From NCBI RefSeq assembly GCF_018350175.1, contig NC_058368.1:89220001-89284000 (forward strand): a DNA stretch of 64,000 nucleotides. Reading direction: 5' to 3'. Shown piece after piece: positions 1-64,000 of the stretch. The notes under the pieces were generated by a model, which saw only the letters and a program-made list of their open reading frames with translations, made no database searches and was not told the DNA's origin. The stretch comes from Felis catus. Lineage: Eukaryota. The position numbers and the translations under genes were made by a program. How positions within the stretch are numbered: the stretch's first letter is position 1; each line of letters opens with the position of its first letter.

Positions 1-539
1 AAGGGGAGAACAATGGGTAGTAGTGAGGAGTGAGGGAATAAAACCTATTAGCTTGGCACTCGACCTGGCCCAACAAAGGGTCTCTTGCAAAGGTGAGAGG
101 CTCCTTGCTAGTCCCCATTGTCTCTTCCCATCCTGGTCCAGACCTCTCCCTCCTGCTCCTATGGATGAGGGTTATATGATCTCTCTGTATTATAATTGTT
201 CTGGAAATCTTTTTCTTAACGCCAAAAATTCTGCCAGGGTTTTAGCATGAAGCTTAGTCTTCTATATTTTTTTGTATTCTTTCTTTCAGAACGCATTTTA
301 TTCCCATTTTTACCAGTCTTAACGCATTTTTTTCAAAACTTTTCCACAGCCCTCTAGAAGGCATCAGGCATTTCCTTCCTGTGGATGGAGAGTGGCCCAA
401 GCACCTCAGTTAACTTCATTTTCTCAGAATAGGAAGAGATTCTAGAGGAGTTCTGACCACACAAGTCTTTCTTCTGGAAATTTTCTTCTCTACCTTAACT
501 CCCTTCTGCTTCAATTTTAGTTCCATTTCCTTCCAAGGA

Positions 540-712
540 CATGGAGGTCCCCTGGCTTCCAGGGAGAGATCCTGCTGCAGACCCAACTGATTAGGGCAGC
601 CATCCCTTGGTGAAGTCTGTTTTCCAAGGACATAGGGCTCCAGACTCCTGATCTGCCCTCCTCACTCCCAGATCCTTCCTGGCGTCATTAATTACATCAT
701 TTCAAGGTAATA
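540..712 (+). promoter_or_regulatory. Putative OR promoter core / first non-coding exon ending at a splice donor (706/707)
   Basis: Homeodomain-like CTGATTAG (587-594) and TCATTAATTA (685-694), O/E-like sites at 603-632 and the donor CAAG|GTAATA. CTGATTAG, the 603-632 block and the donor position are kept in the inverted paralog at ~33578-33700. Confidence 0.5.
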
Positions 713-1739
713 TTCTTCCTCTATGTGTCTTGTATTTCCTCTTTCTGTTACCAAATGCTTAAAATGTTTGTTCACCCCACCACTACCTTTGTCATTCACC
801 TGCTTACTACTTCTCTTGAAGTAGAGACCTCTTGTGTAGTTAGAATTTGTTTCTTGATTTTTTTTTTTTTTGCCTCCTAATTCTTTATTCTGTGGGTAGA
901 ACTAGAGATGACCTGAGGGTTGTTTCATCTAACCTGTCGTATTACTGCTTGGGAGACTGTCACGCAATAGAGGAAGTGAATTCCTCAGGGTCTTCCAACA
1001 GGTTTTAGGAAGGGTGGGGACTGTTTTGTCTTTGCAAGTCTAGAGAGGATGTGACAATGGCTCCCTCTAGGGCACTGGGAAAGCTATATTTTCCTGATGA
1101 CATCTGGCTATTAGATTTGGATGAGAGTGTTGAAGTCGTCTCCTGCTGACCCATGTACAAATGCCTATATTTCTAACCCTTGGGAAAAAGTTTCTGCTTG
1201 CTGCTCCTCCACACCTTGTATATATTTTTCTGTTTGGATATTTTCTCCTATACCCCTTCTTCTTGAAGGAACTCAGTGCTCTGCTATTTTTACAAACATG
1301 CTTTGGTGTTTTTGCTCCCTGTCCTACCTGCAGTTTCCTTTCATTTCATAGCTGTGTCATGAATCTGACTACTTTCTGATGCAGATCTCCCCAACACAAT
1401 TCCCAGTGAACCTCTTTATGAGTCTCTTACACACAGCGTAGGGCTTTGACATGTCTGATCTAAGGGGTGCAGGACTGCCTTCTTACTATTAAATATCCCC
1501 AACATTGCCCAACTGAAACAATATGTATTATGGCCTCTTGGTAAGACTTTACAGGGAGAAATTTGCATCTCAGTGGAGGAGACTAGGAAGTGTCAGGCCA
1601 TGACTATTGACTCTGCTCATATTGGAAGCACCTGTTTCTGCCTGAAGGGCCAGGAGCTGCTATGAGAAGACTTTGATGGGGAAGGACTTCAAAGAGAGGC
1701 AGAAAGGTTGCAAAGTGGTCTGCTCCACTTTCCCAACAG

Positions 1740-1857
1740 GATGAAAAAGTCCGTGATGCTGGGCTCTCACAGCCCCCAGAGTCCCAGAAGTCAGAGAGCT
1801 CATTGTGGCATTAATAGGAGAGTTCTGCCCCTATGCCTGGCTTCCCACTTCACTTAG
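1740..1857 (+). other. Candidate internal 5'UTR (non-coding) exon of the OR at 4256
   Basis: Acceptor ctttcccaacAG| and donor cacttag|GTgctc are both kept in the inverted paralog. 1753-1797 is a 45/45 match to 30739-30783. Confidence 0.4.
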
Positions 1858-2689
1858 GTGCTCCCTCTGTTTCTGTTCCTCATCCCACTTGTGTTTTTGC
1901 TTTCCCCCTGATCCTTCCTTCTTAGCATCTGTGTTCTCTCTTTCTCACTAAGTCTATGTTCCCTGCCCTCTATTACATTGTCTCTGTTTTCTTTTCTTTT
2001 TTTTTTTTTTTTTTTTTGTCTCTTCTGGGAGATAACATTTCTGATGGTCTAACATTTTCTGTATTTTTCTCCTGTATCTTGTCTCCTTTAGCTTGACATT
2101 TTCTCATTACTCCTTTCATCTCTCCCTTCTTCCTTTGGTCTACTGTTACTGTTGCTCTCCCTTTAACTCCTCATCCTTTCATTCATGACTCACTGCATTC
2201 TGTGCTGTCACTCTGTGAGGCATACTGTCATGCCCTAGGACAGGACTCTAAATCTGCTCTAAGTGTATGACTGTAGTGTGTATGGCCAGGTAGCTCTGAC
2301 AACAGAGATCCCATACAACACCCTAGATGTGACATCAAGAATAGTATACAGTGTTACTTTCTCTGTAAAAAAAAGTTAACAACAATTTCTTACTTTTACT
2401 TGAAAAATTCCTAGTTGTTTCTTGTACAATTTTTTAAAATATTATGCTACAAAGTAAGCTTAAAAAGACAAGATATGCCAGATACATTACTTACCTGCTT
2501 ATATGACAATCTTCGCTTACATTCAAGGAATACACAAAGAAATTCTTGTCAAAAATTGAAATATTGCAGGTCAAACTAGAGTCCTTTTTTTGACCCTAAT
2601 CCCCACCCAATTCTAACCCTTTCTCCAAGGTAATTATTGTTATCATACTCTGTGTCCTTTAGTAATTTATGTATAGTTTTTGCTCGTAT

Positions 2690-2914
2690 TCTTTTCTTTT
2701 AATTTTTAAATGTTTACTTATTTTTGAGAGAGAGAGAGACAGTGCGAGCAGGAGAGGGGCAGAGAGAGAGAGAGAGGGAGACATGAATCCAAAGCAGGCT
2801 TCAGGCTCTGAGCTGTCAGCACAGAGCCCGATGCGGGGCTTGAACTCATGGACTGCGAGATCATGACCTAAGCTGAAGTTGGACACTTAACCGACTGAGC
2901 CACCTAAGCGCCCC
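2690..2914 (-). mobile_element. CanSINE (tRNA-derived, felid type)
   Basis: Reverse complement of the GGGGCGC..GGTGGCTCAGTCGGTTAAG head, (CT)n and A-tail. Confidence 0.9.
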
Positions 2915-3469
2915 TCATTTACAAAGTTTCTTAGAAAATACTTTAAGATTTTACATCTGGAAAATAAAAACCCTCTCTATCTCAGTTTTCCTACTTGAGG
3001 ATAAATGATGAATCTTCTAGGGCAGTTATGCGGATTAAATGTGAGGATGTGTCAGAGTGTTGATTGTAAGACCTGGCACATAAAAAATGGTCAAGTAATG
3101 TCAGCTTTTGTCACTTCTAAACTACTAGGCATTGCTTTAATATCACTCTATATAATACTGTTAACCTTATCTGGGATAAGGAAGCTGAGGTTCAAAATTT
3201 TGCATAAGTGCTCAGTTCACAAAGTTGACACATGCCCTTGTTGTTTTAGTACTTTTTCCTGAAAAAGCAAATCCTTAAGTGAAGCTGGCCTTTGTAGGAG
3301 AGGCAACTATAAAGACTGAAGAACAGCCAATTCCTAGCAGAGACAGAAGCAATGATCACTTCAGCAATAAATAGCTCTAAATTTGCTTCTCAGTCATGTG
3401 AAGAAAGTCCTAGGAGTTAAAACAATGTCATTAGCAACAGCTTGCTTCTTTCCTTAAAAGTTTTTCCTG

Positions 3470-4067
3470 TTTTTAAAAAATTGTATCTTAATTCCAGTAT
3501 ACTTAACATACATTGTTATGTTCAGGTGTACAATGTAATGATTCAATACTTCTATATATCACCCAGTGCTCATCATGACAAGTGCACTTCTTAATCCCCA
3601 TCACCTATTTAACCCATCCCCACATCCACCTCCCCTCTGGTAACCATCAGTTTGTTCTTTATAGTTAAGAGTCTGTTTCTTAATTTGTCTCTCTTTTTTT
3701 CCTTCGTTCATTTGTTTTGTTTCTGAATTTCCACATGAGTGAAATCATATGGTTTTTGTCTTTCTCTGACTTATTTCACTTAGCATAATACTCTCTAGCT
3801 CCATCAATGTCATTGCAAAGGGCAAGATTTCATTCTTTTTTATGGTTGAATAATATTTATATATAAACCACTTCGTATATATCACTTCTTTATTTATCAA
3901 TCAATGAATACTTGGGCTGCTTCCATAATTTAGTTATTATAAATAATGATACTAAAAACATATGGGTGCATGTAATTTTTGGGTAAATACACAATAATGT
4001 GATTATTGGATCATATGGTAGTTCTATTTTTAACTATTGAGGAAACTCCATACTATTTTCCACAGTG
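3470..4067 (-). mobile_element. 5'-truncated L1 3' end (older carnivore subfamily) in the OR intron
   Basis: Reverse complement of the L1 ORF2 C-terminus and 3'UTR. Confidence 0.85.
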
Positions 4068-4255
4068 AAATCCTGTATCTTTGTTAGAGACTCTTTTTCT
4101 TTTTAAAAAGAAATTTAAAGAGTTTATTCTAAACCCAGTAACATTTAAAGAGGACAGCACATTGGGCAAAGTTTTGATGTCTCAATATTGTGGCACTAAA
4201 CATACACCTCCTGCTTCCAGATCGCAAGACTTTGGCACGTCCCTCTGCAGGAACA

Positions 4256-5206
4256 ATGGCCTGGGTGGGAAACCAGACTCTGATCTCCCACTTCATCCTC
4301 CTGGGCCTTTTCACCCAGTCACCACTGCACTTCTTCCTCTTTTCCATCATCATGGTCATGTTCCTGGTGGCCCTCTCTGGAAATGGGCTCATGATCCTCC
4401 TCATCAATGTCAATTCTCGCCTGCACAACCCCATGTACTTCTTCCTCAGCTGGCTGTCACTCATGGATCTCATGCTCATCTCCACCATTGTGCCACGGAT
4501 GGCCACTGACTTCCTCCTGGGCCATGGCGCCATCTCCTTCACAGGCTGTGGGCTTCAGATCCTCTTCTTCCTCACTCTCTTGGGGGATGAGTGCTTTCTG
4601 CTGGCCTTCATGGCCTATGACCGCTATGTAGCCATCAGCAACCCACTGAGGTACTCAGTGGTCATGAGCCGCCGTGTCTGCTGGCTCATGGTGACAGTGT
4701 CCTGGCTCTTTGGCCTGGTGGATGGACTTATCCAGGCCATCTTCACCCTGCACTTCCCCTACTGTGGCTCCCAGGAGGTTGATCACTTCTTCTGTGAGGT
4801 CCCTGCCATACTGAAGCTGGCCTGTGCTGACACCTCCCTCTATGAGACCATGATCTATGTCTGTTGCATCCTAATGCTGCTCCTGCCCTTCTCTGTCATC
4901 TCTGCTTCCTACCTGCAGATCCTGGCGGCTGTGCTCCATATGCGTTCTGCTGAAGGTCGGCAGAAGGCCTTTGCTACCTGCTCCTCTCACATGGCAGTGG
5001 TCTCCCTCTTCTATGGGGCTGCTATGATCACCTACATGCGACCCCAGGCCTACCACTCCTCCAAGCAGGACAAGGTGGTCTCGGCCTTCTACACCATGAT
5101 CACCCCTATGCTCAATCCACTCATATACAGCCTGAGGAACAAGGAAGTGTCTGAGGCTCTCAGAAAACTCCTTAGGAGGTGTCCCTGTGGTGGGGGTCAG
5201 GGCTAG
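4256..5206 (+). CDS. Intact olfactory receptor, family 2 (OR2T/OR2V clade; resembles mouse Or2t26/Olfr1395 from recall), 316 aa
   Basis: Single-exon ORF with the OR motifs N-terminal NQT sequon, [40 protein letters not shown] and [12 protein letters not shown]. The ATG at 4256 lies 5 nt after a splice acceptor (ccctctgcag|gaaca), so the ORF-track start at 4190 is upstream and intronic. Confidence 0.96.
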
Positions 5207-5303
5207 GTTGACATTAGCACCTGCAGATGGGGGTTCTGGGGCCTGGGAACTTGGAATAGCCTCTGTAGTTTGATTGGAAGAGAAACAAATGTGCCATACT
5301 GAA

Positions 5304-5309
5304 AATAAA
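5304..5309 (+). terminator. Candidate polyadenylation signal of the OR
   Basis: AATAAA about 100 nt after the stop codon. Confidence 0.4.
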
Positions 5310-5439
5310 AGTCATTCTTTTACCAGAGTTAATCAGATTAATACATCAATTCAGTTCATCATGTCCATGCTGAGTGTGGATAGTGTGGAAGGAGGGCTGG
5401 GTCAATGCGGTTACAAAGAATAGAAGACACAAAGCATAT

Positions 5440-5797
5440 ATCTCAGAGTCAGCAAGTAACAGGTTTCAGCTATTTTCCTTGCCAGGAATTACCAACAGCT
5501 GAAGAAAACACCTTGCTCAATGTGCTTCTCTTTGGAAGGCTGCCTGAATCCCATGACTGGCCAATTTAGGATATAAACGTTTGGTCCCTCTTGCCTTAGT
5601 TCGACTCTGAAGGGCCATCCCTTTTCCAGAGCTCCCTGTAAGATCTGAAGCAACACAGGCTACTTCCCCCTGTATCCAATTTGGCTTCCTTAACTCCTTT
5701 CCCCCACTATATAGTTCAATCCTCAAAGCACTCTCCAATAAACCTGCATGCAAAACCTGTTTCCATCTGATTCCAGGAAACCTAACCTATGGCACAT
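5440..5797 (+). mobile_element. ERVL-type solo LTR (LTR16-like)
   Basis: Motifs ggatataaa..ctctgaagggccatccc..ccagagctccctgt and ccaataaacctgcatgcaaa..ggaaacctaacct..ca, which I recall as typical of LTR16. Confidence 0.6.
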
Positions 5798-6762
5798 GGA
5801 GATGAAGGAATGCTAGTAAGTTAAAGTCAAATTTGCTAAATATGTTCATGTACATGCAGTCAAAATACAATGTGGGCACTGAGAAGCTTTGTTGCTTGTC
5901 TTTCCTGAAGACCCCTAAGACAAGTTTAATGCAGGGGTTGCAAACACAAATGCCCATAGGCCCAGACAGGTGGTGTCAATGAGGAGAGCGATCTTGTGGG
6001 GATAGGTGTGGAAGGGACACGTGCTCCTCAGCTAAAGCCACTTGGCTGCTCTGCTCCACACAGAATGTTTGAGCTTTGGGAAAAAGATAAAGTGAAAGTT
6101 GGATGGGAGCTGGAGGTGCACCCATGGATGGCTTCACAGTTGACTCAGAAGATAGCACTAAACTGTGGGCAGGACAAAGAAGAGAAGAGGAAGGTATGCA
6201 GAGCAGAATTCCTGACAGCAAAAGAAGGGGTCTGACATATGCCCAACCTCTCCATGAGGTCCACTAAGATGACTCTCAGATTCCTATCTCTGTCCTGAAC
6301 TCAAAGACAGCCCTAGGAAACCTCTTTAGAGTTCTGTGCCCTAATAGAATTTTCTGCTCCTGTGAGTTTTACTGTGTCATATATTTCAACCCTGACCCAG
6401 TAGGAAGGTACTGAGAAGTGAAAAGAACTGAGAAGAAGGCCATCTCATGGTTGAAGGAATGTTCTTGAGATTGCCTATATCCGTATAGCAATGACTCAGC
6501 TGTGGGGTAAGGATGTGATAAATTCTTTAACAGGAAGAAACATGGAAAGAGTTAGGTGGGACCTAGCAAAAACTTTTCTACTACCTTTGCCTTCCTTATA
6601 TGTCCACTCGAGAAAGAAAATAACAAAATAACAAGATAACAAGATAACATTTTGGTAGAATCCCTCATTCTCTGCAGTTGTTTTAAATTGAAAGACCTGA
6701 AGAGTGATTATAATCTGAATAATCCTATATTTGAGAAAAGAAAATATTGTGGATATGAACTT

Positions 6763-9539
6763 AAAATATATTTTTAAGTTTTTATTTTAATTCTACTTGG
6801 TTGACATAATGTCATATTAGTTTCAGACATACAATATAGTGCTTCAACATTTCCGTACATCATTCTGTATTCATCATGACAAGTGCACTTCGTAATACCC
6901 ACCACGTATTTAACCTGTCCGCCCCACCTCTCCTCTGGTAACCGCCAGTTTGTTCTCATTAAGAGTCTTTTTTTTTTTTGAGTTCTCTTTCTCTCTCTTT
7001 CTCTCATTTTCCCCCTTTTCTCATTTGTTTTGTTTCTTAAATTCCACATATGAGTAAAACATACGGTATGTCTTCTCCAATTATTTCACATACCATTGTG
7101 CTCTCTAGCTCTATCCATGTTATTGCAAATGTAAAGATTTCATTCGTTTTTATGGATGAATAATTTTCTACTGTATCTTCTTTATGCATTACTCAATTGA
7201 TGGACACAGGTTGCTTCTGTATCTTGGCTATTGTAAATAATGCTGCTATAAAATAGGGGTAGAGCGTTCTTGTATTCATTGGTTAAATACCTAGTCATGT
7301 AATTGTTGGATCATAAGGTAGTTCTATTTTTAACTTTTTGAGGAAACTCTTTAATGTTTTTCCAGAGTAGCTGCACCAGTTTGCATTCCCACCAACAGTG
7401 GAGGAGGGTTCCCCTTTCTCCACATCCTCACCAACATCTGTTGTTTCTTGTGTTGTTGCCTTTAGCCATTTTGACAGGTGTGAGATGATATCTCATCGTA
7501 GTTTTAGTTTGCATTTCCCTGATGATGAGTGATGTTGAGCATCTTCTCAGGTGTCTCTTGGCCATTTGGATGTCTTCTTTGGAGAAACGTATATTTGTCT
7601 GCCCAGTTTTTAATTGGATTATTTGGTTTTGGGGTGTTGGGTTGTATTAATTTTAAATGTATTTTGGATACTAACCCTTTATAAGATATGTCATTTGAAA
7701 TATGATCTCCCATTCTGTAGATTGTCTTTTAGTTTTGCTGATTGTTTCCTTTGCTGTGCAGAAGTTTTGTATTTTGATGAAGTCCCAATAGTTTGTTTTT
7801 GCTTTTGTTTCCCTTGACTCAGGAGACATATCTAGAAAGAAGTTGCTGTCACCGATATCAAAGAGGTTACTGCCTGTGTTCTCCTCTAGGATTTTGATGG
7901 TTTCCTGTCTCACATTTAGGTATTTAATCTATTTTAAATTTATTTTTGGGTACGGTGTAAGAAAGTGGTCCACTTTCATTCTTTTACATGTTGCTGTCCA
8001 GTTTTCCCAAAACTATTTGTTGAAAACGTTTTTTTTCCATTGGATATTCTTTCCTGCTTTGTTGAAGATTAACTGACCATAAAATTGTGGGTTCATTTCT
8101 GGGTTTTCTATTCTGTTCCTTTGATCTAAAAACCTATTTTGTGACAGTACCATACTGTTTTCATTACTACATCTTTATAACATAACTTGAAGCCTGGAAT
8201 CATGATACCTCCAATTTTACTTTTCCTTTCAAGACTGCTTTACCTATTTGAAGTCTTCTGTGATTCCATACCAATTTTAGGATTGCGAAAAATGCTGCTG
8301 GTATTTTGATAGGGATTGCCTTAAATGTGTAGATGGCTTTGGGTAGTATAGACATTTTAACAATATTTGTTCTTCCAAACCATGAGAACTGAATGTCTTT
8401 CCATTTCCTTGTGTCATCTTCCATTTCTTTCATCATTGTTTTATAGTTTTCAGAATACAGGTATTTTACCTTTTTGGTTAGGCTTATTCCTAGGTATCAA
8501 AGTTTGTTCTGGGTCACTAGTCCTATGCCAGATACTCTGAAGTGCTGTGGTGGCTGGGTGTTGTGTGCTAGGGCTGCTGGGGGCACAAGGCTGGGCACTA
8601 ATAGGTGAGGTGCATGAAGATGGCTGGATAGGACTAGGGCTGAAGTATGATGGTGGCTGGGGGCATGCAGTTGGGTGAGGTACATGACTGGGCACAATGT
8701 GCAGTGGCAGTTGGGCACCTGGTGGCTGGGGATGGTGTGTGATGGTGGGGTGTGCACAAGGTGTGCACAGGGTGGCTATTCAGGGTGCACATGCAGCTTT
8801 AACAAAATTTGGCCTGAACCCAGGGCTGAGGCCAACAATCTTGGAGTGGGCTAGTCCTTAAAGAACTTGTGGGCATGGTGCACTGCCAACAGGCCAGGCA
8901 GCAGCTGTATGTGCATTTCTGCTTCCTGCTGGTAACTGTGTATTTATGCTGGGGGCAGGGGAGAAAAATGGTTCTTTTCTGCTCCATCATTTTCAGTGAA
9001 GTTCTTCAACATTCTCCAAAATCAGATGAACAGATTTGTCTCCAATTTGTGCCTGGTGTCATGTAAACTGCTGTTTTTATGTTGTCTCTCTGTGCAAGCT
9101 GCTGTCTCTTTAAGGGAAGTGACCCAGGTATCACTTGCCCTCCTAGCTCACCCAGTGCTGAGTGCTGACCTCTGATGATCCAAATTCCAAGTCCCACTGG
9201 TTATACAAAGTCATGGATTTCAGCCTATCTGGTTTTCAAAACCAAACATTATGGGGATTACTCTTCCCTGGGTGAGCTCCCTGGTGTGAGGAACCATTTT
9301 TCTACCCTCTCCATGGGCGGAGCTCTCTCCCTCCTGTGGACAGACTTCCTCCACCTTTCAGACCTTCCTAAAGCTCTCACTTGCAGCTTCCTCTCTATAT
9401 TGAGTTGTGGAGTTTGTTCCTCCAGTCTTCAGATCACTCTCTCAGTTATTGACTTGGATGTGGATGATATCTGGTTGAAAACCTGGGGTGGGGTGAACTC
9501 AGGGTCTCGGCCATCTTCCCAAGCTCCTCCCCTCTTCCA
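6763..9539 (-). mobile_element. Internally deleted L1 (5'UTR joined directly to the 3' part of ORF2) with TSD
   Basis: ORF2 3' part, 3'UTR and tail at 6763-8497. L1 5'UTR at 8498-9539, containing GGGAAGATGGCCGAG on the minus strand near its start. TSD gatatgaactt at 6752-6762 and 9540-9550. Confidence 0.85.
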
Positions 9540-9909
9540 GATATGAACTTCATATCAAACTTACAGACATTACTTACATCTTCAAACCTGTCTTTTATAG
9601 TTCTTGGTGGTGTTTCTAAGGCTAGGAATATGAGATAGAGGAAGACATAACATGGAAATGGGTATGTGCCACAAGACCTCTAAGTGTGCCTGGAGTCTAT
9701 TTCCAGGGTGCTTACAGAAGACTGTGAATTCAGAACAGCCAATAATACATGGAGCATAGTTTCAGGCTTAGCTTGCACTGGAAAATCAAGATTTTTTTTT
9801 ACTTGAGCGAGAGTCAAATAAGCTGGCTTATGTTCTTATGTTACTCATTTCCTTTTATTCACCCAGTGTTGAATTTGAGATAACACCCTAGTTAATCAGA
9901 AAGCATCTT

Positions 9910-10372
9910 TATTTTTTATTTTATTTTATTTTATTTAAATTTCTTTTTTAATGTTTATTTTTGAGAGAGAGACAGACAGAGTAAAAGTGGGGGAGGGGCA
10001 GAGAGAGAGTGAGACACAGAATCTGAAGCAGGCTCCAGGCTCTGAGCTGTCAGCACAAAGCCCAATGCGGGGCTTGAACCATGAGAATATGACCTGAGCT
10101 GAAGTTGGATGCTTAACTGACTGGGCCACCCAGGTGTCCCTCTTTTTTTATTATTATTTTTTAAAATGTTTACTTATTTTTGAAAGAGAGAAAGCACAAG
10201 CAGGGGAGGGGCAGAGACATACACAGAGAGAGAGAGACAGACAGACAGAGGGACAGAGAGACAGAGGATCCCAAGCAGGCTCTGCACTGACAGAAGAGAG
10301 CTCAAAGTGAGGTTCAAACTCATGAACTACTGAATTGAAGTCCAATGCCCAACTGAGCCATCCAGGCATCTC
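9910..10372 (-). mobile_element. Two head-to-tail CanSINEs (9910-10140, 10141-10372) inside one TSD
   Basis: Flanking taatcagaaa(g/t)catctt at ~9893-9909 and ~10373-10389. Confidence 0.88.
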
Positions 10373-10815
10373 TAATCAGAAATCATCTTAAACAGAAATG
10401 TTATCACTCTTGATAAATCCTGAGTGGTTCTTTTGCAAGATGGTGACAAGGTTTTATTTCTCATGGAAAATTATATTTAAATGTGAATTTGTTTTGGTAT
10501 TCATCAGCTTTTACACCAAAAGGGTCCCTCCTATTGTGATTTCTGTACCATGGAATGAGAGTTGGGCAAAGCTTAGTGTCTTCCCCTTGCCTCTCTCACT
10601 GTCTTGAATCTCTTCCGGCCACAGCCAACCTCTGTCATGGACTGAGGATTAGCAGCATGGGCTGGGCAGAAAGATAGTAGAGGTACTTTGTACCAATTTT
10701 TGACCCTGGTAGAAGGGGAAGGGTAGAAATTCTCATGGAGATGGGTGGAGTGGAGTTGAATGATGAATTTCGAAAAGATGAAGCCATCTGACTTCTAAAT
10801 CAAAATGGCACAGTT

Positions 10816-10882
10816 TTATGAAGCCAATATTACACTATATGTTAACCAACTAGAGTTTGAAAAAATTTGAAAAAAAAAATTA
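10816..10882 (+). mobile_element. Very short L1 3'-tail insertion
   Basis: aatattacactatatgttaac..A-tail, flanked by aaaatggcacagtt / aaaatgccatagtt. Confidence 0.6.
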
Positions 10883-10934
10883 AAAATGCCATAGTTGGGA
10901 TAAAGTCCAGACTGGAGCTAGTTGAAGAGTAAAT

Positions 10935-13308
10935 TGATTTAAACCAAAGACCCAACTGAAAAGGAGAACTAGAGGCCAACATCCCTGATGAATCTGTATG
11001 CAGAAATTCTCAAAAAGATAATAGGAAATCATTCAACAGTAAACAAAAGAATTATGGGATTTATTCCTGGGCTGCAGGGGTGGTTCAGTATTCACAACTC
11101 AGTCAACATGATACATCACATTAATAAAAGATAAGAACCATATGATCTTGTCAATAGATGTAGAAATAACATTTGACAAAATACAGCATCATTCTTGTTA
11201 AAAATCCTCAACAAAGTAGGGATAGATAGAACATATCTCAACATCATAAAGGACATAATGAAAGACCGACAGCTAATATCATCCTCATGGGAAAAAGCTG
11301 AGAGCCTTTCCCCTACAGTCAGGAACAATACAAGGATTTTCACTGTCACCATTACCATTTAACATAGTACTGGAAGTCTTAGCCTCAGTAATCCGACAAC
11401 AAAAAGAAATAATAAGCGTACAAATTGGCAAGGAAGAATTCAAATTTTCACTATTTGCAGATGACATGATACTTTATGTAAAAAAAAACAAAAGACTACC
11501 AGAAAACTGCTAGAACTGATATAGGAATTCAGCAAAATCATAGGATATAAAACCAATGTGCAGAAATGTGTTGCATTTCTGTAAACCAATAATGAAACAA
11601 TAGAAAAAGAAATTAAAGAATCAATCCCATTTACAATTGTACTAAAAACAATAAGATGCTTAAGAATAAACCTAACTAAAGAGGTAAAAGATTTGTACTC
11701 TGAAAACTATAGAAGACTTATGAAAGATAAGAAAGAGGACACAAAGAAATGGAAAACATTCCATTCTCATAGAGTAGAAGAAAAAACTTTGTCAAAATGT
11801 CTATATTACCTAAAGCAATCTACACATTTAATGCAATCCATATCAAATACCACGAGCATTATTCACAGAGCTAGACCAAAAAATCCTAAAATTTGTGTGG
11901 AACCAAAGACCCTGAATATACAAAGCAATCCTGAAAAAGAAAAACAAAACTGGAGGTGTCATGATTCCGTATTTCCAGTTATATTACAAAGCTGTAGTCA
12001 TCAAGACAGTATGGTACTGGCACAAAAACAGACCCATTGATCAATGGAACAGAATAGAAAACTCAGAAATGGACCCACAACTATATGGCCAACCCATCTT
12101 TGATAAAGCAGGAAAGAATATCCAATGGAAAAAAAAGACAATGTCTTCAGCAAATGGTGTTAGGAAACTGTATAGTGACATGCAGAAGAATGAAACTGGA
12201 CCACTTTCTTACACCATTTACAAAAATAAATTTGAAATGGATTAAAGAACTAAATGTGAGACAGAAAACCATCAAAATCCTAGAGGAGAATACAGGCAGT
12301 AACCTCTTTGACATCAACCACAGCAACTTCTTTCTAGACATGTCTCCTGAGGCAAGGGAAACAAAAGCAAAAATAAACTATTGGGACCTTCTGCACATTG
12401 AAGTAAATAGTCAATAAACTAAAAAGCAGTCTTCAGGGGCACCTGGGTGGCTCAGTTGGTTAAGCCTCCAACTTCAGCTCAAGTCATGATCTCATGATTC
12501 ATGAGTTCAAGCCCCGTTTTCTCTCTGTGTGCCCCTTCCCTGCTTTTGCTCTATCTCTGTCTCTCTCTCAAAAATAAATTAAAAACATTTAAAAAATAAA
12601 AAAAGCAGACTTCCGAATGTGAGAAGATGTTTGAAATGACATATTTGATAAAGGGTTAGTTCTATAAAGTTCTATAAAGAACTTATCAAACTCAACACCC
12701 CAAAACCAAACAACCTCATTAAGAAATGGGCAAAAGACATGAATAGACACTTTTCCAAAGAAGACATCCAAATGGTTAACAGACACGTGAAAAAAAATGC
12801 CATCATTCATTATCAGGGAAATAACAAAGCAAAACCATGATGAGATACCACCTCACACCTGTCAGAATGGCTAAAATTAACAACACAAGAAACAACAGAT
12901 GTTGGCGAGGATGCAGACAAAAGGAAACACTTTTGTATTGGTGGCAATGCAAACTGGTGCAGCGACTTTGGAGAACAGTATGGAGGTTCCTCAAAAAACT
13001 AAAAACAGAACTACCCTATGATCCAGGAATTGCACTATTAGGTATTTACCCAAAGGATACAAAAATACAGACTTGAAGGGACACATGCACACCAATGTAT
13101 GTAGCAGCATTATCAACACTAGCCAAACTATAGAGATGGCCCAAGTGTCCATAGACTGATGAATGGATAAAGCAGATGTGGTACATGTGTATATAATGTG
13201 TGTGTAAATATAAATAATGTGTATGTATGTGTATATATATATGAATATAGAATATTCATATATACTCATCATCAAAAAATGAAATCCTGCAGTTTGCAAT
13301 GTCATGGA
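10935..13308 (+). mobile_element. 5'-truncated, degenerate L1 ORF2 (RT to C-terminus), containing a CanSINE at 12436-12600
   Basis: Fragments [25 protein letters not shown] and [10 protein letters not shown]. The SINE is flanked by an aaaagcag(t/a)cttc TSD. Confidence 0.92.
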
Positions 13309-13696
13309 GACAGAAAATCCAAAACAGGCTCCAGGCTCCCAGCTGTCATCACAGAGATGTATGGGGGGCTTGGGGCGCCTGGGTGCCTCAGTTTGTTAGG
13401 CAGCCGACTTTGGCTCAGATCGTGATCTCATGGTTCACGGGTTTGAGCCCTGTGTCAGGCTATGTGCTGACAGCTCAGAGCCTGAAACCTGCTTCAGATT
13501 CTGTGTGTGTGTCTCCCTCTGCCCCTCCCCCACTCATTCTCTGTCTCTCTCTCTCTCAAAAATAAATAAACGCTAAAAAAATTTAAAAACAAAAACAAAA
13601 CAGAGATGTATGGGGGGGCCTCGAACTCACAAACCATGAGATCATGACCTGAGCTGAAGTCAGACACTTAACAGACTAAGCCACCCAGGCGCCTCC
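13309..13696. mobile_element. Minus-strand CanSINE split by a plus-strand CanSINE (13372-13599)
   Basis: 18-bp TSD acagagatgtatgggggg at 13351-13368 and 13600-13617. Confidence 0.88.
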
Positions 13697-16600
13697 TATT
13701 TTTTTGTGCTTAAAGGACATTTAAAACAAAATACCCCCAAAGTAACAACTTTTAGCATAATCAGGAAAGACACAAGTACTGATTTAGGAGAAGGGGAGAT
13801 GCAGCAAAGTGGACACTAGGCTTGCCTCGTTCCATGAACACAATTAGATAACTATCAAATCATCCTTAACACCCTAGAAATCAACCTGAAAGCTGACAGA
13901 ACAAACTTCCCAACTAAAGGGAGAGAAGAGGCCATTTTGAAGAAGGTAAGAAGTATGGAGATGTGGTTTGGGGGAGAAATGGATCACAGGTGTTTGGAAA
14001 ATCACCTGTGTTTGGATCACAGTGTTTGCAGCTGTGGTTACAGAGAAAGAGAGAGAGAGAAGCAATCAAGGGAATGCACAAGGATAACATTTCCCCAAAG
14101 CCACAGGCTTGGAAAATGAGAGGGGTTGAATATGTGAATTCTTGCAACCATCATGGCTTAAAGCATGGAGTTTTAAAGGTCAATGGGCTTGGCTGGGATA
14201 AAGTCTTGAGGGCATTACACTGCTCCTGGAGAGAAGACAGGCAAACAACATCAGGGAAGAAAACACAGAAAAGTGATCTGAAGAATTCCTAGGCACGTAG
14301 GGGAGAGATTATTTGCTTTCTTCAGAGAATGTCCCTGAAATGAAGTATTTATGGAGATGCTTCTCCAGGAACAAAGGAGCTGGCCAGCACCATTTTCCTC
14401 CCCCACCACTCAACACAGAACCACCTGTGGGAAGCAGTGCACTGATAGCACTGGCTGCATAATGTGCTTACACCAAGCCCCAACACCCTGTGCTCCAGTG
14501 GGAGCCCTTTCTCAGTCATGCTTTCCTCAGTCCCAGTGTAATAGGCCACTCACCCAGAAGACCACCACAAACCTATGCCCACACCACATCTACTGATCAG
14601 AGAGTTTGTTAGGGCCTCAGTTCTGGTGGCAGTACTGACAAGTCTCATTTCATAAGCAGACAAGAACATACCTAGCTAAAACTCACTACATTCAGGCCAG
14701 GGACAAAACACTGCCCACAGTAGGCAAAGAGAGCCCCTACAGATGACTGGCCAGAAGGATAGAGCTACCAAAACACAAGAGCAGAGTCCATGCAGCACAC
14801 ACTGGAAGCACTCCCTGAAGCACCCAGGCCCTGGACACATATATGAACTCTTCTTCATAAGGCCATTACTTTCAGGAGCAGGAGACATAACTGGCTTTTG
14901 TAACACACAGAAGAAGGCAGAGACTTAGAAAAAATGCCAAGTCACAGGAATTTAGCACAAATGAAAGGACAGGATAAGGCCACAGACAGAAATCTAAGCA
15001 AACAGATATAAATAACATGCTTGATGGAGAATTCAAAGCAACAATCATAAGGCTACTCACTGAGCTTGAGAAAAGGATAGAAGACATCAGTGAGACCCTT
15101 ACCACAGAGATAAAAGAGGTAAAAAGTATCAATAAGAGATGAAAAATGCAATAAAAGTGATTAGAAACAGGATTGATGCAATGAAAAGCAGGCTGGAAGA
15201 ATCAGAGGAATGAATTAGTGACTTGAAAGACAAAATAATGGAAAGTAACAAAGCTGAACAAAAAAAAAAAAAGAAAAAAATTATGCAACACAAATACAGA
15301 CTTAGGGAACTCAGTGACTCCATTAAACACAATAACATTCATGTTATAAGAGTGCCAGAAGAAGACAGGGAAAAAGGGGTAGAATATTTCAATAAATAAT
15401 AGTTGAAAAATTCCATAACTTGGAGATGGAAACGGAAATGCAAATCCAGGAGGCACAGAGAACTCCCATCAAATTCAACTAAAGCAGCCCAAAACAAAGC
15501 ATATTGTATCTAAATTTGCAAAATATAGTGACACAGAAAAAATCTTAAAAGCAGCAGAACAAAAGAAATCCTGAAATTACAAGGGAAATCCCACAAGTCT
15601 AGCTGAAGATTTCTCAAAAGAAACTTGGTAAGCCAGAAGTGAGTGGCATTATATATTCAAAGTCCTGAACAGGAAAATCTGCAGTCAAGAATACTCTATC
15701 CAACAAGGCTATCATTCAGAATAGAGGAGAGATAAAGAGTTTCCCAGACAAACAAAAGCTAGGAGTTTGTGACCACTGAAACAGGCTGAAAGAATTATTA
15801 TGAAGGACTCTGAGTGCAAAGGTGAGAACAAAAGTGACAATGACAAGAAAAGATCAGAGAAAATCTCCAGAAACAATGACAAAACAAGCAGAAATTGGCA
15901 ATAAATACATATCTATCAATAATTTCTGAGTGTAAGTGGACTTTAGTCCACGTGATTTATGTTCCAATCAAAAAGTATGGGGTATCATAATGGATTAAAA
16001 AAAAAATACCAGAGATGACTGAGAAGATGGCAGCATAGGAGGATGCTGGGCTCACCGCGTGTCCTGCTGATCACTTAGATTCCACCTACACCTGCCTAAA
16101 TAACCCAGAAAACCGCCAGAGGATTAGCAGAATGGAGTCTCTGGAGCCAAGCGCAGATGAGAGGCCCAAGGAAGAGGGTAGGAAGAGCGGCGAGGCGGTG
16201 CGCGCTGCACGGACTGGCGGGAGGGAGCCGGGGCGGAGGGGCAGCCTGCTGGCCAAGCAGAGCCCCCCGAGTCTGGCTGGCAAAAGCAGAGGGACCAGCC
16301 GGACTGTGTTCTGACAGCAAGCGCGACTTAGCGTCTGGGAGGTCATAAGTTAACAGCTCTGCTCAGAAAGCGGGAAGGTGGAAGACAAAGGGAGGGAGAG
16401 CTGGTGACCCCCCGGATGACAGAGCTCAGTTTGGTGGGGAACAAAGGCACTCGCCAGCGCCATCTCCCTCGCCCATCCCCGAGCCAAAATCCCAAAGGGA
16501 ACCAGTTCCTGCCAGGGGACTTGCTCGCTCCGCGCAAACACCCAACTCTGTGCTTCTGCGGAGCCAAACCTCCGGCAGCAGATCTGACTCCCTCCAGCTG

Positions 16601-16941
16601 CCACAGGGCCCCTCCTGAAGTGGATCACCTAAGGAGAAGCGAGCTAAGCCTGCCCCTCCTGCCCCCGTGCACCTTGCCTACCCACCCCAGCTAATATGCC
16701 AGATCCCCAGCATCACAAGCCTGGCAGTGTGCAAGTAGCCCAGACGGGCCAGGCCACCCCACAGTGAATCCCGCCCCTAGGAGACGGGAAGAGAAGGCAC
16801 ACACCAGTCTGACTGTGGCCCCAGCGGTGGGCTGGGGGCAGACATCAGGTCAGACTGTGGCCCCGCCCACCAACGCCAGTTATACACCACAGCACAGGGG
16901 AAGTGCCCTGCAGGTCTGCACCACTCCAGGGACTATCCAAA

Positions 16942-17836
16942 ATGATCAAGTGGAAGAATTCCCCTCAGAAGAATCTCCAGGAAATAACAACAGCTAATGA
17001 ACTGATCAAAAAGGATTTAAATAATATAACAGAAAGTGAATTTAGAATAATAGTCATAAAATTAATCGCTGGGCTTGAAAACAGTATACAGGACAGCAGA
17101 GAATCTCTTGCTACAGAGATCAAGGGACTAAGGAACAGTCAGGAGGAGCTGAAAAACACTTTAAATGAAACGCAAAACAAAATGGAAACCACGACGGCTC
17201 AGATTGAAGAGGCAGAGGAGAGAATAGGTGAACTAGAAGATAAAGTTATGGAAAAAGAGGAAGCTGAGAAAAAGAGAGATAAAAAAAATCCAGGAGTATG
17301 AGGGGAAAATTAGAGAACTAAGTGATACACTAAAAAGAAATAATATACGCATAATTGGTATCCCAGAGGAAGAAGAGAGAGGGAAAGGTGCTGAAGGGGT
17401 ACTTGAAGAAATAATAGCTGAGAAGTTCCCTGATCTGGGGAAGGAAAAAGGCATTGAAATCCAAGAGGCACAGAGAACTCCCTTCAGACGTAACTTGAAT
17501 CGATCTTCTGCACGACATATCATAGTGAAATTGGCAAAATACAAGGATAAAGAGAAAATTCTGAAAGCAGCAAGGGATAAACGTGCCCTCACATATAAAG
17601 GGAGACCTATAAGAATCGTGACTGATCTCTCTTTTGAAACTTGGCAGGCCAGAAAGGATTGGCACGAGATCTTCAGTGTGCTAAACAGAAAAAATAAATA
17701 GCCGAGAATCCTTTATCCAGCAAGTCTGTCATTTAGAATAGAAGGAGAGATAAAAGTCTTCCCAAACAAACAAAAACTGAAAGAATTTGTCACCACTAAA
17801 CCAGCCCTACAAGAGATCCGAAGTGGGATCCTGTGA
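16942..17836 (+). pseudogene. L1 ORF1p (frameshifted)
   Basis: MIKWKNSPQKNLQE... coiled coil, a frameshift in the A-run at ~17285, and a stop at ~17700. Confidence 0.9.
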
Positions 17837-17886
17837 GACAAAGTACCAGAGACATCACTACAAGCATAAAACATACAGACATCACA

Positions 17887-20800
17887 GTGACTCTAAACCT
17901 GTATCTTTCTATAATAACACTGAATGCAAATGGATTAAATGCGCCAACTAAAAGACATAGGGTATAAGAATGGATAAAAAAACAATACCCATCTATATGC
18001 TGTCTACAAGAGACTCATTTTAGAGCTGAGGACACCTTTAGATTGAGAGTGAGGGGATGGAGAAATATTTATCATGCTACTGGAACCCAAAAGAAAGCTG
18101 GAGTAGCCATACTTATATCAGACAAACTAGACTTTAAATTAAAGGCTGTAACAAGAGATGAAGAAGGGCATTATATAATAATTACAGGGTCTATCCATCA
18201 GGAAGAGCTAACAATTATAAATGTCTATGTGCCGAATACCGGAGCCCCCAAATATATAAAACAATTACTCATAAACATAAGCAACCTTATTGATAAGAAT
18301 GTGGTAATTGCAGGGGACTTTAACACTCCACTTACAGAAATGGATAGATCATCTAGACACACAGTCAATAAAGAAACAAGGGCCCTGAATGATACATTGG
18401 ATCAGATGGACTTGACAGATATATTTAGAACTCTGCATCCCAAAGCAACAGAATATACTTTCTTCTCAAGTGCACATGGAACATTCTCCAAGATAGATCA
18501 TATACTGGGTCACAAAACAGCCCTTCATAAATTCACAAGAATTGAAATTATACCATGCATACTTTCAGACCACAATGCTAGGAAGCTTGAAATCAACCAC
18601 AGGAAAAAGTCTGTCAAACCTCCAAAAGCATGGATGTTAAAGAACACCCTACTTAAGAATGAGTGGGTCAACCAGGCAATTAGAGAAGAAATTAAAAAAT
18701 ATATGGAAACAAACAAAAAAGAAAATACAACAATCCAGACACATTGGGATGCAGTGAAGGCAGTCCTGAGAGGAAAATACATTGCAATCCAGGCCTATCT
18801 CAAGAAACAAGAAAAATCCCAAATACAAAATCTAACAGCACACCTAAAGGAAATAGAAGCAGAACAGCAAAGACAGCCTAAACCCAGCAGAAGAAGAGAA
18901 ATAATAAAGATCAGAGCAGAAATAAACAATATCGAATCTAAAAAAACTGTAGAGCAGATCAATGAAACCAAGAGCTGGTTTTTTGAAAAAATAAACAAAA
19001 TTGACAAACCTCTAGCCAGGCTTCTCAAAAAGAAAAGGGAGATGACCCAAAGAGATAAAATCATGAATGAAAATGGAATTATTACAAACAATCCCTCAGA
19101 GATACAAACAATTATCAGAGAATACTATGGAAAATTATATGCCAACCTGGAAGAAATATTGGACAACCTGGAAGAAATGGACAAATTCCTAAACACCCAC
19201 ACTCTTCCAAAACTCAATCAGGAGGAAAGAGAAAGCTTGAACAGACCCATAACCAGCGAAGAAATTGAATCGGCTATCAAAAATCTCCCAACAAATAAGA
19301 GTCCAGGACCAGATGGCTTCCCAGGGGAGTTCTACCAGACGTTTAAAGCAGAGATAATACCTATCCTTCTCAAGCTATTCCAAGAAATATAAAGGGAAGG
19401 AAAACTTCCAGACTCATTCTATGAAGCCAGTATTACTTTGATTCCTAAACCAGACAGATACCCAGTAAAAAAAGAGAACTACAGGCCAATATCCCTGATG
19501 AATATGGATCCAAAAAATCTCCGTAAGATACTAGCAAATAGAATTCAACAGCATATAAACAGAATTATTCACCATGACCAAGTGGGATTCATTCCTGGGA
19601 TGCAGGGCTGGTTCGACATTTGCAAATCAATCAACGTGATACATCACATTAATAAAAAAAAAAGATAAGAACCATATGATCCTGTCCATTGATACAGAAA
19701 AGGCCTTTGACAAAATCCAGCACCCTTTCTTAATAAAATCCCTTGAGAAAGTCGGGATAGAAGGAACATACTTAAAGATCATAAAAGCCATTTATGAAAA
19801 GCCCACAGCTAACATCATCCTCAACGGGGAAAAACTGAGAGCTTTTTCCCTGAGATCAGGAACACGACAGGGATGCCCACTCTCACCGCTGCTGTTTAAT
19901 ATAGTGCTGGAAGTTCTAGCATCAGCAATCAGACAACAAAAGGAAATGAAAGGCATCAAAATTGGCAAATGAAGTCAAGCTTTCGCTTTTTGCAGATGAC
20001 ATGATATTATACATGGAAAATCTGATAGACTCCACCAAAAGTCTGCTAGAGCTGATACATGAATTCAGCAAAGTTGCAGGATACAAAATCAATGTACAGA
20101 AATCAGTTGCATTCTTATACACTAACAATGAAGCAACAGAAAGACAAATAAAGAAACTGATCCTATTCACAATTGCACCAAGAAGCATAAAATACCTAGG
20201 AATAAATCTAACCAAAGATGTAAAAGATCTGTATGCTGAGAATTATAGAAAGCTTATGAAAGTAGTTCAAGAAGATATAAAGAAATGGAAAGACATTCCC
20301 TGCTCATGGATTGGAAGAATAAATATTGTCAAAATGTCAATACTACCCAAAGCTATCTACACATTCAATGCAATCCCAATCAAAATTGCACCAGCATTCT
20401 TCTCAAAACTAGAACAAGCCATCCTAAAATTCATATGGAACCACAAAAGGCCCCAAATAGTCAAAGTAATTTTGAAGAAGAAGACCAAAGCAGGAGGCAT
20501 CACAATCCCAGACTTTAGCCTCTACTACAAAGCTGTCATCATCAAGACAGCATGGTATTGGCACAAAAACAGACACATAGACCAATGGAATAGAATAGAA
20601 ACCCCAGAACTAGACCCACAAACGTATGGCCAACTCATCTTTGACAAAGCAGCAAAGAACATCCAATGGAAAAAAGACAGTCTCTTTAACAAATGGTGCT
20701 GGGAGAACTGGACAGCAACATGCAGAAGGTTGAAACTAGACCACTTTCTCACACCATTCACAAAAATAAACTCAAAATGGATAAAGGACCTGAATGTGAG

Positions 20801-21719
20801 ACAGGAAACCATCAAAACCCTAGAGGACAAAGCAGGAAAAGACCTCTCTGACCTCAGCCGTAGCAATCTCTTACTCGACACATCCCCAAAGGCAAGGGAA
20901 TTAAAAGCAAAAATGAATTACTGGGACCTTATGAAGATAAAAAGCTTCTGCACAGCAAAAGAAACAACCAACAAAACTAAAAGGCAACCAACGGAATAGG
21001 AAAAGATATTTGCAAATGACATATCAGACAAAGGGCTAGTATCCAAAATCTATAAAGAGCTCACCAAACTCCACACCTGAAAAACAAATAACCCAGTGAA
21101 GAAATGGGCAGAAAACATGAATAGACACTTCTCTAAAGAAGACATCCGGATGGCCAACAGGCACATGAAAAGATGTTCAGCATCGCTCCTTATCAGGGAA
21201 ATACAAATCAAAACCACACTCAGGTATCACCTCACGCCCGTCAGAGTGGCCAAAATGAACAAATCAGGAGACTATAGATGCTGGAGAGGATGTGGAGAAA
21301 CGGGAACCCTCTTGCACTGTTGGTGGGAATGCAAATTGGTGCAGCCGCTCTGGAAAGCAGTGTGGAGGTTCCTCAGAAAATTAAAAATAGACCTACCCTA
21401 TGACCCAGCAATAGCACTGCTAGGAATTTATCCAAGGGATACAGGAGTACTGATGCATAGGGCCACTTGTACCCCAATGTTCATAGCAGCACTCTCAACA
21501 ATAGCCAAATTATGGAAAGAGCCTAAATGTCCATCAACTGATGAATGGATAAAGAAATTGTGGTTTATATACACAATGGAATACTACGTGGCAATGAGAA
21601 AAAGTGAAATAGGGCCTTTTGTAGCAACGTGGATGGAACTGGAGAGTGTGATGCTAAGTGAAATAAGCCATACAGAGAAAGACAGATACCATATGGTTTC
21701 ACTCTTATGTGGATCCTGA
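17887..21719 (+). pseudogene. L1 ORF2p (endonuclease / reverse transcriptase), disrupted
   Basis: [26 protein letters not shown] and CWWECK motifs. The start is ATG>GTG; stops at ~17965, 19390, 20997 and ~21078; frameshifts at ~19660 and ~19968. Confidence 0.95.
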
Positions 21720-24700
21720 GAAACTTAACAGGAACCCATGGGGGAAGGGAAGGAAAAAAAAAAGAGGTTAGAGTGGGAGAGAGCCAAAGCATAAGAGACT
21801 GTTAAAAACTGAGAACAAACTGGGGGTTGATGGGGGGTGGGAGGGAGGGGAGGGTGGGTGATGGGTATTGAGGAGGGCACCTTTTGGGATGAGCACTGGG
21901 TGTTGTATGGAAACTAATTTGTCAATAAATTTCATAAAAAAAAAAAAACAAAAACTGAGAACAAACTCAGGGTTGATGGGGGGTGGGAGGGAGGAGAGGG
22001 TGGGTGATGGGTATTGAAGAGGGCACCTTTTGGGATGAGCACTGGGTGTTGTATGGAAACCAATTTGACAATAAATTTCATATATTGAAAAAAAAAGACC
22101 AATGAATACAGTGCCTACAAGGGACTCATTTATACCTGAAGCCACATTCAGATAAAAAGTGAGGAGATGGAGAAATATTTACCATGCAAATGGATGTTAA
22201 AAGAAGCTGGAGTAGCAATACTTATATCAAGAAAACTAGGCTTTATTTTTTATTTTTTGTTTTTTAAATTTTTTTTGAGAGAGAGAGACAGAGACAGAGC
22301 GTGATTGGGGGGAGGGGCAGAGAGAAGAGGGAGACACAGAAACTAAATCAGGCTTCAGGCTCTGAGCTGTTGGCACAGAGCCCAACACAGGGCTCAAAAT
22401 CATGGATGGTGAGATCATGACCTGAGCCAAAGTCGGATGACCAACCGACTGAGCCACCCACATGCCCTAGACTTTAAAACGAAGATTGTAACAAAAGATA
22501 AAGAAGGGCATTATAGGGGCTCCTGGGTGTCTCAGTCAGTTTAGTGTCCGACTTTGGTTCATGTCATGATATCATGGTTCATCGGTTTGAGCCTCGCATC
22601 AGCCTTTGTGCTGACAGCTCAGAGCCTGGAGCCTACTTTTGATTGTGTCTCCCTCTCTCTCTGCCCCTCCTGCACTTGTGTGTTCTCTCTCTCTCTCTCA
22701 AAGATAAATAAACATAAAAAAATGTTTTTAGGAGAAGGGCACTATACCATCATAAAGGGGAAAATGCAACAAAAAGATATAACAATTCTAAGTATTGATG
22801 CACCTAATGTGGAAGCACCAAAATATATAAAACAATTAATAAAAGACATAAAGGAACAAATCAATAGTAATACAATAATAGTAGGGGACTTTAACACCAA
22901 CTTACATCAATAGACAGATCATCTAAGCAGAAAATCAACAAGGAAACAATGCCTTTGAATGACACACTGGACTAGGTGGACTTAACAGATATGTTCAGAA
23001 TATTTCATCCTAAAACAGCAGAATACACATTCTTTTCCAATGCATATGGAACATTCTCCAGAATAAATCATATATTAGCCCACAAAACAAGCTGCAACAA
23101 ATTCAAGAAGATTAAAATCTTTGAAACCATATTTCTTTTTTTAAATGTAATTTATTGTCAAGTTAGTTAATATACAGTGTATGCAGTGTGCTCTTGGCCT
23201 TGGGAATAGATTCCCAAGATTCATCGCTTACATACAACACCCAGTGCTCATCCCAACAAGTGCCCTCCTCAATGCCCCTCCCACCCATTTCCCCAACCCT
23301 TCTTTTATGGCCACAATCCTGTGAAACTAGAAGTCAATCACAAGAAAATATCTGGAAAGACCACAAATACATGGAGGGTAAAGAACATCCTACTAAACAA
23401 TGTATGTGTCAACCAGGAAATCAAAGAAGCAATAAAATAAAGTACATGGAAACAAATGAAAATGAAAATGCAATATTCCAAAACTTTTAGGATGCAGCAA
23501 AAGTGGTCCTAAAAGGGAAATACATAGCAATACTGGTCTACCTTAAGAAGCAAGAAAAATCTCAAATAAATAACCTAATGTTACACCTACAAGAGCTAGA
23601 AAAAGAACAACAAACAAAGCCTAAAGGCAACAGAAGAAAGGAAATAATAAAGATTAGGGATGATATAAATGATATAGAAACTAAAAAATAATAAAGCAGA
23701 CCAATAAAACCAATTTTGAAAATTTTGAATTTTGAGAAGACTTTGAATTTTGAAAAAATTAACAAACTGACAAACCTATAGCCAGACTTATCAAAAAGAA
23801 AAGAGGAGAGAAAGAGGAAAGCCAACATGGTAGAGAAGTAGAGTGATCTGTACTTCCCATGTCTCTCAAACAAAGAAGTGTTGAAGCCAAAGGACTTTGA
23901 ACCCCAAGAGTCTAGGAGAAAAAGAGACTGAGTCTAAAAGGGAGACACCGGGACATCTTTGAAGGGCTATAGGTGGGTGATTGTGAATTGAGGAAGATAA
24001 AATGGGTCACATAGGCATGAGAGGAGGGATCCCCTTTTGTGTAGAGACAAAGGAAGAGAAAAGGTGGGTTGGGAAGCGTACGACTGTATCTGAACAAGAG
24101 ATAAACCTCAACTGGGACTGAGAGGGATCCCATCTCTGACTGAAGGGCTTTCTTCCGACTGGGGCCAGCTGCCCCATTCGTGCACCTGAGGAGGAGGAGA
24201 GCCAGCCCCCAGTTTGGTGGTAGGTCAGGGGTGCAGTCCACAGTAGGAGAAAGCAGTCCCTTCCCTGGAGTGCTGCCACACTGACAAAGCCAGCCAGGAC
24301 CACATATCAAGCAGCACAGAGAGGCACATCCCCAGTGCCACAGTGCATGGAGCAGGACTTTGAATCCTAGCCAAGCGCCAGGTCAGGGGAGTCAGTGGAG
24401 CGAGAAGGACCACCCTGTCTGCACTCTCAGAAGAGTGAGAACAACTCAAATGGAGTCCACTGGGTTCGTGGAGAAGAGACTGGGGAATCACCATTTTTCT
24501 CCACCACCACCACCAAGGTGGGGCCTCAGGGATTGATCCCTGGGCCCATTATGAAGGTGGGACCAGCCTACACCAAACCACACCCTTCTTCACTGGGTAA
24601 CTGCGTATCTGCATGAGCCAGATAGATGCTGTGCAACCAGACAGCTCCGTCATCCAGACCAGTGATGCTGTATAGCCTGGATTAATTCCAGGACAATTCT

Positions 24701-25101
24701 TGTTATTTACACATATTCTCCCTTCCTATCTTCCCCCCCCCCCCCCCTAGGCTGGTTACTCTGGTTGTTGGCTTATTTAGGCAGAAATATTTAATCCATT
24801 CCCTTGATACATGTTCTACATCTCCTTCTGTACTTTTCTTTCTCTCTCTGGAATAATCAAGCCATATAGTTTCTCTGCCTGGGTAACTATCTTTGTTTTT
24901 CTGTTGCCACATCCTTCTTTATTTTCCTTTCTCTCTCTCTCTGGATTAAGCCATTTAGTCTCTCTGCCTGGTCAATGTTTATTCTCTCTTTGTCCCTGCC
25001 CTTGTCATTACTCTGTATGTGGTCTTCCATCAGCACCGCCCCCACCCTGTTCTTTATTGTAGCTGGTGTTCCTCCTTTTGGACTGGTTTTTCCTTTTGGA
25101 C

Positions 25102-25103
<2 letters not shown>

Positions 25104-25142
<39 letters not shown>
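25104..25142. repeat. (TG)n microsatellite in the L1 5'UTR
   Basis: Read directly from the sequence. Confidence 0.95.
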
Positions 25143-25143
<1 letters not shown>

Positions 25144-25694
25144 GTCTGTTTTGTCTGTGTGTTTGTGTGTCTTTGTTTCCTGTTTTTTTGTCTGTTTTCC
25201 TTTCCAGGGCTGCTTCAAGGAACAAATCAAAGCACACCTGGTGGAAGGCCCAAAAATCACTATGAGTAGAGAAATAAAGTCACAACAGAGAGCAAATAAC
25301 ACTCTCCAAAAAACCACCTCCTGAAGGGCCAGGCCCTGGACATAATATGACCTCCCTTTAATATAGCAGTGCTGAAAGGTGCAGAGCACATAACAAGCAT
25401 TTAAAACTCATAAGCAACAGAAAACTACACAAAATGACAAAATGGAAGAATTACCCAGAAAATAAATTCCAAGAAGTGACAGCTAAAGAATTGATCAAAA
25501 CAAATGTAAGCAATACAAATGAACAAGAATTTATAATAATAGTCATAAGATTAATTGCTGGGCTTGAAAAAGGCATAGAAGACAGCAGAAAATCTATTAC
25601 TTCCCAGATCAAGGAACTAAAAAATAGTTATGATGAATTAAAAAATGCTACAAATGAGGTACAAAATAAAATGGAGGTGGCCACAGCATGGATT

Positions 25695-25733
25695 GAAGAA
25701 GAAGAAGAAGAAGAAGAAGAAGAAGAAGAAGAA
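25695..25733 (+). repeat. (GAA)13 expansion in the L1 ORF1 coiled coil
   Basis: Read directly; other copies have gaagaggcagag here. Confidence 0.95.
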
Positions 25734-27654
25734 GGGAGAATAGGTGAATTAGAATATAAACTATGGATAAAGAGGAAGCTGAGAAAAAGAGAGATAAAAA
25801 ATCCAGGATCAAGAGGGGAGAATTAGTGAACTAAGTGATGCAATCAAACGGAACACTATCTGTAGCACAGACATTCCAGAAGAAGAGAAAGAGAAAAGGG
25901 GCTGAAGGTGTACTTAAACAAATCATAGCTGAGAACTTCCCCAATCTGGGCAAGGAAACAGACATTCAAGTCCAAAAGCACAGAGAACTCCCTTCAAACG
26001 TAACTTGAATTCATATTCTACATGACATATCATAGTGAAACTGGCAAAATACAAGGATAAAGAGAGAATTCTGAAAACATCTAGGGATAAACGGGCCTTA
26101 AATACAAAAATATACACATACGGGTAGTAGCAGACCTATCTACTCAAAGTTAGCAGGCCATAAAAATGGCAGGAAATCTTCAATGTGATGAAAAGGAAAA
26201 ATATGCAGCCAACAATCCTTTATCCAGCAAGCCTGTCACTCAGAATAGAAGGAGAATAAAGGTTTTCCCAAACAAAAATTGAAGGAATTCATCACCACTA
26301 AACCAGCCCTACAAGAGATCCTAAGGGGGACTATGTGAGTGAAATGTTGCAAGGACCACAAGGTACCAGTGACAACACTACAAGCATGAAAGCCACAGTT
26401 AACACAATGATTCTAAACCCATATCTTTCATAATAACACTGAATATGAATGGACTAAATACTCCAACCAAAAGACATAGGGTATAAGAATAGATATAAAA
26501 AAAATAAGACCCACCTATTTGCTGTCTACAAGAGATTCATTGTAGACCTGAGGACACCTTCAGACTTAAAGTGAGGGGATGGAGAACTATCTATCAAGCC
26601 ACTGGAAGTCACAAGAAACTGGGGTAGCCATACTTATATCAGATAAACTAGACTTTAAATTAAAGGCTGTAACAAGAGATGAAGAATGGCATAATAATTA
26701 TAGAGTCTATCCATCAGGATGAGCTAAAAAATTATCAATGTCTATGTGCCAAATACGGGAGCCCCCAAATATATAAAACAATTAATCACAAACATCAGCA
26801 ACCCTACTGATATGAATGGGGTAATTGCAGGGGACTTTAATACTCCACTTACAACAATGGATAGATCATCTAGACACAGGATCAATAAAGAAACAAGGGC
26901 CCTGAATGATACATTGGACCAGATGGACTTGACAGATATATTTAGAACTCTGCATCCCAAAGCAGCAGAATATACTTCTTCTTGAGTGGACATGGACATT
27001 CTCCAAGATAGGTCACATAATGGGTCACAAACCAGCCCTCCATAAATATAAAAGAATTGAGATCATACCATGCACACTTTCAGATCACAATGCTGTGAAA
27101 CTTGAAATCAACCACAGGAAAAAGTCTGGAAAGCCTCCAAGAGCATGGAGGTTAAAAACATCATACAATGAAACAAATGGGTCAGCCAGGCAATTAGGGA
27201 AGTATTAAAAAATATATGGAAACAAATGAAAATGAAAATACAACAATCCAAACGCTTTGGGATGCAGCAAAGGCAGTCCTGAGAGGAAAATACATTGCAA
27301 TCCAGGCTTATTTCAAGAAACAAGAAAAATCCCAAATACAAAATCTAACAGCACACCTAAAGGAACTGGAAGCAGAACAGCAAAGACACCCCAAACCCAG
27401 CAGAAGAAAGCATATAATGAAGATCAGAGCAAAAATAAACACTATACAATTTAAAAACAAAAACAAAAAACAGTAGAGCAGACCAATGAAACCAAGAGTT
27501 GGTTTTTTGAAAAACTAAACAAAATTGGAACACCTGGGTGGCTCAGTCGGTTAAGCCTCTGACTTCAGCTCAGGTCATGATGTCACAGTTCATGAGTTCG
27601 AGCCCTGCATCAGGCTCTGTGCTGACAGCTCAGAGCCTGGAGCCTGCTTCAGTT

Positions 27655-27711
<57 letters not shown>

Positions 27712-30700
27712 AATAAATAGACATTAAAAAATTTTTTAAGTAAAAAAATAAAAAATATTTATATACACCTCTGGTCAGTCTTCTCCAAAAGAAAAGAGAG
27801 AGGACCCAAATAGATAAAATCATGGATAAAAATGGATTTATCACAACCAATCCCTGAGAAATACAAGCAATTATCAGGGAATACTGTGAGAAATTATATG
27901 CCAACAAACTGGACAACCTGGAAGAAATGGACAGATTCCTAAACACCCACACACTACCAAAACTCAAACAGGAAGAAATAGAAAATTTTAACAGACCCAT
28001 AACTAGTGAAGAAATTGAATCAGTTATCAAAAATCTCCCAACAAATAAGAGTCCTGGGCCAGATGTCGTCCCTGGGGAATTCTACCAGACATATAAGCAG
28101 AGTTAATACCTATCCTTCTCAAGCTGTTCTAAAAAATAGAAAGGGAAGGAAAACTTCCAGACTCATTTTATGAAGCCAGCATTACTTTGATTCCCAAACC
28201 AGACAAAGGCCCAGCAAAAAAGAGAACTACAGGCCAATATCCCTGATGAATATGGAAGCAAAAATTCTCAATAAGATACTAGCGAATCGAATTCAACAGC
28301 ATATAAAAAGAATTATTCACCATGATCAAGTGGGATTCACTCCTTGGCTGCAGGGCTAGTTCAACATTCACAAATCAATCACTGTGATACATCATATTAA
28401 TAAAAGACAGGATAAGAACCATATAATACTGTCACTAGATGCAGAAAAAGCATTTGACAAAATACAGTGTCCTTTCTTAATAAAATCCCTTGAGAAAGCT
28501 GGAACATACAGAAACTTCATAGAAGCCATTTATGAAAAGCCCACAGCTAATATCATCCTCAATGGGGAAAAAGTGAGAGCTTTCCCCCTGAGACATGGAG
28601 CATGACAGGGATGTCCACTCTTGCCACTGTTGTTTAACATAGTGTTGGAAGTTCTAGCATCAGCAATCAGACAACAAAAGGAAATCAAAGGCATCAAAAT
28701 TGGCAAAGATTAAGGCAAAGTTTCACTTTTTTGCAGATGACATGATACTCTACATGGAAAACCCGACAGACTCCACCAAAAGTCTGCTAGAACTGCTACA
28801 TGAATTTAGCAAAGTTGCAGGATACAAAATCAATGTACAGAAATCAGCTTCATTCTTATACACTAATAATGAAACAACAGAAAGACAAATAAAGAAACTG
28901 ATCCCATTCACAATCGCACCAAGAAGCATAAAATACCTAGGAATAAATCTAACCAAAGATGTAAATTCTGTATGCTGAAAACTATAGAAAGCTTATGAAG
29001 AAAATTGAAGAAGATATAAAGAAATGGAAAAACATTCCCTGCTCATGGATTGGAAGAATAAATATTGTCAAAATGTCAATACTACCCAAAGCTATCTACA
29101 CATTCAATGCAATCCCAATCAAAATTGCACCAGCATTCTTCTCGAAACTAGAACAAGCCATCCTAAAATTCATATGGAACCACAAAAGTCCCTGAATAGC
29201 CAAAGTAATTTTGAAGAAGAAGACCAAAGCAGGAGGCATCACAATCCCAGACTTTAGCCTCTACTACAAAGCTGTAATCATCAAGACAGCATGGTATTGG
29301 CACAAAAACAGACACATAGACCAATGGAATAGAATAGAAACCCCAGAACTAGACCCACAAACGTATGGCCAACTCATCTTTGACAAAGCAGGAAAGAACA
29401 TCCAATGGAAAAAAGACAACCTCTTTAACAAATGGTGCTGGGAGAACTTGGCAGCAACATGCAGAAGGTTGAAACTAGACCACTTTCTCACACCATTCAC
29501 AAAAATATACTCAAAATGGATGAAGGACCTGAATGTGAGACAGGAAACCATCAAAACCCTAGAGGACAAAGCAGGAAAAGACCTCTCTGACCTCAGCCGT
29601 AGCAATCTCTTACTCGACACATCCCCAAAGGCAAGGGAATTAAAAGCAAAAATGAATTACTGGGACCTTATGAAGATAAAAAGCTTCTGCACAGCAAAGG
29701 AAACAACCGACAAAACTAAAAGGCAACCAACGGAATGGGAAAAGATATTTGCAAATGACATATCGGACAAAGGGCTAGTATCCAAAATCTATAAAGAGCT
29801 CACCAAACTCCACACCCGAAAAACAAATAACCCAGTGAAGAAATGGGAAGAAAACATGAATAGACACTTTTCCAAAGAAGACATCCGGATGGCCAACAGA
29901 CACATGAAAAGATGCTCAACGTTGCTCCTTATCAGGGAAATACAAATCAAAACCACACTCAGATATCACCTCACGCCAGTCAGAGTGGCCAAAATGAACA
30001 AATCAGGAGACCATAGATGCTGGCGAGGATGTGGAGAAACGGAAACCCTCTTGCACTGTTGGTGGGAATGCAAATTGGTGCAGCCACTCTGGGACACAGT
30101 GTGGAGGTTCCTCAGAAAATTAAAAATAGACCTACCCTATGACCCAGTAATAGCACTGCTAGGAATTTATCCAAGGGATACAGGAGTACTGATGCATAGG
30201 GGCACTTGTACCCCAATGTTTATAGCAGCACTTATGGAAAGAGCCTAAATGTCCATCAACTGATGAATGGATAAAGAAATTGTGGTTTATATACACAATG
30301 GAGTACTACAGGGCAATGAGAAAGAACGAAATATGGCCCTTTGTAGCAACGTGGATGGAACTGGAGAGTGTGATGTTAAGTGAAATAAGCCACACAGAGA
30401 AAGACAGATACCATATGTTTCCACTCTTATGTGGATCCTGAGAAACTTAACAGAAACCCATGGGGGAGGGGAAGGAAAAAAAAAAGAGGTTAGAATGGGA
30501 GAGAGCCAAAGCATAAGAGACTCTTAAAAACTGAGAACAAAAAATAAGAAAACAAAAACAATGTAGTAGAGGGCAGGGAACATATGGTGAGAAAGAGAAC
30601 ACAGATGCTAAAAGGGAAGGATCAGGGGAAAGGCAACAACACGAATGGGATGAGGAACAGAAACAGAAGGAGCACCTGAGTGAAGTGGGAAGCCAGCCAT

Positions 30701-31169
30701 AGGGACAGAGTTCTCCTATTATCAATGCCACAGTGAGATCTCTGACTTCTGGGACTCTGGGGGCTGTGAGAGCCCAGCATCACAGACTCTTTTATTCTGA
30801 TGGGAAAGATAGTGGAATAGACCACGTTGCCTGCAAACCCCTCTAGCACTCTTTGGAAGTCCTGCCATGTCAAGGTCTTCCCATAGCAGCCCCTGGCCCT
30901 TTAGTAACCAGAAACATCTTACCCCAACTTTAACAGGGACAACAGTCATGGCCTGACCCTTTCCAGCTTCCTCTCTCACCATTGGACATGTTCAAGAACC
31001 TTGCCTGTCCCAAGTGACAAGGGTTCCATGTAATAACCTGCAAGGCTAAAATCAGAATATCCAAACATCTCAGGCTTGTCCCAACTTTCCTCTCCAAATT
31101 AATATGCCAAATCTCACTCATGTCTCTACCAGCTAGACCCTATGCTTGCATTCACATCAACCCATCTGC

Positions 31170-32440
31170 CTGGAATGACTTCATTTATTCAACAGATATT
31201 TTTTGAGCACTTACTATGTGCCAGCCACTATGCTACATGCTAGGAATCAAGTGAACAAGGAGACACAGTCTCCTCCTGGGAGCTGACACTCTTGCTGACC
31301 CTTTCCCCCTACCTCTGAAATCTGCACTCTTCCATCAATTCCCTCTCCATCTGTGATCACTCCTCTTTCTTATAGTGCTTGGTGTTTAGAATCCGTAAGT
31401 TGCTGATTGATCAAGTTTTGTCTTGTTGATCAACAGAACATCAAAGGTTACTAGTGTGGGGATCTATAAACTCTGAAATGTATGAAAACCTGGTGCTTAT
31501 GTGCGTAGTTCTGGTCCAAAATTTTTATTACATTTCCCTAAAAAGTGAAAAGACCCTACTTTTTATTGTTGAATTGAAGTTATTTATCTTGTCGTGGTAT
31601 TTACATTTTCAAGATGAATTTCACAATGTTATGGTATGTTTACTAAGCACAAAGACCTTGAGTGTGATTCCTGTGTGCTCCACATATTACCTATGCACAC
31701 CTGATTGGAGATTGTCATTTGTTTGATGGAATTGAAGGAGGCTCCTGGATCCTGAAGGATAACTGGAATATCCAAGGCTGAGTAGAAACTGATTATATAT
31801 TCAGGGATAAGGACAAGGCAAACCCTGAGGCAGAGAGAAGAAAGCAGTGTTGATGGGGGAGGCAAGCTGAGCACATTGGCTGAGCAGCAGACTCACAGAG
31901 GGAAGCAGTGGAGGAAGACTGGTCCTGAACAACAGGTTGAGGAGTTGGGACTTTATACATCACTAAGTCATAGTTAAGAGCTAAGATTCAGCCAATTAAT
32001 AGCTTTGGGCAAGTGCTCACTGAAGCTTTCATCTCATCTGCAAAATGAGGATAAGAATAATTACCTTCTATAGTTGTTATAAAGATTAAAAGGACTCGTG
32101 TGCTAAAAAAACACCAGACATTTGCACAGTTCACCCAGAAAAAGCTAAACAAATGGTGGCCATTGTTGCTGTTGATTGAAGAAGCTGGTCCAAGGCTGTT
32201 CACAGGATGGCGGAGAGATGGAGGGACCTAAGAAGGGTCTCTAAAAGACATAAAAATAAACTTTGATGGTACAAACAGAAGAGGGACACCAGCTGTGTAA
32301 TATTGGACAGGTTTCTTAATCATTCTGAACCCCAGTTTCATCATGTATAGTGGCTGTGAGGATAAAATAAGATAATGAATGTAAAAGCCCCTATTCTAGT
32401 GTCTGGCACATAGTAAGTATCCAATACAAAGTGACAGCTA
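31170..32440. mobile_element. Ancient L2 (~31170-31290) and MIR (~31985-32170, ~32290-32440) relics
   Basis: tttattcaacagatattttttgagcacttactatgtgccag (L2 3' end) and ttgggcaag..tcatctgcaaaatgaggataa (MIR core). Confidence 0.6.
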
Positions 32441-34020
32441 TTGAGAAGTATACAATCTCCAACACTTAGTATGCTCTGTACAAATGTGGTAGAAAGATAA
32501 AGGAGGAGGGAAGTTTTTTTAAAAGCACATTGCATTGGAAATCAGAATTTTCAAGTTGAAAGGGAAATTGGATGCTTATTACTCTCTTATCAGATGCATT
32601 TATTGATTTTCAATGTGTTTTCATAAATTGACCAGATAAACTGATCTTTACAAATGAAAAAGGCACCAATCAATGTAATCTAAGACCTTGCTGCCATTTG
32701 AGATGCACATTTCTCCTGACAAACTACCAAGGGAGTACAACACAAATAGTTTTAGTTGGGCAACAGTGAGAGATATTAGGGCAGGAAAGTCCTTCTATGT
32801 CCCCCATATCAGACTTGCCAGAGCCCTAGACTATGCATGAGAGACTCTTGCAGAGCTGTGCAGAAGAATTTCATCAAGGAGCCCATCAGTAGAAAGGGGA
32901 AAAGTCAAACTCAGGGCAACTTTCTCAAAGAGAAATGAAACTGTGGAATTGGAAGAGAAGGGAAAAAATACCAAAAACCAAAGCATGCTTTTCAAAATAA
33001 TGGCAGATCCCTAACTGTCCTTCAAGAAGAAGGGGTATAGGAGAAAATATCCAAATGGAAAAATATATACAAGGTGTGGAGAAGAAGCAAGGAGAAACAT
33101 TTTCCCAAGAGTTAGAAACATGGGTCAGCAAGAGGCAACTTCACCACTCTCATTCAAAATCTAACAGCCAGATGTCATCAGGAAAGTTAGCTTTCCCAAT
33201 ACCCTAGGGGGCCCATTTCAGAAGGTCTATCCATTGTCACATCCTCTCTAAACTTTAAAAGACAAAACAGTCCCCATCTTTCTTAAAACCTCTGGTGAGA
33301 CGCTGAGGAATTCACTTCCTCTTCTGGGTCTCAGTCTCTCAAGCAGTAACACGATAGGTTGGATGAAACAACTCTCAGGTCATCCCTTGAACTAATCACA
33401 GAACAAATAATTAGGAGGTAGAAACCCATGCCAGAAACAAAATCTAACCACACAAGAGGTCTCTACCTCAGTAGAAATAGTAAGGAGGTGAATGGCAAAA
33501 GTAGTTGTAGGGTGAATAAACATTTTAAGCATTTGATAACAGAAGGAGAAATACAAGACACATAAAGGAAGAATCTTACCTGAAGCCATGCAATCAATAA
33601 CATCAGGAAGGGCCTGGAAGTGAGGAGGGAAGGTCAGGAGTCTCGACCCCTTTGTCCTTGGAAAACAGACTTCACCAAGGGAGGGCTGCTCTAATCAGTT
33701 GGGTCTGCAACAGGATCTCTTTCAGTGCAGGGAAGCCAGTGAGCCTCCATCTCCTTAGAAGGAAATGGAGCTTAAATGGAAAAAGGGAAGACCTTCTGTT
33801 AGAGAAACAAAGTTTCAAAAAAAAAAAAAAAAGACTTGTGTAGTCAGAACTCGTCTAGAATCTCTCCTGTTTTGTGAAATTGGGAGTTGACTGAGGTGTT
33901 TGGGGCACTCCCCATTCACAGGTAGGCATGCTTGATGCCTTCCATGAGGACTGTGGAAAGGTTTTAAAGAAATGCATTAGGATTGGTTAAAATGGGAAGA
34001 AAATGGGTTCTGAAAAAAGG

Positions 34021-34049
34021 GACACACATGCGCATGCGCATGCACACAG

Positions 34050-34082
<33 letters not shown>

Positions 34083-34090
34083 GCACATAC
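34021..34090. repeat. Imperfect (CA)n microsatellite
   Basis: Read directly; absent from paralog copy 1. Confidence 0.9.
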
Positions 34091-35279
34091 AAAACCTAGA
34101 AGAGTAAGCTTCATCCTAAAACCTTGTTGGAATAATTAGTGGTTAAGAAAAAGTCTTCCAGAAACAACAATTGTAGCACAGAGAGATCATATATCTTATT
34201 CAAAAGGAAGGCAAGGTGGCCTTCCTTGCCACCTTTGTAGGACTCAGGAAAAAGCCTCTCGCTCATGGATGAAACCCCTCACTGGACCAGGGACAACATT
34301 TGAGTGAGAAGTTTATTCCCTCACTTCTCACTGCTACCCATTGTTCTTCCCCTCTGCTGTGACTAGGGAAAGTTGCTTCTATTTTCACAAATCCTTGGAG
34401 ACCCCTCCTCTGTCACATCTCTGTCCCTAGTCTCTGGCAATTAAACCTCCTAGGGAAGGCAGCCTCCTGCGAAGTTCTCTGCTCACCTCAGCTACAACAA
34501 CAAGCAAACTCTCTCCCAGGAGAAGGAGGAGGGGAAAACTGGGGAGGGTTTCTATAGTTCAACCTGGGAAGAATTGGCTCTCCCTCCATTCCATAAAAAG
34601 AATAGGGAACATTGGCTTTTGTTCTGTGTTCTGTGTTGTGTGTTTTGTTCTGTGTTATGTCCCACTTGGAAATATCCACTAAATACTGTATGTAAGCAAA
34701 GGGAATTTTCCAGAGACTTCCAGAGTGTCACTCCTCTACATCTTTCTGCCTCCTCCCAATACCTCAGCCTAATGAGGAAGCAACCATCCAAGGTCCCATT
34801 GACGCTTCTTATCTCAGAGCTCAATTCCACTGGAATTCAAAGAAGTCTTCAAGAGGTCAAGGGTTCAACAAACACCCTGCCATGACCAAGAGTTCATCTT
34901 TCTCTGACATTGACCACCTCCTACTACTCTCCTGTCAGCTCCTACCCACTTGACTTTCTCTCCTATTAAGAAATTCACACAAATAAAGGTAGCATAGCAC
35001 AGACACTTGACCTTGAAGTCAGACAGAGCTGGGTGGGAATCTTTTACAGATTTGACATTGGGCAAGGGATTAATCTGAACTGTTTTCTCATGTGTGAAAT
35101 GATAATGATGATGTTAACTACAAATATTCCTTGTGAGCATTAATTGAATAAAATATCTGAAGTGTTCTCCCTGTTTACAGGTTCTAAGAATTGTAGTTAC
35201 TAGTGTCACTGCCCTCCCATCTCTCTTAAGCCCAAAAGCAGATACAAAATACAGACTTTAAAAAAATCGTTAATAAATA

Positions 35280-35537
35280 TCACTAAACAAATAACTGAAT
35301 CCAATAGCAAGCAACAAAACAAATGCTGAGGACAGGGAAGAATCTGATTTACAGAGTTACCACACTATAACATTCTAAATGTCCAGTTTTCTGTGTAAAA
35401 TTACAAAGCATAAAAATAAAGGGCATAATCCATTCACAGAAAAAATGAGCTAAAACTGTCCTTGAGATAGCATAGATATTAGATTTACTAGACAAAAATT
35501 TAAATAAACTGACAAATATTCTCAAAGAGCTAATGGA
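35280..35537 (+). mobile_element. Ancient L1M ORF1-region fragment
   Basis: gaatctgatttacagagttaccacact..aaatgtccagtttt..gatttactagacaaa..ctcaaagagcta. Confidence 0.55.
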
Positions 35538-37740
35538 GAGGAGTCTGGATATGTGAGTAGGAAGATCGTGACAAAGTAGGTGAACCCTACTCTCACCTCA
35601 TTTCACAAATACCACTAGATAACTATCAAATCATCCTAAATACCACAGAAATTAATTAACCTGAAGACTGACAGAACAAACTCCAAAACTAAAGGGAAAG
35701 AAAAATCCACTTTGAAGAAGATAGGGAGTATGGAGACATGGTTTAGGAAAGAAATGAATCATGGGTGCTACAGAGGGGAGGGAGCCATTATCACAAAGAA
35801 GGGCAAAAGAGAGAGGAGCACACAAGGGAATGCATGAAGAGAACATATCCCCAAAGATGATGGCTTAGAAAACAAGGGTCAGGGCGCATGGGTGGCTCAG
35901 TTAGTTGAGTCTCATACTATTGATTTTGGTTCAGGTCCTGATCCCAGGGTTGTGGGGTTGAGCCCCTCATCAGGCTCCCCACTGACTATGGAACCTGCCT
36001 AAGATTCTGTCTCCTTCTTCCTTCTCCCCAGCTCATGTACTCTCTATCTCAAAAAAAAAGGAAAGAAAAAAAGAAAATAAAAGAAAGAAAATGAGAAGGG
36101 CTGAATTTCACGAATTATTGTAACCAGCAGAGCTTGAAGACTGTTGATTTAAAGGTCAGCAGGCTTGGCTGGGATAGAGCTCTGAGGGCACTGCCATACT
36201 CCTAGAGAAAAAAAGGCAAATAACCTGGAGGAAGATGGCATGGAAACATCTTTTTTTTTTTTAGTTTATTTACTTATTTTAAGAGAGTGAGGGAGAGCAC
36301 ATATGCACAAGTATGCATGCGCAAGCTAGGGAAGGTAGCAAGAGATAGAGAGAATCCCAAGCAGGCTCTGCACTGTCAGCACAGAGCCTGTGCTGGATTT
36401 GAACTCATGAACTGTAAGATCATGACCTGAGGTGAAGTCAGACGCTTAACCAACTGAACCACCTAGGTGTCCTGGAAACACCAATCTTAAGAAAGCCTAG
36501 GGTACACAGGGAGAGATTTTTGCTCTTCTTGGAGCCTTCCATAAGTGGCAATGTTCATGGAGAACCCATTCTAGGAACCAAGGAGCTAGCTGACACCATT
36601 TACTTCCCTGCCCATCACCAAAAAAAGAGAGCCACCTGTGGAAAACAGCACAGTACCAACAATGGCTGCATAACTTGCTTACATGAAGCCCCACACCCCT
36701 GCACTCTGGTGGGACTTCCCTTCCCAGTCATGTTTGCCTCAGTCCCAGCACAGCAGTACCTTCCTCCAGAAAGACCAGCACATGTTCTGCCCACACCACA
36801 TCTCCCAACCAAAGGGTTCTTCTGGGCTTCTGTTCTAGTGGAAGTAGTATCAGGTCTCATGTAACAAGCATATCCGAGCACACCTAACTGAAACATGCCA
36901 CATTCAGACCAGGAACCAAACACTGCTTGTCAAGGAGAGCCTGTGCAGATGACTGGCATGAAGGATAGGGCAGCCAGAACACAACAGCAGACCACATGCA
37001 ACACACACTGGAGGCACTCCCTGAAGCCCCAGGCCTTGGGCACTACATGACCTCTTCTTCATAAAGCCATTACATTCAGGAGCAGCAGACATAACCGGCT
37101 TTTCTAAAACAGAGAAGAAGGGAGAGACCTAAACAACTTGCTAAGACAGAGCAATTTATCCAAATGAGAGAACAAGATAAGACCATGGCCAGATATCTAA
37201 GCAAAATAGATATAAGTAGCATATCTGATGGGGAATTGAAGCAACAATCATAAATATACTCCCTGGGCTTAAGAAAAGAATAGAAGACATCAATGAGACT
37301 CTTACCACAGAGATAAAAGAAGTTAAAAAATCAATCAGACATGAAGAGTGCAATAAACAAGGTTGGAAACAAGCATGATGCAATGAACAGCAGGCTGGAG
37401 GAAGCAGAGGAACAAATTACTGACTAAAAAGACAAATTGATGGGAATGATGAAGCTGAATAAAAGAAAGAATTATAAAATGTGAGAATAGATTTAAGTAA
37501 CTCAGTGACTCCATAAAACATAGTAACTTGCATATTACGGAAGTCCCAGAAGAGGAAGGGAGACAAAAGGGGACAATTTATTTGAAGAAATAATAGCTGA
37601 AAACTTCCCTAATCTGGGGACGGAAACAGAAATGCAGATCCAGGAGGCACAAAGAATTCCCAAAATCAACAAAAGCAGGACAACACAAAGACGTATAGTA
37701 ATTACATTTGCAAAATGTGGTCATAAAGAAAAAAATACTG

Positions 37741-40700
37741 GGAGACTCTCAGAAGATGGCAGCATAGGAGGACACTGGGCTCACCTTGTCCTTCTGATTG
37801 CTTAGATTCCATCCATATCTGCCTAAATAACCCAGAAAACCACCAAAGACTAGCAGAATGGACTCTTCAGACCCAAGCATAGACGAGAGGCCCACGGAAG
37901 ATGGTAGGAAAGGCAGAGAGGCGGTGCGTGCTACACGGACTGGTGGGAGGGAGCCGCGGTGGTGGAAGAGCAGCCCACCCAGCAAGGCAGAGCCCCCAAA
38001 GTCTGGCTTGCAAAAGCAGAGGGGCCAGACTCTGTGAGTTCTGACAGCCAGTGGGACAAACATCTGGAATGTTAAAAGTAAACAGCTCTGCTCTTGGAGA
38101 GTGGGGAGAGCGAGAGGACACTGGGAGGGAAGTTGTTGAGCCCCGGAAGACAGAGCTCAGCTTGGAGGGGGAGCAAAGGTGCTGGCCAGCGCCATCTCCC
38201 TCTCCCATCCCCCAGCCAAAATTCCAAACAGAACCAGTTCCTGTCACTGAACTTGCTTACACCACGCAAACACCCAATGCTGTGTTTCTGTGGATCCATC
38301 CCTCTGATGGGACTACCTCCCTCCTGGTGCTGCAGGGCCCCTCCCAAAGGGGACCGCCCACAGCAAAGCGAGCTAAGCCTGCCCCTCCTGCCCCTGTGCA
38401 CCTTGCAGATCCAGCCCGGCTAATACACCAGATCCCATTGAAGCAACACCACAAGCCTAGCAATGTGCAAGTAGCCAAGACAGGGGTCAAACCACTCCAC
38501 AGTGAGTCCTGTCCCTGGGAGAGGGGAAGATAAGGTACACACGAGTCTGACTGTGGCCCCAGCGGTGGCCTGGGAGCAGACATCAGGGCTGACTGTAGCG
38601 CCACCCACCAACACAACTTACTCCAGACAGCACAGGGGAAGTGCCCTGCAGTTTAGAGCCACCACAGGGAATACCCAAAAATGATTAAACAGAAGAACTC
38701 TCCTCAAAAGAAACTCCAGGAAGTAGCGACAGCTAACATATTGATCAAAAACGATTTAAGCATTATAATGGAACAAGAATTTAAGAATAATAGTCATAAA
38801 ATTAATCATTGGGCTTGAAAAAGCACAGAAGACAGCAGAGAATCTATTGCTACAGATATCAAGGAACTAAGATAGTCATAAGGAGCTAAAAAATTCTATA
38901 AATGAGGTGCAAAATAAAATGGAGGCAGCCATAGCATGGATTGAAGAGGCAGAGGAGAGAATAGGTGAATTAGAAGATAAAATTATAGAAAAAGAGGAAG
39001 CTGAGAAAAAGAGAGATTAAAAAAATCTAAGAGTATGAGGGGAGAAGTAGAGAACTAAGTGATGCAATCAAAGGAACAACATCCATATCATAGGAATTCC
39101 AGAAGAAGAAGAAGAAGATAGAGAAAAGGGCTGAAGGTGTACTTGAACAAATCATAGCTGAGAACTTCCCTGATCTGGGGAAGAAAAAAGACATTGAAAT
39201 CCAAGAGGCACAGAGAACTCCCTTCAGACAGAACTTCAATTGATCTTCTGTATGACATATCATAGTGAAACTGGCAAAATACAAGGATAAAGAGAGAATT
39301 CTGAAAGCAGCTAGGGATAAATACACTCTAATTTGCAAAGGTAGACCCATAAGGGTAGTCACAGACCTATCTACTGAAAGTTGGCAGACCAGAAAGGAAT
39401 GGCAGGAAATCTTCAATGTGATGAACAGAAAAAATATGCAGCGAACAATCCTTTATCCAGCAGGCTTGTCATTCAGAATAGGAGAGATAAAGGTCTTCCC
39501 AAACAAACCAAAACTGAAGGAATTCATCACCAAGAAACAAGCCCTACAAGAGATCCTAAGGGGTACTCTGTGAGTGAAATGTTGCAGGGACAACAAAGTA
39601 CCAAAGACATTGCTACGAGCATGAAACCTACAGCCATCACAATGACTCTAAACCCATATCTTTCTATAATAACACTGAATGTAAATGAACTAAATGCTCC
39701 AACCTAAAGACATAGGGTATCAGAATGGATTAAAAAAAAACAAGAGGGGCGCCTGGGTGGCACAGTCGGTTAAGCGTCCGACTTCAGCCAGGTCACGATC
39801 TCGCGGTCCGTGAGTTCGAGCCCCGTGTCGGGCTCTGGGCTGATGGCTCAGAGCCTGGAGCCTGTTTCCGATTCTGTGTCTCCCTCTCTTTCTGCCCCTC
39901 CCCCGTTCATGCTCTGTCTCTCTCTGTCCCAAAAATAAATAAACGTTGAAAAAAAAAATTAAAAAAAAAAAAAACAAGACCCATCTATTTTCTGTCTACA
40001 AGAGACTCATTTTAGACCTGAGGACACCTTCAGATTGAAAGTGAGGATATGAAGAAATATCTATCATGCTACTGGAAGTCACAAAAAAGCTGGAGTAGCC
40101 ATACTTATATCAGACAAACTAGACTTTAAATTAAAGGCTGTAACAAGAGATGAAGAAAGGATCATATAATAATTACAGGGTCTATCCATCAAGAAGAGCT
40201 AATAATTATCAATGTCTATGCACCAACTACAGGAGCCCCAAATATATAAAACAATTAATCACAAAAATAGGCAACCTTATTGAGAAGATTGTGGTAACTG
40301 CAGGGGACTTTAATACTCCACGTACAACAATGGATAGATCATCTAGACACAGGTTCAATAAAGAAACAAGGGCCCTGGATGATACATTGGATCAGATGGA
40401 CTTGACAGATATATTTAGAACTCTGAATCCCAAAGCAACAGAATATACTGTCTTCTCAAGTGCACATGGAACATTCTCCAAGATAGATCACATACTGGGT
40501 CACAAAACAGCCCTTCATAAGTATACAAGAATTGAGATCATACCATGCATACTTCCAGACCACAATGCTATGAAGCTTGAAATCAACCACAGGAAAAAGT
40601 CTGACAAACCTCCAAAAGCATGGATGTTAAAGAACACCCTACTAAAGAATGAATGGGTCAACCAGGAAATTATAGAAGAAATTTAAAAATACATGGAAAC

Positions 40701-43700
40701 AAATGAAAATGAAAATACAACAATCCAAACGCTTTGGGATGTAGCGAAGGCAGTCCTGAGAGGAAAATACATTGCAATCCAGGCCTATCTCAAGAAACAA
40801 GAAAAATCCCAAATACAAAATCTAACAGCACACCTAAAGGAAATAGAAGCAGAGCAGCAAAGACACCCCAAACCCAGCAGAAGAAGAGAAATAATAAAAT
40901 CAGAGCAGAAATAAACAATATAGAATCTAAAAAAAAAAAAAAGTACAACAGATCAAACAAACCAAGAGTTGTTTTTTTGAAAAAAATAAACAAAATGATA
41001 AACCTCTAGCCAGGCTTCTCAAAAAGAAAAGGGAGATGACCCAAAGAGATAAAATCATAAATGAGAATGGAACTATTACAACCAATCCCTCAGAAATATA
41101 AGCAATTATCAGGGAATAGTATAAAAAGTTATATGCCAACAAACTGGACAACATGGAAGAAATGGACAAGTTCCTACGCACCCATGCACTTCCAACACTC
41201 AAAAAGGAAGAAATAGAAAACTTGAACACACCTATAACCTGTGAAGAAATTGAATCAGTTATCAAAAACCTCCCAACAAATAAGAGTCCAGGACCAGATG
41301 GCTTCCCAGGGGAATTCTACCAGACATTTAAAGCAGAGATAATACCTAAACTTCTCAACCTGTTCCAAAAAATGGAAAGGGAAGGAAAATTCCAGACTTA
41401 TTCTTTGAAGCCAGCATTACTTTGATTCCTAAACCAGACAGAGACCCAGCAAAAAAAGACAATGACAGGCCAATATCCGTGATGAGTATGGATGCAAAAA
41501 TTCGCAATAAGATACTAGCAAATCGAATTCAACAGCATATAAAAAGAATTATACACCATGAAAAAGTGGGATTCATTCCTGGGCTACAGGGATGGTTCAA
41601 CATTTGCAAATTAAACAATGTGATACATCACATTAATTAAAGGAAAGAAAAGAACATATGATCTGGTCTATCGATGCAGAAAAAGCATTTGACAAAATTC
41701 AGCATCCTTTCTTATAAATATCCTCAAGAAAGTCGGGATAGAAAGAACATACTTAAACATCATAAAATCCATTTATGAAAAGCCCACAGCTACTATCATC
41801 CTCAATAGGAAAAAACTGAGAGTTTTCCCCCTGACATCAGGAACACAGCAGGGAGGTCCACTCTCACCAGTGTTGTTTAACATAGTGTTGGAAGTTCTAG
41901 CATCAGCAATCAGACAACAAAAGGAAATCAGAGGCATCAAAATTGGAAAAGATGAAGTCAAGCTTTCACTTTTTGCAGATGACATGATATTATACATGGA
42001 AAATCCGATAGACTCCACCAAAAGCCTGCTAGAACTGACACGTGAATTCAGTAAAGTCGCAGGATACAAAATCAATGTACAGAAATCATTTGCATTCTTA
42101 TACACTAATAATGCAGCAACTGAACGACAAATAAAGAAACTGATCCCATTCACAATCGCACCAAGAAGCATAAAATACCTAGGAATAAACCTAACAAAAG
42201 ATGTAAAAGACCTGTATGCTGAAAACTATAGAAAGCTTATGAAGGAAATTGAAGAAGATATAAAGAAATGGAAAAACATTCCGTGCTCATGAGTTGGAAG
42301 AATAAATACTGTCAGAATGTCAATACTACCCAAAATTATCTACACATTCAATGCAATCCCAATCAAAATTGCACCAGCATTCTTCTCGAAACTACAACAA
42401 ACAATCCTAAAATTCATATGGAACCACAAAAGGCCCCGGATAGCCAAAGTAATTTTGAAGAAGAAGACCAAAGCAGGAGGCATCACAATCCCAGACTTTA
42501 GCCTCTACTACAAAGCTGTAATCATCAAGACAGCATGGTATTGCCACAAAAACAGACACAGAGACCAGTGGAATAGAATAGAAAACCCAGAATTAGACCC
42601 ACAAAAGTAAGGCCAACTCATCTTTGACAAAGCAGGAAAGAACATCCAATGGAAAAAAGACAGTCTCTTTAACAAATGGTACTGGGAGAATTGGACAGCA
42701 ACGTGCAGAAAGATGAAACTAGATCACTTTCTTACACCATTCACAAAAATAAACCCAAAATGGATAAAGGACCTGAATGTGAGACAAGAAACCATCAAAA
42801 CCCTAGAAGGGAAAGCAGGAAAAGACCTCTCTGACCTCAGCTGCAGCAATTTCTTATTTGACACATGCCCAAAGACAAGGCAATTAAAAGCAAAAATGAA
42901 CTATTGGGACCTCACAAAGATAAAAACCTTCTGCACTGCAAAGGAAACAATAAAAAAATAAATAAAGACAACCAACAGAATGGGAAAAGATATTTGTAAA
43001 TGACATATTGTACAAAGGGCTAGTATCCAAAATCTATAAAGAGCTCACCAAGCTCCACACCTGAAAAATAAATAACCCAGTGAAGAAATGGGCAGAAAAC
43101 ATGAATAGACACTTCTCTAAAGAAGACATCTGGATGGCCAACAGACACATGAAAAGATGCTCAACATCACTCCTCATCAGGGAAATATAAATCAAAACCA
43201 CACTCAGATACCACCTCATGCTGGTCGAGTGGCTAAAATGAACAAATCAGGAGACTATAGATGCTGGAGAGGATGTGGAGAAACTGGAACCCTCTTGTAC
43301 TGTTGGTGGGAATGCAAACTGTTGCAGCCACTCTGGAAAACAATGTGAAGGTTCCTCAAAAAATTAACAATAGATTTACCCTATGACCCAGCAATAGCAC
43401 TGTTAGGAAATTACCCAAGGGATACAGGAGTGCTGATACATAGGGTCACTTTTATCCCAATGTTTATGGCAGCACTTTCAACAATAGCCAAATTATGGAA
43501 AGAGCCTAAATGTCCATCAACTGATGAATGGATAAAGAGATTCTGATTTAGGGGAGCCTGGATGGTTCAGTCAGTTAAGCGTCTGACTTCAGCTCAGGTC
43601 ATGATCTCCTGGTTCATTGGTTCGAGCCCTGCATCAAGCTGTGTGCTGACAGCTCGGAGCCTGGAGCCTGCTTCGGATTCTGTGTCTCCCTCTCTCCCTG

Positions 43701-44158
43701 CCCCTCCCCTGCTTGCTCCGTTTCTCTCTCTCAAAAATAAACATTTTAAAAAAATTAAAAAAAAGAAATTCTGGTTTATATACACAATGGAATACTACAT
43801 GGCAATGAGAAAGAATGAAATATGGCCTTTGGTAGCAATGTGGATGGAACTGGAGAATGTTACGTTAAGTGAAATAAGTCATACAGAGAAAGACAGATAC
43901 CATATGTTTTCACTCTTGTGTGGATCCTGAGAAACTTAACAGAAGACCATGGAGGAGGGGAAGAAAAAAAAAGAGGTTAGAGAGGGAGGGAGCCAAAACA
44001 TAAGAGACTCTTAAAAACTGAGAACAAACTGAGGGTTGATGGGGGGGTGCAAGGGAGGGGAGGGTGGATGATGGGTATTGAGGAGGACACCTGTTGGGAG
44101 GAGCACTGGGTGTTGTATGGAAACCAATTTGACGATAAATTTGATATTTAAAAAAAAG
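37741..44158 (+). mobile_element. Full-length felid L1 'D' (degenerate), with CanSINEs at 39746-39965 and 43551-43761
   Basis: 5'UTR GAAGATGGCAGCATAGGAGG, ORF1 ATG at 38681, ORF2 motifs, G-rich 3'UTR and polyA. SINE TSDs are aaaaaaaaacaaga and aaaga(g/a)attctg(a/g)ttta. Confidence 0.95.
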
Positions 44159-44260
44159 AAAGTGAGAGGGTGAAGAAACGTTTATCATGCAAATGGGTAT
44201 CAAAGAAAGCCAAAGTAGCAATACTTGTCTTGGACAAAAAAAGACTTTAAAACAAAGACT

Positions 44261-44482
44261 GGGGGCACCTGGGTGGCTCAGTTGGTTGAGCATTTGACTT
44301 CAGCACCGGTCATGATCTCATGGTTTGTCAGTTTGAGCCCCGCATGGGGCTCTGCGCTGAACACTTGCTCAGAGCCTGGAGCCTGCTTCAGATTCTGTGT
44401 CTCATCCTCTCTCTCTCCCCCGCTCACGCTCTGTCTCACTTTGTCTCTCAAAAATCAATAAATGTAAAATTTAAAAAAATTT
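44261..44482 (+). mobile_element. CanSINE
   Basis: Head GGGGCACCTGGGTGGCTCAG, CT-rich region and A-tail. Confidence 0.88.
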
Positions 44483-44611
44483 GACTGTAACAAGAGACAA
44501 AGAAGGGCACTGCATGATCATCATGGAGATAATCCAACAAGAAGATATAACAATTTTAAATATTTATCCCTCAAACATGGAAGCATCCAAATAAATAAAA
44601 CAATTAATAAA

Positions 44612-45176
44612 TTATGACAAGCGGGGCGCCTGGGTGGCTCAGTCGGTTAAGCGGCTGACTTCGGCTCAGGTCATGATCTCACGGTCCGTGAGTTTGAACC
44701 CTGCGTCGGGCTCTGTGCTGACAGCTCAGAGCCTGGATCCTGTTTCAGATTCTGTGTCTCCCTCTCTCTGACCCTCCCCGTTCATGCTCTGTCTCTCTCT
44801 GTCTTAAAAATAAATAAACGTGGGGCGCCTGGGTGGCGCAGTCGGTTAAGCATCCGACTTCAGCCAGGTCACGATCTCGTGGTCCATGAGTTCGAACCCC
44901 GCATCGGGCTCTGGGCTGATGGCTCGGAGCCTGGAGCCTGTTTCCGATTCTGTGTCTCCCTCTCTCTCTGCCCCTCCCCCGTTCATGCTCTGTCTCTCTC
45001 TGTCCCAAAATAAATAAAAAACGTTGAAAAAAAATTAAAAAAAAATAAATAAACGTTAAAAAAATATGACAAGCACTGGGTATTGCATATATACGTGATG
45101 AATCACTGAATTCTACTCCTGAAACCAATATTGCAGTGTATGTTATCTAACCAGAATTTAAATAAAAATTAAAAAA
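44612..45176 (+). mobile_element. Nest: L1 3' stub > CanSINE (44623-45063) > young SINEC_Fc-like SINE (44822-~45040)
   Basis: TSDs aattaataa (outer), tatgacaagc (middle) and aaataaataaacgt (inner). Confidence 0.85.
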
Positions 45177-45298
45177 AATTAATAATAAACATGAAGGAAC
45201 TAATTGGCAGTAATACAATAATAGTAGGGGAGTTTAATACCCCACTTACATCAATGGACATATCATCAAAACAGAAAATAAACAAGTAAACAGTGGCC

Positions 45299-46303
45299 TT
45301 TTTAAAAAATATAATTGTCAAGTTAGCTAACATACAGTGTATGCAGTGTGCTCTTGGCTTCAGGAGTGGATTCCCATGGTTCATCGCTTACAACACTCGG
45401 TAGTGTCCCAGCAAGTGTCCTCCTCAATGCCTATCACATATTTTCCCCTCCCCTGCCAACCCCCACCCATCAACCCTCAGTTTGTTCTCTGTATTTAAGA
45501 GTCTCTTAGGGTTTGCCTCCCTCTTTGTTTGAAACTTTTCCCCCCTTCCCTTCCCCCATGGTCTTCTGTTAAGTTTCTCAAATTCCACATATGAGTGAAA
45601 ATATATGATATCTGTCTTTCTCTGACTGACTTATTTCACTTAGCATAATACCCTCCAGTTCCATCCACGTTGTTGCAAATGGCAAGATTTCATTCTCTCA
45701 TTGCTAAGTGGTATTCCATTGTATATATAAGCCACATCTTCTTTATCCATTCATCACTTGATGGACATTTGGGCTCTTTCCCTAATTTGGCTATTGTCAA
45801 TAATGATCTATAAACATTGGGGTACATGTGTCCCTATGAATCAGCACTCCGGTATCCTTTGGATAAATTCCTAGTAGTGTTATTGGTGGGTCATATTTTT
45901 AATTTTTTGAGAAACCTTTACTCTGTTTTCCAGAGTGGTTGCACCAGTTTGCATTCCCACGAACAGTGCAGGAGCGTTCCCATTTCTTCACATCCCTGAC
46001 AAAATCTGTTCCCTGTGTTGTTAATTTTAGCCACTCTGACCAGTGTGAGCTGGTATCTCAATACAGTTTTTATTTGTACTTCCCTGATGATGAGCGATTT
46101 TGAGCATCTTTTCATGTGTCTGTTGGCCACGTGGATGTCTTCTTTGAAAAAGCATTCATGTCTTCTGCCCATTTTTTCACTGGATTATTTGTTTTTCAGG
46201 TGTTGGGTCTGTTAAGGTCTTTATAGATTTTTGGATACTGTTTACCCGACATGTCATTTGCAAGTATCTTCTATTCCGTTGATTGCCTTTTAGTTTTGTT
46301 AAT
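45299..46303 (-). mobile_element. 5'-truncated L1 3' end inserted antisense into host C
   Basis: Reverse complement of the ORF2 C-terminus (RHMKRCS.., [12 protein letters not shown]) and 3'UTR. Same 3' end type as 23130-23298. Confidence 0.9.
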
Positions 46304-48588
46304 TAGGAAAAATGGCTTTGAATGACACTCTGGACCAGGTGGACATAACAGATACTGCGAACATTACATCCTAAAACAGCAGACTACACATTCTTTTCAA
46401 GTGCACATATAACATTCTCCAGAATAGATCACATGTTAGGCCACAGAACAAACCTTAACAAATAGAAGAAGATTGGAGTCATATGATGCACCTTTTCTGA
46501 CCACAAAGCTATGAAACTAGAAGACAACCACAAGAAAAAATTTGGAAAGACCACAAATACATGGAGATTAAAGAACATACTAATAAAGAATGAATGGGTC
46601 AACCAGGAAAGCAAAGAAGAAATTTTTAAAATGTGTGGAAACAAATGAAAGTGAAAACACAATGGTCCACAACCGTTGGGTTACAGCAAAAGTGGCCCTT
46701 AAAGGGGAGTATAAAGCAATATAGGCCTATCACAAGAAGCAAGAAAAAACTTAAATAAACAATATAACTTTATACCTACAGGAGCTAGAAAAGGGATGGC
46801 AAATAAAGCCTAAAGACAATATAAAAAAGGAAATAATAAAGATTGAGCTGATATAAGTTATATATGACTAAAAAATAATAGAACAGATCAATGAAACCAG
46901 GAGTGGATTCTTTGAAAGAATTAATAAAATCAATAAACCTCTAGCAAGACTTACCAAAAAAGAAAGAGAAAGGATCCAAGTAAATACAATCATGACTGTG
47001 AGAGGAGAGATGACAACCAACGTTACAGAAATACAAACAATTATAAGATAATATTATGAAAAATTATATACCAACAATTGGGCAATCTGGAAGAACTGCA
47101 TAAATTCTTAGAAACATATCAACTACCCAAACTGAAACAGGAAGAAATAGTAAACTTGTACAGACTGATAACCAGCAAAGAAATTGAATTAGTAATAAAA
47201 AAATTGTCACAACAAAAAAGTCCAGGGCCAGATGGCTTCATGGGTGAATTCTACCAAACATTTAAAGAAGAGTTGATATCTATTATTCTCAAATTATTCC
47301 CAAAAATATAAATGAAAGGGAAACTTTCAAACTCATTCTATGAGCCCAGTATTTCCTTGATTGCAAAACCAGACAAAGACCCCACTATAAAAGAGAATAT
47401 CCCTAATGAACATGGATGCAAAAATTCTGAACAAAATATTAGCAAATTGAATCCAACAGTACATTAAAACAATGTAGATTTTGGCTCCTGGGCTGCAAGT
47501 GTGGCTCCGTATTCACAAACCAATCACATCAATATACATCACATCAATAAGAGAAAATATAAGAACCACATGATCCTGTCAATAGATGAAGAACAAGCAT
47601 TTGATACAGTACAACATCCATTCATGATAAAAACCCTCAACAATGGAGAGTTAGAGGATATGTACTTCAAACTAATAAAGGCCATCTATGAAAAACCCAC
47701 AACTAATATCATCCTCAATGGAGAAAAACTGAGAGCTTTTCCTGTATGGTCAAGAATAAGACAGGGATGACCACTCTCACCAGTATTATTTAACATAGTC
47801 CTGGATGTTCTAACCACAGCAATCAGACAACAAAAATAAATATAAGGAATCCAAACTATTAAGGAATTAATAAAACTTTACTGTTTGCAGATCACATGAT
47901 ACTCTACATAGAAAACTCAAAAGACTCACCCCCCCCAAAAAAAAAAACTGCTAAAAGCGACACACAAATCCAGTAAATTTGCAGGATACAAAGTCAATGT
48001 ACAGAAATCTCTTGCATCTCTATACAACAATAATGAAGCAAGAGAAAGAGAAATTAAGTAATAAATCCGACTTATAATTGAACCAAAAAAACATAAGATA
48101 CCTAGGAATAAATCTAACCAAAGGGGTAAAACACCTTTACTCTGAATAGCATAAAACACTGATGAAAGGAACTGAAGATGACACAAAGAAATTTAAATAC
48201 ATTTCATGCTCATAGATTGGGAGAACAAATATTGTTAAAATGTCTATATTACCCAAAGAAATCTACACATTTAATGCAATCCCTTATCAAAATACTAACA
48301 ATGCTTTTCAAGGAACTATAACAACAAGGAGGATAGGTTAAATAGGTGATGAGGATTAAGGAATGCACTTGTGATCAGGACTGACTGTGGTATGTAGGTG
48401 TTGAATTACTATATTGTATACCTGAAACTAATATTACACAGCATGTTAACTAAAAGGAATTCATATTAAAAGCTATTAAAAGAGAAACTAGTTACATATT
48501 GTTATGTTGATGTTGCTTATTAACAGAAATTCAAAAACTGGTAAAATGGTCTGGAAGTTGAATAGACAAAAGAGTAGACAGTACCAAT

Positions 48589-49348
48589 TGTTAAGCTACT
48601 GCCTCAGTTCCAAACACACACTCTACATTCCAAACTGTGATGCTGCTGCTGCCTTGTCACCAAAGTGTGAATTTGGATATGGCAGTAAGGATTCTAGAAG
48701 TCTGCAAGCCAGGACGAGGGAAAAAAACTTCTTCATGATTTTCAGTTTTCCTTTCAAGATTTTCCCAGTAGTGTGTCTTCATCATTCATTCTTCATCTTG
48801 GTGTTGGCTCCACTTTGCAAATTTTATTTTCACAATCACAGAACCAGTCTCACCGTGTCCCTTAGAGAAACCTGCTCTAGCTGACCAGCACCTAAGCCTT
48901 AGTAATCTGGGGACAGAGACTCCTGTGAACTAGGATACCAGAACTAACTTTATGTCATCTACTTGTCAGAAGTCTGGGACCCAGCTCTGCAAGCTCCTCT
49001 TCTTCCTTTGGACTCTGGAGGAACTCCATAAGTTGGATCAGGGCAGCCTTCTCTGAGGTACAGGAGACATCTGCATAGGGTCCCTTCTGAGGTATGAATA
49101 CCTGCTAGTGAGTGCCCACTCCTCTGAGGTTTGGGCTCCAAGTTACCAAGTTTTAAAATCCTTACCTTACCTTTCCCTTTACATCCCCAGGTCAAGTAAT
49201 TGTGGAAAATTTTCCTTCTATAATCCTTAACATTATCGTTTTGCCACTTCAGTTCTCAAATATCTAGTTAACAACTTTTTGTATTATGTTTTCTCTGGTA
49301 AAATAACCAATGTGGTTTTATTCCTGACTAGACACTGACTGATATACA
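48589..49348 (+). mobile_element. ERVL-type solo LTR (LTR33-like)
   Basis: Begins TGTTAAGCTACTG..CAGTTCCAAAC and ends ..AATAACC..TGTGGTTT..CCTGACTAGACACTGACTGATATACA, giving TG...CA termini. Confidence 0.6.
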
Positions 49349-50086
49349 AATTTTAAAATAATGGCTTAAATTCTGTATTTATTTCTGTTCTGATGTTCAT
49401 CTTTTTAAAGAAATATAGTTTTACTGCTGCTGCACTTGAAGTATAGAAATAATCACAGCTACCACAGCACACTTAACACGAGAATAGTGCTTTAAAAATG
49501 CTTTCATGCATATTATCTCATTTGATATCTTCTTCTTGCATTCATTCAATAAGATTTTATTGAACCACTGCTATTTATAATAAACAGATTCATATACTGG
49601 AAAACTGTAGGTATATATTTGCATTTCCTAAAGGAAGCTTCATAAGGCCTCTAATGCAGCATGGCAGAAGGCTAGGAACCATACATGAAGAATCATAGAG
49701 ACTCAATTTCTGCCATCTAGGAAGTTTCCACTTAAAATATCCATATTTGTCAAGTTGAATCATCAATTAAATAGTATAGAAGGTATGCAAAGGGAAGAGA
49801 ACAGTGCCTAGCAATTAAAACACTCAATGAAACACAGTTATAAACAAGAAGAATGAAGAAATAGGTACATTTAATTCAAAACTTTATAAATGATTAATAA
49901 TGACAATAATATCAATGCATTGCTTCTTCATGAGGCTTTAAATTTACAGATACGGATCCCTGTGAGGTAGCACAGGTCTCATGATTCTCTTCTACTGATG
50001 AGGAAACAGACACTCACAAGGGGTGAATGACTTACCAATGTTATGCAACCAAGAGGAGGCAACACCAGGCACCAGATCCCCTCTAT

Positions 50087-51032
50087 TCAGTGCTGGCTGC
50101 CAATCCTGCAATGGTTCAGACCTTTCCTCAGGGCCTCCATCACGTGCCGATTCCTCAAGCTATAAATGAGGGGGTTGAGCATAGGAGTAAGGACCATGTA
50201 GATGATAGAGACAACCTTGTCATGACTAGGGGCCTGGTAGCGCCGAGGCCTCAGGTAGATGAACATGGCTGCCCTGTAGAAGAGGGAGACAGCTGCTAGG
50301 TGGGAGGAACAGGTGGCCAGGGCCTTTTTACAGGCCTGAGCAGAGTGCATGTGGAGCACAGCCCTCAGGCTGTGAGCATAGGAGGCCACTATGATGGAAA
50401 AGGGAAGGAGCAGCATGAAGACACAGAAGCAAAGAGCAGAGTGTCAAAAAGGGTTGTGTCCATACAGGCCAGTTTTAATAAAGCTGGTACCTCACAGAAG
50501 AAGTAATCCACATTCCTTGAGCCACAGTAAGGTAAGCTCATGGCTGCCACCATCTGGATAATTCCATCTAGTATCCCAAAGGCCCAGGAACTCCCAGAAA
50601 TCTGGAGACAGACTCTGACTCATGAGGACAGTATAGTGAAGGGAGTGGCTGATTGCCACATAACAATCATAGGCCATGAGTCCCAGAAAAATTCCCTCAG
50701 ATCCCACAAGAGAGACAAAAAAACCAATTTGTATGCCACAACCCACAAAGGAGATGGACTTCCTGCCAGAGAGAAAAGTTGACCGCCATCTTTGGCATGA
50801 TATTACAGATCAAAATAAGATCCATAAGGGAGAGCTGACTGAGAAAGAAGTACATGGGTGTGTGAAGCCAAGGATCTGTGTAGATGAGGAAGATGAAGAG
50901 GACATTCCCACAGAGGGCCACAGTGAAGACTACCATAACCACAGAGAAGAGGACAACACCAGTCTGGCTATGGGAAAAGATGCCCAAGAGGATGAAGCCA
51001 TCTATAGATGATCGATTCAACCATATCCCCAT
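50087..51032 (-). pseudogene. OR2V1: OR2V1-like olfactory receptor pseudogene
   Basis: The fragments MGIWLNRSSIDGFILLGIFSHSQT..., GCGIQIGFFVSLVGSEG..MAYDCYVAISH and ...RPRRYQAPSHDKV...RKGLNHCRIGSQH match OR2V1 as I recall it. Frameshifts are +1 (~50775), -2 (~50614) and -1 (~50427), giving 946 nt against 948 expected. DRY is changed to DCY. A splice acceptor (ttctcag|gtg) lies at 51054/51053. Confidence 0.92.
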
Positions 51033-51785
51033 GGCTCAGTTGTTCACAGTCACCTGAGAACATGAACAGAGAAATTCTGGGTTTGAGTGACATGTCTTTA
51101 TGTATCTCTGATTTCTTCTTCAGTTAGTTGTATCTTTTTGAATTTATCAAAGCTCAAAAACATGTCCTTTGAGACATAAAAGAGGGTGCTCTTTCATATT
51201 CCCATAACAGAGATTATATGACCTTTGCCAGCCATAGAATTGGATCACATATCTACATTTGTATGTATCCATACCAAAAATAATAGGAAAGTTAAATTAC
51301 TTTATGTGTCATAAGACAATTGGACAATCCTTCTCTTTCAGGAAAAGATTGGTTTCCTCCATAAGACAGGGTTCTTTTTAGCTGGGATTACACAGCCTCA
51401 GTAAACTCTCTGTAACAGGACTTGGACCATTTCATGTCCAAGAGATAATTTATATGTGTTAACAATAAGAGCAGTTAATGGAGACTTGAGATGTTCTTTG
51501 TTTTGCTCAGGAGTAATATCTTGGACTCATTTTTCATTTAGTTGGAAATCCATTTCTTTAGTTCCTAGATCTAAATCATCACAAAAGCCTCTTGGCTCTA
51601 CATTCAGAATACTCAGATCCGGTTATTTCCTATCACCTCAATTGCAAGTGCCCTGGTCCAAGCCACTATCCTCTCTCAGATGGATAATTATAGGCTCCTC
51701 CCCAGTTTCCTGGCTTCTGCCCTTGAGTCCTTTGAGTCTATTCTCTTAACACTTTACAAGAGTTTGTTAAAATATATCACACAAG

Positions 51786-52015
51786 AGGCTTCTGGGTGGC
51801 TCAGTCGATTAAGCGACCGACTTTGGCTCAGGTCATAATCTCACAGTTCATGCGTTCAAATCTCACATTGGGATCTGTGCTGACAGGTCAAGCCTGGAAC
51901 CTGATTCAGACTCTGTGTCTCCCTGTCCCTGTGCCCCTTCCTTGCTCATACTCTGTCTCTCTCCATCTCTCAAAAATAAATAAATGTTGAAAAAATTAAA
52001 AAATAAATGAAAATT
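51786..52015 (+). mobile_element. CanSINE (diverged)
   Basis: Head and tail motifs. Confidence 0.85.
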
Positions 52016-52112
52016 TTCACACATTGTAAATCTCTTGCTGATAGTATGTCATGACTACCCAAATTACTCCAAATAAAATCAAAATCCTTGTAGTAGTAAG
52101 GCCCTATGTATA

Positions 52113-52113
<1 letters not shown>

Positions 52114-52148
<35 letters not shown>
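52114..52148. repeat. (CA)n microsatellite
   Basis: Read directly from the sequence. Confidence 0.95.
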
Positions 52149-52149
<1 letters not shown>

Positions 52150-52306
52150 ACTACTTCTGACCTTATCTCCTACCACGCCCCCCTTTGCTCGTTGTTTTCC
52201 TTGAATTTCCTCAAACTGGACACACTCCCAACTTTGGGATTTTGCATTTTCTTCTCTTTGTAATGTTTTTCCCCAAATTTCTATCTCTCACCTACTGCAG
52301 ATCTTT

Positions 52307-52494
52307 TTTTATTTTTTTTTCAACGTTTAGAGACGGGGGAGGGACAGAGAGAGAGGGAGACACAGAATCGGAAACAGGCTCCAGGCTCTGAGCCATCAGC
52401 CCAGAGCCTGACGCGGGGCTCGAACTCCCAGACCACGAGATCGTGACCTGGCTGAAGTCGGACGCTTAACCGACTGCGCCACCCAGGCGCCCCG
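52307..52494 (-). mobile_element. Young SINEC_Fc-like SINE with a short internal deletion near the tail
   Basis: Perfect 18-bp TSD cacctactgcagatcttt at 52289-52306 and 52495-52512; CpGs retained. Confidence 0.92.
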
Positions 52495-52575
52495 CACCTA
52501 CTGCAGATCTTTACTCAAATGCTTACCTCTACAGAGATTCTTCTGTGAAAGTCATAGTAAGGCTAAAAACATCTT

Positions 52576-52758
52576 GGGGCCCCTGGGTGGCTCAGTCGGT
52601 GAGTGCCTGATTTTGGATCATATCATGATCTCATGGTTTGTAAATTTGAGCCCTGCATTGGGTTTGCAGTTGTCAGCGCAGATCCTCTATTTCCCTCTTT
52701 CTCTCTGCCCCTCCCTTGCTCTCTCATTCTCTAAAAAGTAAACATGAAAAAAAAGGAC
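52576..52758 (+). mobile_element. CanSINE (older)
   Basis: TSD-like aaaaac(a/g)tcttg on both sides. Confidence 0.82.
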
Positions 52759-53639
52759 CAAAAACGTCTTGCATTCTCAAGACCTTCCCACTCTTGTTCT
52801 TTTCCCACAGCACTTACACCATTTAACACACATTGCCTACATTTGTTTACTTTTATGGTCTTTCTCATCCTGCTGGAAGATAAGCACCGCTTATTATTCA
52901 GCATGACATTGGTAGATCCCATATTGGCTTCCCAGGTCATAGTATAACATCCATATATATGTGTTGACTGAATAAATTAATATACGATGAAGCGATATAT
53001 GACTGCAACCTTCATTTTATGAAAGCAGAAAGACTCCTCCTTTAATTGCAGGAGTCCTTGTTCTTGACCTGAATGTGCTACCTCACTGCCAGATTCCTTC
53101 CTCTGAGGAACAGTGAGTGACTTAATAAGAAATATCCCGGGCATTTTTAAAAAATAAGAATTTTATAAAATGATAGCATCATCTATCAGATGTTTGTGTG
53201 GGGTGTATTCATGTCAACCTAAACTCCCTACAAAGAGGAAATGAGGCAACCCCACAGAATGCTCTGTGTGTAAAGACTCAGGGTATTTTTCTAAACTAGA
53301 ATGTGCCTGCATAGAATCACCATTAGGGAGGTAGGCTGCGTGAGCTGTGTACCTACAGAAGGGATTATGCCCTGACTCATACCCACGAAGATGCACCCAG
53401 GAATCCTTACCTCCACCAACACCCAGGTGTGATGTTTGGGGAGAGGTGTTCTACAGGGGCAAATCACTGTTCTTCTAGCCTTCAAATACCATCTAAGACA
53501 ATCACCCCCTGACTGAACCTCCCAACTGAACAAACCAGGTTCCCCGGGCCACATCAGTAGTTCTTTCTGTGCTGAGGACAACCAGCCTTACCAACTGTGT
53601 GCAGAGGCACTCAGCCACACACATGTTCAAAAAAAATGG

Positions 53640-54625
53640 ATTTCACACCTTTCCTTCCTCCCAACTCTTATAATACAATACTACATAGCTGATTAATGAC
53701 ATTTCTCTCCTTTTCTGGACAGCTCCCATGAACTCTGATTCTTACATTTACTTACACTCAACACCTCCACTACGATGTCCAATGGGCTGTTCCTACCTAA
53801 ACTGACCAGACAGAACCCATGATCTGCATGGCAGAAATATCTGTTTTCCTCCCTTCCCAGCTTAATGAATTGCATGTCTGTCAATTGTCCATGATATAAT
53901 ATGCTGTGTTCTTAATTCCTCTTTTTGTATATGCATCCCAACACAGGAAACTCTGCTGGCTTATCCTGAAAAATGTATTTACTCCTGGCCACATCTCACT
54001 CCTGCAGGCCCCAGCTGGCTACACTGTGAATTGCCCTTAACTGGATTTGCCTCCCCCTTCTATCCTTGTTCCCAACTTTAGTCTACTTGTCCATGGCATT
54101 AGAGTGAAGCCATCTCCATAAAATAAGACCAAATGCTTCAAGATTAAAGGAAGACTCATCTGGCTAGCTCTCCATCACCACCCAGACCTCCTTTTTCTTT
54201 TTCTTTCCCTGAAATTCCCACCATTCTGGTGTCACTGGTCTCCCTGCATTTTCTCTCATCTAGCAGGCAGAGCAGACACCAGTCTTAGGAGGAATTTGTA
54301 CTTGCTCTAACTTCCTCACAGACAACTCTTGCCAGATATGCTCAACATTGTTCCCTCATCTTCTCCTCACCTACCCAACTAGGACTTACTCAACACTTAT
54401 TTGGAGTTGAAATCCTCCTTCCCTCCCCATTTCTTCCCTGCCCTTGTGTTTCTCAGAGTACTCAATACCATCAAGCATGCTACATTTAATTCAATGGATT
54501 TGTTTTCTGCTTTCCCAATGAGAACCTGTATCCTGATGCCATTTTTGCTCATGGGGGCATCTCCAGCTCCTAGAACAGTGATGCCATATATTATTTTCTC
54601 AGTAAATGTTGTTGAATGATTAACG
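53640..54625. mobile_element. Degenerate L2 fragments
   Basis: Pyrimidine-rich L2-like body ending ..ccagctcctagaacagtg..ctcagtaaatgttgttgaatga. Confidence 0.5.
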
Positions 54626-55139
54626 ATAATATGCAAACAACTCAAGAAACTGTTCTAGCATCTCACATGTTCATTTTCTGCTCTCTAACTTCATATAGTT
54701 CATGGATGTTTACTTAATGGCTCCATTTCCTCTCTCATAATTACACCATAAAAGAAGCCACTTTGTCTCTACAGTATAATTTTGGAGACAAGTTAACTCT
54801 CTGTCTTATATGAGTCCTTCTTCCTCCCCTTTACCTGCACCTCTTTCCACTCATCCTTTGCCTTTCTGCTTTAGATCACTCTTTAACCCAGAAACCCATC
54901 ACTGAGCACCCTAATCCAAACAGAAGGATAGAGAAACAGATCAAAGGAAAAGGACTAGAGGAAATATCAGAGAGATACATAACACTAGAAAGAATATTCT
55001 CAAGCCCCCCCCCCCAAAAAAAAACTGAAGAAGGCAGACAATAGGAAGAAGAGGAAATGCTGATAAACAAATAGAAATGGATAAATGCCATAATCAGTAA
55101 TAGAAACTGCAAGTAAGAGATAATGGGGTGATAGGGAAA

Positions 55140-55700
55140 AGACGCTCACTCACCTTTGAGTGGGCGCCGAGAAGAAAAAAAAATTCAGATGTCCTGTAGA
55201 GGAGTTTCTAACAACAAAATAATTTCATTCGTCCTTCCTTGAGTTTGTACTTACTAGGTCAGAGGGGAGAAGGAGGAGCCTTACTGTTCTGTCCTTCTTC
55301 CTCAGCACCTCACCTACCTCTCAATCAGGCTACCAATGCTTTTATCACCCTCAGCCTTCCTTTGGCTCTCTAGCTCAGACAGTAAGTCTCCGACAGACAA
55401 CAGCCTCTTCTCAGCAAAAGGGGAAAGAAAGAAAGGAGACTTGGTCAAGGAGATGGTAATGGGCAGGTGGAAACAGGATCAGCACCTGTGCATCCCAGCC
55501 CACCCACAGATGCTCATCCACCTTCCACAAACTCTCTCTAGACCGGGTTGCAGCTGTTACCAACTGCCCATGCAAGAACTCAACACTGAACCTGAGCAAG
55601 GAGGGTGAAGCTGATGAATCCCAGGGGAGCCCAGAACTAGAGCTCTGGAACAGTAGTTCCCAAGCCTACAATTAAAGAAACCCAAACAGGGAGCTTGAGG
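55140..55700 (-). promoter_or_regulatory. Candidate promoter / non-coding exon of the OR2V1-like pseudogene
   Basis: Perfect EBF (O/E) palindrome TCCCAGGGGA at 55619-55628, homeodomain TAATTG on the minus strand at 55669-55674, and a strong minus-strand donor AAAG|GTGAGT at 55154/55153, about 4 kb upstream of the acceptor at 51054. Confidence 0.45.
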
Positions 55701-56344
55701 ACAGGACCTGAGGAGGGCCAGTGTGAGGAAACCTGGTCAGGGGAGGGAAGCTGGCTCTTGGTGCTCTATCTTCAACCAAAGACATATCCCACACTTCCCC
55801 AGTGACTCTGAGAGACCTCAAAAGGTTTCCATCTGTGTCTGTCCCAGGAGTCTATCCTTGTATGATGGAAGTCACACCTGTTCTTTACAGACCCCATGAA
55901 GTCAGCCTTTCTCTATCGAGGGTCCATGATACACAGAACAGGAGGTGAGATATTGTACTTGAATCAAAGGTGGGGACTAAACACAATCTGGCCTTATGGA
56001 TATTATAACCAAGTGGGAGGGAAAGAAGAGTACCCACATTCAGGAGAGTCAGATGGTGGCAGGGAGCTAGTTGTCATCCCAAAACTGTCTGATGTTTCCC
56101 TAAACTCAGTGCCCTTCACAGTTTGCTGTGGATAGCCCTGTGGTCTACAGATATTATGCCTGTCTTCCCAGTGTAATCATGGATAGCACTCTCTTGAACT
56201 CTGAAGAGTCTTCCAGTTTGGATGATAATTTTATAGTTCCTCTGTTTTTGGCCTTATTACCATGGAAGCAGGTCAATTTTCAAAATGGCCAATTCATTGT
56301 AAACCAATTGGCCACATGACCAATTTATCTTTTATGTTTTAGCT

Positions 56345-56686
56345 CTTTTTGAAATTTATTTATTTATTTATTTATTTATTGAGAGAGAAAGCTGGGGACA
56401 GGCAGGGAGAGGGAGAGAGAAATCCCAAGCAGGCTCCACACTGTCAGTGCAGAGACTGATGCGGGGTGCAAACCCATAAACCATGAGATCATGACCTGGG
56501 CCAACACCAAGAGTCAGACACTCAACCATCTAAGCCACCCAGGCACCCTGAGCCTTTTTTTTTTTTAACTAAAGTAGGCTCTATGCCCAGTATGGAGCCC
56601 AATGTGGAGCTTGAATTCAAGACCGAGAGATCAAGATCTGAGATCAAGAGTCAGATACTCAACCAACTGAGTCAGGCAGGAATCCT
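56345..56686 (-). mobile_element. Two adjacent CanSINEs (56345-56549 and a short old-type one at 56555-56686)
   Basis: Reverse-complement SINE heads and T-tails. Confidence 0.8.
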
Positions 56687-57772
56687 CAGTTTTATTTGAC
56701 TGTATTTTTTTAATTTTCACAATAACAACAAAAAAAAGTGTTTTACCTGCCTTACAAAACTCTTAGGGACTTCAGTTGAAGACTGATGTACAGATAGGAG
56801 ACATTGGGTCAGAGGGCTAGGAGAAAGGGGATTGATGGGAGATGTTGTAAAATATAACGAGGTGGAGTTAGAGGCAACTAGAAAAAATAGGCCTTCCGCC
56901 AAACGTTCCAGGAACACCAACCTGGCTTTGAAAGAAACTCCCTACAGCCATATCACACTCTTCTGTTTCAGCTTCCTTTTCTACTTATTGTCTACTAACC
57001 ACTGATCTCTCTGGTTCCCATAGATAACTGAAGAATTCCCATCTCCACATTCTCATTCAAGTTATTGTCCTATTGGAACTTACTTTGCCAGCTTTCTATT
57101 TCTTATTGAAACTTTATTCTATGAGGACTCATATAATGTTCATCGTTACTTTTCTCACCTTCCAAAATTTGATCCACATTCACTTCAGCCTCTGTCCCCT
57201 TTGGACTATTGCTTGTACAATATGCAATTATATCTGTTATGTCATGTGAAATCTTTTATATTACCATTTATCTAACCTACATAGTGATTATGTGAAATGT
57301 GATGGCATACAAACAAAACAGCTTTATTTTAAACTAGGACCACTTCACATCTGGAATCTTCTTGCCCATTTCTTAGTGGATATCAGAACGATTGCAGAGC
57401 TTCAGGTATAAGATCAGCTTCAGGTGTAAGTCTCATCTCACTTAGCTAATCAAGACTGGCTTTCAGTAGGCTATGATCCATTCTTATCCAAGTCACAACT
57501 TAAATATCCCATCTAATTCAAAACCTACCTGATCAACTATGCCTTGCTCAGTTCTGACAGGGCTTGAGACCCACCAGGGGGAAGAGGGCAAGAGTCATCC
57601 TTTTCACTATTTCTCGTGATTCTCTCATTTTGATAATTAGTTTTCCCTCTTCTTTCCATTGTTTTCTGGGGTTGAAAAAAAGGGTCATTAATGTGGGTCA
57701 ATGTGGGCAATCTGTTGAGTATAATAAGTATTTTCTGTATTGAGATGTCCAAAGTCCAACGTGTGAAACATT

Positions 57773-57898
57773 TATCTATATATCTATATCTATATATCTA
57801 TATCTACCTATGTCTCTGTCTATGTCTATATCATCTATATCTTCTATTAATCTATATATTATCATCTATTAACTATGTACCTATAAATCATCTATCAT
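57773..57898. repeat. (TATC/TATATC)n low-complexity repeat
   Basis: Read directly from the sequence. Confidence 0.8.
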
Positions 57899-58387
57899 CC
57901 CTGCATGTTGATAAATGTTGAATGACATACCCATTCTATGAGAACTCTGCGGTAATAGTTCCTGGACATTGATGGACACTGTCCAATTGACCTCTGTAAC
58001 CCCCTCATTTCCTACCCTGGAATTTTACTTTCATCCTTTCACACCAACCACTCTCAAGAGAGTTTTCAAGAAGGCTTAAGATAGTGATTTGACAAAGCAT
58101 CTACTTCACAAATATACAATCTAGTCATCTTGACCCTGCACTTTTGCTGCATTTTGTTCTTCCTTGCCAACATGAGCAGCTCCAGATTATCTCACAGCTT
58201 CAGAATTCTCCAAATGCCAGTTTTACATTCACTTACGTCCACAGTTATTCCTGGTTCTCCCTGGAGATCTCTGGCTTGACTCCATGGAATTAGTGACATG
58301 AGTGCCTATAGTTAGGGAACCTCCAACCAGGACTTTAAGTGCCAATTGCAATTCCTCAAGGAGGGAAACTTTTAAATACCCTCTCAT

Positions 58388-60144
58388 TTAGGAAACTGGG
58401 AGTTGGTTCTTTGAAAGAATTAATAAAATTGATGAAATCATAATCAGACTTATCAAAAAAACAGAGTGGCCCAAATAAATAAAATCCTCATGAATGAAAA
58501 AGAAGAGATCACCACCAACACCACAGAAATACAATTTTAAGACTCTTTTATGAAAAACTATATACCAACAAACTGGGCAATCTGGAGGAAATTGACAAAT
58601 TAGAACCATACAAACATACAAAACTGAAACAGGAAACAATATAAAATTTGAATACACACATAAACAGCAAAGAAATTGAATCAGCTATTAAAAATCTCCC
58701 AAAAGCAAAAGTCCAGGAACAGATGGCTTCCCAGGGGAATTCTACTAGACAGTTAAAGAAGAGTTAATACCCATTCTTCTCAAACTGTTCCCAAAAATAG
58801 AAAAGGGAAGAAAACTTCCAAACTCATTCTATGAGAGCAGCATTACTTTGATTCCAAAACTAGACAAAGACCCCACTAAAAAAGAGAACCACAGGCCAAT
58901 ATCCATGATGAACATGGATGCAAAAATTCTCAACAAGATACTATCAAATCAAATCATTAAAAGAATTATTCACCACAATCAAATTTGACTTATTCCTAGG
59001 CTACAGGGTGGGTTCAATATTCACAAATCAATCAACATGATACAACACATTAATAAAAGAAAGAACCATATGATCCTCTCAACGTGCAGGAAAAGCATTT
59101 GACAAAATACAGCATCCTTTCTTGATAAAAACCCTTAACAAAATAGGTATGGATGGAGCACACCTCAATATCATAAAGGCCATGTACAAGAGATGCATGG
59201 CTAATACCATCTTCAATGGGGAAAAACTGAGAGTTTTTCCTCTATGGTCAGGAAAATACAGAGATGTCCACTCTCCCTATTTCTATTTAACATAGTACTG
59301 GAAGTCTTAGCCTCAGCAATCAGACCAGAAAAAGAAATAAAAGACATACAAATTGGCAAGGAAAAAGTAAAACTTTCACTTTGCACATGACATGATACTC
59401 TATATAGAAAACCCAAGAGACTCACCAAAAAAAGTTGCTAAAATACATGAATTCAGCAGTTGCAGTATATAAAATCAACATAGAGAAATCTGTTGCATTT
59501 TTAGATGCCAATGATGAAGCAGCAGAAAAAGAAATAAAGGAATCGATCCCATCGACAATAAGGTACCTAAGAATAAACCTAACCAAAGAGATAACATGTC
59601 TGTACTCTGAAAACTATAGAACACTTATGAAAGAAATTAAAGAGGACAAAAATGGAAAAATATTCCATGCTCATGGATTGGAAGAACAAACATTGTTAAA
59701 ATCTGTATTCTGCCCAAAGCAACCTACCCATTTAATGTAATCCCTATCAAAATACCACTAGCATTTTTCACCAAGCTATAAGAAACAATCCTAAAATTTG
59801 TATGGAACCAGAAAAGACCCTGAATAGCCAAAGAAATCCTAAAAAAGAAAAAGCTGGAGTCATGATTCTGGACTTCAAGCTATATCACAAAGCAGTAGTC
59901 ATCAAGACAGTGTGGTACTGGCATAAAACAGACACATAGGTCAATGGAACAGAATAGAAAACACAAAAATGGACCCATAACTATACAGACAACTAATCTT
60001 CAACAAAGCAGGAAAGAATATCCAATGGAAACAGTCTCTTCAACAAATGGTGTTGTGAAAACTGGATGGCAACAGGCACAAGAATAAAACTAGACTACTT
60101 TCTTACACCATACACACAACTAAATTCAAAATGGGTGAAAGAGA
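58388..60144 (+). mobile_element. 5'-truncated, degenerate L1 ORF2 (host F)
   Basis: SPGTDGFPGEF-like and RT-region homology; interrupted at ~60145. Confidence 0.9.
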
Positions 60145-63100
60145 CAGGACAGCCAACATGGCAGAGAAGGAGGGGGATCAGTACTTCCTGAGTCTCCCAA
60201 AGAAGGGCTGGAACCAAAGGACTTTTACCCCAAGAATCTTGGAGGAAAAGAGACTGAGTCTACCAGGGAGAAACTAGGACAACTTGAGAGACCATAGGCG
60301 GGTGATTGTGAACTAGGGGAGATAAAACAGGTCATGTAGGCATGGAGGGGAGGGACCCCCTTCTGCTGAGAGACCAAGGGAAGACAAAGAGCGGCTGGGG
60401 AAGTCTAGGACTGTATCTGAAGAAGAGAAAAAACCTCAGGCCAGTATCAGAGGGGTATACCATCTCTAACTGCAAGTTAGAGGATCTCTAACTGCAGATC
60501 CCATCTTCTGACTGGGGCCAGCTGTCCTGTTCACACACCTGGGGAGGAAGGAAGCCACCCCTGGGCTCAGTGGTAGATCAGGAGCACAGACTTCAGCAGA
60601 AGAAACCAGTCTCTCCCCTGAAGGGCTGTGGCACAGGACAATACCAGCTGGGACCTCATATTGGGAAGTGATTCCCCAGTACTGGGACTCACGGAGTGGG
60701 AGTTTAAATCCCAGCCAAGCCCCTGGGGCAAAGGAGTCGACAGAGTGAGATAGCCTCGTCTGCACCAGCAGCACAGTGAGGACAGCTCCAAAGAAGTGAT
60801 TTGGGGGGCTCCTGGGGGGCTCAGTCGGTTGGGCGTCCGACTTTGGCTCAGGTCATGATCTCACGGTCTGTGGGTTCGAGCCCCACATCGGGCTCCGTGC
60901 TGACAGCTCAGAGCCTGGAGCCTGCTTCTGATTCTGTGTCTCCCTCTCTGCCCCTCCCCTGCTCATGCTCTGTCTCTCTCTGTCGCAAAAATAAATTAAA
61001 ACATTTTAAAATTTTTAAAATTCTGTGTCTCTCTCTCTGCCCCTCCCCTGCTCATGCTCTGTCTCTCTCTGTCGCAAAAATAAATTAAAACATTTTAAAA
61101 TTTTTTAAAAAAAAGAAGTGATTTGGGTCACAGGGTCGCTGTTTTCTCCCCACCACAACCAAGGCGGGGCCTCAGGGATCAGTCTGTGGGGCCCACAGTG
61201 GAGATGGGGCCAGCCTAAACCAAACCACGCCCATTCCCACTGGGTAACTGTATCTACTGGAGCAGGATAGACACTGGAACCATTCAGACCCCTCCTCTAA
61301 ACCAATGCTACTGCATTGCCTGGATTAATTCTAGGATAATTCTTTACATATACATATATTCTCCCCCCCCCCCAATTTCTCCCTCTTATCTCTTCTCTCC
61401 TCTAGGCTGGTTACTCTGGTTATTGGTTTGTTTAAACACACATATTTAATCCATTCTCTTGATACATGTTCTACACCTCCTTCTTTACATTCCTTTCTGT
61501 CTTTCAGAAATAATCAAGCTGTATAGTTTCTCTGTCTGGGCAACTTTATCTTCTTTTCCCCCCTGTTTTATTCCTTATTTTCCTTTCTCTCTCTCTGGGT
61601 TAAACCATTTAATCTTTCTGCCTAGTCAATGTTTATTTCTTCTTTGTCCCCACCCCTGTCATTTCTCTCTTTGTATGTACTCTTCCATCAGCACCACCTC
61701 CACCCTGTTCTTTACTTGTAGCTGGTGTTTCTGTTTTTTGCTCTTGGATTGTTTTTGCTATTTCGTTGTTTGTTTTTGTTTGTTTGCTATATTTGTTTTT
61801 GTGTTTGTGGGTTTTTCTTTCCTATTTGTCTGTTTGTCTTGCTTTCCAAGGCTACCTCCAGGATCAAATGAAAGCACACCTGGTGGAGGGTCAAAAACAT
61901 CAATACAAGTAGGGAAATAAAATAATCAAAATCACAAAAACAGAGAGCAAGTACCTCTATCCAAAAAACACCTCCTGAAGGGCCAGGCCCTGGACAGTGT
62001 GTGATCCCACTTTAATAGAGCAGTGCTCACAGGTGCAGAGCACATAACAAGCTTTTAAAACACATAAGGGATAGAAAACTAGCCAAAATGATGAAACAGA
62101 AGAATGCTCCTCAGAAGAAATTCCAGGAAGCACTGACCGTTGAAGAATTGATAAAAACAGATTTAAGCAACATAACTGAACAAGAATTTAGAATAATAGT
62201 CATAAAATTAATTGGTGGACTTGAAAAAAAGGCATAGAAGACAGCAGAGAATCTATTGCTACAGAGATTGAGACACTAAAAAATAGTCATGATGAATTTA
62301 AAAATGCTATAAATGAGGTGCAAAATAGAATGGAGGTGGGCACAGCACAGAATGAAGAAGCAGAGGGGAGAATAGGAGAATTAGAAGATAAAATTATGGG
62401 AAAAGAGGAAGCTGAGAAAAATAGGATAAAAAAATTCAGGATCACAGGGGAGACATAGAGAACTAAGTGATTCAGTCATATAGGACAATATCCATATCAC
62501 AGAAATTCCACAAAAAGAAGAGAGAAAAGGGCTGAAGGTGTACTTGAACAAATCATAGCTGAGAACTTCCCCAATCTGGGGAAGGAAATAGGCATTGAAA
62601 TCCAACAGGCACAGAGAACTCCCCTCAGACATAACTTGAATCAGTCTTCTGCACAACATATCATAGTGAAACTGGCAAAATACAAAAATAAAGAGGGAAT
62701 TCTGAAAGCGGCTAGGGATAAACGGACCTTCACATACAAAGATAGACACATAAAGGTAGTAGCAGACCTATCTACTGAAACTTGGCAGGCCAGAAAGGAA
62801 TGGCAGGAAATCTTCAATGTGATGAACAGGAAAAATATGCAGCCAAGAATCCTTTATCCAGCTAGACTATTATTCAGAAAAGAAGGAGAGAAAAATGTGT
62901 TCCCAAACAAAAACTGAAGGAATTCTTCACCACTAAACCAGCCCTACAAGAGATCCTCAAGGGGACTCTGTGAGTGATATGTTGCAAGGACCACAAAGTA
63001 CCAGAGACATCACTACAAGCATGAAACCTACAGATAACATAATGACTCTAATCCCCTATCTTTCAACAATAACACTGAATAAAATGACTAAATGCTCCAA

Positions 63101-63864
63101 TAAAAAGACAAAGGGTATCAGAATGGATAAAAAAGGGGGGCCTGAGTGGCTCAGTCGGTTAAGAATGGATAAAAAAAACAAGACTCATCTATTTGCTGTC
63201 TACAAGAGACTCATTTTAGACCTGAGGACACTTTCAGCTTGGAAGTGAGGGGATGGAGAACTATCTATCATGCTACTGGAAGTCAAAAGAAAGCTGGAGT
63301 AGCCATACTTATATCAGACAAACTAGACTTTAAATTAAAGGTTGTAACAAGAGATGAAGAAGGGCATTATACAATAATTACAGGGTCTATCCATCAGGAA
63401 GAGCTAACAATTATAAATGTCTATGCATCAAATTTGGGAGCACCCAAATATATATAACAATTAATCACAAACATAAAAAAGCTTATTGATGCAATGGAAA
63501 GATCATCTAGACAGAAATTCAATAAGGAAACAATGGCCCTGAATGATACATTGGACCAGATGGACTTGTAAGATATATTTGGAACTCTGCATCCCAAAGA
63601 AGCAGAATATACTTTCTTCTTGAGTGCACATGGAACATTCTCCAAGATAGATCACATACTGGGCTAGAAAACATCCCTCAATAAATATAAAAGAATTGAG
63701 ATCATACGATGCACACTTTCAGATCATGATGCTATGAAACTTGAAATCAACCACAGGAAAAAGTCTGGAAAACCTTGAAAAGCATGAATATTAGAAAACA
63801 TCCTGCTAAAGAATGAATGGGTCAACCAGGCAATTAGAGAAGAAATTTAAAATATGTGGAAACA
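60145..63864 (+). mobile_element. L1 'G' (same 5'UTR type as B): 5'UTR, ORF1 (~62088-62973) and ORF2 EN; CanSINE at 60806-61111
   Basis: GGACAGCCAACATGGCAGAG start and ORF1/EN homology. SINE TSD aaagaagtgatttggg at 60790-60805 and 61112-61127. Confidence 0.92.
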
Positions 63865-64000
63865 GGGAGGAGCCAAGATGGCAGAACAGTGTGGAAGCTT
63901 TTTGTGTGTCTCGTGTCCATGAAATACAGCCAGACCAACACTAAACCATCCTACACACCTAGAAAACTGATTGGAGGATTAACACAACAATCTGCACAAC
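63865..64000 (+). mobile_element. 5' end of another L1 nested in G (runs off the window)
   Basis: GGGAGGAGCCAAGATGGC, the L1 5' terminus with a YY1-type site, interrupts the METNE codons of ORF2. Confidence 0.85.

What the first reader, a model, noticed from the sequence alone, without database searches (positions are those of the whole stretch)
30541..34353. Orphan OR promoter: an inverted paralog of the intact OR's upstream region with no coding exon
Seen: this region is a colinear reverse-complement paralog of 1-~2000. It keeps the 30-bp core (33653-33682), the CTGATTAG site, a good donor (TTCAG|GTAAGA at 33580/33579) and a second candidate exon. By analogy with copy 1, a minus-strand OR CDS should lie roughly 1.5-2.3 kb left of 30541. 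Instead there is L1, and I see no minus-strand OR remnant between 5206 and 30540. Established: OR loci whose CDS is deleted can still be chosen by olfactory neurons, which then switch to another OR. Inference: this is a natural CDS-less OR locus that may still fire, transcribing antisense through ~20 kb of L1 toward the intact paralog and competing for OR choice.
Basis: partly seen in the sequence, partly recalled or inferred. Interest (0 to 1): 0.72.

Follow-up and report, generated by a model that had tools for sequence, protein, structure and literature searches.

The report
Leftover smell-receptor promoter, gene lost
This is a real, old copy of the upstream region of a cat-family smell-receptor gene that has no coding exon behind it; it is most likely a decaying leftover of gene duplication and loss, and it likely faces its working twin only because of a later DNA flip, so it is ordinary apart from an untested chance that it is still switched on.

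Summary
30541-34353 (P2) is an inverted paralogue of 1-~2017 (P1), the upstream region of an intact OR2T26 (4256-5206): 82% identical over 1,921 columns, with no OR remnant in 5206-30540. P2 lies 20 kb downstream of an OR2V1 pseudogene, on the same strand. That is where mouse, rat, dog and badger keep OR2T26, and badger has two in tandem. P2 ends at a 5-bp microhomology inside a young L1 that lacks its last 129 nt, which reads as a deletion joint. New here: the intact gene is the one out of line. It is opposite to OR2V1, and in tiger and leopard the single intact copy points the ancestral way. So P1 plus its CDS was likely inverted later, perhaps at the chimeric L1 near 29.0 kb. The convergent layout is then an accident of rearrangement. 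The 30-bp core is not special (P=0.15 in shuffles; longer identical runs lie elsewhere). P2 keeps 1 of P1's 3 weak O/E-like sites, and 31 poly(A) hexamers lie on its strand before the twin. Transcription and the assembly joint were not tested. Verdict: an ordinary OR birth-and-death relic with a probable felid inversion; low interest.

The parts
30541..34353 (-). P2: orphan paralogue of the OR2T26 upstream region (candidate promoter, first exon, proximal intron); homology continues to the window's left edge, so it may extend beyond 34353
33653..33698 (-). 30-bp run identical to P1 603-632 (holds one weak O/E-like site) and the CTGATTAG homeodomain-like site
   Evidence: motif names recalled
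33574..33583 (-). candidate splice donor CAG|GTAAGA at 33580/33579 (P1: AAG|GTAATA at 706/707)
   Evidence: predicted only
30974..32698 (-). 1.7 kb present only in P2; holds stretches that look like old MIR/L2 repeats (recalled), and a short similar word (CA[A]ATGG) stands at both edges, so it was more likely deleted from P1 than inserted in P2
   Evidence: no repeat library was available
30676..30796 (-). candidate second exon (P1 1740-1857); weak donor; in P2 it starts with an AATAAA that P1 lacks
   Evidence: predicted only
30536..30547 (.). joint between P2's T-rich intron tract and an L1 3' UTR that lacks its last 129 nt; about 5 bp (TTTGT) are shared with P1's continuation
23806..30541 (+). 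L1b: chimeric L1 (SINE at ~27528-27742); 11.0% from L1a left of ~29007 and 3.6% right of it; no convincing target-site duplication; the old L1 it sits in does not resume on its right
13809..23805 (+). older L1 (L1c), cut off in ORF2 at 23805, with the younger L1a (~16010-22090, 14 of 16 bp target-site duplication) nested in it
1..2017 (+). P1: paralogous upstream region of the intact gene
4256..5206 (+). intact OR2T26 orthologue, 316 aa, candidate acceptor at 4250/4251
   Evidence: same cluster as dog NP_001375887.1 OR2T26; 99% to Lynx/Puma/Acinonyx
50087..51032 (-). OR2V1 pseudogene with at least three frameshifts; the strand anchor for the synteny argument
   Evidence: 91-95% to hyena OR2V1 in the two cleanly aligned pieces, 63-73% to OR2V2 proteins

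Best explanation
P2 is the upstream region of a second OR2T26 copy with no coding exon behind it, likely a decaying relic of an old tandem duplication whose CDS was deleted, and it likely faces the intact copy only because P1 and its CDS were inverted later. Step 1 (inferred): OR2T26 duplicated in tandem downstream of OR2V1 at about the time of the cat-dog split (K about 0.2), with patchy later homogenisation. Step 2 (joint shown, content inferred): after a young L1 had inserted beyond the OR2V1-proximal copy, a deletion joined that copy's T-rich intron tract to the L1's 3' UTR at a short microhomology, removing the rest of the intron, the CDS and the L1's last 129 nt. Step 3 (orientation difference shown, mechanism inferred): after the split from Panthera, the block holding P1 and the intact CDS was inverted, probably by recombination between an old and a young L1 of opposite sense, which left the chimeric L1b at about 29.0 kb. 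Step 4 (untested): P2 may still give short, low-level sterile transcripts in olfactory neurons like other OR pseudogenes; they would end within a few kb, and the cell would go on to choose another OR.
For: Paralogy and absence of a CDS. OR2T26 lies downstream of OR2V1 on the same strand in 4 of 4 species with both coordinates in hand: mouse 14.1 kb, rat 19.1 kb, dog 34.5 kb, badger 27.3 kb. Cow also has OR2T26-like genes there, in a rearranged array. A CDS behind P2 would start 22.7 kb from OR2V1 on that strand. Badger has two tandem OR2T26 genes 41.7 kb apart. In the window the intact gene is on the strand opposite to OR2V1. Tiger and leopard list one intact OR2T26, pointing away from OR2V2 as in mouse and badger. 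Their OR2T26-OR2V2 distances (73.8 and 66.7 kb), minus an OR2V1-OR2V2 spacing of 20-25 kb, give 42-53 kb, which fits the distal copy (46.8 kb here) better than a CDS behind P2. L1b is 3'-truncated at a microhomology, is chimeric (likelihood-ratio statistic 76) and has unmatched flanks; chimeric elements with unmatched TSDs are the published signature of L1-mediated inversion (PMC2603318). About 60% of human OR pseudogenes are expressed, at lower levels (PMC4982115).
Against: No outgroup DNA upstream of OR2T26 was available, so P2-like sequence was never seen next to a CDS in another species. Dog has a single OR2T26 and no listed pseudogene. The badger pair differs at 1 site in the first 400 nt by eye and may be a recent, separate duplication. 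OR2V1 is not listed for Panthera (the table seems to hold intact genes only) and OR2V2 is not in the window, so the Panthera comparison rests on the OR2V1-OR2V2 head-to-head pair being unchanged. The chimeric L1 is explained equally well by an L1-L1 deletion or by gene conversion with L1a. The assembly joint was not checked with reads.
Confidence: 0.55

Rival explanations
1. Promoter swap: P1 and P2 were already inverted repeats, and recombination between them flipped the 28.5 kb between them, moving the single CDS from behind P2 to behind P1. In Panthera the orphan would then be on the P1 side.
For: P1/P2 homology ends at the same T-tract in both copies. Divergence is patchy (K 0.10-0.46 per 100 columns; best window 93%, p=0.0025), as exchange between the copies would give. 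Flipping this block puts the CDS exactly where outgroups have it.
Against: It predicts OR2T26 22.7 kb from OR2V1, hence an OR2V1-OR2V2 spacing of 44-51 kb in Panthera against 20-25 kb in mouse, rat and badger. Recombination between repeats that are 18% diverged is inefficient (general knowledge). It does not explain the chimeric L1.
Confidence: 0.13
2. The second CDS was not deleted but displaced: an L1 inserted into P2's intron by internal priming at the A-rich site, and the later inversion carried the rest of the intron and a (pseudo)CDS to the left of the window.
For: The joint is at a T-rich tract of the kind L1 targets; the inversion's other end must lie outside the window; the gene tables for Panthera seem to hold intact genes only.
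Against: No second felid OR2T26-like cluster among the 120 best protein hits, although a copy 90% or more alike would be hidden in the same cluster; it needs an unusual insertion mode.
Confidence: 0.12
3. Partial duplication: only the upstream region was ever copied, and P2 never had a CDS.
For: Dog has one OR2T26; each carnivoran in the protein sample seems to have one (15 of 331 members of the main cluster were listed).
Against: The duplication is old (K 0.2) but P2's end is joined to a much younger L1 (3.6%), so the present end is not the original end of the duplicated block. P2 holds the ancestral position.
Confidence: 0.1
4. One reading: P2 is an active CDS-less OR locus that is chosen in olfactory neurons and transcribes antisense across the L1 block towards the intact twin, lowering its choice.
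For: HD-like site, one O/E-like site and a strong donor remain. CDS-deleted OR alleles are chosen in mice and the cells then express other ORs (PMC4967819). About 300 bp of OR promoter can drive OR-like expression (PMC12547500). Sterile OR RNA can suppress other ORs (PMC10765522).
Against: Motif survival is expected without selection; 2 of 3 O/E-like sites are lost and P2's single site equals the shuffle expectation of 0.95; 31 poly(A) hexamers lie on the path; sterile alleles are not stably chosen; the convergent layout seems lineage-specific.
Confidence: 0.06
5. Assembly artefact: the inversion or the joint at 30541 is a misjoin inside L1 repeats.
For: Both candidate breakpoints lie in L1 sequence; no read-level check was obtained.
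Against: 30400-34400 is held at 0.93-0.99 of 415 sampled words by 14 of 24 listed runs of the same species, from 10 studies, one of them possibly the source. This shows that P2 exists, not that the joint is right. The joint has a natural microhomology.
Confidence: 0.04

Closest known systems
OR pseudogenes from birth-and-death evolution (transcribed class II OR pseudogenes; PMC4982115)
   Same: A duplicated OR locus that lost coding capacity and keeps its upstream region; may be transcribed at a low level.
   Different: The whole coding exon is absent rather than disrupted, so CDS-based OR annotation would not count it.
Engineered CDS-deleted or sterile OR alleles in mouse (deltaM71-LacZ, PMC4967819; tetO-P2(nc), PMC10765522)
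   Same: OR upstream region with no OR protein product.
   Different: Those alleles keep the intact native locus or are driven by tTA and were shown to be chosen; P2 is 18% diverged from the working copy, ends in antisense L1, and has no expression data.
L1 recombination-mediated inversions and deletions (PMC2603318)
   Same: [quoted passage not shown]
   Different: Only one breakpoint is in view; the reciprocal chimeric L1 was not seen.
P element, a promoter-like OR enhancer (PMC12547500)
   Same: A promoter-related sequence with HD and O/E motifs and no CDS of its own inside an OR cluster.
   Different: No sign of special conservation of P2's motifs; fewer O/E-like sites than the working paralogue; no enhancer data.

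Membership tests
Paralogue of the OR2T26 upstream region | Significant colinear homology to the sequence upstream of an OR2T26 CDS | tested here: met
   neighbour identified as OR2T26
Paralogue of the OR2T26 upstream region | Position and strand of OR2T26 relative to OR2V1 in outgroups | tested here: met
   same strand, 20.5 kb downstream of the OR2V1 pseudogene start; outgroups 14-34 kb
CDS-deleted OR pseudogene | No OR coding remnant downstream in cis | tested here: met
   tblastn, blastn, nhmmer over the window
CDS-deleted OR pseudogene | A CDS stood there in the ancestor | tested here: inconclusive
   badger tandem pair and synteny favour it, dog's single copy does not; no outgroup DNA upstream of the CDS
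Active OR promoter | HD and O/E motifs above chance near the start | tested here: inconclusive
   HD-like site kept; one O/E-like site with 2 mismatches against 0.95 expected; P1 has 3 (consensus recalled)
Active OR promoter | Transcription start, spliced RNA, open chromatin, Lhx2/Ebf binding in olfactory neurons | not tested
   no reads were laid; no run listed is labelled as olfactory tissue
OR enhancer (Greek island, P- or H-type) | Conserved composite HD-O/E motifs and enhancer activity | tested here: inconclusive
   the core is not the best-kept part of the P1/P2 pair; activity not testable here
L1 recombination-mediated inversion | Chimeric L1 with unmatched TSDs at a breakpoint | tested here: met
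L1 recombination-mediated inversion | Reciprocal chimeric L1 of opposite sense at the other breakpoint | not testable with these tools
   predicted about 11-27 kb left of the window; no whole genome is held
L1 recombination-mediated inversion | Orientation differs from sister species | tested here: met
   OR2T26 opposite OR2V1 here; same strand in mouse, rat, dog, badger; ancestral sense relative to OR2V2 in tiger and leopard

The most novel reading that the evidence does not exclude
P2 is a natural, CDS-less OR locus that is still chosen in cat olfactory neurons and acts as a sterile competitor or promoter-derived enhancer for its neighbours. The P1/P2 pair plus the L1 block forms an invertible cassette, so OR2T26 is driven by P1 in some felids or haplotypes and by P2 in others: a natural promoter-swap test of how upstream DNA sets OR choice frequency and zone.
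Probability: 0.08. Interest if true: 0.62.

Novelty: new member of a known kind. Interest (0 to 1): 0.27.

Why it matters
As read here it matters little: OR clusters gain, lose and flip copies often. Two modest points remain. CDS-based OR counts miss loci that kept the upstream region and lost the whole exon, so such relics are uncounted possible sinks of first OR choice. The locus also marks a probable small-cat inversion of OR2T26 that can be checked in existing felid assemblies. If P2 were active or could swap onto the CDS, it would be a natural version of the engineered CDS-deleted alleles used to study OR feedback.

Tried and rejected
Own-genome search: no whole genome is held, so sequence beyond the window could not be read. 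Metagenome scans for host DNA: the core motif gave 0 matches; the OR protein gave 2 distant OR loci of 63 candidate stretches (46% and 34% identity, contigs under 2 kb), which were not used. Run search: all named runs are the same species, so no cross-species test. No read-level result was obtained, so the joint and transcription stay open. The protein tree is the quick version, mostly unresolved inside Laurasiatheria, and was used only for orthology. Rejected: the 50-51 kb pseudogene as P2's CDS (it is OR2V1, 68% DNA identity to OR2T26, and lies upstream of P2); Or2o1 as the missing gene (far too distant for an 82% upstream match); the 30-bp core as a sign of selection; a segmental duplication of 13.8-23.8 kb and 35.6-45.3 kb (separate old L1s with different nested insertion sites). 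Conversion of L1b by an already decayed L1a is not favoured, as no shared frameshift was seen, but conversion is not excluded. A meerkat gene model that fuses an OR2O start to an OR2T26 end (P0059) was set aside as unreliable. Earlier-findings look-ups by relatives, near and sequence were blank. Literature searches (listings only, open-licence library) showed no paper on this locus in cats; the felid structural-variation paper cited in PMC11216403 was not read and may list the inversion.
Full report
1. Observation. Self-BLAST shows 273-1311 matching 34026-32973 (80%) and 1576-2027 matching 30973-30512 (80%) in reverse; weaker homology reaches window position 3. I call these P1 and P2. Over 1,921 aligned columns they differ at 17.8% (K2P 0.205). 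Searches with the CDS, the non-repeat parts of the intron beyond 2028 and the 3' flank found no counterpart between 5206 and 30540; the only other OR in the window is at 50087-51032. P2 has 1.7 kb (30974-32698) that P1 lacks. It holds what I recall as MIR/L2 pieces and has a short similar word at both edges, so it was more likely lost from P1.

2. The motifs are not evidence of function. The longest identical runs are 45 bp and 38 bp, away from the core; shuffling match columns gives a run of 30 or more in 15% of 5,000 trials. Divergence is patchy, K 0.10-0.46 per 100 columns (best window p=0.0025), which fits conversion between the copies or uneven constraint. With a recalled O/E consensus and up to two mismatches, P1 has three sites near the core and P2 one, against about 0.95 expected in shuffles. 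If P2 has been unselected only since the L1 events below (1.8-5.5% per lineage), a 30-mer survives unchanged with probability 0.18-0.58.

3. The neighbours. The intact gene clusters with dog NP_001375887.1, OR2T26. The pseudogene at 50087-51032 is OR2V1: 91-95% to hyena OR2V1 in its two cleanly aligned pieces, 63-73% to OR2V2 proteins, with at least three frameshifts.

4. The joint. P2 stops at 30541 in a T-rich tract. Left of it is the 3' UTR of a plus-strand L1 (L1b) that lacks the 129 nt, poly(A) signal included, that its sister copies have. P1's continuation after the T-tract and the L1 share about 5 bp at the joint, which reads as a microhomology deletion; an internally primed insertion would look similar. 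L1b begins at 23806 inside ORF2 of an older L1, and that older L1 does not resume on L1b's right or anywhere in the window in register; L1b has no convincing target-site duplication, while L1a has one (14 of 16 bp). L1b is chimeric: its 5' UTR is of another type than L1a's, and its distance to L1a falls from 11.0% (2,255 sites) to 3.6% (1,531 sites) at about 29007 (statistic 76). No shared frameshift points to conversion from a decayed L1a. So at least one rearrangement, probably two, hit this end long after the duplication. At a recalled neutral rate of 1-1.5 per 10^9 sites per year, 3.6% is 12-18 million years; if the young part came by conversion the joint could be older, up to the age of the 11% part.

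5. Outgroups, from published tables. PMC7160942 (supplement 1 rows, part 25 read, trees and peptides seen in search hits; main text not read): Or2t26 is downstream of Or2v1 on the same strand in mouse (14.1 kb), rat (19.1 kb) and dog (34.5 kb); dog has one copy and no listed pseudogene; cow and horse have several copies. PMC13696124 (abstract, methods, table S4 parts 1, 3, 96, 97, 175 and five term searches; the file is cut, so only some of the 25 species are held, none of them viverrid or herpestid by name, and it seems to list intact genes only): badger has OR2O(-), OR2T26(-), OR2T26(-), OR2V1(-), OR2V2(+). Tiger and leopard have one motif-matching intact OR2T26, pointing away from OR2V2 at 73.8 and 66.7 kb. 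The tiger gene differs from the window's at 3 places in the first 400 nt by eye, so it is the same copy. In the window OR2T26 is on + and OR2V1 on -. P2 is therefore at the ancestral place and strand (a CDS behind it would start 22.7 kb from OR2V1), and the intact gene is the inverted one. That the window runs the same way as tiger chromosome A1 is supported by an OR cluster noted 2.54 Mb before the window, which matches tiger ORs near 86.3 Mb. OR2V2 itself is not in the window, so this step is inferred.

6. Mechanism. Best reading (0.55): an old tandem duplication; loss of the proximal copy's CDS at the 30541 joint; later inversion of P1 plus CDS, perhaps by L1-L1 recombination, for which chimeric elements with unmatched TSDs are the published signature (PMC2603318, passages). 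The Panthera distances fit a distal intact copy (42-53 kb from OR2V1 if the OR2V1-OR2V2 spacing is 20-25 kb) better than a CDS behind P2. Against it: dog's single copy, the near identity of the badger pair, no outgroup DNA for the upstream region, and other explanations of the chimera.

7. Could it fire? CDS-deleted alleles are chosen in mice and the cells express other ORs (PMC4967819, passages). Short promoters drive OR-like expression, with O/E and HD sites as key elements (PMC12547500 and PMC3247239, passages). Sterile OR RNA can shut down other ORs but is not stably chosen (PMC10765522, passages). 61% of human OR pseudogenes are expressed, at lower levels (PMC4982115, passages). Some residual firing is thus plausible (my estimate about 0.35-0.4) and would be ordinary. 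Read-through to the twin is unlikely: 5 AATAAA lie in P2's intron and 26 hexamers between 30541 and 5206 on that strand, the first at 26841; hexamers are not proven sites. No expression data were obtained. One search shows only that 14 of 24 listed runs of the species hold 0.93-0.99 of the sampled words of 30400-34400.

8. Verdict. It is a new member of a known kind: an OR pseudogene, here with the whole exon gone, beside a probable lineage-specific inversion. Searches listed no paper on this locus; subscription papers, including the felid structural-variation study cited in PMC11216403 (passages), and unseen supplements may cover the inversion. Interest 0.27.

Noticed in passing
window 4256-5206 vs 50087-51032: The intact OR2T26 is on the strand opposite to OR2V1, unlike mouse, rat, dog and badger, and unlike the sense implied for tiger and leopard: a probable inversion in this lineage.
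   Followed up: partly
window 50087-51032 (-), upstream ~55140-55860: OR2V1 pseudogene with at least three frameshifts; intact in hyenas, mustelids and bears in the protein list, not listed as intact in tiger or leopard. Its upstream region keeps a perfect O/E-type palindrome at 55619-55628 and a candidate donor near 55150, so it is a better candidate for a still-firing pseudogene than P2.
   Followed up: partly
window 21804-22096: The last ~147 nt of the L1a 3' end occur twice in tandem (93% alike), the second copy starting at the same A-rich word at which L1b is cut.
   Followed up: no
window 37736-44158: L1d has unmatched flanks in the old L1 it sits in (several hundred bases of the host L1 seem to be missing), which suggests an insertion-linked deletion.
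   Followed up: partly
window 1312-1700 vs 32983-32699 and 30948-30850: P1/P2 divergence jumps to K 0.31-0.46 here against 0.10-0.12 in neighbouring windows, on both sides of the 1.7 kb indel: the pattern of patchy gene conversion, which would make the duplication older than the mean K suggests.
   Followed up: partly
window ~5540-5800: A stretch after the OR 3' end looks like an old solo LTR (recalled features, no library check).
   Followed up: no
window 34027-34090: (TG)n microsatellite expanded in P2 only.
   Followed up: no
badger NC_060068.1 32.05-32.10 Mb (PMC13696124 table S4): Two tandem, nearly identical OR2T26 genes with different 3' ends (957 and 954 nt).
   Followed up: partly
P0059 (Suricata): A database protein fuses an OR2O-like first half to an OR2T26 second half; likely a wrong gene model, but it could reflect a different gene order in mongooses.
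   Followed up: no
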